64,000 nt of DNA from the NCBI GenBank assembly GCA_965213625.1, contig CBDBZU010000004.1, positions 2,048,001-2,112,000 of the forward strand, given 5' to 3'. This DNA comes from a bacterium. GTDB lineage: Bacteria > UBA8248. The notes beneath the pieces are model-generated. The model was not told the origin of the DNA. It made no database searches and saw nothing but the letters and a program-made list of their open reading frames with translations. Below are positions 1 through 64,000 of the stretch, piece after piece (positions within the stretch are counted from its first letter, which is position 1; every line of letters starts with the position of its first letter). The position numbers and the translations under genes are program-made.

Positions 1-3000
1 ATTCCTCATAGTCGTTATCGGCGTGGGCGAGGAGGCCGCGCGCGCTCACCTCCATCGTCAGGCTTCCCGACGAATAGCGCAGTGAGCCGCTGACTTCGAG
101 ACCGCTTCCCGTCTCGGCGTCGCCCCCGTCGTAGCGAAGGCCGACTTCCAGCGAGGGCGTGAGCACCCCGCCTCCCAGTTTGAACTCGCGCGAGCCTTCG
201 AGGAGCACGCGGATTCGGCTCGTCTCCGCTTCAGCCGCGGCGAGGTCCGCCGCCGCTTCTGAAGTCGTGCGCGTGACGAGCAAGTCCGCGCGCAGGGCGA
301 GTTCGTACCCGCCCGTACCGGTGGCGGGAAGGAGCACGCCGCGTACCCCGGCAGCCGCCATGCGCATCTCGATGTCGGTCTCGATGTGCCGCGCGCCCTC
401 TGGCGAAAGCGTCAGATCGCCTTGCCCTTGTCCGAGCGCGCCCCAAAGCGAGAGCCGTTCGCTCACCCTGTAGCGGGCGTAGGGGTAGACGCCCATGAGC
501 GTGCTCTCCACCTCGCCCGCACAGCCGGCCTCGCACGCCCCGCTCATCCGGAACGAGCCTTCGCCCGCACTTCGCGCAAGCGCCACGCCGAAGAGCCACT
601 TGTCCCGCTCGAAGTCGATCCCCAGAGTCGCCGTGGTCACGTCGCCCTCGAGGCTGAGCGTGTCTTCCTTGCCGCTGAAGTTCGATCGCGCCCCACGGCC
701 CCAGACCGACCAGCGTGGTCCTGACTCCATTTTCTCGGAGGACGCCATGTGGAACGAACTCGCGAGCATGAACTCGCTCATCTCGATTTCGCGCCGCGTC
801 GCCTCAGCGTCCTCACCCGAAACGCCGCCTGGGCTGCCGAAAGCATTACCTGCGCCATCTCTACCGATTCCGTAATCGCCCAAGGCGAGGCGGGCGTTCG
901 GGTCCGCCGGGAGGAGGGGGTCCCGGCCCAACGCCAGGCTTTGCCCGCCGAGCACAACGCCCGTGCGTGCGCCGCGCAGCCGCTCGGCAATCGCGTCGGT
1001 CACGTGCTCCGCCGCCTCGCGCCCGAATCGCGCGAGCCAAGCCTTTGGCATCGGGTCGGTGTTCGTGATCGTCCCGATCGCGGTTCCATCGGCGATTCTG
1101 AAGCGAATGCCCTCCTTTCCGCTCGGCGCCAAAGACAGTTCGAGGCGCATCGTCTCGCTGCCTTCGTCGAGCGAGTCGTCGAGCACCGGAATCGACACCG
1201 TGCGCGTCGTCACCCCGCGAGGGAAGACCACGAACCCCGTTTCGGCCACGTAGTCGCTTCCTGCCTGCGCCGTTCCGTCGACCGTGCGGTAGTACACCGC
1301 CTCTGAGCGCTCAGGCGCTCGGTTGAAGGTCACAACGAAGTCGAGCGTGGCCTTCGGCTCCTCCTGCGCCTCCGCATCGGCCACCGAGACCGCCGGAATC
1401 CCCTGCGCCTCGGAAATCTCCGGACCGCCGACCGCGCACCGCACCCCGACGTCCTCGCTGTGGTCGCAGTTGTGGACGCCTACCGCATTGTTGTTCGCGC
1501 GTGGACAGTCGATCAGGCTCGTCTCGTTGCCCACGCACAGTAAGTCGTCCAGGTGAATCGGTCCGTCGCCTTCGCCGAAATGCGCTCGGAGAAAGCGACC
1601 GCCGTTGCCTACCGAGCCCTCCGGGAAGCCGAGCGCGCGGCACGCGACGTCCGCTTCCTCATCGGTCCAATAATCGTCGCAAACCGTTCCCCACCGGCCG
1701 CCGTAAAATATCTCGAGGCGGCCCTCATGGGGCGTATTTCCGCCCACCAGTCGCAGCATTCCACCGTCGATGTGGGTCACCCGCAGGGTATAGGTTTGCG
1801 TCGTGGTGGTGTCCTCGGCCGTCACCTTGACCTTGACGACGTTCTCGCCCATGGCAAGGTCGATCTCGAAGGTGTTTGGGCTGCTCGTATCCGCGTCGGT
1901 AAGCGCCGTATTGTCCGACGCGAAAAACGCCACGCTTGCGTCCGGGTCGCTCGTCGTCGGTGTCACCGTGATGCGCGCGACGCCGCTCTCCACCGAGGCG
2001 GTGTAGCTTGTTGTCTCGGGCGCGAACGCCTCGTTGATCGAACCGGGGCTTATCTCGAGCGCGCTCAGGGTCGCGTCGGAGATATCTTCTTCTGTGATGA
2101 TGACGGATGCGCGGCAGGGGCAGGTCGGGGAAATCAGGGAACCGGGCAACAGTTCGAGTACAACGCCAAACCGCTCGTCACCCTCGTCTTCGGCGTCGGC
2201 AACAGTCTGCACGGTCACCGTCTTCGTCGCCGAGAAGGTGTTACCGTCCGCCGTATAGTCGCCCGGTTCGACGCGCAGTATTTCTGAAATCGCCGCATAG
2301 TCGTCGGGGCTTCCCGCTGTATCCGCCCGGGCGCTAACCGAATAAATTAGGGTTTCCCTCGGCTGCGGCACGTTTGCGCCGGTCTTGGCCTTTATAGCGA
2401 CGTCCAGGCTCTCGCCCTCTCTCACAATGTAGTCGTTCTGCGCCCAGCTGACGATGAGGAGCGGGTCCGCCGCCACCATCGCCACCGTCGCCGAGTCGTC
2501 GGGCGCGGCGGCCGCCTCGTAGCCCGTCCCCACCGCGACACTCGCCGTGATGTCCCCGCTCGTCGAACCGCTGTAAGTGCTTCTGAGCTTCACCGTTGCC
2601 GAGGTCTCGTTCGCCGGAATGGTGACGCTCGGCGAAGTGTCCGAGAGATACATTACCGCCTGCGTTATCGAGAGGTTGACCGTGAGCGGGGAGGCGGAAG
2701 ACGCAGAGCGCGTCACGCGGAACTCGGGGTGCGCGATTTTCGGCGCCGCCTTTGCGTGCACCGCCTCGATAGAGACCGTCGGCGTTGCGCCTTGTTCCGA
2801 CTGGCGCACGATCGTGAGCGTATAGGTCTGCGTCGTGGTGGTATCCTCGGCCGTCACCTTGATCTTCACGACGTTTTCGCCAGTCGAGAGATCGACCTGA
2901 AACCCCTCGGTGCTCCCGTCCGCGTCGGCGAGCGTCGATTCGTCCGCCGCCCGATACGCCACACTTGCAATCGGGTCGGTCGTCGTCGGCGTCACCGTGA

Positions 3001-4732
3001 TGCGCGCAACACCGCTCTCCACCATAGCGGTGTAGCTCGTGGTCTCAGACGCGAACGTCTCGTTGATGGAGCCGGGGCTGATTTCCAACGCGCTCAGAGT
3101 CGCGTCGGAGAGGGCGTCTTCTGTGATGGTGACGAAGGCGTAGCACCCGTCGATCGAATCCGAATGGGTCGTGGGACAGGTCGGGTCTATCGGGTTTCCG
3201 CCCACATGTTGGAGTAAAGCGAAAAACCGCTCGTCCTCCTCGTCTTCCGCGTCGGCAACAGTCTGCAAGCTAACCGTCTTCGTCGTCGAGAATGCGGCGC
3301 CCTCCGCCGAATAATCGCCCGGTTCGACGCGCAGTATTTGTCCAGTCACCGAATAGTCGCTGGGGCTTTTCGCCGTGTCCCCCTCGGTTGACACTGAATA
3401 ATCAACGGACTCTCTCGGTTGTGGCACGTTCGCGCCGGTCGTGACCTTGAACGCGACGTCCAGGCTCTCGCCCTCGCGCACCGTGTAGTCGTTCTGCGCC
3501 CAGCTGACGATGAGGAGCGGGTCCGCCGCCACCATCGCCACCGTCGCCGAGTCGTTCGGCGCGGCGGCCGCCTCGTAGCCCGTCCCCACCGCGACACTCG
3601 CCGTGATGTTCCCGCTCGTCGAACCGCTGTAGGCGCTTCTGAGCTTCACAGTCGCCGAGGTCTCGTTCGCCGGAATGGTGACGCTCGGCGAAGTGTCCGA
3701 GAGATACTCGTCCGCCTGCGTAATCGAGAGGTTGACCGTGAGCGGGGAGGAGGAGGACTCGGAGCGCGTCACGCGGAACTCGGGGTGCGCGATCCTGGGC
3801 GCCGCCTTGGCGTGCACCGCCTCGATAGAGACCGTCGGCGTTGCGCCTTGTTCCGACTGGCGCACGATCGTGAGCGTATAGGTCTGCGTCGTGGTGGTAT
3901 CCTCGGCCGTCACCTTGATCTTCACGACGTTTTCGCCAGTCGAGAGATCGACCTGAAACCCCTCGGTGCTTCCGTCCGCATCGGCGAGGGGACTGCCGTT
4001 CGAATCGAGCCAGGAGATGGTTGCGCTCGAGTCAGTCGTCGCCGGCGTCACCGTGATCCGCGTGACGCCGCTCTCCACCGTGGCGGTGTAGCTCATGGTC
4101 GTCGACTCGAACGTCTCGCTGAGCGAGCCTGTGCTTATCCCCAGTGTGTTCAGGGTCGCGTCGTTCGACATGGATGCGAGGTCCGTCAGTCGAAGCGAAA
4201 CGGTTTCGTCCACGGTCCAGGAGAGGGCTGAGCCGTCCCAGGCCCACCTGCTTGTTCCCGACCCGTGGTTAGCGATGTCAGCGCTGTCGAAGTCGTATGT
4301 CTTCTCGCCGACGTACAGGGTGAGCGAGCGCAGGTTGGCCGGAAGAATCGGCCGGACGGAGAATTCGAGCCTTCCGTTGCTGCGCACGAAGACCGCATGA
4401 ACGGCGTAGGTGGCGTCGCCTTCGGTGAAGTCGTCGTCCGTGAGGACGGCGCTTTCGGAGCACCTCTCACCCGCTTCGACATCGTTGCTGCAGCCCTGAA
4501 TGCCGCCGGGGAGTTCCTTGACGGTCAGGGTCCCGGACCAGACTTGTTTCTCCGCCGCGGCCATCGCTGCGAATGTCAGGAAGAAGAAAACGGTGAGCGC
4601 CGCGAGCAGCGCCGTATTGAAGCGGCCGCCGGGCCGGGTGATGCGCGTATTACATAGTGTTTGGTGAGTGGTGTTGTTCCGGGTTTGTTCGCCTGGTTCG
4701 TCGTCGGATGTTTCGCAAGATGTGGATCCCAT
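1..4732 (-). CDS. Large autotransporter-like surface protein, 3' end beyond window edge: extended signal peptide, N-terminal domain, cadherin-like beta-sandwich and Calx-beta repeats, SRCR domain, Calx-beta, C-terminal beta-barrel
   Basis: Minus-strand frame from ATG at 4732 (RBS AGGAAGGGG upstream) reads open to position 2 in every segment I translated. It is not in the ORF track because there is no stop in the window. Motifs: ...FFFLTFAAMAAAEKQVWSGTLTV; SDATLSALEISPGSINE..F...TTSYTA.V; LRLVGGNTPHEGRLEIFYGGRWGTVCDD; TVDGTAQAGSDYVAETG; PMPKAWLARFGR; ...RGLLAHADNDYEE at the edge. Confidence 0.88.
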   Translation of the reverse strand, partial: MGSTSCETSDDEPGEQTRNNTTHQTLCNTRITRPGGRFNTALLAALTVFFFLTFAAMAAAEKQVWSGTLTVKELPGGIQGCSNDVEAGERCSESAVLTDDDFTEGDATYAVHAVFVRSNGRLEFSVRPILPANLRSLTLYVGEKTYDFDSADIANHGSGTSRWAWDGSALSWTVDETVSLRLTDLASMSNDATLNTLGISTGSLSETFESTTMSYTATVESGVTRITVTPATTDSSATISWLDSNGSPLADADGSTEGFQVDLSTGENVVKIKVTAEDTTTTQTYTLTIVRQSEQGATPTVSIEAVHAKAAPRIAHPEFRVTRSESSSSPLTVNLSITQADEYLSDTSPSVTIPANETSATVKLRSAYSGSTSGNITASVAVGTGYEAAAAPNDSATVAMVAADPLLIVSWAQNDYTVREGESLDVAFKVTTGANVPQPRESVDYSVSTEGDTAKSPSDYSVTGQILRVEPGDYSAEGAAFSTTKTVSLQTVADAEDEEDERFFALLQHVGGNPIDPTCPTTHSDSIDGCYAFVTITEDALSDATLSALEISPGSINETFASETTSYTAMVESGVARITVTPTTTDPIASVAYRAADESTLADADGSTEGFQVDLSTGENVVKIKVTAEDTTTTQTYTLTIVRQSEQGATPTVSIEAVHAKAAPKIAHPEFRVTRSASSASPLTVNLSITQAVMYLSDTSPSVTIPANETSATVKLRSTYSGSTSGDITASVAVGTGYEAAAAPDDSATVAMVAADPLLIVSWAQNDYIVREGESLDVAIKAKTGANVPQPRETLIYSVSARADTAGSPDDYAAISEILRVEPGDYTADGNTFSATKTVTVQTVADAEDEGDERFGVVLELLPGSLISPTCPCRASVIITEEDISDATLSALEISPGSINEAFAPETTSYTASVESGVARITVTPTTSDPDASVAFFASDNTALTDADTSSPNTFEIDLAMGENVVKVKVTAEDTTTTQTYTLRVTHIDGGMLRLVGGNTPHEGRLEIFYGGRWGTVCDDYWTDEEADVACRALGFPEGSVGNGGRFLRAHFGEGDGPIHLDDLLCVGNETSLIDCPRANNNAVGVHNCDHSEDVGVRCAVGGPEISEAQGIPAVSVADAEAQEEPKATLDFVVTFNRAPERSEAVYYRTVDGTAQAGSDYVAETGFVVFPRGVTTRTVSIPVLDDSLDEGSETMRLELSLAPSGKEGIRFRIADGTAIGTITNTDPMPKAWLARFGREAAEHVTDAIAERLRGARTGVVLGGQSLALGRDPLLPADPNARLALGDYGIGRDGAGNAFGSPGGVSGEDAEATRREIEMSEFMLASSFHMASSEKMESGPRWSVWGRGARSNFSGKEDTLSLEGDVTTATLGIDFERDKWLFGVALARSAGEGSFRMSGACEAGCAGEVESTLMGVYPYARYRVSERLSLWGALGQGQGDLTLSPEGARHIETDIEMRMAAAGVRGVLLPATGTGGYELALRADLLVTRTTSEAAADLAAAEAETSRIRVLLEGSREFKLGGGVLTPSLEVGLRYDGGDAETGSGLEVSGSLRYSSGSLTMEVSARGLLAHADNDYEE
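1785..4170 (-). repeat. Intragenic tandem duplication, unit ~1056 bp (about 2.3 copies)
   Basis: 2401-2910 is near-identical to 3457-3966 (offset 1056). A third copy of the TATAGGT(T/C)TGCGTCGTGGTGGT segment lies at ~1789. Confidence 0.85.
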
Positions 4733-5036
4733 GGTCTGTTCCCCTTCCTGTTGTAGCGGCGGCGGATGTGGAAGGTGGCGGCAGGAGTGAAATTTCGAGG
4801 TAGGCGGCAGGCTCGCCTTCAAGTCCAGGTGCGTCCGGCGAGGCCCGAATGGGCAAGAAAATGGTATCAGCGGAAGCGAAGAACGAATGTAAAGATTGTG
4901 TAAAGATCGTCAGGGTTTCGTAAATATCCTCGCGTTGGCGCGCCCTTGAGGAAGGGAAGCCGGCCAGTGAGGAGGTTGTTGAAAAAGCCCTCCTGGTTCG
5001 CAATTGGGTCCGATACCGGGCCTGTCCGTATGAAAT

Positions 5037-5528
5037 TTAGCGGTCTATCGGGTCACGCGGGTCGAACTCGTTTCCCCATACGCCGCGCCGGTATCGCTTG
5101 GCGAGGTTTTCGGCTTCTATCAGTTTCTTGCGGTAGCGAATGTTGGGGTGTTTCACGAGGGCGCGGCCCAGACCCCGGAGCACCATGAGCTCGTTCACGA
5201 GGCCGCCTTCTTCGAGGAAGACGTAATAAAGAGTCTGACCGGAAGAATCCACGGGTTTTTCGTCGATCTCGAGGCTCACCGTCCTGTTCTCGATGAGGCG
5301 CTTTAAGAACGCACGGGCCTGGACGGAGCCTGGCGCGCCGGGCGCGGGGGCGGCCACGCCGATCAATGCGGAGCGCAGGCCGCCGCCGAGTTGAAAGCTC
5401 GCTCCGTCGTAGACCTTGGTGACGCGCGCTTTGAGGCGTTTTCGGGGCGCTTCCCCTCGGGCGGGCGCAGGGGCGCTCATGACGGCGGTGAGCAGAAGCG
5501 CACACAACATGAGAGTCGTTTTTTTCAT
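5037..5528 (-). CDS. Secreted thermonuclease (SNase)-fold protein, probably catalytically inactive
   Basis: Signal peptide MKKTTLMLCALLLTAVMSAPAPA; SNase pattern KARVTKVYDG...LIGV..P...VNELMVLRGLG...AENLAKRYRRGVW. Confidence 0.8.
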   Translation of the reverse strand: MKKTTLMLCALLLTAVMSAPAPARGEAPRKRLKARVTKVYDGASFQLGGGLRSALIGVAAPAPGAPGSVQARAFLKRLIENRTVSLEIDEKPVDSSGQTLYYVFLEEGGLVNELMVLRGLGRALVKHPNIRYRKKLIEAENLAKRYRRGVWGNEFDPRDPIDR

Positions 5529-5749
5529 CCTCGCCTCATTCGGTCTTGATGGGGGCAGCCCCAAAAACTTTCTCGATTTCACAGGTTCATAAGTTCCGCT
5601 CATGATCCCTACCGGCGGTCATATATACCATAGGGCGAACCGAATCGCTTTTCACCCGACCTTGCATGCCGGGCGGGGCGCGGCGACAATGCGTGTGTTG
5701 GGAAAATGGACGCGGCGTATGATGATACTTGCAGATAAGCGGGCTGACA

Positions 5750-6280
5750 TTGGCGGATACGAGCGAGAAGCGGATATTCATCATTGCCGGGCCGAACGGC
5801 GCGGGGAAGACGACGTTCGCCACGGAATTTCTGCCGAACGAGGCGGACTGCCCTTATTTTATCAACACCGATCTCATCGCCGCCGGGTTGAATCCGTTTC
5901 ATCCTGCTCGGGCCGGCGTACAGGCCGGCAGGCTGGTTTTGAACCAAATTCGCGAACACGCGCTGCGGGGAGAAAGTTTCGCTTTCGAGACGATTTTGAG
6001 CGGTCGCGGCTATTCGCGCCGGATTCCCCTTTGGCGGGAGCAAGGCTACCGGGTCAAACTGTTCTTCTTGCAACTACCGACGCCAGAGATGGCTATCGCT
6101 CGCGTCGCGCAGCGCGTTCTGGAGGGAGGCCACGACGTGCCCGAGGGAGTGATTCGCAGACGGTTCGAAACCGGCTGGCGCAACTTCGAGCTAATCTATC
6201 GAGACCTGGTCGACGGGTGGATTTTGTACGACAATTCGGGTGAAGAACCGAAACGGCTGGCGGAGGATTCGAAAACATGA
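5750..6280 (+). CDS. Zeta-toxin-like / COG4185 P-loop ATPase
   Basis: IIAGPNGAGKTT Walker A; INTDLIAAGL, FAFETILSG, RVAQRVLEGGHDVPE motifs. The TTG start is inferred. Confidence 0.85.
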   Translation: MADTSEKRIFIIAGPNGAGKTTFATEFLPNEADCPYFINTDLIAAGLNPFHPARAGVQAGRLVLNQIREHALRGESFAFETILSGRGYSRRIPLWREQGYRVKLFFLQLPTPEMAIARVAQRVLEGGHDVPEGVIRRRFETGWRNFELIYRDLVDGWILYDNSGEEPKRLAEDSKT

Positions 6281-6495
6281 ATTCACAGGGCGAAAGCCCG
6301 GCTGAAAAACCTCGCGATCCCGACTTCGTCGGCGCCGACGCTGCGATGCACAGGGCGGCCCTACGCGCGCGCCGACGCGCGGAAGAAGCGGCGAGGGCCG
6401 CCGCCTCCGGTGGTGTCGAGCATGAACTGGGCGAGATTCGCTGGATGCACACCGGCCGCGACCCGCGCGAGCGAGGCCCCCGGAAGGCGGTGTGA
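6277..6495 (+). CDS. Small basic helical protein, putative partner/antitoxin of the upstream ATPase
   Basis: ATGA overlap with the upstream stop; core DPDFVGADAAMHRAALRARRRA. Confidence 0.6.
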   Translation: MNSQGESPAEKPRDPDFVGADAAMHRAALRARRRAEEAARAAASGGVEHELGEIRWMHTGRDPRERGPRKAV

Positions 6496-6686
6496 GGGGG
6501 ACGGCGAGGATGCTCCGGCGTAATCCCCAGGAGTATTCGGCGCCCCGATATCATCTCCGCTGAAATCCCATTTCGATAGTCGCCTTCAGTTGGCTTTGGT
6601 ATAATAATCTCTTCTGGAATCGGCGCGTTGCGCATCGGTGCGCCGACCCTTCCTTCATAAGCCGTCTGCAACAATGGAGACATAAC

Positions 6687-7295
6687 ATGAAATGGATCAT
6701 TCTGACGCTCGTCGCCGCTCTTTCACTCAGCGTTCAAACTACAAGCGCAAAACAACTCGAAAAGGCGATTTTCGCCGGCGGTTGCTTCTGGTGCGTGGAG
6801 TCTGATTTCGACAAGGTGCCGGGCGTGGTCTCGACGACTTCAGGCTATACCGGCGGCAAGACCAAGAACCCGACCTACAAGCAAGTCACCTATGGCGACA
6901 CGGGCCACTACGAGGCGGTCGAGATCACCTATGATCCGGCAAAGGTAAGCTACGATGCGCTGCTCACCGCCTTCTGGCATTCGGTCGACCCGACCGATGA
7001 CGGCGGCCAGTTCTGCGACCGGGGCGATTCCTACAAAACAGCCGTGTTCGCCCTGAACGAAAAGCAGCGCAAGGCGGCCGAGGCCTCGAAGAAGACGGCG
7101 CAAAAGTTACTCGACAAACCGATCGTCACCCCGATACTCGCCGCCGCGATTTTCTACCCCGCCGAGTATTATCACCAGAACTATTATAAGAATAACTCGG
7201 TCCGCTACCGCTACTACCGCTTCTCGTGCGGCCGCGACAAGAGGCTCAAGAACCTCTGGGGCGAGCACGCCTTCAAGGGCATCCCCAAAAACTAA
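6687..7295 (+). CDS. msrA: Peptide-methionine (S)-S-oxide reductase with signal peptide
   Basis: AIFAGGCFWCVE, GYTGG, GHYEAVEI and FYPAEYYHQNYY motifs. Confidence 0.95.
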   Translation: MKWIILTLVAALSLSVQTTSAKQLEKAIFAGGCFWCVESDFDKVPGVVSTTSGYTGGKTKNPTYKQVTYGDTGHYEAVEITYDPAKVSYDALLTAFWHSVDPTDDGGQFCDRGDSYKTAVFALNEKQRKAAEASKKTAQKLLDKPIVTPILAAAIFYPAEYYHQNYYKNNSVRYRYYRFSCGRDKRLKNLWGEHAFKGIPKN

Positions 7296-7306
7296 TGATG
7301 CCGCGC

Positions 7307-7332
7307 CGCCCCGGCCCACGAGGGCCGGGGCG
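7307..7332. terminator. GC-rich hairpin between convergent genes
   Basis: CGCCCCGGCCC-ACGA-GGGCCGGGGCG just after the msrA stop. Confidence 0.55.
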
Positions 7333-7371
7333 TACGGGGGGCGGTTTCCGCTAGATGCCGGTTTTGTCGAC

Positions 7372-7761
7372 CTACTTCAGTTTAAATGTCTTGTTGAGCA
7401 AGTTGGCGCACGCTTCCGCCACATTGTTGTCCGGCTTTGCTCCGCCCGGTGAAGTTGCCCAGCCGGCTTTCAGCAAATGATTGCCCCGTTCCCATGAATC
7501 GACCGCTGCGAGTTTAGGAACCAAACCGTTATCGGTATTAACCGCCCGCTCAAACTTATCGGCGCAGATGGGCGCCAAAGCCGCGACCATGGCTGTTTCG
7601 GTTGCTGTATCCACCATTTTCTCAGCAGCGCTGCCGAGTACCCATCCGCCCCAACCAAAGCCGATGATCAGCGTGCAAATTACGCCTGCCGCAAAACCTT
7701 GAAACAGTCTTTTCAAAGAGTTTCCTTCAACCAGGGGTGCCAAAAACGAAGGCGTTTTCAT
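7372..7761 (-). CDS. Hypothetical membrane-anchored protein
   Basis: One hydrophobic segment (AAGVICTLIIGFGWGGW), paired Cys (APICA...AEACA), RBS AAAGGA. Confidence 0.7.
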   Translation of the reverse strand: MKTPSFLAPLVEGNSLKRLFQGFAAGVICTLIIGFGWGGWVLGSAAEKMVDTATETAMVAALAPICADKFERAVNTDNGLVPKLAAVDSWERGNHLLKAGWATSPGGAKPDNNVAEACANLLNKTFKLK

Positions 7762-8042
7762 AGGGGATCCTTTTCCCTTTGAGGGAGGAGAATTCCTCCC
7801 TGCTATATCCATCGTAGCACAGTTATCCCGCCTCCCGTATGCGGGGGAGAGGGCGCTCGTGAAAAGGAGATGGGAAGAGGGATCGTCGCAACGCAAAACT
7901 GATTACTGAATATAACCGATCAAACGTTGGAAATAGAGGAGACAGTAATGCATCGGGCCAAGTCTTCTGCCATTGCCGGGGAAACAAGAACCAGGCGGCT
8001 CCCATCTCTACGGGCTCGCCGATTCGCCTTGCGGGAGATATT

Positions 8043-8729
8043 CTAGGTGGCTTGGTTGCGCTCCAGCATGTCCAGCACGTCGTCCGTTTTCGTCACCCAG
8101 CCGAATTTCGATTCGAAGTTGAAGAGCGTTGCCTCTCGCGTGAAGTCCGGGCCGGTGTGATCCATCGCATCCTCGATGAGAATGGGCCAGAATTCGCGGA
8201 AAAAGGCCTCGCGCGCCGTGCTCTCTACGCAGACGTTCGTGGCCACGCCGGTGAAGAGGATGTGGCGGATGTCGAGGCCGTTGAGCTGGTTTTCCAGCGT
8301 CGTACCCGCAAAGCCGCTGTAGCGGGCTTTCTTCACCACCAGGTCGTCCGGCTCGGGCTTGAGCTCGTCGATAATCTCCCACCCCCACGTTCCCTCGATG
8401 ATGAGCTTCTCGCGGTCCTCCGGGCGTTCCTTGATCATCCGGATGGCCATCTGCTTGCGGATGTTGGGCGACTGCGGCCCGCCTGCGTCGCTGAGGTCGG
8501 GCTGGTACCCGAACTGGAGATAGAATACCTGCACGCCGGCCGCGCGCGCCGCAGAGAGCAGGCGCTGGTTGGCCGCGATGACGGGGTTCGTGCGGGATTC
8601 GTCGATGCCTACTCCCAGATCGAGCATTCCGCCCTTCTTCGCATAGGCGTTCTGCATGTCGACCACGATGAAAGCGGTTCGCCCTAAGTCGATTTCCACG
8701 TCCTGGGGCCGTGCCTTGAGGATTGCCAT
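8043..8729 (-). CDS. Isochorismatase-family cysteine hydrolase (RutB-like)
   Basis: TAFIVVDMQNAY, VKKARYSGF and TGVATNVCVEST catalytic motifs; RBS GGAGA. Confidence 0.88.
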   Translation of the reverse strand: MAILKARPQDVEIDLGRTAFIVVDMQNAYAKKGGMLDLGVGIDESRTNPVIAANQRLLSAARAAGVQVFYLQFGYQPDLSDAGGPQSPNIRKQMAIRMIKERPEDREKLIIEGTWGWEIIDELKPEPDDLVVKKARYSGFAGTTLENQLNGLDIRHILFTGVATNVCVESTAREAFFREFWPILIEDAMDHTGPDFTREATLFNFESKFGWVTKTDDVLDMLERNQAT

Positions 8730-8865
8730 GCGTCTTCTCCATGATTGTCGGGAAAATTCGTCTCCGCGCGCATTCTCGCAGAACCACGCCTCCACCTCCA
8801 GCCTGTGCGGCGCATGCCTCAACAAATACGTATATTCTTCTCGATTGAACCGAGCTTACAAGAAC

Positions 8866-8912
8866 GTAGGGACAGGCCCCCGTGCCTGTCCGAGGTCGCG
8901 ACCTGTCCCTAC
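8866..8912. repeat. GTAG-family REP doublet
   Basis: GTAGGGACAGG-CCCCCGTG-CCTGTCC...TCGCGA-CCTGTCCCTAC, an inverted pair with GTAG/CTAC ends. Confidence 0.75.
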
Positions 8913-9134
8913 AGGTCAGAGAGCCAAACCACAGTTCGCGAACCGTGGAACGCACACGCAGGCACACGCCCACGCTCCCTGATTGATCTATGAAAAGGCT
9001 ACGAAAACCAGTTTACTTGCCCTTGTATGCCCCTATGAACGCCTTTCATTGCGGCTCAAGCCCTCTTGCCCCTAAAATGTCGAATCATGGATCATGTCGC
9101 CAGATAAGTTTGTTTTTCGTTTGGGAGCAAGTTT

Positions 9135-10115
9135 GTGGCCAACATAGCGGAACTGAAAGAGGGCGAGCGGTTCGACGCTTTTTTCAAAATCCGGGAATAC
9201 GAGGCGCGCCAGAGCCGGGCGGGCAAGGAGTATCTCGATCTGACGCTCGAAGACGCGACGGGCGATGTAGCCGCCAAGGTCTGGGAGCCCGCGACGCAGG
9301 TGCAGGGAGCCATCGGGGCGGGCGATTTCATCAAGGTGCGGGCCGCCGCCGAAAACTACCAGGGCCGCCTGCAGCTCCGGGTCGAGCGCGTCCGCCGGGT
9401 GAATGAGCAGGATTACGAGAGCGGCTTCAAGCCCGAGGACTACGTGCAACGAACGCCGTATGACATCGACGTCATGTGGAAGGAGGCGAAGCGCATCGCG
9501 GGCGGCTGCCACCCGCTCGTGGCCGCGTATCTCTCCGCGATATTGAATGAGTATGAGGAAAAATTCCGCGAGTGGCCCGCCGCCCAGCGCATTCATCATC
9601 CTTATCTCGGCGGCCTGCTTGAGCACACCCTGTCGGTCACGAAAACGTGCCTTTATCTGGCGGATAAATACGACGTATCGAAAGACCTGCTCGTCGCGGG
9701 CGCGCTCTTGCACGACATCGGTAAGCTCGAGGAACTCTCCACCGAGGGCGCGACGCACTACACCGCCGCCGGCCGCCTCCTCGGCCACATCGTGCTGGGG
9801 CGCGACATCGCCCGCGAGTGGGCGGGGCGAGAGGGCGTATTCGCAGAGGGGGAGGCGCTGCCCGGGGATTTCCTGCTGCATCTCGAGCACCTCATCCTCT
9901 CGCACCAGGGCCAGCCCGATTGGGGAACGGTGAAGGTGCCCATGTCGGCGGAGGCGCTCCTGCTCCACTATGCGGACGACATCGACGCGAAGTTCAACCT
10001 CTTGAAGCGCGCGGTGGAAGAAGACAAGGGGGATGAGGATTTCACGGCCAGAAACCACACCATGGCGCGCGTCTTCTACAAGGGCGGCCCGCAGCTCCCG
10101 CCGGAGAATGCTTGA
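9135..10115 (+). CDS. 3'-5' exoribonuclease YhaM family (OB fold + HD domain)
   Basis: YLDLTLEDATG OB fold; WPAAQRIHH..GGLLEHT, LLHDIGK and GRLLGHI. Confidence 0.88.
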   Translation: MANIAELKEGERFDAFFKIREYEARQSRAGKEYLDLTLEDATGDVAAKVWEPATQVQGAIGAGDFIKVRAAAENYQGRLQLRVERVRRVNEQDYESGFKPEDYVQRTPYDIDVMWKEAKRIAGGCHPLVAAYLSAILNEYEEKFREWPAAQRIHHPYLGGLLEHTLSVTKTCLYLADKYDVSKDLLVAGALLHDIGKLEELSTEGATHYTAAGRLLGHIVLGRDIAREWAGREGVFAEGEALPGDFLLHLEHLILSHQGQPDWGTVKVPMSAEALLLHYADDIDAKFNLLKRAVEEDKGDEDFTARNHTMARVFYKGGPQLPPENA

Positions 10116-10198
10116 TATGTTTGAGTCTCAGGCGAATCTCGTCTCCTGCATACACCCCGACGCGGCTCGTCCCGGTCCACTGCTGGAGAAACCGGAAT

Positions 10199-11089
10199 AT
10201 GCCTGACCATATGAAAATCATGAACGAGAAGACGGGGCGCATCGTCATGCTGGCGGTGGACCACGGCTATTTCCAGGGCCCCACTTCGGGCTTGGAAGAG
10301 CCTGCAAAGACTATGAAGCCCCTGCTGCCCTGGTGCGACGCGATGAGTCCCACGAAGGGCGTCTTCCTTCGCTGCATGCCGCTGGAGAACAAGACGCCGG
10401 TTATCTTGAGGGCCTCGGGCGGAAACGCCATCGTCTATTCAGACCCCGTGGAACTGGAGCGCGAGCTCAGTATCCGGTCGGCGGGCCTTGCGGATGAGGC
10501 GGCGCGCGAGGCGATGCGGGAGCAAATCGCCGATGAGGTCACGAACCGCGAACTCTCGAACGAGTCCATCACCGTCTCGGCAGCGGAGGCGTCGCGCCTG
10601 GGTGTTGCGGGCGTTTCGGTTTCGGTCTACGTCGGCGCGCGCTACCAGAAGGAATCCATCCTGAACCTGGCGCGCATGAGCGACGAGGGCCGCCGGGAGG
10701 GCTTGATCGTCTTGGGCATCACTGCGGTGGGCAAGGAGATGACGCGCGACGCCCGCTACCTCGGGCTGGCCACGCGCATTGCGGCCGAACACGGAGCGGA
10801 CGTCGTGAAGACATACTATTGCGAGGGCTTCGAGCGCGTGGTGCGCGGTTGTTTCGCGCCCATCGTCATCGCGGGCGGCAAGAAGGTGCCCGAGCGCGAG
10901 GCGCTCGCGTTCTGCCGCCGGGCCATCGATGAGGGCGCCGTAGGCGTGGACATGGGCCGGAACATCTTCCAGAGCGCGCACCCGGTCGCCATGATCCGGG
11001 CGGTTCGCGCCGTCGTGCATGACGATTTAAGTCCCGACGCGGCGTATGAGATGTTCGAGGATCTGAGCGCAATCTCCCTCACGGATTAA
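10199..11089 (+). CDS. lsrF: LsrF-like thiolase / class I aldolase (DeoC/FbaB family)
   Basis: MLAVDHGYFQGPTSGLE, VVKTYY, IVIAGGKKVPEREAL and GVDMGRNIFQS closely follow E. coli LsrF as I recall it. Confidence 0.85.
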   Translation: MPDHMKIMNEKTGRIVMLAVDHGYFQGPTSGLEEPAKTMKPLLPWCDAMSPTKGVFLRCMPLENKTPVILRASGGNAIVYSDPVELERELSIRSAGLADEAAREAMREQIADEVTNRELSNESITVSAAEASRLGVAGVSVSVYVGARYQKESILNLARMSDEGRREGLIVLGITAVGKEMTRDARYLGLATRIAAEHGADVVKTYYCEGFERVVRGCFAPIVIAGGKKVPEREALAFCRRAIDEGAVGVDMGRNIFQSAHPVAMIRAVRAVVHDDLSPDAAYEMFEDLSAISLTD

Positions 11090-11118
11090 AGCCTGCGCGT
11101 AACCCGGGAAGTATCAAA

Positions 11119-12147
11119 ATGCCGGAAACCATGCGAGCTGCCGTTTATTACCGAAACGACGACGTGCGGGTTGAGGAGGTGGAGAAACCCCGCGCCGGAG
11201 CGGGCGAGCTTTTGGTCGAGACGCGCGCGAGCGGCATCTGCGGCAGCGACGTCATGGAGTGGTACCGGGTGGGGACCGCGCCGCGCATACTGGGCCATGA
11301 GGTGACGGGCGTCGTCACAGAAGCAGGCGAGGGAGTGGAGGGCTTCCGCGTGGGCGATCGCGTCTCCGTCACCCATCACGTGCCGTGCAACCGCTGCGCG
11401 CTGTGCCTGCGCGGAGACCACACCGCCTGCGCGACGCTAAAACGCACGAATTTCGACCCGGGCGGTTTCGCCGAGTTCATCCGTCTGCCCGCCATCAACG
11501 TGGAGCGGGGGACGTTCCGCCTGCCCGATGAGGTGTCCGACGACGCTGGCGTGTTCATTGAACCCTTGGGCTGCGTCCTGCGCGGCTGGCGGCGCTTCCG
11601 GATGACGCCGGGCTTGAGCGTCCTCGTGGTGGGAAGCGGGATGTCGGGCCTGCTGCACGTGCAGGCGGCGCGCCTCCTGGGGGCGGGAGCCGTTTTTGCG
11701 ACGGACGTGCATCCCTGGCGCCTGAAAGCCGCCGAACGCTTCGGCGCGCGCGCGCTGCCATCTTGTGAAGATATGGCGGAGGCGCTTCGGGAGGCGAACG
11801 AGGGTTGTCTGGCGGATCGCGTCGTTTTGTGCGCCGGCGCGCCCGAGGCCTTGGAGACGGCTCTCGCATGTGTGGCGACTTGCGGCGTCCTGCAGCTTTT
11901 CGCTCCCACGTCGCCCGGTTATCGCCCCGCGATGGATCTCAACCGGATATGGAGCGAGCAGATCGCCGTCACCACCACCTACGGCGCGGCCCCGCTAGAC
12001 CTCGAAGAAGCGCTCGCGCTCATCCGCGCCGGACGCATCGGGGCCGAGGAGATGATCACCCACAGGCTCCCGCTCGCACAGGCGCAGGAGGGCTTCCGCC
12101 TCGTCGCCCGGGCGGGCGAATCCCTGAAGGTGGTGCTGCGGCCTTAA
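11119..12147 (+). CDS. Zinc-dependent alcohol/polyol dehydrogenase (MDR family)
   Basis: GICGSD, GHE, CxxCxxC...C structural Zn site, GSGMSG. Confidence 0.9.
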   Translation: MPETMRAAVYYRNDDVRVEEVEKPRAGAGELLVETRASGICGSDVMEWYRVGTAPRILGHEVTGVVTEAGEGVEGFRVGDRVSVTHHVPCNRCALCLRGDHTACATLKRTNFDPGGFAEFIRLPAINVERGTFRLPDEVSDDAGVFIEPLGCVLRGWRRFRMTPGLSVLVVGSGMSGLLHVQAARLLGAGAVFATDVHPWRLKAAERFGARALPSCEDMAEALREANEGCLADRVVLCAGAPEALETALACVATCGVLQLFAPTSPGYRPAMDLNRIWSEQIAVTTTYGAAPLDLEEALALIRAGRIGAEEMITHRLPLAQAQEGFRLVARAGESLKVVLRP

Positions 12148-12276
12148 TCCGCACGGGAAGCCGAATATTGCGGTAGAGCGCGAAAGGGGGTAGTGTTTTA
12201 TAAGGGTTTGCGGGCCATGGAACGCGAGGCCATGGAGTTCCGCAGGGAAAAACTAGGGACCCGAGAGGAAGCGGAA

Positions 12277-12492
12277 ATGACGACTTTTCAAACAGCGACA
12301 CTCGGGTTCTACGCCATACAGTCCCTCATCGGTCTCGCGCAGTGCCTGCTCATCTGGATGGGCCTTAGGCAGATGAGCCGCTCCTCGGAATCGAGAGAAA
12401 GAGAGAGCTCAAGGCGGCATGAGGAGGTCATGAAAAATCACGAGGAGTCCATGACCGCGCTCAAGGCGCTCATCGAGCGAACGGCGAAATAA
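12277..12492 (+). CDS. Small hypothetical membrane protein
   Basis: One TM segment followed by a charged helix; RBS GAGGA; followed by a terminator-like hairpin. Confidence 0.55.
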   Translation: MTTFQTATLGFYAIQSLIGLAQCLLIWMGLRQMSRSSESRERESSRRHEEVMKNHEESMTALKALIERTAK

Positions 12493-12517
12493 CCTCCGTT
12501 TCTTACTGCCCACACCG

Positions 12518-12547
12518 CCCCCGTCCTCCGGGTCAGGGGCTTTTTTG
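12518..12547 (+). terminator. Putative intrinsic terminator
   Basis: GCCCC...GGGGC followed by TTTTTT. Confidence 0.45.
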
Positions 12548-12562
12548 TTGGGCGAACCTCCG

Positions 12563-15067
12563 CTACTCATCCACGGGGTGGTAGGTCAGTTCGTCATCGG
12601 ATGAGGCGTTCTCGCCGCCCTCGGTCGCTTCATCCTCATAGAGGGAATCGGGCGGGGCGTCTTCGGTGAATTGCGCCTCATCCGCCTCGCTATCTTGCAA
12701 CTCTTCGGCCTCCTGCGGGACAGGGGCGGGTTGCCGGAGGAGCGGGGCGAGTTTCGCCTCGCGGCGGATTCTCTCGGGCAGACCGCTCCAGCGCCTCCTC
12801 ACGCGCGCGTTGCCTATCGCGATGCCGAGCGCCTTTTTCGAGCCGACGAACACCGCCAGCCGCTTCGCTCGCGTGAGCGCGGTGTAAACGAGGTTTCTCT
12901 GCAGCATCGGGTAGTGCTGGGTGTGGAGCGGGATGACCACGGCGGGGTATTCACTGCCCTGGCTCTTGTGCACGGTGATGGCGTAGGCGTGCATCACCTC
13001 ATCGAGCGCGCCGCGCGTGTATTCGACGACGTTCGAATCGAAGGCCACGCGAACGCTTCCCTCCTCGGGCGAGACGCTCCTGACGACGCCGATGTCGCCG
13101 TTGAACACGTCCTTATCGTAGTTGTTGCGCACCTGGATGAGTTTGTCCCCGGTGCGGAATATGCGGCCTCCGCTCTGGAGCGCGGGCGCGCCTCCTGCGG
13201 GGTTGAGCGCTTCTTGTAGGCGCGCGTTCAGGCTCTGCACGCCGAGCACGCCGCGCTGCATGGGGGAGATGACCTGGAGGTCGGTGATGGCGTCGACCCC
13301 GAATCGCTCGGGAATGCGCTCGCGGCACAGTTCGATGATGAGGTCCGCGCAGCGCTCCGCCTCGCTCTCCTCGATGAAGTAGTAATCGAGCGGCGCGTCT
13401 TCCTTCTCCCCCTTGCCGTTTCGGGGCATCTCGCCGCGGTTCACGCGGTGGGCGTTTTCGACGATCAGGCTCTCCTGCGCCTGGCGGAAGACCTCGGTGA
13501 GCCGCACGACGGGCAGGGTCTCCGAGGTGATGACGTCGTTCAATATGTTGCCCGGCCCGACTGAGGGAAGCTGGTCCACGTCGCCCACCAGAACGAGCGT
13601 CGCCTGGTCGGGCGCCGCGCGCAGCAGATGCGCCGTGAGGTGCACGTCGAGCATTGAGGCTTCATCGATGATCACGATGTCACCGGTGAGCGGGTTTTCC
13701 GCGTCGCGGGTGAAGCCGCCCGAATGCCAGCTGTATTCGAGCAATCTATGGATGGTGGACGCCTCGTGGCCGGTGACTTCAGAAAGACGCTTCGCCGCCC
13801 GGCCCGTGGGCGCGCCGAGGATGACCTGGAGCCCCAGCTTCGTATAGAGGTTCGTGACGGCGCTCACGATGGTCGTCTTGCCGGTTCCGGGACCGCCCGT
13901 GACGATGAGCACTTTCTGTGTGAGCGCGCCCTCGATGGCTGCGCCCTGATCGCCGGTCGCCTTGCCGCCCTCGAGCGCCCGCCGGGCGAGGTGGCCCAGG
14001 CGCTCTTTCGTCGTGGCGCCGGGCGCCCCCTGTCCCCGCATGGCGGCCTCGAGACGCGCCTCGTCGCGCGGCGTGCGGATGAGCGCGGCGAGGCGGCGGG
14101 CGACTTCGCATTCCGCGGCGTACAGCGGGCGCGCATAGACGCGCTTGCCCTCGGGCGAAGCCATATTCTCGACCATGTTCGCCGATTCGATCACCAGGGA
14201 GCCGCCCTGGCCCAGATTTTCGAGGACGGGGGTCAAGGCTTCGGCTTCCGTCTCGAGCATTTCAGCGGCGGTCTCGACCAGATCGCCATAGGGCAGAAAA
14301 CAATGGCCCTCGCGCTCGGCGAGCTGGTCCAGCACGTAGACGGCTCCCGCAGCGAGGCGTTTTGGGGAGTCCACGGGAATGCCGAGTTTCTGCGCGATGC
14401 GGTCCGCGCTCTTGAAGCCCACGCCGTGAATCTCCGCCGCCAGCCGAAATGGGTCTTCGCGCAGTATCCGTATGGACGCCTCGCCGTAGGTTCTCAAGAT
14501 TTTTTCCGACAGATGGAGCGGGACGTCGTATTGCCGCAGGAAGAGCATGATTTCCTTGACTTCGCTCTGGCTTTTCCAGCTCTCTATAATTGCTTCCAGC
14601 TTCTTTGCGCCCAGACCGGCGACTTCCGTGAGGCGCTCCGGGTGGCTGTCCAGAATATCGAGGGATTTCTCCCCGAAACGCGCCACGATTCTCTTGGCGA
14701 GTGCGGGGCCGATGTTCTTAACGATGCCTGAGGCCAGGTACTTTTCGATTCCCTCGATCGTCGTAGGCTCCAAAGGACGGGCGAGATCGGCGTGGAACTG
14801 GCGGCCGAACCTGGGGTGGTCCTTCCAGCCGCCCTCGAAGCGCACACGCTCGCCCTCGCGGATGGAAGAGAGGTATCCCACCACGGCCACGCGCGGGAAA
14901 TCCTCGTTGTCCGGCTGGACGAGCAGGACGGTGTAGCCGGTGTCCTCTGCGCGGAACCGTATGCGTTCCACCGCGCCGGTCAGTTCGGTGCCGTCTTCCG
15001 GGAAAAGGCCCGCCTGTGGAGGAGGGGTTCCTCTTCTGGGGCGCGTAGATCGGGGCTTTCGCGTCAT
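12563..15067 (-). CDS. recD2: ATP-dependent RecD-like DNA helicase RecD2 (SF1B)
   Basis: N-terminal OB/HhH region, TGGPGTGKTT, IIDEASM, GDVDQLPSVG, AYAITVHKSQGSE, YTALTRAK; acidic C-terminal tail. Confidence 0.93.
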   Translation of the reverse strand: MTRKPRSTRPRRGTPPPQAGLFPEDGTELTGAVERIRFRAEDTGYTVLLVQPDNEDFPRVAVVGYLSSIREGERVRFEGGWKDHPRFGRQFHADLARPLEPTTIEGIEKYLASGIVKNIGPALAKRIVARFGEKSLDILDSHPERLTEVAGLGAKKLEAIIESWKSQSEVKEIMLFLRQYDVPLHLSEKILRTYGEASIRILREDPFRLAAEIHGVGFKSADRIAQKLGIPVDSPKRLAAGAVYVLDQLAEREGHCFLPYGDLVETAAEMLETEAEALTPVLENLGQGGSLVIESANMVENMASPEGKRVYARPLYAAECEVARRLAALIRTPRDEARLEAAMRGQGAPGATTKERLGHLARRALEGGKATGDQGAAIEGALTQKVLIVTGGPGTGKTTIVSAVTNLYTKLGLQVILGAPTGRAAKRLSEVTGHEASTIHRLLEYSWHSGGFTRDAENPLTGDIVIIDEASMLDVHLTAHLLRAAPDQATLVLVGDVDQLPSVGPGNILNDVITSETLPVVRLTEVFRQAQESLIVENAHRVNRGEMPRNGKGEKEDAPLDYYFIEESEAERCADLIIELCRERIPERFGVDAITDLQVISPMQRGVLGVQSLNARLQEALNPAGGAPALQSGGRIFRTGDKLIQVRNNYDKDVFNGDIGVVRSVSPEEGSVRVAFDSNVVEYTRGALDEVMHAYAITVHKSQGSEYPAVVIPLHTQHYPMLQRNLVYTALTRAKRLAVFVGSKKALGIAIGNARVRRRWSGLPERIRREAKLAPLLRQPAPVPQEAEELQDSEADEAQFTEDAPPDSLYEDEATEGGENASSDDELTYHPVDE

Positions 15068-15147
15068 GGGTCGATCCTGGTCGCATCCGGGCGAGCGGGG
15101 CGGTACTTCACATGGTGCGCGTGTCCTGGGTGGGGGCGAGAGTCGAA

Positions 15148-15951
15148 CTAGTCCTCACTCCTCCCGGAATTTTTCGCTTCATTCCAAAGTGTTTCCAACT
15201 CTTCGAGCGATACGTCCTCGGGCGAGAGTCCCCGGGCGCGCAGCGCTTGTTCGATATAGTGAAAACGCGCGGTGAATCGTCCGATGCAGGCGCGGGCCGC
15301 CCCTTCGGCGTTCACCCCGAGTTTTCGGGAGAGGTTCACGGCGGCGAAGAGAAAATCGCCCATCTCCTCCTCAAGCGCCTCGCGGTCTTCTTTTTGCATC
15401 GCCTCTTTGAGTTCCGCCCATTCTTCTTCCACCTTCTCCGCTGCACCGGCCGCTTCCGGCCAGTCGAAGCCCACGCGCGAGGCCTTCCCCTGAAGCCTCT
15501 GTGCGCGCTGGAGCGCGGGCATGGCGGTGGGTACGCCGTCGAGAATGGAGGCCGAACCGTTATCGTCACCGGCGCGGGCCTTTCTCTTGCTGATTTCCCA
15601 GTTCCTGAGCACCTCGCCGCTGGTCTCGGCAAGGGTGTCCTCGAACACGTGGGGGTGGCGGTCGATCATCTTCTGCGCGAGGGCGCGGGCGGTCTCCTGG
15701 GCGTCGAAGAGACCCTTCTCCTCGGCGAGCCGGCAGTGGAAGAGCACCTGAAGCAGGAGGTCGCCCAACTCTTCCTTGAGCATCGCGGGGTCGCCCGCCT
15801 CGATGGCCTCCATCACCTCGTAGGCCTCCTCGATGAGGTAGGGCTTGAGACTCTGGTGGTCCTGCTCCTTATCCCAGGGGCAGCCGTCCGGCGCTCTGAG
15901 GCGGGCCATGACCTCCACCGCACGCTCGAAACCGTTTTTATTCTCACTCAA
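15148..15951 (-). CDS. mazG: Nucleoside triphosphate pyrophosphohydrolase MazG
   Basis: LRAPDGCPWDKEQ, EEAYEV, EELGDLLLQVLFH, RHPHVF, GFDW. TTG start inferred. Confidence 0.93.
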   Translation of the reverse strand: MSENKNGFERAVEVMARLRAPDGCPWDKEQDHQSLKPYLIEEAYEVMEAIEAGDPAMLKEELGDLLLQVLFHCRLAEEKGLFDAQETARALAQKMIDRHPHVFEDTLAETSGEVLRNWEISKRKARAGDDNGSASILDGVPTAMPALQRAQRLQGKASRVGFDWPEAAGAAEKVEEEWAELKEAMQKEDREALEEEMGDFLFAAVNLSRKLGVNAEGAARACIGRFTARFHYIEQALRARGLSPEDVSLEELETLWNEAKNSGRSED

Positions 15952-16118
15952 GGTTTTGGCCTCACGATTGGGGATTCGCGACGTCCGCAGTATATGCGCA
16001 ACGGCCAGGGACAGGCAATAAGGCTTTCGTGGGGTCACATCGCATGATATGGGAGAATCACGCACCTACGAGCCCAATATGTCGTGATGAAATGAGCGTT
16101 TCGCAGTCCGACAGTTTT

Positions 16119-16195
16119 GTAGGGACAGGTCGCGACCTGTCCCACGGGGTACGCGATGGTTTTGTAATGGCGGAACAAATAGATCCCGCCCCTAC
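16119..16195. repeat. GTAG-family REP/REPIN, second copy
   Basis: GTAGGGACAGGTCGCGACCTGTCCC ... CCCGCCCCTAC; shares the palindrome at 8866-8912. Confidence 0.7.
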
Positions 16196-16214
16196 GACAC
16201 AGGAAGGGATTGCT

Positions 16215-19200
16215 CTACCAGCGTACGGAGCCAAGCAGAGCGATGCCGTGGGAGGGTTTCCCGCCTACTCGCTCGCGGCGGTCTCCCTCGAGTCTCAGGC
16301 TCACGCGGTCGTCGACTTGCAGACGCCCGCCCACGCGATAGGTCTGGCTTCCTATGTCCGAGAGGGCAAGGCCGGCGTAGGGTTTGAAGTGGCCGCCACG
16401 GGGCGTTTCCATCCCGTAGCCCACTTCGGCTTCAAGTTGCGCGCTTGCGGTTCCTTCGCCCAGACCTGCCACGGAGGCCTGCGACCACAGACGCTCCGCC
16501 CCGCTTGCGGCGTCGCCCCAGGTGGAACCCACCTGCACGGAGAGGCCCTTTTTCGTAGTACCCCAGATGAGATGAACGGAACCTGACACGCCCATTTCGC
16601 TGAATCTGCTCTCCTCGTGCAGCAGTAAACCGCGCGCGTTCACATCGATCACCATGTCCATTGATGGGTCGAAGAATCGGAAGCCGCCGCCCAGTTCGAT
16701 ACCTCCTCCTTCTTCCGCATCGCCCTTGTCATAGCGAACGCCAATCACCAGCGAGGGCGTGATCGATGCCCCCTGGCCTATTTTGTATTCACGTGAACCC
16801 TCAAGAAGCAGACGGAAGCGGTTCGTGTTCGTATCCACCGGGAGCAGTTTGTCGCGTACCTCGTCTGCCTCAATCTCGACCACCATGACGTCGCCCTTCA
16901 CCGCGAGGTCATAGTCAATCTGGCGCGTCGGCGGGAAGAGTGCGCTGCGGAAGCCGAACGCCCCCATCCGCATCGAGATGTCGGTCTCGATTTTCTCGCC
17001 GCCGCCTTGTTCGGTCTGCACATACTCACCGTTCCCGAATCCGAACATGCTCCAGATCGTAAGGTGCTCGCTCACCGTGTAGCGAATGTAGGGATAGGCG
17101 CTGTTGAGGCGGGCCTCCACGTCGTTGTGCTGTCCGTCAATCGAGAAGTATCCCTCGCCCAGTGTGTGTGTGAGTGCAACGCCCACCATGGTGCGGCCCC
17201 ACTCGAAATCGGCCCCGAGCGTGCCTGTGGTCACGTCTCCCTTGAAAGTGGAACTGTTTTCATCTCCAAAGAAACTCGTCCTCGCGCCTCGGCCCCAGGC
17301 CGTCCATAGCCCGCCCTGGCTATTTTCCGTATTCTGCGCCGATGTGAGATGGAACGAACTCGCCATCAATAGATCGCTCATTGACATCTCGCGGTACTCG
17401 GTTGCGGAGCCGTCTCCAGCAAGACCGCCGAAGCCCAGGGTGCGGCTTGCGAGACGGGCAGTGGTAGCAAGTTCCGGGTCTTCCTGAGCGAGTGGAAGCG
17501 GAGAATCGCTGTTGAAGAAGTCCACGTACTGTCCGGCGAGCGTCATATTCGACGACTGCCTCATGGAAGGCGCTTTCAGCCGACTCTCGATCGTCTCCAC
17601 CGCCTGACTCGCCACCGTGCGCCCGAAGCGCGTAAGCCAATCATTCATCCCTTCAGATGTGTCTTTTACGTTATCTGCCTCTGTGGTCGCGCTTACAACG
17701 TCCGACCACGTGCTATGGCCTTGCGAGTTGTGCGCCCGGATGCGGTAGTGTTTCGTCGTTCCAGCGGAAAGTTCTGCGTGGGAATACGAGGTGGACGAAG
17801 CGGAAATCTGCCCGCCCAGCCCGTTCCAGCCCGATTTGCCGTTGTCGGAAACTTCCAGTTCATAGCGGGTGATGGCCGCGCCGTTATCCAGTGGTGCCGC
17901 CCAGGCAAGGTCTATCCGCGTCTGGCCGTTCGCCGTCGCGCTCAATACGGGCTTATCTGGTACGGTCGAAGTTTTGACCTCATTGCCATTGCCGCCGCCG
18001 CTATTTTCACCGTTCCCACCATTACCGCCGTTGCCACCATTACCGCCGTTGCCACCATTGCCGCCGTTGCCAACATTTCCGTCGTCGTTCCTGCCGGGGT
18101 TGATGTTCCCCCTGTTGTTGGCGCTTTGCGTGGTTGCGTTTTTGGGATTCGACCACTCGCCGGGGCCTACGGAGTTGTGCGCCCTTATCTGGTAGTACTT
18201 CCTCGTCCCTGGTGAAAGGTCAGTATGATTGTACGATCTGTCTGTAGAGGGCAGGCTGCTGTTTAGTGGCGCCCAGGAGTTGCCGTCATCGGATACTTCG
18301 AGTTCGTAGCTGGTGATGGCCATGCCGTTATTCGCTGGTTCATCCCAGGAGAGGTCGATTTTCGTCTGGCCGTTCGCCGTGGCGCGGAGCACCGGCGCGT
18401 CCGGCACGCCCACGAGGGTGGTTGCATTCTTGGGGTCGGACCATTCGCTGGGGCCTTGCGAGTTGCGCGCCAGGATGCGGTAGTACTTTTGGGTTCCGGG
18501 CGAAAGATTGGAGTGAGTGTACGATCTGGCCGTAGAGCTGATGCTGGTCGCGAGGTTCGTCCAACCGCTGTTGCCGTCGTCGGATACCTGGAGTTCATAG
18601 CGTGAGATGGACGCGCCGTTATCTTCAGGTTCATCCCAGGAGAGGTCGATTTTCGTCTGGCCGTTCGCCGTGGCAGTCAACACGGGTTTGGCCGGCACGT
18701 CCGCTTGCGTGGTCGCGTTCTTGGGATCCGACCACGGGCCGGGGCCTTTTGAGTTGCGTGCCCGTACCTGGTAGTACTTTCTCGTCCCGGGCGAAAGACC
18801 GGTATCATTGTATGTTCTGGGCGATGTGGCCAGGTTGGCGTTGAGATTCATCCAATCGTTGCCGTCGTCGGATTCTTGGAGTTCGTAGCGTGAGATGGAC
18901 GCGCCGTTATCCGCTGGTTCACTCCAGGAGAGGTCGATCTGCGTCTTACCGTTCGCCGTCGCGCTCAACACCGGCTTGCCCGGCACGCCCACGAGGGTGG
19001 TTGCATCCTTGGGGTCGGACCATTCGCTGGGGCCTTGGGAGTTGCGCGCCAGGATGCGGTAATACTTTTGGGTCCCGGGCGAAAGATTGGAGTGAGTGTA
19101 CGATCTGGCCGAAGAGCTGATGCTGGTCGCTAGGTTCGTCCAACCGCTGTTGCCGTCGTCGGATACCTGGATTTCGTAGCGGGAGATGGACGCGCCGTTA

Positions 19201-20540
19201 TCTTCAGGTTCCTCCCAGGTGAGGTCGATTTCCGTCTCTCCGTCCGCCGCCGCGTTCAACACGGGCTTGTCCGGTACGCCCGCCTGCGTGGTCGCGCTGG
19301 TGGCCCTCCATGGCCCGAACCCTACCGAGTTGTATGCCCGTATCTGGTAGTATTTCTTCGTTCCGGTGGAAAGTCCCGTATGGTTATGCGATTTGACAGA
19401 TGGGCCGTAGTTGCTCTCGAGGTTCGTCCAGTTGCTGCCATCGTCGGATACCTGGAGTTCATAACGGGTGATGTCCGCGCCGTTCGTCGCCGGTTCATCC
19501 CAGGAGAGGTCGATCTGCGTTTCGCCGTTCGGCGTCGCGCGCAGCACCGGCGCGCCCGGCACGTCCGTCTCCGTGGTCGCGTCCGCGACGTTCGACCACC
19601 CGCCGGCGCCTTTCGAGTTGTGCGCCTGTATGCGGTAGTACTTTCTCGTTCCGGGCGAAAGTCTCGTGTGGGAATAGGTGGTGGCCGAAGCTGCAAGGCT
19701 GGATGCGATATTCGTCCAGCCGGAAGTACCGTTGTCGGATACCTGAAGTGTATAGCGTGAGATGGACGCGCCGTTGTCATCCGGAGCATTCCAGGAGAGG
19801 TCGATCTGCGACTTGCCGTTCGCCGCCGCTCGCAGCACTGGCGGGTCCGGAGGGGTCGGCTCACTGCGTATCGTTATCTTGCCTCGCTCGTGTATCGGGC
19901 AGTTTGTGTCGTCCTCCCAGACCTCGTGCATGATATTTATCGGCGTTGTAATATTCTTGTGCGCCGTAAACGTGATCGTTCGCCATTCAGTCGGCTGTTC
20001 TGCATCATTCATGTTGTCCACATCGAATTCCCAGCCGACCGACGGTATCCAACTGATCATTGCGTCTTCTCGGTTGCCTGGCGGGTAGAAACCGTCCCCG
20101 CGCGCCACGCCGTTGACGAAAATTCTGACCCACCAGTTATCGGCTTTCGGTTGCCGGGTAAGCCTGATGCGGTAGGATTTGGACTCTCCCGCCCGGAGAT
20201 TTAACGAACTTACCGACCCCTCCACCTCCACGTCTCCATTCGCCGGGTTGCCGTCCCAGGGTTCGCCTGACTGCGCCAGGGAGTTTGCGCCGTAGAAGCC
20301 GGAGGCGACGAGCAGGAACGAGAGAGCGAAAGCGACGAGCGAGCGCAAGCGTCTGCCCCGATTCGTTCGGACGCTCACGAGGCGAAGGCGGGGAACTGCG
20401 CCGCTCGTAATCCTGACCAATTCGTTTTTGGGCTTTCGCACTTTCGATGAGTCCGTTCGCCGGGTTCGCTCCCGGTAAGCGGTCTCATGCTGGCGAGCCC
20501 GCCCCTCGTGGGAAGCAGAACCGTAGTTGCCGGGCGGCAA
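16215..20540 (-). CDS. Autotransporter-like surface protein with seven fibronectin type III domains
   Basis: Seven copies of P..PVL.A..(N/D)G...IDL.W..P..NG..I.RY.L..S; GNG linker; DWLTRFGRTVASQ; beta-barrel ending in W. Start codon uncertain. Confidence 0.9.
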   Translation of the reverse strand: MPPGNYGSASHEGRARQHETAYRERTRRTDSSKVRKPKNELVRITSGAVPRLRLVSVRTNRGRRLRSLVAFALSFLLVASGFYGANSLAQSGEPWDGNPANGDVEVEGSVSSLNLRAGESKSYRIRLTRQPKADNWWVRIFVNGVARGDGFYPPGNREDAMISWIPSVGWEFDVDNMNDAEQPTEWRTITFTAHKNITTPINIMHEVWEDDTNCPIHERGKITIRSEPTPPDPPVLRAAANGKSQIDLSWNAPDDNGASISRYTLQVSDNGTSGWTNIASSLAASATTYSHTRLSPGTRKYYRIQAHNSKGAGGWSNVADATTETDVPGAPVLRATPNGETQIDLSWDEPATNGADITRYELQVSDDGSNWTNLESNYGPSVKSHNHTGLSTGTKKYYQIRAYNSVGFGPWRATSATTQAGVPDKPVLNAAADGETEIDLTWEEPEDNGASISRYEIQVSDDGNSGWTNLATSISSSARSYTHSNLSPGTQKYYRILARNSQGPSEWSDPKDATTLVGVPGKPVLSATANGKTQIDLSWSEPADNGASISRYELQESDDGNDWMNLNANLATSPRTYNDTGLSPGTRKYYQVRARNSKGPGPWSDPKNATTQADVPAKPVLTATANGQTKIDLSWDEPEDNGASISRYELQVSDDGNSGWTNLATSISSTARSYTHSNLSPGTQKYYRILARNSQGPSEWSDPKNATTLVGVPDAPVLRATANGQTKIDLSWDEPANNGMAITSYELEVSDDGNSWAPLNSSLPSTDRSYNHTDLSPGTRKYYQIRAHNSVGPGEWSNPKNATTQSANNRGNINPGRNDDGNVGNGGNGGNGGNGGNGGNGGNGENSGGGNGNEVKTSTVPDKPVLSATANGQTRIDLAWAAPLDNGAAITRYELEVSDNGKSGWNGLGGQISASSTSYSHAELSAGTTKHYRIRAHNSQGHSTWSDVVSATTEADNVKDTSEGMNDWLTRFGRTVASQAVETIESRLKAPSMRQSSNMTLAGQYVDFFNSDSPLPLAQEDPELATTARLASRTLGFGGLAGDGSATEYREMSMSDLLMASSFHLTSAQNTENSQGGLWTAWGRGARTSFFGDENSSTFKGDVTTGTLGADFEWGRTMVGVALTHTLGEGYFSIDGQHNDVEARLNSAYPYIRYTVSEHLTIWSMFGFGNGEYVQTEQGGGEKIETDISMRMGAFGFRSALFPPTRQIDYDLAVKGDVMVVEIEADEVRDKLLPVDTNTNRFRLLLEGSREYKIGQGASITPSLVIGVRYDKGDAEEGGGIELGGGFRFFDPSMDMVIDVNARGLLLHEESRFSEMGVSGSVHLIWGTTKKGLSVQVGSTWGDAASGAERLWSQASVAGLGEGTASAQLEAEVGYGMETPRGGHFKPYAGLALSDIGSQTYRVGGRLQVDDRVSLRLEGDRRERVGGKPSHGIALLGSVRW
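18008..18073 (-). repeat. 9-bp microsatellite encoding (Gly-Asn-Gly)n linker
   Basis: Alternating CCACCATTA/CCGCCGTTG units; protein VGNGGNGGNGGNGGNGGNGGNGE. Confidence 0.85.
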
Positions 20541-20748
20541 AGTCGTGCGTCGGAGCCAGGTCGGGTGTTGGTGGTGAAGATATGTATGAAGGGCGAATGT
20601 ACTACCTTGGGGACATCAAATATCCCATAAACGTGCGGTGATTGCAACCTTCATGATGCGCGTGACTCCCATGAGCATCGCTTTGAATAAATATCCCATC
20701 ATATGGCGTAATCTTGCTCTCAAAGACACAAAATATTGTGGTTGTTGC

Positions 20749-20777
20749 TTGACAATTCTCTTTGAATGCGGGACATT
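20749..20777 (+). promoter_or_regulatory. Putative sigma70 promoter of mutL
   Basis: TTGACA-17 nt-GACATT in an AT-rich divergent intergenic region. Confidence 0.4.
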
Positions 20778-20811
20778 GGATTTTAGTGAGCGCCGACACG
20801 AGGACCCATCC

Positions 20812-22725
20812 ATGGAAAAAGAATCGCGAATACGCATTCTCCCCGAATCGCTCGCGAACCAGATTGCCGCAGGCGAGGTGGTGCAGCGCCCCGCCTCCGT
20901 CTTGAAGGAGTTGGTGGAGAACAGCATAGACGCGGGCGCCTCGCGGGTGGAAATCGATTTGGTATCAGGCGGTTCGGCGCGCGTTCAGGTGGTCGACGAC
21001 GGACACGGCATGAGCGAAGACGACGCGCTCTTGTGCCTCGAGCGTCACGCGACGAGCAAGATAGCCACGGATTGGGACCTGGGCCGCGTCGCCACTCTGG
21101 GCTTTAGGGGCGAGGCGCTGCCGAGCATCGCCGCTGTCTCGAAGATGACCATCACCTCCAGAAGGTCGGAGGATGCTCTGGGAACCGAGGTGCGCATTGA
21201 TGGCGGCAAGCTCCAGCGCGTCACCGAGATGGGCACAACACCCGGCACGAGGGTCGAGGTGCGCTCGTTGTTTTTCAACGTGCCGGCGAGACGCAAATTC
21301 CTCAAGAGAAAAGAGACCGAGCTCGCCCGCTGCCTCGAGGTGGCGAATCAGGCGGCCATGGCGAACCCGAACGTCTCGTTCGTCCTGCGCCACGGGAAGA
21401 GGACGCTGCTGGATCTTGACGCCTCTGAGGGGCTCATGGCCCGCGCCGCCCAACTCGTAGGCGAGGCGGCTGCCTCACATCTGCTTAAAATTCCCGGCGC
21501 CACGACGGAGAACATGACGTTAAGCGGCTGGGCGGGCGCGCCCGGGCTCAACCGCTCCACGCGCGACGCGCAGTATCTGTTCGTGAACGGACGACCCATC
21601 CGGGACCGGCTTTTCGTCCATGCGGCGTATGCGGCCTACAGAAGCTTCCTGCCGGTGAAACGCCATCCCGTCTTCATCCTCTTTTTGGACATGCCGCCCG
21701 AGGACGTGGACGTGAACGCCCACCCCGCCAAACAGGAGGTGCGCTTCCGCTTCGCATCGAGCGTTTACGATCTCGTTCGCGATAGCGTCGCCGCCGTGCT
21801 GGGCGCGAGGCCCGAGAGAGTAAGGCGCGATTTCGCGCGGGAGGGAGTGGGCCACGCGGCCCCGAATGTCGCCGCAGAAGAGGGCGCTGCGTCCACGGCA
21901 TCGCCGTCCACGCGTTCCTCCGCGCCTGCTTTACTGGGCGGCGGCGGATACATTGGAGACTATGGAGCCGCCGGGGATTACGGCGCCTCTGAGGAAGAAG
22001 GATCGCTCGACGCCTCTCCACCTGCACCCGACGCGGAGGCGACGGATACCGACCTGCCTGCGCCGATGAGTTCCCCATCTGCATCGACGGCCCCCTCGCC
22101 ACTCGAGCGGATGCTCGAGCCGCCCCATCCGTCCGATCCTGTCGTTCTCTCCGAATGTCGCTATCTCGGTCAGTGGGAGGAGTGTTTTCTTCTCTTCGCC
22201 TCGCCCCAGGGGCTCGTGCTCGTTGATCAGCACGCTGCGCACGAGAGAGTGCTTTACAACCGGTTCCGCGATCAGTTCAGGGAGGGCCACGTCGACAGCC
22301 AGGCGTGTCTGGTGCCCGAGGAGATTCAGCTCAGGCCCGAGGAGGCGCTGAGTATCGAGACGCACCGCGAGGATCTGCTGCGCTCGGGCTTCGAACTCGA
22401 GTGCGCGGGTCCCGGGGAGTACCGGATTCGGGCCGTGCCTGCGCTTCTGGCGGATCGTGATCCCGCAGGCGCGGTACGCCAGATCGTGGAAAGTCTGGCG
22501 GATATTGAACAGCCCGTGAGCTTCGCCGACCTGATCGACGGCATCATTGCGAGGATGAGTTGTAGGGGCGCGGTGAAGGCGGCGCAGCCCATGCGCCCCG
22601 AGGCAGTGGCCGCTCTCATCGATGAACTCGAGAATACGCCGGGCAGGTGGACCTGCCCGCATGGAAGGCCCGTCATGCTCGTAATGGGCACAGACCCCGT
22701 GAGGAGGCGTTTTCTGCGAAGTTGA
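20812..22725 (+). CDS. mutL: DNA mismatch repair endonuclease MutL
   Basis: NQIAAGEVV, KELVENSIDAGA, GFRGEAL, DQHAAHER, CRGAVK and CPHGRP motifs. Confidence 0.97.
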   Translation: MEKESRIRILPESLANQIAAGEVVQRPASVLKELVENSIDAGASRVEIDLVSGGSARVQVVDDGHGMSEDDALLCLERHATSKIATDWDLGRVATLGFRGEALPSIAAVSKMTITSRRSEDALGTEVRIDGGKLQRVTEMGTTPGTRVEVRSLFFNVPARRKFLKRKETELARCLEVANQAAMANPNVSFVLRHGKRTLLDLDASEGLMARAAQLVGEAAASHLLKIPGATTENMTLSGWAGAPGLNRSTRDAQYLFVNGRPIRDRLFVHAAYAAYRSFLPVKRHPVFILFLDMPPEDVDVNAHPAKQEVRFRFASSVYDLVRDSVAAVLGARPERVRRDFAREGVGHAAPNVAAEEGAASTASPSTRSSAPALLGGGGYIGDYGAAGDYGASEEEGSLDASPPAPDAEATDTDLPAPMSSPSASTAPSPLERMLEPPHPSDPVVLSECRYLGQWEECFLLFASPQGLVLVDQHAAHERVLYNRFRDQFREGHVDSQACLVPEEIQLRPEEALSIETHREDLLRSGFELECAGPGEYRIRAVPALLADRDPAGAVRQIVESLADIEQPVSFADLIDGIIARMSCRGAVKAAQPMRPEAVAALIDELENTPGRWTCPHGRPVMLVMGTDPVRRRFLRS

Positions 22726-22757
22726 GCAGAATTTTCGTGCCAAGACCGGGGAAGCTC

Positions 22758-22786
22758 TTGACACCCGCGCCCGCGCGCAACAGAAT
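22758..22786 (+). promoter_or_regulatory. Putative sigma70 promoter of guaBA
   Basis: TTGACA-17 nt-CAGAAT about 240 nt upstream of guaB. Confidence 0.55.
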
Positions 22787-22976
22787 GGCGAGGCAAGAAA
22801 AAGGAGGGCCATTGAGGGAGGCCTTTCATGCCGCATCCTTTTGAAGCAGCCTTTCGGTCCCTATTTCTTGCAAATGCCATCGGCCGTCGATGGCTGAGGA
22901 GGTTTCTGATACGCCCACTCACTTTTGGCCTTTCCGGCGCAATGGTGGTGGGCGTTTTTCCTATCTGCACCGCTAA

Positions 22977-24524
<1,548 letters not shown>

Positions 24525-24749
24525 TTGATAGAGGATGGTCCGGTGCGGCGCCCGTCGGTGTCGAATCTGGTGTGCGCGTATGTATGAGCGCTTCGCCCAT
24601 CGCCCACAAAAATGAAAGCGCCGGGTATCGAGGGATATGGGGTCCCGATTTATCCGGCGCACTGGAAGTCGGCCGATGGCCCGTTTTGAGAGCGGACCTG
24701 AGAGTGGAGGGGGGAGAAGCGATTCGTCTCGCTTTGTCCTGAAATAAAG

Positions 24750-26279
24750 ATGCGCGATCAGATACTCATTCTCGATTTCGGCTCGCAGTATACGCAACTC
24801 ATCGCCCGGCGCGTGCGGGAGTTGAACGTGTATTGCGAGATTCAGCCTTGCACTCGTAACTGGCGTGAGGTCACGGGTTCGCACACCAAAGGCGTCATAC
24901 TCTCCGGCGGACCGAGCAGCGTGTACGAGAACGGCTCTCCCTCGGTCGATCCTGCGCTGTTCGAGAGCGACTTCCCCATTCTTGGGATTTGTTACGGCAT
25001 GCAGCTCATGACCCACCTTCTCGGCGGGAAAGTCGGTCCTTACGCCAAAAGAGAATTCGGGCGCGCCGAAGTGGTGGTCGAAGAACCTGTTGGCATCTTT
25101 CTCGGCTCCCAGGGCGCCGAGACCGTCTGGATGAGCCATGGGGACACGATAGAAGAGCCGCCGCCCGGCTATAGGCAGCTCGCGCGGTCGGAAGGGTCGC
25201 CTGTGGCGGCGATGATGTCCGACGATGGACGGCGCTACGGCATACAGTTTCACCCCGAAGTGGCGCACACCCCCCGAGGCAAGGAAATTCTCCACAACTT
25301 CGTGAACAGGATATGCGGATGCACGGGCGATTGGACCATGCGCTCCTTTATCGAGGAAGCGGTCGAGCACATCAGGGAACAGGTCGGGGACAAGCGCGTG
25401 GTGTGCGGCCTCTCGGGTGGCGTGGATTCCTCCGTTACGGCGATGCTCTTGAAACAGGCGATAGGCGAGCGGCTCACCTGCATCTTCGTGGACAACGGCC
25501 TGCTCAGAAAGAACGAGGCCGAGCAGGTGGTGGAGACCTTCGGCGACAGGCTTAACCTCGTGCACTCGGACGCGAGCGGGGAATTCCTGAGCGCGCTGCG
25601 CGGCGTCACGCACCCCGAGGCCAAGAGAAAGAGGATCGGCGAAATTTTCATCCGCGTGTTCGAGCGCGAGGCGAGTAAGCTGGGCGACGTGAAGTTCCTG
25701 GCCCAGGGGACGCTCTACCCCGACGTCATCGAGAGCGTCTCGTTCAAGGGACCTTCGGCGACCATAAAAAGCCACCACAACGTGGGCGGGCTGCCCAAAT
25801 GGATGCGGCTCGCGCTCATCGAGCCCCTGCGCGAGTTGTTCAAGGATGAGGTGCGCGAGGCGGGCGAGGAGTTGGGGCTGCCCCGCGAGATGCTCTGGCG
25901 CCATCCGTTCCCCGGTCCCGGCCTCGCCGTGCGCGTTTTGGGCGAGGTGACGGAAAAGCGCGTGAAAACCCTTCAGGAAGCGGACGCCATTTTCATCGAA
26001 ACGCTCCGCAAGCACGATCACTACTACAAGGTCTGGCAGGCGTTCGCCGTGTTGCTGCCCGTCAACACCGTCGGCGTGATGGGCGACGCGAGGACGTATG
26101 AGAACGCTCTCGCGCTCCGGGCCGTCACCAGCCAGGACGGGATGACGGCGGACTGGGCGAGACTTCCTGCGGATTTACTCGCCGAGGCCTCATCGCGCAT
26201 CATCAACGAGGTGCGCGGCGTGAACCGCGTGGTCTACGACATCTCCTCCAAGCCGCCGGGCACGATCGAGTGGGAGTGA
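24750..26279 (+). CDS. guaA: GMP synthase (glutamine-hydrolysing)
   Basis: [40 protein letters not shown]-terminal KPPGTIEWE. Confidence 0.98.
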
Positions 26280-27213
26280 GAAAGAAAAAGGGAACATCTA
26301 AGTTGAAACGATGAGAAAACTAATTCTACTCACCACACTCACTGTATTCCTGACAACGGGTTGCGGTGAAGTTGTGGATTATGTCCAAAGCAAAATAAAT
26401 AAAGGTAACCATAAGGGCGTTGCGGCGTGCATCAAAATTAACAAGAACGATCTTGTGTCTATAGAGACGGTACGTAGAGCATGCACGAAATCTCACGAAA
26501 AGCTTCTTTCTGTTTATGGTGTTAGTTTCGGCAAGAATCCTTGGCGAGGATCTTTCAGTAAGTGGGGGGAGAAATGGAATGTCAGTGTTGCTGGGGCAAA
26601 TCAGTTAAAAACTCACATAATTACTAGTTTTGTAGTTAAAGTGGAAGTTTTTGACCCAGAAGGCAAGTCACGCAAACGCCTAATGTCTTTTGAAGGGCTA
26701 TGGCTCGAACCGCTGAAAAAGTTTTCTAAATCAAAGTCATTTGATTTTGGTCCCGAGGATAAAATGAATAAATGGTGCAATGATTTGTTCACCCAAAGCA
26801 CAGATTATAAGTCCTGCAAAACTTGGGGAATCACAGAGATAAAGGGTATCCTTATTGCTATTGACTAATCTTTCGACTACGAAATTTTATTTAGTGTTCG
26901 TAGTTCCAAAGAAAAATTAACATAAATAATCAATATGTTCCGAGAATAGGATTATTAAGTATGTGTAAATTAAACAATTCAGAAACAATAGGTTGCGCGA
27001 ACGCCGTGGTTCCACACTTATTTTTGGGTTCGCATGACCTGGGATAAGAGTCACGCTGAACGCGAATATGCACTCAGACTTCAGCTTCAAGGAAAAGCTC
27101 AATCAGATCGTCGTGGCTTTCAATGTATTAAAGCACTATACGTGCCTTGGTACACACTAGCGTGAATGCGGCATTTGTCTCCTCCAAGCCGCCGGGCACG
27201 ATCGAATGGGAGT
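26242..27213. mobile_element. Integrase-less genomic islet at the guaA 3' end, bounded by 36-bp direct repeats (attL/attR-like)
   Basis: TCTCCTCCAAGCCGCCGGGCACGATCGA(G/A)TGGGAGT at 26242-26277 and 27178-27213 (1 mismatch); the interior is visibly AT-rich. Confidence 0.85.
26311..26868 (+). CDS. Hypothetical lipoprotein (islet cargo)
   Basis: Lipobox-like VFLTTGC; AT-rich codon usage; four further Cys. Confidence 0.75.
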   Translation: MRKLILLTTLTVFLTTGCGEVVDYVQSKINKGNHKGVAACIKINKNDLVSIETVRRACTKSHEKLLSVYGVSFGKNPWRGSFSKWGEKWNVSVAGANQLKTHIITSFVVKVEVFDPEGKSRKRLMSFEGLWLEPLKKFSKSKSFDFGPEDKMNKWCNDLFTQSTDYKSCKTWGITEIKGILIAID

Positions 27214-27250
27214 AGGGTAAGGCAGGAAAATTCAACAATTTAAGCAAAAA

Positions 27251-28000
27251 TCACTTTTTCTTCTTCTTCACCAACTGGATTTTATCGAAATCTACAATGG
27301 AAATCCTTTCGCCGGTCGCCCTCTCGTCGCCGGGCCGGTAAATCCCGAATTTGAAATGCGGCGCTCCGCATGACTTCACGATAAAAAACGCCTTGTCTAA
27401 TATCTTTTCGTCACTGAAATAGAGGTTGTAATTTGATTTTGTGAAGTTAACCTCCAGTTTTACGTCGATCCATTTCCCGATGACTTCATTGATGCGGACA
27501 TTCCTTTTGAAGCGCTCATCCCAATTATTGGTTATCAAGCGACCATTCGAAAATTTGAACATCATTGGAGGACCGACTCTGCAACCTGAACCAGATTGGT
27601 GCATTTGAAAAAAGTCTTCCCTGGGGTAGGAAAATCCCTTTACGAACCGAACCTTGAAGGTCAACGTATAGTCTGCATCTTGCGCCAAAGTGCTCGCCTG
27701 CTTTATTTCCGCCCGCTCCCAGTATGGCGCGCCGTGTCTTTGTATACCGTCGGTGCTGCATCCTCCTACCTGTTTGTTTTTCAATGTAAAGCGCAGAAAC
27801 GTCTCTTTTCCTTCCGTTACCCATTGTATCGAAGAGGATTCCGGGAGGCCGCAGTTGTCGTAAAACTCGACGTTCCAGTCTTTGTCCTGATAGGTCGTAT
27901 TGCCGCCCGTATCGAAATATCCGGCGGTTGAAATCCCGTCAGTTGTAGTTTTACATCCCGCCAAAAAGACGATAATAATCAAGAGAAGAAATTTGCGCAT
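27251..28000 (-). CDS. Polysaccharide lyase-like lipoprotein (heparin lyase I / jelly-roll PL type)
   Basis: Lipobox LAGC; WERAEI, FFQMHQ and PHFKFGIYR motifs typical of jelly-roll polysaccharide lyases. Confidence 0.72.
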   Translation of the reverse strand: MRKFLLLIIIVFLAGCKTTTDGISTAGYFDTGGNTTYQDKDWNVEFYDNCGLPESSSIQWVTEGKETFLRFTLKNKQVGGCSTDGIQRHGAPYWERAEIKQASTLAQDADYTLTFKVRFVKGFSYPREDFFQMHQSGSGCRVGPPMMFKFSNGRLITNNWDERFKRNVRINEVIGKWIDVKLEVNFTKSNYNLYFSDEKILDKAFFIVKSCGAPHFKFGIYRPGDERATGERISIVDFDKIQLVKKKKK

Positions 28001-28200
28001 TTTTTTCTCCAATTTTTATCGAGTATTTGGAATAAGAACACTTTCCGGCATATTAGACGTCTTAGATGAAAAAGCAAGAAAACCATGTGGCGGTTTTAGG
28101 TTTAAATCTATTAGATTCAGTTAGTTGCAATTAATTGGCTGCCCTTTCCTTTGTAAAGTTCGTCGCCGCGTCTGTTGTTTTCCAGAGGAGCTGAAAGAAT

Positions 28201-28758
28201 ATGTATCACACCTTGAAGACCTCGCTCGTAGTGCTCCCACTCTTGTTCCTTGGCGTACTTCTCCCGGGAATGAGCGCACAAGCCCATGAGGCGAATTACC
28301 CCCATTTTCACATCGCCCAGAGCGGGCATGGAAAGATGGGGCATGAGGGCCACATGAGCAAGCCCCACGAGGGTGGGATGAAGAAGGGCCATGCACACGG
28401 GATGAAGCATTCCGTCAAAATGATTCCCGCAGGCTACAAGAACCCCCCGAGTGTTAAGATACGCTTGGCGAAAGACGCCCATTCCAAGGGGGCGCTCAAT
28501 TTGTTCCTGAGCCTCGAGAATTTTCGCTTCGCGCCCGAAGACGTCAACAAGACATCCAGGATCAACGAGGGCCACGCGCACCTGTACGTAAACGGCAAGA
28601 AGCTCACGAGGCTGTACGGCGCTTCCTATTTCATGGATAAACTGCCGAAGGGGAATCTCGAAATCAGGGTCACGCTGAACACCAACATGCACGAAGACCT
28701 GAGTTACAAGGGAAAACTCGTTCAGGACGCCGTGGTGTTCAAGGATTACAACAACTAG
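28201..28758 (+). CDS. Secreted His/Met-rich putative metal-binding protein
   Basis: Signal peptide ending AQA-H; HGKMGHEGHMSKPHEGGMKKGHAHGMKH; EGHAHLYVNG.K..RLYG. Confidence 0.7.
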   Translation: MYHTLKTSLVVLPLLFLGVLLPGMSAQAHEANYPHFHIAQSGHGKMGHEGHMSKPHEGGMKKGHAHGMKHSVKMIPAGYKNPPSVKIRLAKDAHSKGALNLFLSLENFRFAPEDVNKTSRINEGHAHLYVNGKKLTRLYGASYFMDKLPKGNLEIRVTLNTNMHEDLSYKGKLVQDAVVFKDYNN

Positions 28759-28776
28759 GCGCAGGGAAACGAAACT

Positions 28777-29142
28777 TTGGTGATTTGGACGCATTTCATT
28801 CTGGCGGTGCTGGCGATTGGGCTGGGCCTCGTCAACCTTGCGTCCACAAAGGGAACGCGGAGGCACCGCATCATCGGCTGGTGCTGGCTTGTCACGATGA
28901 CCTACGTCACGGTCTCGTCCTTCTGGATACGAGAACTCAACCATGGCGATTTCAGCTGGATTCACCTGCTGACGATATGGACCATTTTCTGCATGATTGT
29001 TGCGGTTGTCTCGATACGGCGGGGAAATGTGCGGCTGCACGCGTCGTTCATGACGGGCACGATGATAGGCGCCTTCATCGCCGGCGGGTTCGCCATGATG
29101 CCCGGCCGGTTCATCAGCGAGCTATTCGGATACGGCGGGTGA
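28777..29142 (+). CDS. DUF2306-like membrane protein
   Basis: KGTRRHRIIG, FSWIHLL, H...M and PGR motifs; about four TM segments. Confidence 0.75.
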   Translation: MVIWTHFILAVLAIGLGLVNLASTKGTRRHRIIGWCWLVTMTYVTVSSFWIRELNHGDFSWIHLLTIWTIFCMIVAVVSIRRGNVRLHASFMTGTMIGAFIAGGFAMMPGRFISELFGYGG

Positions 29143-29304
29143 TTCGCCTCGATCGGAAAAGCATCGCCTTGCAGCGAAAAAAGATGGCGGCGACAGGCAT
29201 CAGTCGATAAACTAATAACACTGCACCAGGGTTACACAGGCTATACGAAAAGAAGTAACCTAACAGAGCACGCCCCTATTAAAATCCGCCCCCGGGGAAA
29301 AGAC

Positions 29305-32300
29305 ATGCCGTCTCCATTCGTTCATCTGCATCTACACTCCCAGTACAGTCTGCTTGACGGCACCACGCGGATCGGCGACCTGGTGCAGCGCGCCGCCGAG
29401 CTCGGGCAACCCGCCGTGGCGCTCACCGACCACGGGAACATGTTCGGCGCGGTAAAGTTCTACGAAGCGGCGAAAAGGGCGGGCGTCAAACCCATCATCG
29501 GTTGTGAGGTGTACGTCGCCCCCGGCAGCCGGTTCGTCAAGGGCTCTACGAACGGCGGCGGACGCGCCTACCACATGCTGCTGCTCGCCCGGAACCAGAC
29601 GGGCTACAACAATCTGTGCGAACTCGTCACGCGCGGCTTCACCGAGGGTATGTACTATTTCCCCAGAATTGACCGAGAACTGCTCTCCCAGCACGCCGAG
29701 GGCCTCATCTGCACCTCCGCCTGCCTGCGCGGAGAGGTGAACGATCACCTCCTGCACGGCCGCGAAGAGGCGGCGCGCGAGGCGGCCGGGTTCTATAAGG
29801 AGCTCTTCCCGAATCGCTACTACCTCGAACTCCAGGACCACGGCATGGAGGAGGACAAGCAGGTCATCCCCAGGGTCATCGCCCTCTCGAAAGAGATGGG
29901 GCTGCCCCTCGTCGCCACCAACGACGTGCATTATCTGGACAAGGGGGATCACAGCGCCCAGGAAGTGCTTATCTGCATCCAGACGGGCAAGACTCTGAAC
30001 GACCCCAATCGCATGACGATAAAGAGCGAGGAGTTCTACCTCAAAACCGCAGAGGAGATGGAGGCGCTCTTCGCAGAGGTGCCCGATGCCCTCGCCAACA
30101 CGCTCTCCATCGCCGAGCAATGCGATTTCGAGTTCGACTTCGGCGGGGCCCACTACCCGGATTTCGAAACCCCCGACGGGGCCGACAAGAAAGAATACCT
30201 CAAACGCACGGCCGAGGAGGGACTCGCGCACAAGCTCGCGCAGTTCGGGATCGAGGGCGCCGAGGCGGAGCGCTACCGCGAGCGACTCAAGATGGAGCTC
30301 GAGGTCATCAACAGCCAGAATTACGAAGGCTATTTCCTTATCGTCTCCGATTTCATCCGCTACGCCAAGGAGCAGGGCATTCCCGTGGGTCCGGGCCGGG
30401 GCTCGGCGGCAGGCAGCCTGGCCGCCTACTCGCTGGGCATCACGGGCATCGACCCGCTCAAATATTCCCTGCTTTTCGAGCGTTTCCTGAACCCCGAGCG
30501 CATCAGCCCGCCCGACGTGGACATCGACTTCTGCATGGACCGCCGCGATGAGGTCATCCGCTACGTGCAGGAAAAATACGGGCGCGAGAATGTCTGTCAG
30601 ATCATTACCTTCGGGAGCATGCTGGCGAAGGGTGTCTTGCGCGACGTGGGACGCGTGATGGATATGCCATATGGCGAGGTGGACCGCATCGCCAAGCTGG
30701 TGCCCAACGAACTCAAGATCACGCTCGATGACGCGATGAAGAAAGAGCCTCGCCTGCGCGATACCGTGGAGCGCGACCCGAAGGTGGGCGGGTTGATGAG
30801 TACAGCCAGAAAGCTCGAGGGTAATATTCGCCATGCGGGTACCCACGCGGCCGGCGTGGTCATCGCGCCGTCCAAGCTCACCGACTTCGTACCGCTATAC
30901 AAGGCTTCGGGCGGCGAAATGATGACCCAGTTCGACATGAAGGACATCGAGGAAATCGGCCTCCTCAAGATGGATTTCCTGGGTCTCAAGACGCTCACGG
31001 TGCTGGAGCGCGCCGTGAACCTCGTGCGCGACGGAGGCGGAGATCTGGACCTGGAAACGCTGACCCTTGATGATGAGGCGACGTACCGTCTGCTCGCCGA
31101 GGGGAAAACGACCGGCATTTTCCAGCTCGAGAGCAGGGGAATACGAGAGTATCTCAGAAAGCTCATCCCCACGACGTTCGAGGATCTGATCGCCATGGTC
31201 GCGCTCTACCGCCCTGGTCCGCTGGAGAGTGGCATGGTGGACGCTTTCATCAACAGGAAGCACGGGCGCGAGCAGATTGATTATTTCTTCGATGAGCTCC
31301 AGACCATCCTCGAGGGTACCTACGGCGTCATGGTGTACCAGGAACAGGTGATGCAAATCTCGAACGCGCTCTCAGGCTTCTCTCTGGGGCGTGCGGACGT
31401 GCTGCGCAAGGCGATGGGCAAGAAGAGCCAGAAGCTCATGGCCGAGCAGCAGGCCGATTTCGTGGACGGGGCCGCTGAGCGCGGACACGACAGGAAAAAG
31501 GTTCAGTCCCTGTGGGATCAGATCGATAAGTTCGCGGGCTATGGCTTCAATAAGAGCCACAGCGCGGCCTACGCCCTCATCGCCTACCGAACGGCGTATA
31601 TGAAGACGCACCATCCGCACGAGTTCATGTCTGCGCTGCTCACGTGTGATAGGGAGAACGCGGATAAAGTCATCAAAGACATCGCCGAGTGCCGAAGCAT
31701 GAAGATTCCCGTACTTCCGCCGGACGTGAACGCCAGCCAGAAGGATTTCACGGTCGAGCGAGAGTCTATCCGCTTCGGTCTGGCTGCCGTGAAAAATGTG
31801 GGCGAGGGGCTGGTAGACGCTGTTTTGGTAAGCCGGAACGAGGAGGGGCCGTTCAGGGACCTGGGCGATTTTTGCAGGCGCGTGGAGCACCGGCATCTGA
31901 ACCGGCGGGCGCTCGAGAGCCTCATCAAGGCGGCGGCATTCGATTCTCTAGGCGTGGGGCGTGCGCAGGCGACGGCGTCGCTCGACATCGTGCTCGAAGC
32001 CGCGATTCGCGAGCAAAAAAGCGTCGCCGTGGGGCAGGGCTCTCTGTTCGGAGGGGATGAAGCGGCCAAGGGCGCCCTTCACCTGCCTGAGGTAGCCGAG
32101 TGGGAGGACGGCGAGCGCCTGGCCAGCGAGCGCGAGGTGCTGGGTTTTTATGTTTCAGGACACCCGCTCGATGATCACAAGGAAGTTATCGAGCGCTTCG
32201 CCAACATCGACACCTTGCGCCTCACCGAAGTTACGAGCGCGCGCCAGCTCAAGATGGCCGGTCTCATCCGATCCTCGCGGCTGCGCACGACGCGCGCGGG

Positions 32301-32736
32301 CCGGCGTATGGCGAACTTCGTCTTGGAAGATCAAGTGGGCACGGCGGAGATGACGCTGTTTCCCGACGTGTTCGAGAGTTGCCACGAAATCCTCGAGAGC
32401 GACGAACCCGTTCTCATCGAGGGCGTGGCCGAGGTCTCGGATGATGGGGTTCAGGTAGTGGTGCGCGCCATCGAACCTCTCTCGGAAGTAGAGGTGAACC
32501 GTGCGAGCAGGGTTCTGGTCGACCTCGAGCCCGAGTGCCGCACGCCGAATCGCCTGCAATCCATCCGCGAAGTACTGGCCAGGCATCCGGGCAACTGCGC
32601 CGTGCAATTTACGCTCAGGTTTCCCAGTCGCGAAGTGCGCATTGAGGCGGGCGAGGGATTCGTGGTGGCGCCGACGGCGGAACTGACCGAAGAACTGGGA
32701 GACCTGGTGGGCGCGGGAGCCGTTCGCTTTGAATAG
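29305..32736 (+). CDS. dnaE: DNA polymerase III alpha subunit
   Basis: HLHLHSQYSLLDG PHP domain, GPGRGSAAGS, PDVDIDF, KMDFLGL, GFNKSHSAAY; normal length, no intein. Confidence 0.98.
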   Translation: MPSPFVHLHLHSQYSLLDGTTRIGDLVQRAAELGQPAVALTDHGNMFGAVKFYEAAKRAGVKPIIGCEVYVAPGSRFVKGSTNGGGRAYHMLLLARNQTGYNNLCELVTRGFTEGMYYFPRIDRELLSQHAEGLICTSACLRGEVNDHLLHGREEAAREAAGFYKELFPNRYYLELQDHGMEEDKQVIPRVIALSKEMGLPLVATNDVHYLDKGDHSAQEVLICIQTGKTLNDPNRMTIKSEEFYLKTAEEMEALFAEVPDALANTLSIAEQCDFEFDFGGAHYPDFETPDGADKKEYLKRTAEEGLAHKLAQFGIEGAEAERYRERLKMELEVINSQNYEGYFLIVSDFIRYAKEQGIPVGPGRGSAAGSLAAYSLGITGIDPLKYSLLFERFLNPERISPPDVDIDFCMDRRDEVIRYVQEKYGRENVCQIITFGSMLAKGVLRDVGRVMDMPYGEVDRIAKLVPNELKITLDDAMKKEPRLRDTVERDPKVGGLMSTARKLEGNIRHAGTHAAGVVIAPSKLTDFVPLYKASGGEMMTQFDMKDIEEIGLLKMDFLGLKTLTVLERAVNLVRDGGGDLDLETLTLDDEATYRLLAEGKTTGIFQLESRGIREYLRKLIPTTFEDLIAMVALYRPGPLESGMVDAFINRKHGREQIDYFFDELQTILEGTYGVMVYQEQVMQISNALSGFSLGRADVLRKAMGKKSQKLMAEQQADFVDGAAERGHDRKKVQSLWDQIDKFAGYGFNKSHSAAYALIAYRTAYMKTHHPHEFMSALLTCDRENADKVIKDIAECRSMKIPVLPPDVNASQKDFTVERESIRFGLAAVKNVGEGLVDAVLVSRNEEGPFRDLGDFCRRVEHRHLNRRALESLIKAAAFDSLGVGRAQATASLDIVLEAAIREQKSVAVGQGSLFGGDEAAKGALHLPEVAEWEDGERLASEREVLGFYVSGHPLDDHKEVIERFANIDTLRLTEVTSARQLKMAGLIRSSRLRTTRAGRRMANFVLEDQVGTAEMTLFPDVFESCHEILESDEPVLIEGVAEVSDDGVQVVVRAIEPLSEVEVNRASRVLVDLEPECRTPNRLQSIREVLARHPGNCAVQFTLRFPSREVRIEAGEGFVVAPTAELTEELGDLVGAGAVRFE

Positions 32737-33430
32737 ACCTTCCATCAGAGCCGCATTCCTGGGGAGGATGGCGTTTGGCGATGCCTGGGATTTGCAAAAG
32801 CGCCTGTGGGCCGAGCGCGCTGAGGGCCGTCTCGGGGAGGATGTCTTTCTCTTTCTGGAGCACGAGCCGGTCATGACGCTGGGCAAGGGGGGGAGCGAAG
32901 CGAACGTGCTTCTCAGGCGCTCGCCCGTTGACGGCGCAGAGGTTCCTCTCGTACGGATCAACCGGGGCGGTGAGGTGACCTTTCACGGTCCGGGCCAGTT
33001 GATGCTCTATGCTATCTGCGACCTCCGTGAGTGGGAGCGTGACGTGCACCTTCACTGCAGAAGGCTTGAGGAGGTTTTTCGGCGTTACATGGAGAAGAGC
33101 GGGTTTCGCGCCGAGAGAAGGCCGGGGAATCCGGGCCTTTGGGTGGAGGATGAGAAAATTCTCGCTTTGGGCGTTGGCGCGAGGCGCTGGGTGACGATGC
33201 ACGGGGTTTCATTCAACGCATCTCCGGATCTGCGATATTTTGAAATGATGCACCCCTGCGGCGAGGTGGGTGGACGGACGACTTCCCTGGAAAAGCTCGT
33301 GGGGGAGACTCCGCCGCTGCCGGAACTCGCACAGGATTTGATTTCCATTTGCGCGGACGTTTTTGATACCCACATTACAATGGAAACCGACCCGGCGCGG
33401 GTCGTAGGAGTTCTCCCAAGTGTTTCTTGA
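32729..33430 (+). CDS. lipB: Lipoyl(octanoyl) transferase
   Basis: LEHEPVMTLG, RGGEVTFHGPGQL, HGVSFN, PCG. Confidence 0.9.
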   Translation: MNRPSIRAAFLGRMAFGDAWDLQKRLWAERAEGRLGEDVFLFLEHEPVMTLGKGGSEANVLLRRSPVDGAEVPLVRINRGGEVTFHGPGQLMLYAICDLREWERDVHLHCRRLEEVFRRYMEKSGFRAERRPGNPGLWVEDEKILALGVGARRWVTMHGVSFNASPDLRYFEMMHPCGEVGGRTTSLEKLVGETPPLPELAQDLISICADVFDTHITMETDPARVVGVLPSVS

Positions 33431-34244
33431 ACCGAAAAGTTCCAGAGGAGGAAAATGGAGCCTCGCCGCGAGTCTGGCGGGCGTTTTCATTTTGCTCGCC
33501 GCAGCGCAGGTGTTCGCGGCTTCGGGCTTTGCCGGGTTGGGATTTACGCCCAAGGTATGGGAGCTTCTGAAGAAAGGGGGGTATACGATGATCCCCCTAG
33601 GGTTGTGCTCGGTCATTGCGCTCATGGTGACGCTCGAGCGGCTCATCTCTTTGAGGCGCAAGAAAGTCCTGCCCCAAGCCCTGGTGAGCGCTTCGGAAAG
33701 CTGCTGGCGCAGAGGAGATTTCGAGGAGGCCGCTCAAGTATGTGAACGGTTCGATTCACCGCTTGGGCGTGTACTAAAAGCGGGTCTGGCGAGGCGACGC
33801 CTGGGCCTCGGCGAGATGGAGCGCGCCATGGTCGGTGCGGGTCAGCACGAGTCGACCGTCTTGTCGCGCAACCTCCGCGGTTTGGGCGTCATCGCGAATC
33901 TGGCGCCTATGCTGGGCCTTTTCGGCACAGTCGTGGGGATGATTCGCGCTTTCGACGTCATCAGCCGCGCCGGGACTGGAAACCCGAATCTGGTGGCGGA
34001 GGGGATATCCGAAGCGCTGTTGACGACGGCGGCGGGTCTTTTGATTGGCATTCCCGCTCTTGCGGCGTATCACTTTTTCCGTTCGCGCAGCGGCCGTCTC
34101 CTGTTCGAGATGGAATCCATCTCACTGGCGCTTTTGCAGAACCTTGCGGCACAATCCGGTGAATCCGCCGAGAACACGGATAATGCGTTCCACGACGAGG
34201 CTGATGGCTTAGAGAGCGTGAGTCCGCAGGGCGAGGATAATTGA
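33420..34244 (+). CDS. exbB: MotA/TolQ/ExbB proton channel protein
   Basis: APMLGLFGTVVGMIRAF, GISEALLTTAAGL. Confidence 0.88.
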   Translation: MFLEPKSSRGGKWSLAASLAGVFILLAAAQVFAASGFAGLGFTPKVWELLKKGGYTMIPLGLCSVIALMVTLERLISLRRKKVLPQALVSASESCWRRGDFEEAAQVCERFDSPLGRVLKAGLARRRLGLGEMERAMVGAGQHESTVLSRNLRGLGVIANLAPMLGLFGTVVGMIRAFDVISRAGTGNPNLVAEGISEALLTTAAGLLIGIPALAAYHFFRSRSGRLLFEMESISLALLQNLAAQSGESAENTDNAFHDEADGLESVSPQGEDN

Positions 34245-34646
34245 ATGCGCTTTCAGAGCGATTTGGAGGAAGACTACAGCCTCCAGCTCACCTCACTCAT
34301 AGACGTCGTCTTCTTGCTCCTCATCTTTTTCATGGTCTCCACCTCCTTTGTGGATTTCACCCGCAGGCTCGACATTGAACTGCCCGAAGCCAAATCGAGC
34401 GCCGAGGTGGTGGAGAAAAAATCGTTTCTCATCGAAGTCGGCTCGGAAAAGCGAATTTCGCTGAACGGCAAGACTGTGCTGCTCGATGAACTCGAAAGCG
34501 AGTTGAAGTCGGGAGTCGAGAGCGGGAAGTTCAAGCCCTCTCTTACGATCAAGGCGGACAAGCGCCTCGATTACGGCTATGTGATCAAGGTGATGGGCCT
34601 CATCTCCGAAGCGGGCGTTCGGGACATCTCACTGGCGACGAAATAG
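34245..34646 (+). CDS. exbD: ExbD/TolR biopolymer transport protein
   Basis: LTSLIDVVFLLLIFFMV; IKADK. Confidence 0.9.
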   Translation: MRFQSDLEEDYSLQLTSLIDVVFLLLIFFMVSTSFVDFTRRLDIELPEAKSSAEVVEKKSFLIEVGSEKRISLNGKTVLLDELESELKSGVESGKFKPSLTIKADKRLDYGYVIKVMGLISEAGVRDISLATK

Positions 34647-34694
34647 AATCATGGGTATTGGCGCGGTGTAAACGCATCCGCGCTTGATTTTCAT

Positions 34695-35369
34695 GTGGAG
34701 AAAAGCGTGAACCAAAGGCGGGCCGATACCACGGTTTCCATACCGCGCAAGGCCGAAACCACCACGCGCGTACTTCTGCTCAGGCACGGCGCGGCAGAAG
34801 GTTCAAAAGAGGGTTTTTTCTACGGCAGCACCGATGCGCCGCTCCTGGCCGAGGGCGAGGCGCAGGTGCGGGATGCGGCGCCGCGCGTCAAGGGCTGGTT
34901 GAAAGAGAGTGAAACGGCCCTTTACGCCAGTTCGCTCACCCGCTCCGTGAGGACGGCGGAAATTCTATCAGAGGCAATGGGATTGGGACTTGCGCCCACA
35001 ATCACTCCCGAAATCGCCGAGCTTCACCTGGGCGATTGGGAGGGGGAGACGCACGCCACCCTCGCGGAAAAAGAACCCGAGCGACTGGCCGAACATTACA
35101 AGAATTTCGTGCACTCCAAGCCGCCGGGCGGCGGAGAATCCGTGGCCGAACTCGCCGCCCGTGTTTTGTCTGCGTTTCGCAATATCTGCGCCCGGGAGAA
35201 GGAGAAGAACGTCATCGTCTGCGCGCATGCAGCGGTGAACCGGGTGATTCTATGCGATGCGCTGGGCGCTCCGCTCGATAGTTTTTTTCGGCTGGAGCAG
35301 GATTTTGCGGCCTTGAACGTGATCGACCTGCACGAGGGCGCGCCCCTCGTCCGCACGATGAACATTTAA
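34695..35369 (+). CDS. Histidine phosphatase family protein (CobC/GpmB-like)
   Basis: LLRHG, SSLTRSVRTA, LGDWEG, GGES, AH. Confidence 0.85.
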   Translation: MEKSVNQRRADTTVSIPRKAETTTRVLLLRHGAAEGSKEGFFYGSTDAPLLAEGEAQVRDAAPRVKGWLKESETALYASSLTRSVRTAEILSEAMGLGLAPTITPEIAELHLGDWEGETHATLAEKEPERLAEHYKNFVHSKPPGGGESVAELAARVLSAFRNICAREKEKNVIVCAHAAVNRVILCDALGAPLDSFFRLEQDFAALNVIDLHEGAPLVRTMNI

Positions 35370-35444
35370 TGAAATACGCTTGGTGCGCCTACCTGTGCGG
35401 CGATGCCGCGAGAGTCATCTCAATCGGCGCTGCCTAAAGAAAAA

Positions 35445-35870
35445 TCACTCAGTTTTTTCTTTATTCGCCGCTTCGTCCATGGCCGATACGATGTCCGTTC
35501 GGGAAAAATCACCGCCCTTGAACAAAAGTGGCGCATCCAGATACTTGGCCAAGGCATAGGAGAAGCAATCGCCATAGTTCAGGGCGGCGCCGTGGCCTGT
35601 CCCCTTACCGAAGCGCCTGTAGGCGTCGAAAGCAATGTCGGCAATGCGAGGAGACACTTCCATAACAGTCGTACCACTCTTCTGGAAAAAAGCGTCCAGC
35701 GCCAGGGTCGCACTATCATCGAATCGGGCAAACAAAATGATGCGGGTTTCAAGCAGATTCGCAGCGCTGATGCAGGTGTGAGCAGACTTTTCAATCAACT
35801 CATTGAAGGAGCGTCTTTCGGGTTCATCGCTCATGATGGCGATGAGCGCCGATGTGTCGATGACCATCAC
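35445..35870 (-). CDS. vapC: PIN-domain toxin VapC
   Basis: VIDTSALIAI, LNYGDCFSYALAK, LLFKGGDFSRTD. Confidence 0.92.
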   Translation of the reverse strand: MMVIDTSALIAIMSDEPERRSFNELIEKSAHTCISAANLLETRIILFARFDDSATLALDAFFQKSGTTVMEVSPRIADIAFDAYRRFGKGTGHGAALNYGDCFSYALAKYLDAPLLFKGGDFSRTDIVSAMDEAANKEKTE

Positions 35871-36124
35871 GCGGGCAGGCCGCTTTCGTCATACCCGATG
35901 ATTTCATCGCTGTTTCGATCGTCACGTCTCGGTAGCTTGGCGCAATAGAGGGCGATGCGGTCCAGTTCATCGGCAAGCGGGGTTCCGCCCCGCATCTTCT
36001 CCACCTGAGCCAGCTTCTCCTGTATGGCGCCCTTGACGGCCTTGGCCATGGATTCTCCGGTCAGGCTCGCAAGCCTTTTCGCCAACGCATGGGTATCGTC
36101 ATCTTTGATGTTCAGTGGCATCAT
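35867..36124 (-). CDS. vapB: VapB antitoxin (Rv0623-like)
   Basis: LNIKD....LA.RLA..TGES...AV; DEIIGYDESGLP; 4-nt overlap with vapC. Confidence 0.9.
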   Translation of the reverse strand: MMPLNIKDDDTHALAKRLASLTGESMAKAVKGAIQEKLAQVEKMRGGTPLADELDRIALYCAKLPRRDDRNSDEIIGYDESGLPA

Positions 36125-36232
36125 TTATTCCTCCATTCATTAATTATCGGAGGAATGGAGGATAAAGTCAATTCTGATTCATAATTCATGTTGAAAGTCA
36201 GATCTTCTCACAGAAAAAAAGTTCTCTGACCC

Positions 36233-37201
36233 CTACTTCCCTCTGTAGGCTTTGATGATCGCCGCGCCCTCGGCGCCGGCGGCCTTACTCCATTCGGCGG
36301 ACATGGTTTCGCCGATTTTGGCCAGATCGGCGGCGAGCCGCTTCCCGGGCCTCTGCACACTCATGCCGCCTGCGGCGAGTTGTTTGAGATAAAAGCCGGT
36401 CAACTCGCGTGCCCGCGCCGTACCTGCCGCTTCGGCCAGAAGTGCTGAGGAGCGCAGGCAGTTTTGGGTATGGGCATCAAGCGCCTCGAAAGCTCGCTTA
36501 TTGGCGAATATGTAGTTGCGCGGCAGCCAGGCTTGGGTGTCATAAAAATGGCTCACGTGTTTCCACTGCTTGAGTTCGTAGCCGGTTGCGCTTGATGAGA
36601 TGTAGGCTTCCACTTTACCGCTTGCCAGTGCGGGTTCGAGTTCCGCCAGCTCGATGTGCACTGAGGGCATTCCGGCGAGTTCGGCGAATCGCGCCGTCGC
36701 GGCATTGTAGGCGCGGAATTTGATGCCCCGCATGTCGGTGACGCCGTTGATCGCGCGCTTGAAGTACATCCCCTGCGGCGGCCAGGGGACGGAGTAGAGC
36801 AGCACGAGATTCTGCGCGGCGAGAATCTTCGTCAACCGACCTTTGGCTGACCGCCAGAGTTTTTCGGACGCATCGAAAGAGGTGGCCAGCAGCGGCACGG
36901 AGTCGAACCCGAAGACGGCGTTTTCGTTCTGATGCGCGCTCAGCAGGCGCTCGCCGATGGGAGCCTTCCCGCTCTGTACGGCGCGCTTGATTTCACCGCC
37001 CTTGATGAGAGAACCGCCTCCATGCACCGCGATGTCGAGTTTTCCCCCGGTGCATACGCCCACCGCCTTGGCGAAGAGTTTTGCGTTTTGCGTGTGGTAG
37101 TTCGCGTTCCCGTATGCTGTCGGCATGTTCCATTTTTCCGCCCCATGGGCCGCACCCGCCCAAAGGAGCAGGCACGCAGCCAGTCCCGTCAACCATTTCA
37201 T
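36233..37201 (-). CDS. TRAP transporter substrate-binding protein (DctP family)
   Basis: Signal peptide, WNMPTAY, HGGGSL, VPWPPQG, KFRAYN. Confidence 0.88.
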   Translation of the reverse strand: MKWLTGLAACLLLWAGAAHGAEKWNMPTAYGNANYHTQNAKLFAKAVGVCTGGKLDIAVHGGGSLIKGGEIKRAVQSGKAPIGERLLSAHQNENAVFGFDSVPLLATSFDASEKLWRSAKGRLTKILAAQNLVLLYSVPWPPQGMYFKRAINGVTDMRGIKFRAYNAATARFAELAGMPSVHIELAELEPALASGKVEAYISSSATGYELKQWKHVSHFYDTQAWLPRNYIFANKRAFEALDAHTQNCLRSSALLAEAAGTARARELTGFYLKQLAAGGMSVQRPGKRLAADLAKIGETMSAEWSKAAGAEGAAIIKAYRGK

Positions 37202-37323
37202 TCTTGAGTCCTCCGTTATGTGAACGCCCTCGCTTAAAGTAACGATATGCAGAAAATCGCAAATTTATTCTATACTACAATGATTCTCAGAGGACCCTCA
37301 TTTTTTCTCTCACGGAGGGTCCC

Positions 37324-38622
37324 GTGCCGCTTATCGAGAAAATCTGCAAAAAACAGGTTCGTGCGTGTGTGATGGGTTTGGGATACGTCGGACTCCCGCT
37401 CGCCCTGGAGTTCGTGCGCGCAGGCTACCGGGTAGTCGGTCTGGATACGGACCCCCGCCGCATTGACGACTTGGGAGAGGCGAAGAGCCACATCCTGGAT
37501 GTTTCCTCAAATAGCCTGTCTGCGGCGTTGGGGACGAATCGGCTCGAGTTCACTTGTGATCATCGGGTGATTGCGGATGTGGACACCGTCAGCATTTGCG
37601 TCCCCACGCCGTTAGGGAGGACCCGGGACCCGGATTTGTCTTTCGTCCAGTCTGCATTCGAGAGCATCAAGCGGTACCGAAGACGGGAACAGCTCTACGT
37701 GCTCGAGAGCACCACCTATCCAGGGGCGACCGAGGAAATCGTTCTGCCCGTTTTGTCGGAAGCAGGCTGGGAAGTGGGTGAGGATTTTTATCTCGCTTTC
37801 TCGCCCGAGCGCGTGGATCCCGGTAACGAGTTCTACACCATGAGAAACATACCGAAAGTAGTGGGCGGCGTTACGCCAAGGTGCGCTGATTGCGCTAGCG
37901 CACTGTACGAAGGCGTCGTCGAGCAGATCGTTCAGGTCGCCTCGCCCCGGGTTGCAGAGATGGTGAAGCTGCTGGAAAACACCTTTCGCAGCGTGAACAT
38001 CGCCCTGGTGAATGAAGTGGCGAAAATGTGCCATGCCCTCGGCCTAGATGCGTGGGAGGTGATCGAGGCGGCGAAAACGAAGCCTTTCGGCTTTATGCCC
38101 TTTTATCCCGGGCCGGGCCTCGGCGGGCATTGCGTTCCCGTGGACCCCGTTTATCTGTCCTGGAAGGCGCGGCAGGCGGGATTCGAGACGAAGTTCATTG
38201 ACCTGGCCGATGAGGTGAACAACACGATGCCCCGGTTCGTCGTGGAACTCGCGTCCAGGGCTCTGAACGAAACAGGCAAGGCGCTCGTAGGGGCGAATGT
38301 CTTGCTGGCGGGGGTGGCGTACAAGGCGGACGTATCCGACATCCGGGAGAGTCCTGCTCTGGACGTCTGGCTCCATTTGGAGCGCCTCGGTGCAAGCGTT
38401 TTATATTCCGACCCCCATGTGCCGGTAATCGACGATCCTCCCATAAGAGCGCATTCACGGTCTATAAACGCTGAGTCGCTTCGTGAATACGATTGCGTAA
38501 TCGTGCTCACGAACCACAAATCACTGGATAGAGAATGCATTTACGCCCATGCGAACTGCATCGTGGATACGCGCAACGCTTTTGCGGATTTCGGACAAAA
38601 CGGCCGTTTGTTCAAACTTTGA
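37324..38622 (+). CDS. UDP-N-acetylhexosamine / nucleotide-sugar dehydrogenase (WecC/WbpA-like)
   Basis: GLGYVGLPLA, ICVPTP, ESTTYPG, SPERVDPG, KLLENTFR, GGHCVPVDP. Confidence 0.92.
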   Translation: MPLIEKICKKQVRACVMGLGYVGLPLALEFVRAGYRVVGLDTDPRRIDDLGEAKSHILDVSSNSLSAALGTNRLEFTCDHRVIADVDTVSICVPTPLGRTRDPDLSFVQSAFESIKRYRRREQLYVLESTTYPGATEEIVLPVLSEAGWEVGEDFYLAFSPERVDPGNEFYTMRNIPKVVGGVTPRCADCASALYEGVVEQIVQVASPRVAEMVKLLENTFRSVNIALVNEVAKMCHALGLDAWEVIEAAKTKPFGFMPFYPGPGLGGHCVPVDPVYLSWKARQAGFETKFIDLADEVNNTMPRFVVELASRALNETGKALVGANVLLAGVAYKADVSDIRESPALDVWLHLERLGASVLYSDPHVPVIDDPPIRAHSRSINAESLREYDCVIVLTNHKSLDRECIYAHANCIVDTRNAFADFGQNGRLFKL

Positions 38623-38823
38623 CGCGCTTTTCTTCAGGCGAGGACTTTGTTGCGAGACGCCGGAAGTGTATAATCCTTGAAATAACAACTAGATGTAGAT
38701 TGCGTCACCTTCTCTGAAAATTCCGCCAGAGGTGGTTGACATCGCTTGGCCATCTGGGGTTTATATACACCTTCGTCTTCTCCAGGGAAGATTATTTATC
38801 AGCCGAAGAAGAGAAGAGAACAG

Positions 38824-39273
38824 ATGAGAATGTACCAGAAGACAGTCAGCCTCACGAAAGAGCAGGCCAACGCCCAGCGCGGCTGGGTGCTGGTGGATGC
38901 GAAGGATCAGACCCTGGGGCGCCTCTCCACGCGCGTGGCTACACTCCTGCGCGGGAAGCACAAGCCCGATTGGACGCCACACGTCGACAACGGCGAATAC
39001 GTCGTCGTCATTAATGCGGAGCGCATCGTGCTAACGGGCCGCAAACTTTCGGATAAAAAGTATTATCGCCACTCCGGCTACCCGGGGCATCTCAAAGAAG
39101 TGAACGCGGGGCGTATGCTGGAAACGCATCCCGAGCGCGTGATAGAACACGCCGTACGGGGTATGCTCCCTAAAAACAAGCTGGGGCGCTCCCTGCTGCA
39201 AAAACTCAAAGTATATGCGGGCGATAAACATCCGCATGAGGCGCAACAGCCAGAAACGATAGAATTGGACTGA
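38824..39273 (+). CDS. rplM: 50S ribosomal protein L13
   Basis: LGRL...[43 protein letters not shown]. Confidence 0.97.
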
Positions 39274-39298
39274 ACTCCGAGAGGTTTTTGAAACCAAT

Positions 39299-39694
39299 AT
39301 GGCCACGATACCGAAGCACTACGCCACGGGAAAACGAAAAACGGCCGTCGCGCGCGTCTGGATAGAGCCGGGCGACGGCAGGATTCTGGTGAATAACACG
39401 CCTGCGGACGAGTATTTTCTTCGCGACACTTCGCTCATGGTGATCAAGCAGCCCTTTGAGTTGACTGAGACATGGGGCAGCTACGACGTGCGGGCTACAG
39501 TGAAGGGTGGGGGACTTACCGGTCAGGCGGGCGCCGTTCGCCACGGCATTTCAAAAGCCTTGTTGGACGTGGACCCCGCATTTCGGACGATTCTTAAAAA
39601 AGCGGGCCTCATCACGCGTGATTCCCGCGTCAAAGAGCGTAAAAAATACGGCTTGAAAGGCGCGCGCAAGAGCTTCCAGTTCTCCAAGCGCTAA
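39299..39694 (+). CDS. rpsI: 30S ribosomal protein S9
   Basis: [27 protein letters not shown]...[10 protein letters not shown]. Confidence 0.98.
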
Positions 39695-39714
39695 CCACTG
39701 CGGTGGTCTATTCG

Positions 39715-39742
39715 GGGGCTGGCTTTGCCGGCCCCTTTTTTT
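39715..39742 (+). terminator. Intrinsic terminator after rplM-rpsI
   Basis: GGGGCTGG-CTTTG-CCGGCCCC followed by T7. Confidence 0.8.
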
Positions 39743-39823
39743 GTGCGAAAAAATGGGTTGTGGTGAACACTCGATCCGATAAGAGTTTGATGCGAATCGC
39801 CTAAGATTCTGGAGGAAAAAGAG

Positions 39824-40861
39824 ATGCCTAAAATCGCCGTGGTCGGAGCCACGGGGTATACGGGTTTTGAATTGTTGAGGCTTCTCGGATCCCACGGGGG
39901 TGTGGAAGTAATAGCCCTCACGTCCGAGACCTACACAGGCAAGAAGGTGGATGAGGTGTTTCCCGCCCTCGCCTCCGTCAATGGCGGTACGCTCGTGAAG
40001 TTCGAACTCGCAGTCTGCGAGGGAGCCGACATCGTATTTTGCTGCCTGCCCCACAGGGTGGCGATGAACACCGTACCCTCCTTGCTGGAGGCCGGTCACC
40101 GTGTGGTAGATTTTTCCGCCGATTACCGCTTGCGGGATTTTACCGTCTATGAAGCATGGTACAAGACAGAGCATACCTCTCCCGAAAGAATAACGGACGC
40201 CGTCTACGGGGTGCCCGAACTCTATCGAGAGGACATCAAAAAGGCGCGCCTCGTCGCGAACCCGGGTTGTTACCCCACGGGAGCGATTCTGGCCCTGGCT
40301 CCGCTATTAAGGGCGAGGCTCATAAAGCCGGACTCCATCATCGTGGATGCGAAGTCCGGTGTCTCGGGAGCGGGCAGAAAAGCGGATTTGAGCATTCAGT
40401 TCAGCGAGGTGAACGAGGGCTTCAAGGCCTACAGCGTGGGAAATCATCGCCATACGCCAGAAATTGAACAGGAGTTGTCCGTCGCCTTGGGTGAAACGGT
40501 GCAGGTTTCCTTTACCCCGCATCTGGCGCCCATTACGCGGGGCATTCTCTCGACCATCTATGCCGAGGGCGAGGGCGGCGCCGACGCCTCGGCGGTTCGG
40601 GCGGCGCTTCGCGACGCCTATGCGGATGAGCCGTTCATCCGCCTGATGCCCGAGGGCGCATTTCCCAACGTGACGCAGGTGGCCGGGTCGAACTACGTGG
40701 ATGTCGGTTTGACGCATGATGAGCGTACCTCGCGCTTCATCATTGTCGCGGCGATAGATAACCTGGTGAAAGGCGCATCGGGCGCTGCGGTTCAGAACAT
40801 GAACCTGATGCTGGGGCTTCCAGAAACACAAGGTCTCCTGCACCCGGGTTTTTGGATGTAA
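39824..40861 (+). CDS. argC: N-acetyl-gamma-glutamyl-phosphate reductase
   Basis: GATGYTG, ANPGCYPT, SGVSGAGR, HRHTPEI, DNLVKGASG.AVQN. Confidence 0.96.
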   Translation: MPKIAVVGATGYTGFELLRLLGSHGGVEVIALTSETYTGKKVDEVFPALASVNGGTLVKFELAVCEGADIVFCCLPHRVAMNTVPSLLEAGHRVVDFSADYRLRDFTVYEAWYKTEHTSPERITDAVYGVPELYREDIKKARLVANPGCYPTGAILALAPLLRARLIKPDSIIVDAKSGVSGAGRKADLSIQFSEVNEGFKAYSVGNHRHTPEIEQELSVALGETVQVSFTPHLAPITRGILSTIYAEGEGGADASAVRAALRDAYADEPFIRLMPEGAFPNVTQVAGSNYVDVGLTHDERTSRFIIVAAIDNLVKGASGAAVQNMNLMLGLPETQGLLHPGFWM

Positions 40862-40883
40862 GCGAAACGAAAAAGAAGGGATA

Positions 40884-42104
40884 TTGAAAGTGAGCGAAAT
40901 AGAATTCATTCAGGCGATTGAGGGTGGTGTTTGCGCGGCCGAGGGAGTCCGCGCCGCCTCGGTGACGGCGGGCATCAAGTATTCCGGCAATCCGGATATG
41001 GTGCTGCTCGTTTTTGACCCCCCGGCCACTGCCGCCGGCGTTTATACCCAGAACAAAATGTGCGCCGCTCCCGTCACCCTGTGCAGGGAACGGGTCGGGA
41101 AATCGCCATTGCGGGCGTTCCTAATCAACAGCGGCAACGCGAACGCCTGTACGGGCGAGCAGGGCTATCGAGACGCTGTGAGCCTGTGCGGTGAAGTGGC
41201 GGATTCGCTCGACTGCCCGGAAGCGCAAGTCGCCATGTCTTCCACAGGACTCATCGGCGCTCCGCTCCCGGTTGATTTGATGAAAGCCCAAATCGCAAAT
41301 CTGGTGTCCGGTCTTTCGGCGGACAATGGACACGAGGCGGCGGTGGGCATCATGACGACCGACACACGGCCTAAGGAGTATGCCGTTGAAGTCAGCACCC
41401 CGGAGGGTGATTACCGCATCGGCGGAATCACCAAGGGGGCCGGCATGATCGCTCCCGACATGGCGACCATGCTCGCCTACATCGCAACCGACGCCGTGGT
41501 TGCGCAAGCCGATCTCCAGGCCATCCTTCGGGCCGTCGTACGGAAAACATTCAACTGCGTGACGATTGACGGCGATACGTCGACGAACGACACGGTGATC
41601 CTGGCCGCCACGGGTGCATCCGAAGTGGCGCTCGAATCGACGGAAGCCCTGACGCGTTTCGAGGCGGGCCTTTACGGGGTGTGCAAGGAACTGGCCCTGG
41701 CCATCGTTCGCGATGGAGAGGGCGTCAACAAGGTGGTGGAGGTGAAAATCACGGGCGCCGCCAACGAGGAGCAGGCGCATATGGCGGCGAAGTCTGTTTC
41801 CGAGAGCCTGTTGGTCAAGACGGCCATTCATGGAGAAATGCCCAACTGGGGCCGAATGTTCGCTGCGGCCGGTTACAGCGGCGCGGATGTGGCTCCGGAT
41901 AAGATGTCGCTGAGATTCGAGAACGTGGAAGTGATGCGCGATGGCGCGCCTGTTCCGGGTTGGATCGAAGCACTGACACCTTTGCTCAAGCAACCCGAAT
42001 ACAGCCTCGAACTGGGGCTGGGAGTCGGTGATGCAGAAGCCGTTTTCTGGACGACGGATCTCAGCGCGGAATACGTGCGCTTCAACGCGGATTACAAGAC
42101 GTGA
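40884..42104 (+). CDS. argJ: Ornithine acetyltransferase / N-acetylglutamate synthase
   Basis: NSGNANACTG, IMTTDT, KGAGMIAPDMATML, DGDTSTND, NWGR. Confidence 0.96.
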   Translation: MKVSEIEFIQAIEGGVCAAEGVRAASVTAGIKYSGNPDMVLLVFDPPATAAGVYTQNKMCAAPVTLCRERVGKSPLRAFLINSGNANACTGEQGYRDAVSLCGEVADSLDCPEAQVAMSSTGLIGAPLPVDLMKAQIANLVSGLSADNGHEAAVGIMTTDTRPKEYAVEVSTPEGDYRIGGITKGAGMIAPDMATMLAYIATDAVVAQADLQAILRAVVRKTFNCVTIDGDTSTNDTVILAATGASEVALESTEALTRFEAGLYGVCKELALAIVRDGEGVNKVVEVKITGAANEEQAHMAAKSVSESLLVKTAIHGEMPNWGRMFAAAGYSGADVAPDKMSLRFENVEVMRDGAPVPGWIEALTPLLKQPEYSLELGLGVGDAEAVFWTTDLSAEYVRFNADYKT

Positions 42105-42300
42105 ACGCTTTTGATTCTGTGACTTGAATCGTCGGTGTTCTTATGAGACATTCCATCCGCCGAACGATGGCGGTCGTCGCGGCGGCGGAGTCGGTCGGCG
42201 AATTAATCGAATAAAATCAAATGCTTAAAAATTCAGCCTCATCCGCCAGGAGGCTGGCAGGGCCCCCCTCGATGAAAGGCGGGGCAAAAGGAGTTTTGCC

Positions 42301-43086
42301 GTGAACCCGATTACGTTGCGAGAGTTGCTGGAAGCCGGCGCCCACTTCGGGCACCAGACCATCCGATGGAACCCCAAGATGCGCCCTTATATTTTCGGTG
42401 CGCGAAACGGGATTTACATCATCGATCTTCAACAAACCCTCAAGTTGTTCAACGCGGCCCGCGAGGTGATCCGCGATATCGCGGCCAAGGGCGGCAAGGT
42501 GCTTTTTGTGGGGACGAAACAACAGGCCCAGGAAATCGTGATGGAAGAGGCCCGGAGCGTGGGGATGCCTTACGTCACCCAGCGTTGGCTCGGCGGGACA
42601 CTCACGAATTTCTCGACGATCAAAAACTCCATTGCGCGACTTTTGGATCTGGAATCAATGAAGAATGACGGCACTTTTGAGCTTTTGGCGAAAAAAGAGG
42701 CCGTCAGGCGCGAGAAGGACATGGCGCGGCTAGATAAGTTTTTGGGCGGCATCAAGCATATGGATAAACTGCCGCAAGCCATGTTCGTCATTGATACGGG
42801 CCATGAGTACAATGCCATTCGAGAGGCCAAAAAGCTGGGTATTCCCGTCATCGCGGTAGTGGACACGAATTCCGACCCAGACGGGGTGGATTACATTTTG
42901 CCTGGCAATGACGACGCCTTGCGCTCGATTCGCTTCTTCGTGGCGCAGGTGGCGGAGGCCATCGCCGAGGGTGTTACACTGCGCAAGGAGACAGGTGCCG
43001 AGGATGTCGAAGCCGTTGTAGCCTCAGGCGACACGGTAGCTGCGGAGATGATGGCGGCTGCCGCGGCACCGAAGGCGGAAAAATAA
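42301..43086 (+). CDS. rpsB: 30S ribosomal protein S2
   Basis: LLEAGAHFGHQ, WNPKM, RWLGGTLTN, DTNSDP, PGNDD. Confidence 0.98.
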   Translation: MNPITLRELLEAGAHFGHQTIRWNPKMRPYIFGARNGIYIIDLQQTLKLFNAAREVIRDIAAKGGKVLFVGTKQQAQEIVMEEARSVGMPYVTQRWLGGTLTNFSTIKNSIARLLDLESMKNDGTFELLAKKEAVRREKDMARLDKFLGGIKHMDKLPQAMFVIDTGHEYNAIREAKKLGIPVIAVVDTNSDPDGVDYILPGNDDALRSIRFFVAQVAEAIAEGVTLRKETGAEDVEAVVASGDTVAAEMMAAAAAPKAEK

Positions 43087-43135
43087 CAATTACTTTATTA
43101 CCGACAGCCGGATTTCATGGGGAGAGGTTCAGGGC

Positions 43136-44005
43136 ATGGAAGTAACCGCTCAGATGGTCAAGGAGTTACGAACCCGCACCGGTGCGGGTATCATGGATTG
43201 CAAGGAAGCCCTCAAGGAAAATGAAGGGGATTTTGAAGAAGCGGTGCGCTATTTGCGGGAAAAAGGACTTTCCAGCGCTGCAAAAAAAGCGGGGCGCGTG
43301 GCGAGCGAGGGCCAGATATACGCTTCTCTTGGAGAAGGCGGGCGCATGGGCGTCATAGTCGAGGTGAATTGCGAGACAGATTTCGTGGCCCGCACGGAAG
43401 ATTTCCAGGCGCTTCTAGATACTGTCGCGAACCACGTGAGGGACAATGGTGAGGACAATCTCGCCGAGGCTCTCAAAGAGGTTACTACGGAGGCAATAGC
43501 CAAGTTGGGAGAGAATATCGTCGTCGCGCGAGGAGAGCGCATCTCTCTGGGTGATGGGGAGTCGGGCAAGATGGCTTCCTACATTCATCCCGGTGGGCGA
43601 ATTGGCGTCTTGCTTGACTTGAGATGTGAAACGTCTGAGAAGGCGGGTGACGCCGCATTTGGAGAAACCGCGCGTGATCTGGCGATGCATATCGCAGCGA
43701 GTAGCCCCCAGTTCCTTTCTGAAGATCAGATTCCGGAGGTGGTCCTTCAGAGCGAGCGCGAGATTCTTCTCGCCCAGCAGAAGGATTCCGGGAAGCCTGA
43801 GAATATACTGGAGAAAATCGTCGAGGGACGCATCAACAAATACAAAAAAGAGATTTGCCTGCTCGATCAGCCGTTCGTAAAGGACACCGATAAGACGGTT
43901 CAGGCGTATCTCAAAGACAAAAGCGCGGAGTTGGGCGAGGAAATCCGGGTTTCTTCCTGGGCGCGATTCCAACTCGGCGAGCTTTCCGCGTCGGATGAAG
44001 GGTAA
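43136..44005 (+). CDS. tsf: Translation elongation factor Ts
   Basis: [32 protein letters not shown]. Confidence 0.97.
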
Positions 44006-44067
44006 GTCCCTCTGACGCATTTTTCGCACCGCCCGTTGTCATTGACTTGAAATTTCTGGGGATGTCC

Positions 44068-44796
44068 ATGCGCGGTGACCTGCGATTCAAGAGGATCCTA
44101 TTGAAACTCTCGGGAGAAGCCCTGGGAGGAGAACTTAAATACGGGATCGATCATAACGTCGTTGACGACATAGCGCAGGAAATCAAAGAAATCCACCAGA
44201 TGGGAGTCGAAGTCACCATCGTCGTGGGCGGGGGGAATATCTTCCGGGGAGCGGCCGCCGCCGCTGCCGGAATGGAACGTACCAACGCCGACTACATGGG
44301 CATGCTCGGCACGGTCATCAACGCGTTGGCTCTTCAGCATGCGCTCGAAAAAGCGGACCTCGCCACACGCGTCCAGAGCGCCATCCACATGGCCGAATTG
44401 TGCGAGCCCTATATCAGAAGGCGTGCAATTCGACACATGGAAAAAGGCCGGGTCGTTATCTTTGCCGGTGGCACCGGGAATCCCTATTTCACGACGGATA
44501 CCACCGCCAGCCTCAGAGCCATAGAAGTGGGCGCCGAGTGCATACTCAAAGCAACGAACGTGGATGGCGTTTTCTCCGCCGATCCCCATCAGGACGATAC
44601 AGCCGAGTTCATCGATCAGTTGACGTATATCGAGGTGCTTAATCGCCAGCTCGCAGTCATGGACACCACCGCCGTGAGCTTGTGCATGGATAACAATTTG
44701 CCCATTATTGTCTTTAACTTGCTCGAGCCCGGCAACATTCGCCGCGTCGTGGAAGGAGAGCAGGTAGGGACTTTGGTGAAGTCCGCCGAGGCCTGA
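44068..44796 (+). CDS. pyrH: UMP kinase
   Basis: [29 protein letters not shown]. Confidence 0.97.
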
Positions 44797-44891
44797 TTCG
44801 GCGCGGGGTGCGCTTGCCCGGTTTCGGCGCAAGAGCTTGGGCGAAGCGAGTGAAAAGATGATATTGGGCTTCCAGCAGGGGGAGACGGTCG

Positions 44892-45446
44892 ATGGATGAG
44901 GTTCTCGCCGCGTTAAAGAAAAGAATGCAGTCCACTGTGGATTCATACAAATCCGAAATCGCCCGCGTACGAACCGGTCGCGCTTCCACGAATCTCATCA
45001 GTGGCGTGATGGTCGACTATTATGGAACCGCCACGCCGTTGAATCAGCTTGCCACGCTGAACGTGCCCGAACCTCAACTCATTATCGTTCAACCTTTCGA
45101 CATCAACTCGTTGGGCGAAATCGAAAAGGCGATTCAATCGGCGGAGTTGGGCCTGAACCCGTCTAATGATGGCAAGATTATTCGCGTACCGGTGCCGGCA
45201 CTCACCGAGGAACGCCGCAAGGAGATGGTGAAACTGCTCAAGAAGATGACCGAAGAGCATAAGGTGGCCCTTCGCAATATCCGTCGCGATGGCAACGATG
45301 ACATGAAAACTCTCGAGAGAAGCAAAGATATTACCGAGGATGACCTCAGAAAAGGGCAGGGAGATGTCCAGAAGCTGACGGATCAGTTTGTCTCAGATTT
45401 AGATGATTTGCTTTCAGGCAAAGAGAAAGAAATTCTGGAGGTCTAG
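44892..45446 (+). CDS. frr: Ribosome recycling factor
   Basis: VRTGRAS, VDYYG, LGLNP, LTEERRKE, RNIRRD. Confidence 0.97.
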   Translation: MDEVLAALKKRMQSTVDSYKSEIARVRTGRASTNLISGVMVDYYGTATPLNQLATLNVPEPQLIIVQPFDINSLGEIEKAIQSAELGLNPSNDGKIIRVPVPALTEERRKEMVKLLKKMTEEHKVALRNIRRDGNDDMKTLERSKDITEDDLRKGQGDVQKLTDQFVSDLDDLLSGKEKEILEV

Positions 45447-45464
45447 TTTTTCAACGGAGCGCGT

Positions 45465-46223
45465 ATGGAATCTCGCATCGACCCACACATCGATCTTGAG
45501 CGGCTCCCCCACCATATCGGTATAATCATGGATGGCAACGGCCGTTGGGCCCAGAAGCGGTTTCTCCCTCGGGTCGCCGGCCACCGCGAAGGCGTGAAGT
45601 CGGTAGACAGGGTGGTGGCGCATGCGCGCCGCATCGGCATCAAGGCCCTTACTCTCTACAGCTTCTCTCTTGAGAATTGGAACAGACCCAAAGACGAAGT
45701 TGACGCGCTCATGGACATTCTGGCGGATTACCTCGAGCGCGAACTTCAAAGGATGCTCAGGGAGGGTATCCGTTTCAACACGATCGGGCACGAAGAGGAT
45801 TTGCCCTTGTTTGCTCGCGAGATTGTCCAGCGCGTCAAGGAGCAGACGGCTGATCAGGACGGAATGGTTTTAACCCTGGCGCTGAGCTACGGCGCAAGGC
45901 GGGAAATCACCGACGCGGCGAGAGCCATATCTGAAGAAGTGCAAAAAGGAATTCTTCAGCCCGAGGAAATCGATGAGAGTGACATTGAGCGCCATCTGTA
46001 TACGGCGGATTTACCCAAACTCGACCTCCTGGTTCGAACCAGCGGCGAACTGAGGCTCTCGAATTATCTGCTTTGGCAGGCGGCGTATGCGGAACTGTAT
46101 TTTACCGAAATCAAATGGCCGGAATTCGGAGAGCGCGAACTCGAAGACGCCATACTCGCTTATCAGTCCCGGGTGCGGAAATTCGGTCTCACCGAGGAGC
46201 AATTCACGACCCGGAGAAACTAG
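45465..46223 (+). CDS. uppS: Undecaprenyl diphosphate synthase
   Basis: HIGIIMDGNGRWA, FSLENWNRP, RTSGELRLSNYLLWQ. Confidence 0.96.
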   Translation: MESRIDPHIDLERLPHHIGIIMDGNGRWAQKRFLPRVAGHREGVKSVDRVVAHARRIGIKALTLYSFSLENWNRPKDEVDALMDILADYLERELQRMLREGIRFNTIGHEEDLPLFAREIVQRVKEQTADQDGMVLTLALSYGARREITDAARAISEEVQKGILQPEEIDESDIERHLYTADLPKLDLLVRTSGELRLSNYLLWQAAYAELYFTEIKWPEFGERELEDAILAYQSRVRKFGLTEEQFTTRRN

Positions 46224-46226
46224 GTT

Positions 46227-47018
46227 TTGACCCGCCTCATCAGCGCCCTGGTTCTTGCGGCGCCCATTCTCGCCGTCTTGTTTTTCACCTCCTCGATCGT
46301 ATTTCTCTGTGTGGTGCTTATACTTGTTTTTCGCGCAGGCTGGGAATTTCAGACCCTGATTAAACTATGTGGGTGGCGCGTAAGAGCATGGGAAGGAGCT
46401 CTGGATGCCTGTGCCTTTGTGCTTGCAGTGTGGGTGGGTGGCGTTTTGCCGCCTTTGGTCCTCGCGGTTATCCTGCTTCGGGTCTTTTTGAAGGCGTTTT
46501 CAAGTGAGGTTCTTCGAGAGAGCCTCACTTTGACGGGCGTGTCGTTTCTCGGAGTGATTTGGGTGGGCGGCGCCGGTGGTTTGATCGCGCTTATCAGGAC
46601 TTTCCCGGGTGGCATGGAGGCCACCCTCCTTTTGTTTATCGTCGTTTGGGCGAACGATATTGCGGCCATGTTCATTGGCAAGACGTTGGGAAAAAGAAAA
46701 TTGGCGCCCAAAATCAGCCCCGGAAAAACGGTGGAAGGGGCAATCGGGGGAATACTTGTTGGTGTCTTTGCAGGCGTCCTAACGGCGTTCTATATGGACA
46801 TTCCCGGAGTCGACCCGTGGTTCGCGATTTCTGTTTCGGGAGGTATCGGGCTCTTCGCTATTATAGGGGATTTAGCTGAATCGATCTTAAAGCGCGCAGC
46901 GGGGGAGAAGGACGCTTCCGACATTATCCCAGGCCATGGGGGTCTGCTCGATAGGATTGATGGTTTGCTCGTGGCGGGTCCTGCGTTTTACTGTTACTTG
47001 TACTGGGTGCAGCTTTAA
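46227..47018 (+). CDS. cdsA: Phosphatidate cytidylyltransferase
   Basis: ISPGKTVEG, GDLAESILKR..KD...IPGHGGLLDRID. Confidence 0.93.
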   Translation: MTRLISALVLAAPILAVLFFTSSIVFLCVVLILVFRAGWEFQTLIKLCGWRVRAWEGALDACAFVLAVWVGGVLPPLVLAVILLRVFLKAFSSEVLRESLTLTGVSFLGVIWVGGAGGLIALIRTFPGGMEATLLLFIVVWANDIAAMFIGKTLGKRKLAPKISPGKTVEGAIGGILVGVFAGVLTAFYMDIPGVDPWFAISVSGGIGLFAIIGDLAESILKRAAGEKDASDIIPGHGGLLDRIDGLLVAGPAFYCYLYWVQL

Positions 47019-47047
47019 GTCACTGCGCATCGGGGGTGAGCCGAAAA

Positions 47048-48217
47048 ATGGAACGGCGAAAGATCGCCATATTAGGTTCTACCGGCAGCATTGGGGAAAA
47101 CGCCCTCGATGTTGTTGCGCAATTCCCCGAGAGAATCGATGTCGTGGCGCTCGCTGCCGGAAGGAACTGGGAGCGGCTCGTTGAGCAGGCGAGACGATTT
47201 CGGCCCGATATTATATCCGTAGCCGATAATACGGACGCGACGCGCGTCGAGGATGCGCTCCCTCACGAGACCAGGGTGCTAGCGGGTGAGGAAGGTTTGC
47301 GGGAAGTAGCCGCGGGCGCAGGCGCGGATCTCGTAGTCTCCGCCTTGGTGGGCGCGGCGGGACTTCCGCCGACGCTGGCCGCCATCGATGTAGGCGCCTC
47401 GATTGCGCTCGCGAACAAAGAAGTACTCGTCATGGCCGGAGAGCTTGTGACGTCGCGCGTTTCGGCTCGTGAAGTCGAGTTGCTACCGGTTGATAGCGAG
47501 CATGCGGGCGTGGCGCAAGCGCTCGCTGACAACCCACAGTCCCAGGTGGAGCGGATCGTGCTTACGGCGTCGGGCGGTCCTTTTCGGAACCATTCGATCG
47601 AGGCGATGAAGAACGTGTGCCTTGAAGAAGCATTGAATCATCCGAACTGGAAGATGGGGCCCAAGATTACGATTGATTCCGCATCCATGATGAACAAGGG
47701 TCTTGAAATCATCGAGGCGCGCTGGCTCTTCGGCCTGAGGCCCGAACAGGTGGACGTGCTGGTCCATCCGCAGAGTATCGTGCATGCCATGGTGGAATTC
47801 GTCGACGGGAGTTTCATCGCGCAATTGAGCATGCCCGATATGCGGATCCCCATAGCGCAGGCTATTTTTTCTCCCGAGAAGTTGCCCATCAAGGCGCCGA
47901 GACTCGATTTGGCGCAAGTTGGTTCGCTGACTTTCGAAGCACCGGATCCAAAGCGGTTTCCCTGTCTCTCTCATGCGAAAAACGCGATGCGCGATGGAGG
48001 GACGGCGCCCGCCGTTCTCAATGCGGCGAACGAGGTAGCCGTCGCTTCGTTCCTCTCGGGCGCATCGAAATTCATGGATATACCGGATGTAGTGGGGGCT
48101 GCGCTGGAAGCGCACGTGAAGATGGAGGCGGATGATTTGGAGACGATCCTGACGGCGGATCGCTGGGCAAGAGAGTACGCCGCCTCCCGGCTGAACGGAA
48201 CCATTGCAAGCCACTAA
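47048..48217 (+). CDS. dxr: 1-deoxy-D-xylulose-5-phosphate reductoisomerase
   Basis: LGSTGSIG, LANKE, PVDSEH, TASGGPF, HPNWKMGPKITIDSA, NAANE. Confidence 0.97.
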   Translation: MERRKIAILGSTGSIGENALDVVAQFPERIDVVALAAGRNWERLVEQARRFRPDIISVADNTDATRVEDALPHETRVLAGEEGLREVAAGAGADLVVSALVGAAGLPPTLAAIDVGASIALANKEVLVMAGELVTSRVSAREVELLPVDSEHAGVAQALADNPQSQVERIVLTASGGPFRNHSIEAMKNVCLEEALNHPNWKMGPKITIDSASMMNKGLEIIEARWLFGLRPEQVDVLVHPQSIVHAMVEFVDGSFIAQLSMPDMRIPIAQAIFSPEKLPIKAPRLDLAQVGSLTFEAPDPKRFPCLSHAKNAMRDGGTAPAVLNAANEVAVASFLSGASKFMDIPDVVGAALEAHVKMEADDLETILTADRWAREYAASRLNGTIASH

Positions 48218-48222
48218 ATTTT

Positions 48223-48693
48223 ATGAGCCATCAAGTCGAGAGCGAGGCCATGCCCCGGCTTGTCGCCACGTTGGGCGGCCTCGGGCTGGTTCCTCTGGCC
48301 CCGGGTACGGTCGCTTCTTTCATAGCCGTACTGGCATATTTTCTGCTCTATCAAATCAACTCTTATGTTCCCATCTTGTTTTTACTGCTCTTGATTCCCA
48401 TTGCTATTTGGGGGTCCGGGAAATATGAAGCGAGTACGCATCAGCAAGACCCCCCGGAGATCGTTGTGGATGAATGGGTGGGTCAGTTCATCTGCTTCAT
48501 CGGGGTCGAGCCGAGCCCGAGCACTCTGGTAGTGGGCTTTTTACTGTTTCGTTTTTTTGACATTATCAAGCTGCCGCCGGTTCGACGCCTCGAAGATTTG
48601 CCGGGCGGCGTGGGCATTGTGGCGGACGACGTCGCCGCGGGAATTATCGGCTGGGCAGTCTTGTTTGGTTTGTCATACATTGGGGTGGTCTGA
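48223..48693 (+). CDS. pgpA: Phosphatidylglycerophosphatase A
   Basis: APGTVAS, DPPEIVVDEWVG, FRFFDI.K, GIVADDVAAG. Confidence 0.92.
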   Translation: MSHQVESEAMPRLVATLGGLGLVPLAPGTVASFIAVLAYFLLYQINSYVPILFLLLLIPIAIWGSGKYEASTHQQDPPEIVVDEWVGQFICFIGVEPSPSTLVVGFLLFRFFDIIKLPPVRRLEDLPGGVGIVADDVAAGIIGWAVLFGLSYIGVV

Positions 48694-48713
48694 TTTCTAG
48701 GGGGCGAAGGGAA

Positions 48714-49211
48714 ATGGCGGGATCCGTGGAGGAATGGCTTGGGTCGTATCTAGGTGATAAAGGATGGCGCATCGCCACGGCGGAAAGTTGTACGGGCGGC
48801 CTTATCGCCAGTCGAATTACTGATATTTCCGGGAGTTCCGCTTATTTCGAGCAGGGCTTTATCACATACAGCAATGAGGCGAAAATTGCGCTTCTGGGCG
48901 TATCGAAAGACATCGTGGCGGCCGAGGGCGGACCGGGAGCGGTGAGCGAAGCCTGCGCGCGCGCGATGGCGGAAGGCGTTCGCGCGGCGACGGGGAGCGA
49001 TGTCGGACTCTCCGTAACGGGCATCGCCGGTCCCACGGGTGGAACCGCCGAGAAGCCGGTGGGCACGGTGTATATGGCCGTCGCCACGCCTTCGGGCACT
49101 ACATGTCGACATCACCTGTTCGAAGGTTCTCGCCTGGAAGTGAAGGCCAAGACGGCGCAAGCCGCACTCGATATGGCGCGCGATGCCCTGGAAGCGTTGA
49201 ATTCAAGATGA
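48714..49211 (+). CDS. cinA: CinA C-terminal domain protein (NMN deamidase PncC-like)
   Basis: ATAESCTGG, GSSAYF, GAVS, TGIAGPTGGT. Confidence 0.9.
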   Translation: MAGSVEEWLGSYLGDKGWRIATAESCTGGLIASRITDISGSSAYFEQGFITYSNEAKIALLGVSKDIVAAEGGPGAVSEACARAMAEGVRAATGSDVGLSVTGIAGPTGGTAEKPVGTVYMAVATPSGTTCRHHLFEGSRLEVKAKTAQAALDMARDALEALNSR

Positions 49212-49292
49212 TGCGCGAGAAAGATCATCTACCGCGCACAGCAGGTATTCTCGTAACCCGAGAGGTGAGACGATCTCTAAAGGAGATTCTCC

Positions 49293-49868
49293 ATGCGCGC
49301 ATTTTTGGCAATTCCATTCAGCGCGGATGAGCACAAAATATTGGAATCGCTTCAGGAATCACTTGCCACGATGCCTGCTCTCGGAGATTTCCGTTGGATG
49401 AGGCCCCGGAACATTCACATCACCCTGCGCTTTTTGGGTGATATCGAGGATGCGCAGGCCGAGACTGTCGCAGAGGCGTTGCGCCGTGCGAGTGAGCAAG
49501 TCTGTGCTTTCGATATTTCGATTGATCGCTTTGGCGTCTTTCCGCAACTCAAGCGTCCGAGCGTGCTCTGGGTAGGGCCCTCGGAAACGCCGGGTCCTCT
49601 AACTGAACTGGAAGCGAATCTTTCTCTTTATTTGGGCGAAGCGGGGTTTCCCACCGGAGAAGGAGCCTTCCGCCCGCATTTAACAATCGCCCGCCGCCGC
49701 TCCCGCGACCGCCCCCCTGCAGGGCTCGAAGGTGAGCTTGAAGTCGCCGAGCAGCGATGGCTGACGCCTCCACTCATCTGCCGCGCACGCGAAGCGGTTT
49801 TGTTCAGAAGCGAACTCAATCCCTCGGGCGCCATTCACACAGCCCTCGAAAAAGTGAATTTTCGCTAG
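49293..49868 (+). CDS. thpR: RNA 2',3'-cyclic phosphodiesterase (2H family)
   Basis: Two HxT motifs, HITLRFLG and PHLTIAR. Confidence 0.92.
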   Translation: MRAFLAIPFSADEHKILESLQESLATMPALGDFRWMRPRNIHITLRFLGDIEDAQAETVAEALRRASEQVCAFDISIDRFGVFPQLKRPSVLWVGPSETPGPLTELEANLSLYLGEAGFPTGEGAFRPHLTIARRRSRDRPPAGLEGELEVAEQRWLTPPLICRAREAVLFRSELNPSGAIHTALEKVNFR

Positions 49869-50307
49869 GCGCGGCGAAGAGTTCACCTGCTTCGTGACGT
49901 CTGATGCCTCCCGGAATTGCAATCGCTGAAAATCCGTCTCCCTAAGTGAATCCCGCATTGTGATGAGGGAGGTAAGCGACGCCTGGCCCGAGCTCCTCTA
50001 AAGGAATTCACTTCGCTAACAGATATCCTGCTTTCGTCTGTCTATACGCGAAAAAAAACAGCTTTTTATGTATATTTTCGCTTTTTATACTTGATCCGCA
50101 GATCGTTTTCACGTATATTTTGCGAAAGTTAACGCCGCTGTCGCTGGGGACCATGGAAAGACAAGGATATGGGGCTTTCCCCGCACAAGCTCTTTTGGGA
50201 GTGACGGCGTTTGCCGTATTGCAGAAAACGGGGCAATCCCCTACATTCAACCTATGTCCGCCATCGCCCGAACCGGTGCGCATTCCTCCATCCAAGGGAG
50301 TTTTCCG

Positions 50308-51408
50308 ATGAACCTCAAAAACGGGCCATCCTCCGCGAAATCCGAGAACCCGCAAGGGCGTGAGCGTCGCGAGAAGGCGCTGGACATGGCTTTCAACCAG
50401 ATCAATCGTCAATTCGGCAAAGGCTCCATCATGCGTCTGGGCGAAGGGCCGGGTATGGAGGCGATTCCCGCCATATCGACGGGTTCGGTATCGCTCGACG
50501 CCGCCTTGGGCTGTGGCGGTGTGCCGCGCGGGCGCATCGTCGAGATATTCGGGCCCGAGTCCTCGGGAAAGACGACCATCGCGCTGCAAATCATCGCGGA
50601 GGTGCAGCGGGGCGGCGGCATGGCCGCCTTCGTGGATGCGGAGCACGCTCTGGACCCGACCTACGCCAAGGCGCTCGGGGTGCAGACGGACAACCTCATC
50701 GTCTCCCAGCCCGATACGGGCGAGCAGGCCCTGGAGATAGCCGAGATTCTGACGAGCAGCGGCTCGCTCGACGTGGTCGTCATCGATTCCGTGGCCGCCT
50801 TGGTGCCCAAGGCGGAACTCGAAGGGGACATGGGGGATCACCACGTCGGCCTCCAGGCGCGGCTCATGAGCCAGGCGCTTCGCAAGCTCACGGGCGTGGT
50901 GCACCGCAGCAACACGTGCTTCATCTTCATCAACCAGATTCGCATGAAAATCGGCGTGATGTTCGGCAACCCGGAAACCACTTCGGGCGGGAACGCGCTC
51001 AAATTCTACTCCTCCGTGCGCCTGGACATCCGGCGCATCGCCGCGATCAAGGAAGGCGAGAACAACGTGGGCAACAGGACGCGGGTGCGTGTGGTGAAGA
51101 ACAAGCTCGCACCGCCGTTCCGCACGGCTGAGTTCGACATCATGTTCGGGCGCGGCGTCTCCAGAGAAGGCGACGTGCTCGATCTGGCCGTCGAAAAAGG
51201 CATCGTCGCCAAGACGGGAGCGTGGTATTCCTACGGCGAGGAGCGTATCGGACAGGGGCGCGAGAACGTGAAGCGGTTCTTGGGTGAAAACGCGGATATT
51301 TTTTCGGATATTGACGGCCAGGTCCGCGCCGCCGTCGGAATCGGCGCGCCTGGAGCGGCTGCGGAGGAGAAAGAGGCGCCCCAGGCGCAGGCGGCGACCC
51401 CGAAATAA
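50308..51408 (+). CDS. recA: Recombinase RecA
   Basis: [38 protein letters not shown]; RBS AAGGGAG. Confidence 0.98.
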
Positions 51409-51724
51409 GGGCTTAAAACAGCATAACGAAATAAATTTATGCAAGTTGAATTTTTTATTTATTTACCGAAAAACATCGTGAATTTATCTGAATTTATCGA
51501 TATTTTCAGAAATTCGAAGGACGTATTTTCGCTCCACGTCCGGGATGTTCCATCGTTTCGACAGCCCTTCCCCCTCGTCCTTTCGTTCAACAGATTGCAC
51601 ACATGAGCATGCCCTCCTCGCGATGGATTCTGCCATAAGCGCGAAAACTGCGATGACGGCAAATGCGGGGTCGAACCCGGCCGATGAGGGAGAGTTCGCC
51701 GGCCGATGAGGTCAGACTCGTTTG

Positions 51725-52049
51725 AGGAGGGAGCGATTCCACCCCGCCGATCGATGAGGGAGGAATTGGAGGGCCGATGCGTAAGGTATCGCGTTCCCGC
51801 AAGAGGAAAAGCTCGCGCCGCTGTGACCGTCCACCTTTCTACCAGGCGAGCTAAGTTTGATGACACCAAATGTGCGGATATGCGCGCCGCGCCGCTCTGG
51901 AGAGCGAGGAGGGAAATCAGGTTTCAGGTTAGGGTAGACAGCACTTGTAGATCCGAAAGCGACACGGAGCTGCTTCGCTCGCAGCAAACACCGGCGAGAT
52001 CCCGCGCTGCAATTCCAATCCTCCTCGGCGGGGACAATCCATCCCCCCT
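51725..52049 (+). ncRNA. Candidate structured non-coding RNA of unknown family
   Basis: Long-range closing helix (CCCCGCCGA/TCGGCGGGG plus GGAGG-A-ATTGGAG/TTCCAATCCTCC) enclosing several hairpins; no convincing ORF in the 750-bp recA-def gap. Confidence 0.5.
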
Positions 52050-52158
52050 GCACCGGCTTTACCTGAGAATTTGATTCCGCGCTCCGGATGGGTTACATGG
52101 TGAGAAATCGGCTCGGCGAGTGTGTCGATTGCGCCTCAATTTCACCGGGGAATCTCTC

Positions 52159-52668
52159 ATGTCCGTTCTGGAAATCCTCAAGTATCCGGCCCCGGCCCTG
52201 CGCCGGAAATCCCTTCCGGTCGAGCGCGTCACGGAGCGGACCCGGGAACTCGCGCGCTCGATGCTCGATACCATGCACGATGCGCCCGGCGTCGGTCTCG
52301 CCGCCCCCCAGGTGGGGGAGAACGTCCGGCTCATCGTGGTGGACGTTTCGGTCGGGAAAGACCCCAAACAGGTCCATTTTCTCGTCAATCCTGAAATCCA
52401 GAGCGCCGAAGGCGAGCGGATCGTGGAGGAGGGCTGCCTCTCGCTTCCGGGTATCACCGAGAAAATCCGCCGCCGCGAGGCGGTGCGCGTGCGCGCGCTG
52501 AACCTGGAGGGTGAGGAAGTAATCCTCGACGCGCGCGAGGTTCTCGCCTTCGCTCTCCAGCATGAGATCGATCACTTGGACGGAAAACTCATCCTGGATC
52601 ATCTAAACAAGACGAAGCGCGACCTCGTGAAGCGCCGCCTCAAAAAACAGGCCAGGGCCGCCTCTTAG
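52159..52668 (+). CDS. def: Peptide deformylase
   Basis: GVGLAAPQVG, EGCLSLP, QHEIDHLDG. Confidence 0.97.
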   Translation: MSVLEILKYPAPALRRKSLPVERVTERTRELARSMLDTMHDAPGVGLAAPQVGENVRLIVVDVSVGKDPKQVHFLVNPEIQSAEGERIVEEGCLSLPGITEKIRRREAVRVRALNLEGEEVILDAREVLAFALQHEIDHLDGKLILDHLNKTKRDLVKRRLKKQARAAS

Positions 52669-52752
52669 AAAACCCCGTTTCCCTCGTGCTATATTTCGAA
52701 AATTCAACCGCGCGTGGTTTCGGGGGCGCTGCGGTTTTTTCGGGAGGAATCC

Positions 52753-53697
52753 ATGCGGGCGCTCTTTTTCGGTACATCCGAATTCGCCGTACCGACGCTT
52801 CAGGCGTTGATGGCCTCGCCCGTCGAGGTGGCGGCCGTCTTCACGCAGCCGGACAGGCCCGCGGGCAGGGGCCGCAAGCTGACGCCGCCGCCCGTCAAGT
52901 CGCTCGCGCTCGAGGCGGGGCTCCCCGTCTTACAGCCTGAGAGAATCCGCTCGACCGACGTCGCGGATTTCCGGCCCGACTTAGGCGTCGTGGCGGCCTA
53001 TGGGCAGATTCTGAGTAGGAAACTGCTGGGCGTTCCCCGGTTGGGGCTGTTGAACTTACACCCCTCCCTTCTTCCGCGCTGGCGGGGAGCCGCGCCCATA
53101 CAGCGTGCTCTTTTGGAGGGAGACGCCGAAACGGGGGTCTGCGTGATGCGGGTCGCGCCCGAACTCGACGCCGGCGCCGTTCTTTCGAAGCGTTCCCTGC
53201 CCATCGGGGCGAGGGACACGTCCGGCTCTCTGCACGACAAGCTGGCCGCCCTGGGCGCCGGGCAGATGGTGGCGACGCTGCTCGCTCTCGAAAAAGGAGA
53301 GGCCACGGAGGAGCCGCAGGATGAATCCCTGGTCACCTATGCGGAAAAACTACAGAAAGAAGAAGCGAAACTCGATTGGCGCTTGCCCGCAGGCAACATC
53401 GATAGACAGATTCGGGGGCTGAACCCCTGGCCGGTCGCCGTGACCTCATGGCCGGGTATGGCGAACCCGGTGCGGATATGGAGCGCCTGGCCGGTTCCGG
53501 GAGAATCGGGCGGAGCGGCAGGTGAGGTTCTGGGGCTGGGCGAATCACCCGAGGGCGCGGGAATCCGCGTGGCGACGGGAGAGGGCGATTTGGTGATACT
53601 GGAAATTCAGCCGCCGGGCAAGAAGAAGATGGACGGGGGCGCATTCGCGAGGGGATATCCCTGTAAACCCGGTCTCATGCTCGGAGAGGGCGTGTGA
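52753..53697 (+). CDS. fmt: Methionyl-tRNA formyltransferase
   Basis: FFGTSEFA, TQPDRPAGRG, NLHPSLLPRWRGAAPIQ, LDAG. Confidence 0.96.
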   Translation: MRALFFGTSEFAVPTLQALMASPVEVAAVFTQPDRPAGRGRKLTPPPVKSLALEAGLPVLQPERIRSTDVADFRPDLGVVAAYGQILSRKLLGVPRLGLLNLHPSLLPRWRGAAPIQRALLEGDAETGVCVMRVAPELDAGAVLSKRSLPIGARDTSGSLHDKLAALGAGQMVATLLALEKGEATEEPQDESLVTYAEKLQKEEAKLDWRLPAGNIDRQIRGLNPWPVAVTSWPGMANPVRIWSAWPVPGESGGAAGEVLGLGESPEGAGIRVATGEGDLVILEIQPPGKKKMDGGAFARGYPCKPGLMLGEGV

Positions 53698-55063
53698 GCC
53701 GGAACCTCGCGCTCAGCGGGAAAAGCGCGCGTTCCGCCGACCTCGTTCGCCGGGCGGCGCATGCCGCTCTCCTTTCTTTCGAGAAAGCGCCCATCGCGGC
53801 GGACCTGCTGGTCGAGCGATTCTCCTCAAAGGGTTTCGACGCGCGCGACCGCGCGTTTCTGCGCGAGTTGGTCTATGGCGTCTTGCGGTGGCGGAGTCGC
53901 CTGGATTTCGTTTCCGCCCATTTCCTGAACAAACCGAACGTGGCCCCTCCGGTGCGAGAAGCATTGCGGTTGGGGACTTATCAGCTTTTGTTCATGGACC
54001 GCGTGCCTGCGCACAGCGCGGTGGACGGCGCGGTTTCCTTGCTGAATCGTCCGAACCTTGGCTGGGCGAAGGGATTGGTAAACGCGGTGTTGCGCAAGGT
54101 GGCGGAGGGTGAAGTCGCACCGCCTGAAAACATCGAGGATTATCTCACGCTCTGGGAGTCCCACCCGAGGTGGCTGGTGAAGCGCTGGATTCGAAATCTC
54201 GGGGAAGAGGAGGCGCTGAGAAGATGCCGGGCGAACAACGAGGAGGCGCCGGTCGTCTTGCGCGTGAATACGCAAGCATCGAGCGCCCGGAGTCTGATGA
54301 CCGAACTCGCAAGCGAGGGCGTCGAGGCGAGACCAGGCCGCGTGGACCCGGACTGTCTGTTATATCTGCCGGATGAGAGCGCGCCGGGTGCGCGCTTCAG
54401 CGATACGGCGGCTTGGCGCGAGGGCAGGTTCATCGTTATGGATGAGAGTTCGAGCCTGGTGTCGCGTTTCGCAGGCGCCTCCCTGGAGAGAGAATTCTCG
54501 ATGCCTGCGCGGCCCCCGGCGGAAAAACGGCTTGCCTCCTGTGGGCGGCGGGAGAGGATGGAAGCGTCGTTTCGGGAGAATCTTCCCCTCGCCGCCTCGC
54601 TATTCTCAAGCGTAATTGTGTTAGGATTCGGGCGGATGCGCGGCTCTTGCGGATGGATGCGGCAAAGCCGCCTTTTCAGGATATATTCGACCTCGTTCTC
54701 GTGGATGCGCCTTGCAGCGGACTGGGTGTTTTCAGGCGGCATCCCGATGCGAGATGGCGGCTGAAAGAAGAAGACCTGGACGTGCAGGCGCGTCGTCAGG
54801 CGGCGATTTTACAAGGCGCTGCCCGTGCGGTGCGGCCCGGCGGCAGGCTGGTCTATTCGGTTTGTACGAACGAGCCCGAGGAAACCGGGGAGGTGGTGGC
54901 TTTCTTCCAGGAGCCCGGCTTCGTCCCCATCCGCGACGGGGGCGCGCTCCCCGAAGGCGCGCGAGGATTTCTGGAAACCGGCGGATCCTTGCGGATTACG
55001 CTGGGAGATGGGCTTGATGGCTTTTTCGCCATGAGTTGGCGCAAAGAGGGCGGAAATTGCTGA
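53694..55063 (+). pseudogene. rsmB: 16S rRNA m5C967 methyltransferase RsmB/Sun, split by a single-base frameshift at ~54481-54483
   Basis: Frame 1 gives the NusB-like N-terminus to ...DESSSLVSRFAGAS. The -1 frame from 54482 gives PGERILDACAAPGGKT...VLVDAPCSG.G..RRHPD...YSVCT. Could be an assembly error. Confidence 0.8.
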
Positions 55064-55995
55064 AAGGGATACTGAAAGGCATTTTCTGGGTTGCGCTCCT
55101 TGTCGCCTTGGGCGGCGCCGGGGGCGCTGCGGGTCTATACGTCTTCAGAGGGGGTGAGGGCGTCTTCCTGCCCCGGGTCGCGGGTCTCGACGTAGTTCGC
55201 GCGCTGGAATTGCTGGGCGAGAAGGAAATACCCATGCAGGTCACCGGGCGCGTGTTCAGCGATGCCGTATCCATGAACCACGTCGTGCGCCAGAATCCTC
55301 CCGGCGGACGCCGCATACGCAAGGGCAGAACCGTATCGCTCGTTCTCAGCAAGGGTCCGCGCGACGTGGCGGTGCCTGCGGTGGTGGGCAAGAACCTGAA
55401 CCGAGCGGAGAGTCTCATCCGCCAGGAAGGCCTTCGCGTCCGGCTGGTGGAACGGTTGTACGATCCTAAGCGGCCCATCGATCAGGTCTTGGGCGTGTGG
55501 CCGAATGAGGGTGAAAGCATCAGACGCGGTGAGGGCGTGATGCTCGTCGTCAGCCAGGGTTCCCGCGAGCGGGCCTACGTCATGCCCTCCCTGATCGGGG
55601 AGCCCGTCAACAACGCCCTCGACAAGGTTCGTACGCTTGGCTTGAACGTCGGTCGCGTGCGCTACGTGGATCGTCCGGGCTCGCTCAGGGGTTCCATCGT
55701 TTCGCAGATACCGCCGCGTGGGCGGCGTGTCCTGGCGGGGCACCGGGTGCACGTGGACGTGGCGCGCGGTGCGGACCAGATGGCGGGGAATTTCATTGTC
55801 CTGCGCTACCGTGTGCCGCACGGCAAACCCAGGCGCGCGCTACGCGTGGAACTCGAATCGAACGGCGAGACGCGCGAGGAACTCTCCCGCGAGGTGAGCG
55901 CGGGCGAGGAGATTCACCTGCTGGTGCGGGTGAAGGGCGAAGCGAGAGCGCGTATATTCCTGGATGGCCGTCTGGTCGAAGAACAAACGCATTAG
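55057..55995 (+). CDS. Membrane-anchored PASTA-domain protein (three PASTA repeats)
   Basis: N-terminal TM helix; LPRVAG, VPAVVG and MPSLIG repeats with Q.P..G. Confidence 0.88.
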   Translation: MLKGILKGIFWVALLVALGGAGGAAGLYVFRGGEGVFLPRVAGLDVVRALELLGEKEIPMQVTGRVFSDAVSMNHVVRQNPPGGRRIRKGRTVSLVLSKGPRDVAVPAVVGKNLNRAESLIRQEGLRVRLVERLYDPKRPIDQVLGVWPNEGESIRRGEGVMLVVSQGSRERAYVMPSLIGEPVNNALDKVRTLGLNVGRVRYVDRPGSLRGSIVSQIPPRGRRVLAGHRVHVDVARGADQMAGNFIVLRYRVPHGKPRRALRVELESNGETREELSREVSAGEEIHLLVRVKGEARARIFLDGRLVEEQTH

Positions 55996-56008
55996 GGAAG
56001 GAATCGAC

Positions 56009-56686
56009 ATGGCGAAGCCCGATATGGCGCCCGGAAAAATACGGGTCGCGCCCTCTTTGCTCTCTTGCTCTTTCGAGAGGATGGGCGAAGAGATAGCGGC
56101 GGTGCGCGAAGCCGGGGCGGACTGGCTGCATTTCGACGTGATGGACGGGCATTTCGTCCCCAACATTTCCGTGGGGCCTTTGGGCGTCGAGGCGGCGAGG
56201 CGAGCCGCGCCCGGCTTGGTTCTCGACGTGCACTTGATGATTGCGGAGCCGGATCGCTATATCGATGCGTTTGCGGATGCGGGCGCGGACATTCTGACGG
56301 TGCACGTGGAGGCGCCGAGGCACATACACCGCACCTTGCAGAGTATACGCGGGCGCGGCCTGGGCGTCGGGCTGACGCTCAACCCCGGAACGCCGCTCTC
56401 ATTGGTAGAGGGCCTGCTGCCGGAAGTGGATATGGTCCTCGTCATGAGCGTGAACCCTGGTTTCGGCGGCCAGAAATTCATCCCGGCTTCCCTGGAGCGG
56501 ATCCGGCGTCTGAAAGAGATGATCGACGCGGCGGGACTGTCGGTTCTGATAGAGGTCGACGGCGGTGTCACGCCGCGCAATGCGGCGGAAATACGCGCGG
56601 CGGGCGCTGAGGCGCTGGTGGCCGGTTCCGCCGTATTCGGAGCGAAAGATTACGCAGAGGCCATACGCGGCATCAGGGGTGGTTGA
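56009..56686 (+). CDS. rpe: Ribulose-phosphate 3-epimerase
   Basis: APSLLS, HFDVMDGHFVPN, DVHLMI, MSVNPGFGGQ, EVDGG. Confidence 0.97.
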   Translation: MAKPDMAPGKIRVAPSLLSCSFERMGEEIAAVREAGADWLHFDVMDGHFVPNISVGPLGVEAARRAAPGLVLDVHLMIAEPDRYIDAFADAGADILTVHVEAPRHIHRTLQSIRGRGLGVGLTLNPGTPLSLVEGLLPEVDMVLVMSVNPGFGGQKFIPASLERIRRLKEMIDAAGLSVLIEVDGGVTPRNAAEIRAAGAEALVAGSAVFGAKDYAEAIRGIRGG

Positions 56687-57230
56687 AAATCCCGGTTCTG
56701 GTAGCGAGCGCGTAACCCTCATCATTTTGAGATACCGAATCGACCACACCCTGAGTAGCTGGAAAGGGCTTTTTCAACAACCCCTTGTCAGGGGGTCATA
56801 CGCGAGTGAGGAACGAGCGTTTGGATAAGCCATTGGCGGGAAACGCATCGGTTTGCAATTCCTCCCTCCTCAGGGCTGTTGAAAAAGCCCTAATGAATGA
56901 GGGTTTGACGCGCCCGACGAAAGTATAAGAACCACTCCCCCCTTGAGGGGGAGTCGATGAAGCCGAGCGATATTTGCGAAGGCTGAATCGGTGGGGGGTA
57001 AAATGCGTTTTATTGCCATTCCGAATCATACCCCCCACCAGTTCGCTTTCGGGCTTACGCCCTCAGCTCACTGACTCCCCCTCAAGGGGGGAGTGATTTT
57101 TCTCCCTCATCGTTCGAGAGCGCCCCTTCGATACGCGGCTTCGCCGCAACTCAGGATGAGGCGGAAAAGACTTATTCAACAGACCCTTCTCGGTCGGAAT
57201 TGACCCCTGACAAGGGGGAGCAGGGGGGGT
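56676..57230. mobile_element. Nested cluster of MITE/REP-like inverted-repeat elements
   Basis: Four copies of a GG(T/C)TGTTGAA(A/T)AAG-like end; a perfect 23-bp IR at 56933-56955/57073-57095; an outer [16 protein letters not shown] at 56781 and ~57204-57217. Confidence 0.72.
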
Positions 57231-57367
57231 GCTTTTCCAGCCGAAAGGGGGCGTACCCTCTTCACTATAATTATGGGGTCTTCCATAGGCCCCGTCAGGG
57301 ACGGCTGAGCAGCGGCTTTCTTGTCCGCATATTCGCATACGCAAAGGCCCATGCCATCCGCACGCAG

Positions 57368-57397
57368 TTGACACCCGCCGCATAAAATCCTTATAAG
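57368..57397 (+). promoter_or_regulatory. Putative sigma70 promoter of the ffh operon
   Basis: TTGACA-18 nt-TATAAG about 70 nt upstream of the ffh ATG. Confidence 0.55.
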
Positions 57398-57469
57398 TTG
57401 GGGTTCCTCACCCGGCCTTGCGGGTGGAAAATCGAAAACATATTGAATATCAATCAGTTGGGGTGTTCG

Positions 57470-58804
57470 ATGTTTGACGGATTGAAAGAGCGCCTGGGCG
57501 GAATCTTCAAGGACTTGAGAAGCCGGGGCGTTTTGGGAGAAAAAGAGGTCGATTCAGCGCTTCGCGAGATTCGACTGGCGCTGCTCGAAGCCGACGTGAA
57601 CTTCCGGGTCGCCAAGGATTTGGTGGCGAAAATCCGCGAAGATCTGGTCGGTGTGGAGCGCGTCGCGCACCTCGATCCCTCCCAGCAGGTCATCAAAGCG
57701 GTCCAGGGGCGTCTCACGGAACTCATGGGCGCAAAGAGCGCTCCGCTAGGGCGCGCTTCGAGTGGCGTCACGACCGTGATGCTCGTCGGGCTGCAGGGCT
57801 CGGGAAAAACGACGACGGCCGGCAAGATCGCCTTGAAGCTCAAAAGCAAGGGACTGCGCGTTCTTCTCGTGCCTGCGGACGTCGCGCGGCCGGCGGCCAT
57901 CACCCAGCTCAAGCGGCTGGCCGAGCAGACGGGTGCCGACGCGTTCGATTCGGAAGGGGTGCCGAGCCCTGTTGAAATCGTCCGGCAGGCCACGGAACGC
58001 GCCCGGCTCGAGCATTTCGATTACTGCATCGTGGACAGCGCGGGCCGGCTGCACATCGATGACGCCCTGATGGACGAGTTAAGGCAGATGAAAGAAGCGG
58101 CGCGGCCCGATGAGGTGCTCCTGGTCGCGGACGCCATGACGGGCCAGGAAGCGGTGAATTTGGGCGCGGCGTTTTCCGAGCGAATCGGCATCACGGGCGT
58201 CGTGTTGACGAAGCTCGACGGCGACGCCAGGGGCGGCGGCGCCCTTTCGCTGCGCTCGGTGACTGGCGTGCCCGTCAAAATGGCCGGTGTGGGCGAGAAA
58301 CTCGATGCGCTCGAGGATTTTCATCCCGAGAGAATGGCCTCGCGGATTCTGGGCATGGGGGACGTCATGTCCCTCATCGAGAAGGCCGAGGCCGCCATCT
58401 CCCCCGATGACGCGCAATCCATGGTGGAATCCCTCGGCAAGGGGACGTTCACCCTCGTGACGATGAAAGAGCAGATTCTTCAGATGCGGAAGATGGGTTC
58501 GATGGGCGATGTCTTGTCCATGATACCGGGGCTGGGAAACAAGATGCCCGACGTGGATATCGACGAGAAGGAACTCTCGCGCACGGTGGCCATCATCGAT
58601 TCGATGACGCCGACCGAGCGTACGAAGCCCGAAATCATCAAGGGCAGCCGCAGAAAACGCATCGCCGCCGGGAGCGGCACCCGCGTGCAGGACGTGAACC
58701 GGCTGCTCAAGCAATTCGCGCAAACACAAAAACTGATGAAGCAATTTTCAAAGGGCGGCAAGAAAAAACAGATGCAGAGAATGCGTCAAATGCTTAATTT
58801 CTAG
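57470..58804 (+). CDS. ffh: Signal recognition particle protein
   Basis: [31 protein letters not shown], Met-rich M domain with [11 protein letters not shown]. Confidence 0.98.
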
Positions 58805-58815
58805 GGAGATATACT

Positions 58816-59061
58816 TTGGCCGTAAAAATCAGACTTGCCCGTGGGGGTATGAAAAAAGCGCCGCGCTACCGTGTCGTCGTGCAGGATGAGCGCATGCCGC
58901 GCGATGGTCGTTTCATCGAAAGCATCGGCCGCTATGATCCGTCGGAAGACCCCGCATTCGTTCATATCGATCTCGAGAAGGCGAAAGCCTGGATTGACAA
59001 GGGCGCCATCCCGACCCGGACGGTCAAGAATCTTCTCGACAGGGCAGGCATCAACGATTAG
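58816..59061 (+). CDS. rpsP: 30S ribosomal protein S16
   Basis: [32 protein letters not shown]. Confidence 0.96.
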
Positions 59062-59068
59062 GGAAGCC

Positions 59069-59575
59069 ATGAGTGGTAGGGTGGCCGTGGGTGTCGCGCT
59101 CAGGCCCCACGGCATCAAGGGAGCCGTTCGGGTGGAGCCTTGGCTCGATGACTTGGCCGCCTATGGGCGAATCGAGGAAGTGTTCTCGCGCGATGAGCCT
59201 GCGAGGATGTTCGAGATAGCGGCCTGTCACCGGGGCGGCAAGGGAGCCGTCGTCTGGAAGTTTATGGGAATCGACACCCCCGAAGACGCCGAGGCGCTGC
59301 GGGGGGTTGTTTTTCTGGCGGACAGGAAATTCTTGGATGGCCCCGATGAGGGGGTTCTTTACTTTGAGGATTTCGAAGGCTGCGAAGTCATCGACGAGAA
59401 AGGAAATCCCATCGGGCGCGTGGTGGACATGTTCGGGGCCGGTGGAAACGACGTCATCGTCATCCGCACCCCCGGTGGAGAGGAGTTGCTCGTACCCGCC
59501 ACGCGCGAGGTCGTATTGAGGCGCGAGGGGGAATGCTGGATTTTCCGTCCTCCTAAGTTCGCCGACGAGGATTGA
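59069..59575 (+). CDS. rimM: Ribosome maturation factor RimM
   Basis: PHGIKGAV, GIDTPEDAEALRG, GGNDV, LLVP; sits between rpsP and trmD. Confidence 0.9.
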   Translation: MSGRVAVGVALRPHGIKGAVRVEPWLDDLAAYGRIEEVFSRDEPARMFEIAACHRGGKGAVVWKFMGIDTPEDAEALRGVVFLADRKFLDGPDEGVLYFEDFEGCEVIDEKGNPIGRVVDMFGAGGNDVIVIRTPGGEELLVPATREVVLRREGECWIFRPPKFADED

Positions 59576-59584
59576 GGAGGTCTC

Positions 59585-60313
59585 ATGCGCATTGACGTTC
59601 TTTCCGTTCTGCCCCGCATGGTGGAAGAGGCGTTTCGAGAGGGCGTCGTGGGGCGCGCGGTCGAGGGCGGCCTTCTTGAGCTGAAGGTCTGGAATCTGCG
59701 CGATTTCGCGGAAGGGAAGTATCAACAGGTCGACGATGCTCCCTTCGGCGGTGGGGCGGGTATGGTCATGAAGCCCGAACCCATCCTGAGGGGCATCCGG
59801 GCGATTCGCGAAGACGACGAAACCGAACCGCTCAAGGTGCTGCTCACGCCGCAGGGGCGGCTGTTCGATCAGGCGACCGCCCGCAGGTATTCCGAGGCGT
59901 CCCGGCTGCTCCTCATCTGCGGCCGCTACGAGGGCGTGGACGAGCGGGTGTGTGAGTTGTGCGTGGATGAGGAAGTCTCTATCGGCGATTACGTGCTCTC
60001 AGGAGGAGAGATTCCGGCCATGGCCGTCATCGACGCCGTCGGCAGGCTCATCCCCGGCGTCTTGGGGAACGATGCTTCCGCCGCCCAGGACAGCTTCACC
60101 GACGGACTGCTCGATCATCCCCACTACACGCGGCCTGCGGAGTTCGAGGGAGTCTGCGCGCCGGACGTGCTCTTATCCGGCGATCACGAGGCGGTTCGTC
60201 TCTGGAGGAGGCGCCAGGCGCTCGAGAGAACGCGGGAGAGGCGGGTAGACCTCTTCGAACGTGCCGAATTGAGCGATGAGGATATGCGCCTGCTTGAATC
60301 TTCGCAGACTTAA
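59585..60313 (+). CDS. trmD: tRNA (guanine37-N1)-methyltransferase
   Basis: VDDAPFGGGAGMVMKPEP, CGRYEGVDER, SIGDYVLSGGE, PHYTRP. Confidence 0.97.
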   Translation: MRIDVLSVLPRMVEEAFREGVVGRAVEGGLLELKVWNLRDFAEGKYQQVDDAPFGGGAGMVMKPEPILRGIRAIREDDETEPLKVLLTPQGRLFDQATARRYSEASRLLLICGRYEGVDERVCELCVDEEVSIGDYVLSGGEIPAMAVIDAVGRLIPGVLGNDASAAQDSFTDGLLDHPHYTRPAEFEGVCAPDVLLSGDHEAVRLWRRRQALERTRERRVDLFERAELSDEDMRLLESSQT

Positions 60314-60328
60314 AAGGATGGCGGCGTA

Positions 60329-60901
60329 GTGGGCAACGTCTATCTCGCGCTGATTCACTACCCGGTGCTGAACCGCCAGGGCGACGTGGTGACTTCTTCC
60401 GTCACGGGCCTCGATTTGCACGATCTCGCCCGCGTGGGCCGCACCTATGGCGTCACGGGCGTATTTGTGGTACATCCTTCTGCTCCGCAGCGGGCGTTCG
60501 TCGAGCGGGTGATAGGGCATTTCACGGAAGGCCCGGGACGGGCACTGCACCCGCAAAGGGGGGAGACGCTCGAGTTTTTGGAGGTTCTGCCGTCTCTGGA
60601 GGTGCTTATTGAGGAGGTGGAACGCACCGAATCGAAAAAGCCGCGCCTCATTGCCACGACGGCCAGGCGAATGCCTGGCGCCGTGGGGTATGAAGCGCTT
60701 AGCGGCGAGATGAAGGAGACCGACGCGCCGCACGTCATGTTGTTCGGCACGAGCTGGGGCCTTGCGGATGCGGTTTTGGAGATGGCGGATGCGGTTTTGC
60801 TTCCTGTGGAGGCGCAAGCCGATACGGGATTCAACCATCTCTCGGTTCGCGGCGCGGCGGCGATTGTGGTAGATCGCATTTTCGGCAAAAGAGAGGTATA
60901 G
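60329..60901 (+). CDS. SPOUT-class RNA methyltransferase (DUF2168-type, TrmD-associated)
   Basis: ALIHYPVLN, TGLDLHDLAR, FGTSWGL, FNHLSVR.AAAIVVDR. Confidence 0.85.
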   Translation: MGNVYLALIHYPVLNRQGDVVTSSVTGLDLHDLARVGRTYGVTGVFVVHPSAPQRAFVERVIGHFTEGPGRALHPQRGETLEFLEVLPSLEVLIEEVERTESKKPRLIATTARRMPGAVGYEALSGEMKETDAPHVMLFGTSWGLADAVLEMADAVLLPVEAQADTGFNHLSVRGAAAIVVDRIFGKREV

Positions 60902-60931
60902 TGCCGGTTTTTCAGGACAAGGAGCAGGCAG

Positions 60932-61279
60932 GTGAACATAATCGATAAAATTGAGCGCGAGGGCATGCGCAAGGATGTTCCCGATTTTGAGTCGGGAGAC
61001 ACGGTTCGCGTTCACGTGAAAATCGTGGAAGGCGACAAGGAACGCATCCAGGTATTCGAGGGCGTCGTCATCGGCAGGCAGGGCGGCAGTCTTCGCGAGC
61101 GGTTCCGCGTCCGCAAGCTCTCCTACGGCATCGGCGTGGAACGCATCTTCCCGGTGCATTCCCCGAGAGTCGACAAAATAGAAGTTACTCGCAAAGGCCG
61201 CGTGCGCCGCGCGAAGCTCTACTATCTGAGAGATCGCAAGGGCAAGGCCGCCCAGGTGAAAGAGCGGCGCTGGAGGTAG
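60932..61279 (+). CDS. rplS: 50S ribosomal protein L19
   Basis: [38 protein letters not shown]. Confidence 0.98.
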
Positions 61280-61430
61280 AGAGAAGCGGACTTTCAGTTT
61301 TCGCGCGTCTCATCGTTTTTTCTCACAGTTGATTCTTCGACACTTCCGCCCATCACAGACCGGACTGGGAGGTATCTGGCTGAAGCGAACGCTGGTTCGG
61401 CGTGATTCCTTTCTGATAGGGGGATGTGGT

Positions 61431-62300
61431 ATGGGCCGGATTCTGGCAGTTCTCTTCACGACAGTTCTTCTTTTCGGATGTGGCGGCGATGATAAGGGTT
61501 CAAGCACTCCCGCCACGATGCCGGAAAGCGGCGCCACAGAGGGTGTCGTACTGAACGAGAGTGCAGCGCTCTCCATCAGCAACAGTTACCTTCGCATTCA
61601 AGCCGCTCCGGGACTGTCCGTGGAGTCTACTCTAGAAACGGACTGTGAGGGGCCAACCTGCACGCTAACTGAATTGAGAACGGGTATCAGTGAATCCGTA
61701 TCCTTGCAGGATATCCAGAATACCGATACGTCCGACATAGAAGATTTAAGACAGGCGGCGCAGTTCATCCTGACGAGGAAAGGCGTCCCCGTCTATGGCG
61801 GTTCAGTCAGCTTCGCATTGGGGGAGGGTAGCACCGTCAGCGCCACGGCATATGGCGGCTGGATGGTCCACAATTTTTTCCTCGCGGCCTGGGGAACTTA
61901 TTCCGATCCGGACATCCCCTCGGCCGATGTCGGCACGGGGCTTTCCATCGGCAACGCCACCGGAACGCATCCCGACGTGGACGCCACCTACAACGGCGTC
62001 ATGCTCGGCGTGGTCACGGGAGGAGCCGATCTGGGCGACAACGTTGAGGGAGATGCAACGCTTGAGTTCAGTATGGCGAATCCCGGAGGCGCTCAGATGG
62101 ATGTTTCCTTCACCAACATCACGAACAAGGAAACGAGTCGTACGCTTTCCGACATCACATGGAACCCCATTCAGGTTGAGACAGACGGGACTTTCGATAC
62201 GGGCGGCATCCACGGCATCTTCTATGGGCCGGCTCACGAGGAGGTGGGCGGGACATTCAATATGGACGATGTCGCCGGCGCTTTCGGGGCAGCTAAGTAA
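61431..62300 (+). CDS. Lipoprotein with C-terminal TbpB-like beta-barrel
   Basis: Lipobox LLFGC; C-terminus ATYNG...GIFYGPAHEEVGGTF...GAFGAAK. Confidence 0.72.
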   Translation: MGRILAVLFTTVLLFGCGGDDKGSSTPATMPESGATEGVVLNESAALSISNSYLRIQAAPGLSVESTLETDCEGPTCTLTELRTGISESVSLQDIQNTDTSDIEDLRQAAQFILTRKGVPVYGGSVSFALGEGSTVSATAYGGWMVHNFFLAAWGTYSDPDIPSADVGTGLSIGNATGTHPDVDATYNGVMLGVVTGGADLGDNVEGDATLEFSMANPGGAQMDVSFTNITNKETSRTLSDITWNPIQVETDGTFDTGGIHGIFYGPAHEEVGGTFNMDDVAGAFGAAK

Positions 62301-62316
62301 GTCGTTCATCAGATAT

Positions 62317-62350
62317 AAAAGTCCCGGGACTTTTGTCCCGGGACTTTTTT
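62317..62350. terminator. Bidirectional intrinsic terminator
   Basis: AAAAGTCCCGGGAC-TTTT-GTCCCGGGACTTTTTT between convergent genes. Confidence 0.75.
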
Positions 62351-62365
62351 CTTTGTTCTCTCCAT

Positions 62366-63355
62366 TCAACCTTCGATGAAATTCTGCACCTCGTTGTACA
62401 GAGCCTCGCGGCACCATTCGTACTGGGCGAAGTGCGTGGCGTCCCCCAGCGTGACGGAACGCTTCCCGCGGCTGTTCACGAGCGCGCGGTAGACGGCGGC
62501 GAAGACGGGGTCGGTCGAACTCCTGTCGTGGTCTCCCCGGATGGTCAGGACCGGACAGGTGATTCTGCTCGCGTCATAGAGCGGCTTGTTGCGCGCGCGG
62601 TCGTAGCTGTCCGCCATCGCGCCATTGGGCACGCGGACGGCGGGCGTTTTTCGCTTCGCCCCCTCGGGGTCGAATTTCTGCTGCTCGCTCCAGAAGCGCT
62701 TGATTGCTGTCTCTGTCCGCCACTTCGCGTGCTGCCCCTTGGGAATGCTCCCGTCCCAGCGCTCGCGCTGGTAGGCTTCCGTGACCCAGCGCCACGCCCC
62801 CTTCCGGGGGTCCCAGCGCCCGGGGCGCGCGGGGTCTTCCCAGAGCGCCGCCGCTTGGGGGTTGTCGTATGCGTAAAAGGGCGCATAGAGAGCGAGACGG
62901 CGAATGCGCGCCTGCTTTCCGGCGGTGAAGGCGGCCGTGGTCGTCGTGCCCCACGACCAGCCGAGGAGGTTCAGCTTGTTTATGGCGTTTTGCTCGCAGA
63001 TGAAGCGCACGGCGGCGTCGATGTCGCGCACCGCGGTGATTCCCCGCACGGCCGGGGGCTGACCGGCGGGGCTTTTCAGCATCTCCGGAGGCCGCGTGGA
63101 GGGCCCGTAGCCCCGGATGCAGAGCGCGTAGACGTGAAAGCCGCGGGCGGCGGCGAAGTCCATCCACGAGTAGCCGGGCAGGGGGAGGTCGAAGGCGACG
63201 GGCGAGGGCGTGCTCTGACCGTGGACCATGAGCATGGTATTGGCCGCTTCCGACTTCTTCATTCCGCGCGGTTTTTTCTCTCTCAGGTGCAGCTTGATGC
63301 CTTCGTCGTGCGAGTCGATGAGGTGGTCTTTTCTAAACAGTTTCGGTTTGGCCAA
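62366..63355 (-). CDS. Alpha/beta fold hydrolase
   Basis: MVHG, IRGYGPS, nucleophile elbow GWSWG, IRGDHD, ATHFA. Confidence 0.88.
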   Translation of the reverse strand: MAKPKLFRKDHLIDSHDEGIKLHLREKKPRGMKKSEAANTMLMVHGQSTPSPVAFDLPLPGYSWMDFAAARGFHVYALCIRGYGPSTRPPEMLKSPAGQPPAVRGITAVRDIDAAVRFICEQNAINKLNLLGWSWGTTTTAAFTAGKQARIRRLALYAPFYAYDNPQAAALWEDPARPGRWDPRKGAWRWVTEAYQRERWDGSIPKGQHAKWRTETAIKRFWSEQQKFDPEGAKRKTPAVRVPNGAMADSYDRARNKPLYDASRITCPVLTIRGDHDRSSTDPVFAAVYRALVNSRGKRSVTLGDATHFAQYEWCREALYNEVQNFIEG

Positions 63356-63508
63356 CGTATCTTCTCCAGTCGGTATTATCTTCAGCTCAAGGGATACTCC
63401 ATCTTCTCAGATTTTCAGGCCGTCCCCAAGCCTGTCAGGGGAGCGACGCCTTGAGGAAGCCCCGAATCATCGATATATTGCGGATACCCACCGCCTGAAT
63501 GGTTTTTT

Positions 63509-64000
63509 ATGTATTCCATCGAACGAGAACTCGCCCGAGAAGGCGCCTCGCCCGTCGCAGGCGTGGACGAGGCCGGGCGCGGCCCCCTGGCGGGTCCGGT
63601 GGTGGCCGCCGCCGTTGTGCTGGACCCCGATATTCCGATCACTGGCCTCGACGACAGCAAGAAACTCTCCCAGAGGCAGCGAGAAGCGCTGTTGCCCGAG
63701 ATTCTGGCGAAAGCGCGCGCCGTCGCTCTGGCGGCGGCGGGCCCGCGGGAGATCGAGCGAATCAACATCTTACAAGCCTCCCTTCGCGCCATGGCGACCG
63801 CCGTGGAGGGGCTTGGAATCACGCCTGAGCACGTACTCGTCGACGGAAACAGGAGAATTCCCACTCTGGTTCCGCAGACTCCCCTGGTGAAGGGAGATTC
63901 GCGGTGCGCCTGCATCGCCGCGGCGAGCGTGGTCGCCAAGGTATACCGGGACCGGGTAATGGCCCGGATGGACGGGCGTTTTCCGGGCTATGGCTTTGGC
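63509..64000 (+). CDS. rnhB: Ribonuclease HII (partial, runs off right edge)
   Basis: Manual translation: AGVDEAGRGPLAGPVVAAAV, DDSKKLS, INILQAS, LVDGN, KGD...IAAASVVAKV.RD. Confidence 0.96.
   Translation, partial: MYSIERELAREGASPVAGVDEAGRGPLAGPVVAAAVVLDPDIPITGLDDSKKLSQRQREALLPEILAKARAVALAAAGPREIERINILQASLRAMATAVEGLGITPEHVLVDGNRRIPTLVPQTPLVKGDSRCACIAAASVVAKVYRDRVMARMDGRFPGYGFG

Follow-up and report, generated by a model that had tools for sequence, protein, structure and literature searches.

A group A SRCR domain in a predicted bacterial autotransporter, a candidate calcium-dependent adhesion cassette

A complete scavenger receptor cysteine-rich (SRCR) domain with the six-cysteine pattern of group A is encoded on the minus strand of the window (the whole stretch of 64,000 nucleotides analysed here), within an intact bacterial gene that belongs to a family of paralogues. 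Its cysteines, and largely also the residues matching a known cation site, are conserved among bacterial SRCR domains. By analogy with characterised proteins, we favour with a probability of about 0.6 the reading that the domain acts as a calcium-dependent adhesion cassette of a modular adhesin family in a sponge-associated, uncultivated bacterium. The protein would then be displayed at the cell surface, where the domain would be cross-linked by disulfides and bind its ligand with the help of calcium.

The gene and the domains it encodes

The SRCR gene occupies the minus-strand ORF 2..4822, whose 3′ end is open within the window; in the genome sequence its stop codon lies 379 bases before the window start. 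The gene is 1703 codons long from the ATG at window 4732 and 1733 codons long from a TTG. The absence from the ORF list that the earlier note mentions would be explained by the ORF running off the window end, since default listings skip such ORFs. The peptide quoted in the earlier note is the exact translation of window 1436-1756 (minus strand, 107 residues), and the in-frame stop upstream of the domain, against which the note had warned, is not present, the ORF being unbroken. The N-terminal 60 residues, read from the sequence, comprise a basic stretch and a hydrophobic run (ALLAALTVFFFLTFAAMAAA) followed by EKQ, AAA-EK being read after the run at the predicted signal sequence. The orthologues P0123, P0124 and P0243 keep this long N-terminal extension. 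The neighbours of the gene are ordinary bacterial ones (MsrA, RecD2, MutL, aldolase, ADH). No RNA run is found among the 23 runs with sequence listed. The features of the gene, from its 5′ end, are as follows (aa, amino acid positions counted from the ATG).

4739..4748, minus strand: purine-rich Shine-Dalgarno-like stretch (GGAAGGGGAA) found by eye, ending 6 bases before the ATG
4553..4732, minus strand: ATG (4730-4732) and long signal-peptide-like N-terminus, aa 1-60, read from the sequence
4181..4552, minus strand: N-terminal (distal) domain of ~124 aa; one close pair of cysteines, no match to a Pfam family at E <= 0.01
3116..4162, minus strand: repeat module 1, composed of cadherin-like domain 1 (3866-4162), segment X1 (3527-3844) and Calx-beta domain 1 (3116-3523)
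2087..3106, minus strand: repeat module 2, composed of cadherin-like domain 2 (2810-3106), segment X2 (2471-2788, ~106 aa) and Calx-beta domain 2 (2087-2467)
1778..2077, minus strand: cadherin-like beta-sandwich domain 3, aa 886-985 (PF12733, 62.7 bits for the segment alone)
1436..1756, minus strand: SRCR domain of group A pattern, aa 993-1099 (PF00530 and six cysteines)
1055..1399, minus strand: Calx-beta domain 3, aa 1112-1226, immediately ahead of the linker (best PF03160 stretch aa 1131-1207)
971..1054, minus strand: conserved linker motif PMPKAWLARFGREAAEHVTDAIAERLRG, aa 1227-1254, at the passenger-barrel junction (alignment of 9 paralogues)
1..760 and the last 379 bases before the window, minus strand: predicted C-terminal outer-membrane beta-barrel, aa ~1325-1703 (PF03797, PF13505)

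The protein is thus made of a signal-peptide-like start, three cadherin-like modules, the SRCR domain, Calx-beta domains and a divergent C-terminal barrel. The two repeat modules share 77% protein identity and the corresponding DNA repeats are spaced by 1029-1056 nt. In a Pfam scan of the full protein the best PF12733 stretch is aa 200-292, in module 1, and PF03160 reaches 85.5 bits over the whole protein (25.5 bits for Calx-beta 1 and 24.3 bits for Calx-beta 2 when taken alone). No Pfam family matched segments X1 and X2, and the NCBIfam search of the whole protein yielded a sub-threshold Calx-type match only. The SRCR domain is found in the part of the passenger predicted to be membrane-proximal, ~130 residues before the linker, and not at the tip. 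This is a poor site for an adhesive tip and counts against the adhesion reading.

Against a curated cut-off of 26.1 bits, PF00530 matches the SRCR peptide alone with 97 bits (E 8.6e-28) and the domain within the ORF with 91 bits (E 6.3e-26). Chance would not give such a match, as the model has no hit in 14 control genomes. The match spans positions 1-99 of the 100 in the profile, which bears out the earlier description of a complete domain. SRCR groups are defined by their six (A) or eight (B) cysteines (excerpt of PMC10855680). The assignment to group A holds as well: the six cysteines (aa 1018, 1031, 1066, 1076, 1089 and 1099) coincide with six of the eight of CD163, and the two extra CD163 positions are occupied by His10 and Phe44 of the peptide. 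Two loop insertions set the domain apart from CD163, one of 4 residues that follows the third cysteine region and one of 3 residues ahead of the fifth cysteine. Among solved SRCR domains the matches are to neurotrypsin (110.9 bits), MSR1 (101.8), M2BP (91.4), DMBT1 (~87) and MARCO (76.9). The domain is closest to the SRCRs of invertebrates. Identity to the invertebrate and vertebrate proteins among the matches listed is 41-56%, and the nearest single animal domain, from a crinoid, is 55% identical. Across a set of 43 non-redundant SRCR domains from bacteria, each of the six cysteines is kept in 42-43, and at the two extra positions of group B none of the tallied residues is a Cys.

Comparison with the orthologue in genome G020 gave for the SRCR domain a dN/dS of 0.20 (dS 0.34, 104 codons), lower than those of its flanking regions (0.29 and 0.43). 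By these sequence measures the domain is a genuine SRCR module of group A that selection maintains. An alternative would be that it is a rigid, ligandless bead of the stalk which was shuffled in, or a cassette in the course of being lost. Its membrane-proximal position, the wide variation of domain order and copy number among homologues, and the in-frame TGA found in one paralogue (B) would suit such a role. This explanation is nevertheless very improbable given the dN/dS below that of the flanks and the full set of six cysteines and six cation-site residues (see below), most of which are kept across the 43 bacterial domains.

Bacterial nature, distribution and origin

The possibility that animal DNA was misjoined to a bacterial contig, or that the genome bin is contaminated, has in its favour a contamination estimate of 5.16% for the genome and the fact that the best-scoring database matches of the SRCR domain are animal proteins. 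It can be considered negligible in view of several observations. The domain is read in frame with the surrounding ORF of 1703 codons, on a contig of 4.13 Mb. In three samples of one study, independent single short-read contigs (5029, 3880 and 4192 bases) span window 1-2457 and cross both SRCR borders with 0 differences, which disposes of the chimeric join that the earlier note had held possible. Two orthologues are 97% and 86% identical to the SRCR protein over the C-terminal 604 residues, and a diverged relative, arranged in the same way, occurs in a run of a different study. NCBI labels a cluster mate of the orthologue Nitrospinota. In GC and GC3 content the domain (0.645 and 0.766) matches the remainder of the gene (0.65 and 0.809). 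A chimera with host DNA is rejected on these grounds. A recent transfer from the host is also rejected because the base composition, GC3 included, is native.

The domain was said in the earlier note to be rare in bacteria, and the counts agree: PF00530 was found in 0 of 14 well-known control genomes, whereas 6 of 51 genomes examined from the phylum carry it. All six belong to one genus, in which 23 species genomes are available. SRCR is therefore an accessory cassette within the genus and not a requirement of its lifestyle. One pattern scan identified 50 bacterial SRCR loci in genomes labelled as many different lineages. The carriers include bacterial genomes from groundwater and lake assemblies, and genomes with the labels Bdellovibrionales, Myxococcales, Polyangiaceae and Bradymonadia, with 1 to 7 SRCR domains per ORF. 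Use of the domain is thus not tied to sponges alone, and a role specific to sponges leaves these occurrences unexplained. As to habitat, for which the evidence excludes the small-share runs X5 and X7-X22, a run whose label is sponge metagenome contains a relative that differs at ~8-12% of aligned bases.

The four labelled lineages named above are mostly predatory. Their possession of SRCR domains, in some cases in lake or groundwater assemblies, fits an explanation in which the domain recognises bacterial surface polymers and serves co-aggregation, biofilm formation or contact with prey and competitors, with no direct role towards a host. The SRCR domains of human DMBT1, moreover, use the same cation site to bind surface proteins of bacteria as well as anionic, LPS-like ligands (excerpt of PMC7043408). 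We regard this microbe-to-microbe role as unlikely here. Among the 51 genomes of the phylum the domain is restricted to a single genus, a relative of the gene lies in the sponge-labelled run, and the sponge literature regards the domains that the paralogues carry as partners (cadherin, fn3, LRR) as host-directed (excerpt of PMC10947273). A supplement table of PMC8163846 further lists PF00530 with 0.090 under "sponge" and 0 under "seawater" (p listed as 1); as the columns are unlabelled, we read these values as mean copies per assembled genome, on which reading the table gives the family for sponge-derived and not for seawater-derived genomes.

In the phylogenetic check proposed in the earlier note the domain clusters weakly with sponge and crinoid domains, and the trees (four analyses, 101 alignment columns) settle neither the donor nor the number of acquisitions. 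At most three domains per animal protein were used, and rows covering less than 85% of the SRCR profile, as well as one bacterial duplicate, were left out. The bacterial label needs 6 changes in a FastTree tree of 403 rows, 5 in a quick IQ-TREE tree of 101 rows and 17 in a FastTree tree of 488 rows, of which 128 are bacterial. The well-supported branches force 1 change only in all three trees, and a single bacterial clade is not rejected by the AU test (p 0.426, log-likelihood difference 5.74). For this reason "host-like" is not sharpened here to "taken from the host".

A host-directed explanation linked to this clustering is mimicry, in which the SRCR domain would copy the receptors of the sponge, or soak up their ligands, and so avoid recognition and digestion. 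Sponge SRCR families are expanded and their genes respond to symbionts (excerpt of PMC5845141). The group of the domain clusters with domains of Halichondria, Ephydatia and crinoids (SH-aLRT 88, weakly supported), and a second bacterial group (P0168, P0183, P0187, P0189) falls within the same sponge/crinoid cluster. On the other side stand the poor support of that cluster and a nearest animal domain that is just 55% identical, the fully bacterial base composition with no sign of recent host capture, the presence of SRCR in only 6 of 23 congeners, its occurrence in bacteria from sources other than sponges, and the lack of effect of a cadherin-type protein in a published assay (PMC13747020). We consider mimicry of this kind doubtful.

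The predicted C-terminal barrel and the predicted disulfides

The claim that the protein is an autotransporter stands for its C-terminal part: PF03797 matches the complete C-terminal 479 aa with 40.3 bits (E 3.9e-10) and the window-truncated protein with 28.6 bits (cut-off 26), and PF13505 (OMP_b-brl) matches the same 479 aa with 29 bits. It fares less well for the entire protein, PF03797 not being listed in the scan of all 1703 residues. TIGR01414 was matched by paralogue C only (21 bits, cut-off 16), which is itself without a PF03797 match, and NCBIfam gave no hit for the SRCR protein. A sequence search of solved structures (PDB sequences) with a profile of 9 paralogous C-terminal modules returned 0 matches at E <= 1. 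This divergence of the barrel, for which no solved structure is found at that threshold and the PF03797 match is lost at full length, counts against the best reading. The protein ends in ...LLRCSRRW, with Trp as terminal aromatic residue. In the alignment of the 9 paralogous translocator modules the linker residues W8, L9, R11, F12, G13 and R14 are invariant, and the linker may form the helix spanning the pore. The domain order and these matches suggest that the SRCR protein is a monomeric, type Va-like autotransporter with a divergent barrel.

Ten full paralogous autotransporter copies are found in the genome, with passengers that carry LRR, 7 fn3 domains, cadherin, Cache, Calx-beta and SRCR. 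One of them, paralogue B, has an in-frame TGA. The translocator module retrieved 3904 representative clusters at E <= 1e-30, and in nearly all of the best 150 of these it is positioned at or near the C-terminal end. SRCR is present in 9 of the same best 150. Among the matches listed, 25 of 120 homologues of the C-terminal module carry SRCR, and in 12 of these 25 the first SRCR domain starts <=130 residues from the N-terminus. The homologues differ widely in domain order and copy number.

In SRCR domains with six cysteines the disulfides pair the first with the fifth, the second with the sixth and the third with the fourth. The domain studied here should have two long-range cysteine pairs, ~70 residues apart; all other cysteine pairs of the protein are 2-11 residues apart. 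Disulfide-bonded passengers are reported to block autotransporter export (excerpt of PMC1533851). The genome encodes 6 matches to the DSBA family, one of them exported and with a CGFC motif, and 2 Thioredoxin_4 matches; neither DsbB nor VKOR was found in this genome, which is 96.6% complete. The exported DsbA-like protein with its CGFC motif makes oxidation in the periplasm plausible, and this would be a problem for export. A disulfide-rich domain with long-range cross-links in a passenger is at odds with what is known of the autotransporter route. If the SRCR protein is displayed, it offers a natural case for studying the disulfide limit of autotransporter export.

The predicted cation site and comparison with known systems

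In human DMBT1 an acidic cluster holds Ca2+ and binds ligands; in SRCR8 it comprises site 2 (D1019, D1020, E1086) and site 3 (D1020, D1058, D1059, N1081), and all ligand binding is lost in the mutants D1019A and D1020A (excerpt of PMC7043408). The matching residues, assigned by motif and spacing and not by structure, are all present in the 107-aa peptide (D27, D28, D70, D71, N96 and E101). Both proteins (DMBT1 is also named SALSA) have Asp-Asp after the first shared cysteine, Asp-Asp before the third, Asn before the fifth and Glu five residues further on, and the spacing fits if two loop insertions are allowed. Among the 43 bacterial domains D28 is kept in 42, D70 in 43, N96 in 41, E101 in 38 and D27 in 28; D71 is kept in 28 and replaced by Asn in 14 more. 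The two systems differ in that the DMBT1 domains belong to group B, with eight cysteines, whereas the bacterial domain has the six of group A, and in that the side chains of the buried DMBT1 site 1 (D1023, D1026) are Thr and Glu in the bacterial SRCR.

The conservation of this acidic Asp/Asn/Glu cluster makes the cation-dependent binding of anionic ligands the most likely job of the domain. In the adhesion reading the protein would be exported by the Sec pathway, after which its C-terminal barrel would insert into the outer membrane. The passenger would thread out through the barrel and remain attached as a string of beta-sandwiches, as may be deduced from the family. Its order from the distal to the proximal end would be the N-terminal domain, two [cadherin-like - X - Calx-beta] modules, cadherin-like domain 3, SRCR and Calx-beta. 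With the help of cations the SRCR domain would bind anionic ligands of repetitive structure, such as glycans bearing sulfate or phosphate groups, components of the sponge matrix or the surfaces of other microbes, and the modular adhesins, with SRCR as one of their cassettes, would keep the cell attached inside its host. The single cadherin-type adhesin tested in a sponge assay had no effect (PMC13747020), which counts against the adhesion reading.

Sponges are described as separating symbionts from food partly by means of their expanded SRCR receptors (PMC13747020 and excerpt of PMC5845141). A symbiont that has a host-type SRCR domain with intact binding-site residues is thus a testable candidate for the bacterial side of this dialogue. 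The domain is small and can be expressed alone, and a mutation test for binding has been published (excerpt of PMC7043408). A bolder and improbable scenario is that such proteins form an unrecognised class of symbiont surface proteins, captured once or a few times from early-animal SRCR genes of the sponge type and spread among sponge bacteria of unrelated lineages by way of a common autotransporter chassis. They would engage the calcium-dependent ligands of the host receptors and, acting as a badge of "self" or as a decoy, determine whether the sponge keeps or eats the bacterium. If this were true, a domain with three disulfides would be exported by an autotransporter, contrary to the textbook experiments.

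SRCR domains have been described as confined to animals in one evolutionary study (excerpt of PMC4448552); the gene described here shows that they are not. No paper on SRCR proteins of bacteria or symbionts was found in a literature search that left subscription journals and most supplements outside its reach, and a count of the word SRCR gives 0 for the main text of both PMC8163846 and PMC11706023. Bacterial genes of this kind thus seem to have been in public data apparently without description so far. They can be compared to the eukaryotic-like proteins of sponge symbionts (ankyrin, TPR, NHL, LRR, fibronectin III, cadherin), which likewise bring a domain typical of animals into a sponge-associated lineage. 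Three of these classes, LRR, fn3 and cadherin, are also present in the paralogues of the SRCR protein, and cadherin and fn3 proteins are viewed as attachment factors shared laterally between symbionts (excerpt of PMC10947273). Neither PMC13747020 nor the excerpt of PMC10947273 names SRCR as such a class. The tested classes that affect phagocytosis are repeats of the intracellular type (PMC13747020), whereas the SRCR protein is a predicted surface adhesin.

The bacterial SRCR domain shares its cysteine positions with the animal group A domains of MARCO, SR-AI/MSR1, Mac-2 binding protein, LOXL2 and neurotrypsin, a group to which the SRCR families expanded in sponges and sea urchins also belong. 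The animal carriers are collagenous, transmembrane or secreted receptors, while the bacterial one is a predicted outer-membrane protein, encoded by a gene that, unlike those of the animal domains, has no introns and a bacterial base composition. Monomeric type Va autotransporter adhesins include AIDA-I, Ag43, pertactin and IcsA, and the passenger of the classical ones is a beta-helix. The SRCR protein resembles them in its N-terminal signal-like sequence, passenger, conserved linker, C-terminal barrel matched by PF03797 and terminal aromatic residue. It differs in its passenger, a predicted chain of beta-sandwiches with a disulfide-rich SRCR domain. The combination of Calx-beta, "PMPKAWLARFGR" and barrel constitutes a large subfamily of its own (3904 clusters at E <= 1e-30), apart from the classical type Va proteins.

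The SRCR-bearing gene and its bacterial context

The SRCR domain described in the earlier note is confirmed, and the gene that carries it at the start of the window is real, intact and correctly described there. The 107-residue peptide agrees letter for letter with the translation of window 1436-1756 on the minus strand. It matches the Pfam model PF00530 with 97 bits when scanned alone and 91 bits within the long ORF (profile positions 1-99 of 100; curated cut-off 26.1 bits), a model for which no match was found in 14 well-known control genomes. In a sequence search against solved structures the peptide matched neurotrypsin (110.9 bits), MSR1 (101.8 bits) and Mac-2 binding protein (91.4 bits), as well as SRCR domains of CD163, LOXL2, SCARA5, DMBT1 and MARCO. 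The assignment to the six-cysteine group A, whose pattern is defined in PMC10855680, also holds since all six cysteines align with six of the eight of CD163, and the two remaining CD163 positions, the group B extras, are occupied by His and Phe.

The SRCR-carrying ORF occupies window 2..4822 (-) and is open across the window start. Its absence from the ORF track, which we take from the earlier note, is probably explained by this open end. The reading frame extends 379 bases beyond the window in the genome and the protein ends in ...LLRCSRRW. The start codon is likely the ATG at window 4732, preceded by a purine-rich stretch; counted from this codon the protein has 1703 residues. Its 60-residue N-terminus (a basic stretch, a hydrophobic run and AAA-EK) is an extension kept in three orthologues.

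Domain map of the SRCR-bearing protein
aa 61-184, window 4181-4552 (-): N-terminal domain of no known family (no Pfam family at E <= 0.01)
aa 191-539 (-): module 1, cadherin-like sandwich, unassigned segment of ~106 residues and Calx-beta (DNA repeat)
aa 543-882 (-): module 2, cadherin-like sandwich, unassigned segment of ~106 residues and Calx-beta (DNA repeat)
aa 886-985 (-): third cadherin-like domain (PF12733, 62.7 bits, segment scanned alone)
aa 993-1099, window 1436-1756 (-): SRCR (translation and PF00530)
aa 1112-1226 (-): Calx-beta (best PF03160 stretch)
aa 1227-1254 (-): conserved linker PMPKAWLARFGR... (alignment of paralogous modules)
up to aa 1703 (-): barrel region (PF03797 on the C-terminal 479 residues)

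Modules 1 and 2 are 77% identical, with a DNA repeat spacing of 1029-1056 nt. No Pfam family was found at E <= 0.01 for their ~106-residue segments (window 3527-3844 and 2471-2788, minus strand). Judged by eye, segments like the N-terminal 124-residue domain also seem to be present in paralogues B and C, two other genes of this genome with the same C-terminal translocator module.

The SRCR gene is bacterial DNA on four grounds: its contig and neighbours, its composition, the contigs that bridge it and the existence of a diverged relative. It is placed on a 4.13-Mb contig (C4, of which the window covers 2048001-2112000) among ordinary bacterial genes. One flank holds a nuclease, MsrA, an HD/OB protein, a DeoC aldolase, a zinc ADH, RecD2 and MutL; the other holds an aminotransferase and an MFS transporter. 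GC and GC3 are 0.645 and 0.766 in the SRCR segment versus 0.65 and 0.809 in the rest of the gene. In sequencing data, 96% of the sampled words were found in four runs (three samples of one study). Window 1-2457 is covered by single contigs of 5029, 3880 and 4192 bases with 0 differences (one run per sample, n=3; the samples are not fully independent, as one may be the assembly source). A chimeric join with host DNA is rejected: the contigs of all three samples cross both SRCR borders, breaking only at the ~1-kb internal repeats. A run of another study, labelled sponge metagenome, contains a relative that includes the SRCR part and differs at ~8-12% of the aligned bases. In this relative, 694 additional bases separate the SRCR domain from the last Calx-beta (window 1398-1421), and 1061 bases, equal to one repeat module, are missing at window 2650-3712. 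Module number and content therefore differ among close relatives.

Translocator, passengers and export

The Pfam Autotransporter model (PF03797) matches the complete C-terminal 479 residues with 40.3 bits (cut-off 26) and the window-truncated protein with 28.6 bits. It is absent from the Pfam listing for the full-length protein (L001:7621-12732, minus strand), and a profile of nine paralogous C-terminal modules gave no match in a sequence search against solved structures. The autotransporter of the earlier note thus holds with this caveat, and we file the protein as a putative divergent monomeric autotransporter. The loss of PF03797 in the full-length scan means that the translocator of this family may escape automated annotation.

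The genome encodes ten full copies and two fragments of the C-terminal translocator module, and three SRCR-bearing ORFs. Passenger domains of the paralogues comprise LRR, fibronectin III, Cache, Calx-beta, true cadherin and SRCR. Public protein collections contain 2137 relatives of the C-terminal 604 residues at E <= 0.001 (8000 candidates scored), and SRCR is present, in one to three copies each, in 25 of the 120 relatives listed. The first SRCR begins within 130 residues of the N-terminus in 12 of these 25 homologues; in the studied protein it lies near the passenger base. With the last 479 residues as query, an exhaustive search found 8165 representative clusters at E <= 0.001 (3904 at E <= 1e-30); among the best 150 the match lies at or near the C-terminal end in nearly all, and nine carry SRCR. 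Within this family SRCR is thus an exchangeable cassette on a shared autotransporter chassis.

A second autotransporter with the same type of translocator lies 11 kb from the studied gene at window 16215-20540 (-); its passenger combines a discoidin-like (F5/8 type C) match with seven fibronectin III domains, and its C-terminus matches PF03797 with 33.8 bits. Paralogue C (G000:C4:220884-227375, plus strand, L015) is a 2163-codon ORF whose first domain after the signal sequence is SRCR, which places it at the distal tip. Paralogue B (G000:C4:3420161-3426721, minus strand, partly L019) combines SRCR, fibronectin III, true cadherin and Calx-beta. Its linker contains a single in-frame TGA (...ADAVME*FRGG) at a position occupied by Arg in the studied protein, followed by an intact barrel in the same frame; this TGA may reflect a nonsense mutation or a sequencing error, or it may be recoded. 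The ORFs upstream of four paralogues start near-identically (MKTLS.F.RGWKKLCESGYRF..., then AEPSR repeats); this stretch may be translated or may be a repeated element upstream of the genes.

Upstream-ORF loci with near-identical starts (G000:C4)
8267-13051: L012
46531-51324: L013
193024-198105: L014
3506911-3512154: L020

Export of a disulfide-bonded SRCR domain is a misfit in this scheme. Cysteine pairs outside the domain lie 2-11 residues apart in this protein; the pairing expected for SRCR domains would link residues ~70 apart here. Autotransporter export of the disulfide-bonded passengers CtxB and aprotinin is blocked when their oxidation is not prevented (PMC1533851). The genome (96.6% complete) encodes a DsbA-like protein that is exported and carries a CGFC motif; neither DsbB nor VKOR was found in it. 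A single in-frame TGA is present in each of four of the six DSBA-family matches of the genome; these genes may encode selenocysteine-containing thiol oxidoreductases.

DSBA-family loci with an in-frame TGA (G000:C4)
3636235-3636789
2987909-2988472
3609336-3609791
3655067-3655546

Predicted binding site, origin and distribution of the domain

Ligand binding by DMBT1 SRCR8 is cation-dependent: site 2 is held by D1019, D1020 and E1086, site 3 by D1020, D1058, D1059 and N1081, and the D1019A and D1020A mutants bind no tested ligand (PMC7043408). All the site residues have counterparts in the peptide (D27, D28, D70, D71, N96 and E101, peptide numbering) with matching motif and spacing, a predicted rather than structural correspondence in which spacing was corrected for two loop insertions seen relative to CD163. 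In a set of 43 non-redundant bacterial SRCR domains, any given one of the six cysteines is present in 42-43, and none of the domains has Cys at the two group B positions. D28 is found in 42, D70 in 43, N96 in 41 and E101 in 38, while D27 and D71 are each kept in 28, the latter being replaced by Asn in 14 more. Relative to the orthologue of another genome (G020), dN/dS is 0.20 in the SRCR segment (104 codons, 11 replacements, dS 0.34) and 0.29 and 0.43 in its flanks (single pair). Based on the conserved cysteines and cation-site residues and on this dN/dS of 0.20, we take the domain to be a functional binding module that depends on cations. The protein as a whole is probably a modular adhesin, which agrees with the attachment role suggested for sponge-symbiont proteins of the cadherin and fibronectin III classes (PMC10947273). 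For the protein we infer surface display, cysteine oxidation, calcium dependence and a ligand.

In database searches the domain matches animal multi-SRCR proteins best (41-56% identity), a ranking inflated by their many copies. Compared domain by domain, the nearest animal neighbour is from a crinoid (55%) and the nearest bacterial domains outside its own orthologues are 60-66% identical. An IQ-TREE quick tree (101 rows, 101 columns) distributes the bacterial domains in about five groups, two of which, including that of the studied domain, cluster with sponge and crinoid domains (SH-aLRT 88). Well-supported branches force at most one origin in all trees, and a single bacterial clade is not rejected by the AU test (p 0.426).

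In the phylum SRCR was found in 6 of 51 genomes examined (6 of 41 in an earlier sample), all in the window's genus (6/23, this genome counted) and none of the 28 outside it. The closest named orthologue has a cluster mate in a Nitrospinota bacterium that NCBI annotates as 'cadherin-like beta sandwich domain-containing protein', a name without SRCR. When one genome from each of 185,579 species was scanned with a single peptide pattern, 50 loci with relatives of the domain were found, a lower bound since one pattern was used. Their record titles name Nitrospinota, Nitrospinaceae, Nitrospirales, Alpha- and Gammaproteobacteria, Pseudomonadales, Paracoccaceae, Azotimanducaceae, Dehalococcoidia, Caldilineaceae, Gemmatimonadetes, Poriferihabitaceae, Spirochaetia, Binatia, Bdellovibrionales, Myxococcales, Polyangiaceae, Bradymonadia and Deltaproteobacteria, and part of the records come from groundwater and lake assemblies. 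The ORFs at these loci carry 1-7 SRCR domains, and 3 of the 50 have the translocator module no more than 3 kb away. SRCR in bacteria is thus rare, yet it also occurs outside this lineage and outside sponges. The earlier note had proposed mimicry or adhesion; a strictly host-directed reading is weakened by the membrane-proximal site of the domain, its patchy presence in the genus and its occurrence in non-sponge bacteria.

Comparison with known systems

In passages of sponge reviews SRCR figures as a receptor of the host (e.g., PMC5845141), and the gain of SRCR domains by lysyl oxidases was called a specific animal feature (PMC4448552). Homologues are already tagged PF00530 in a public protein collection. 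Supplementary file 1 of PMC8163846 lists PF00530 with 0.090 for 'sponge' versus 0 for 'seawater' (p = 1), in unlabelled columns that we read as mean copies per genome; SRCR does not occur in its main text. A literature search, which among supplements covered that of PMC8163846, found no paper describing SRCR domains in bacterial or symbiont proteins. As a probable autotransporter adhesin and a eukaryotic-like protein of a sponge symbiont, the protein belongs to known kinds, and its SRCR passenger domain was not found described in print. Its interest is that SRCR is the domain with which the sponge host is thought to read microbes, a relation that is directly testable here.
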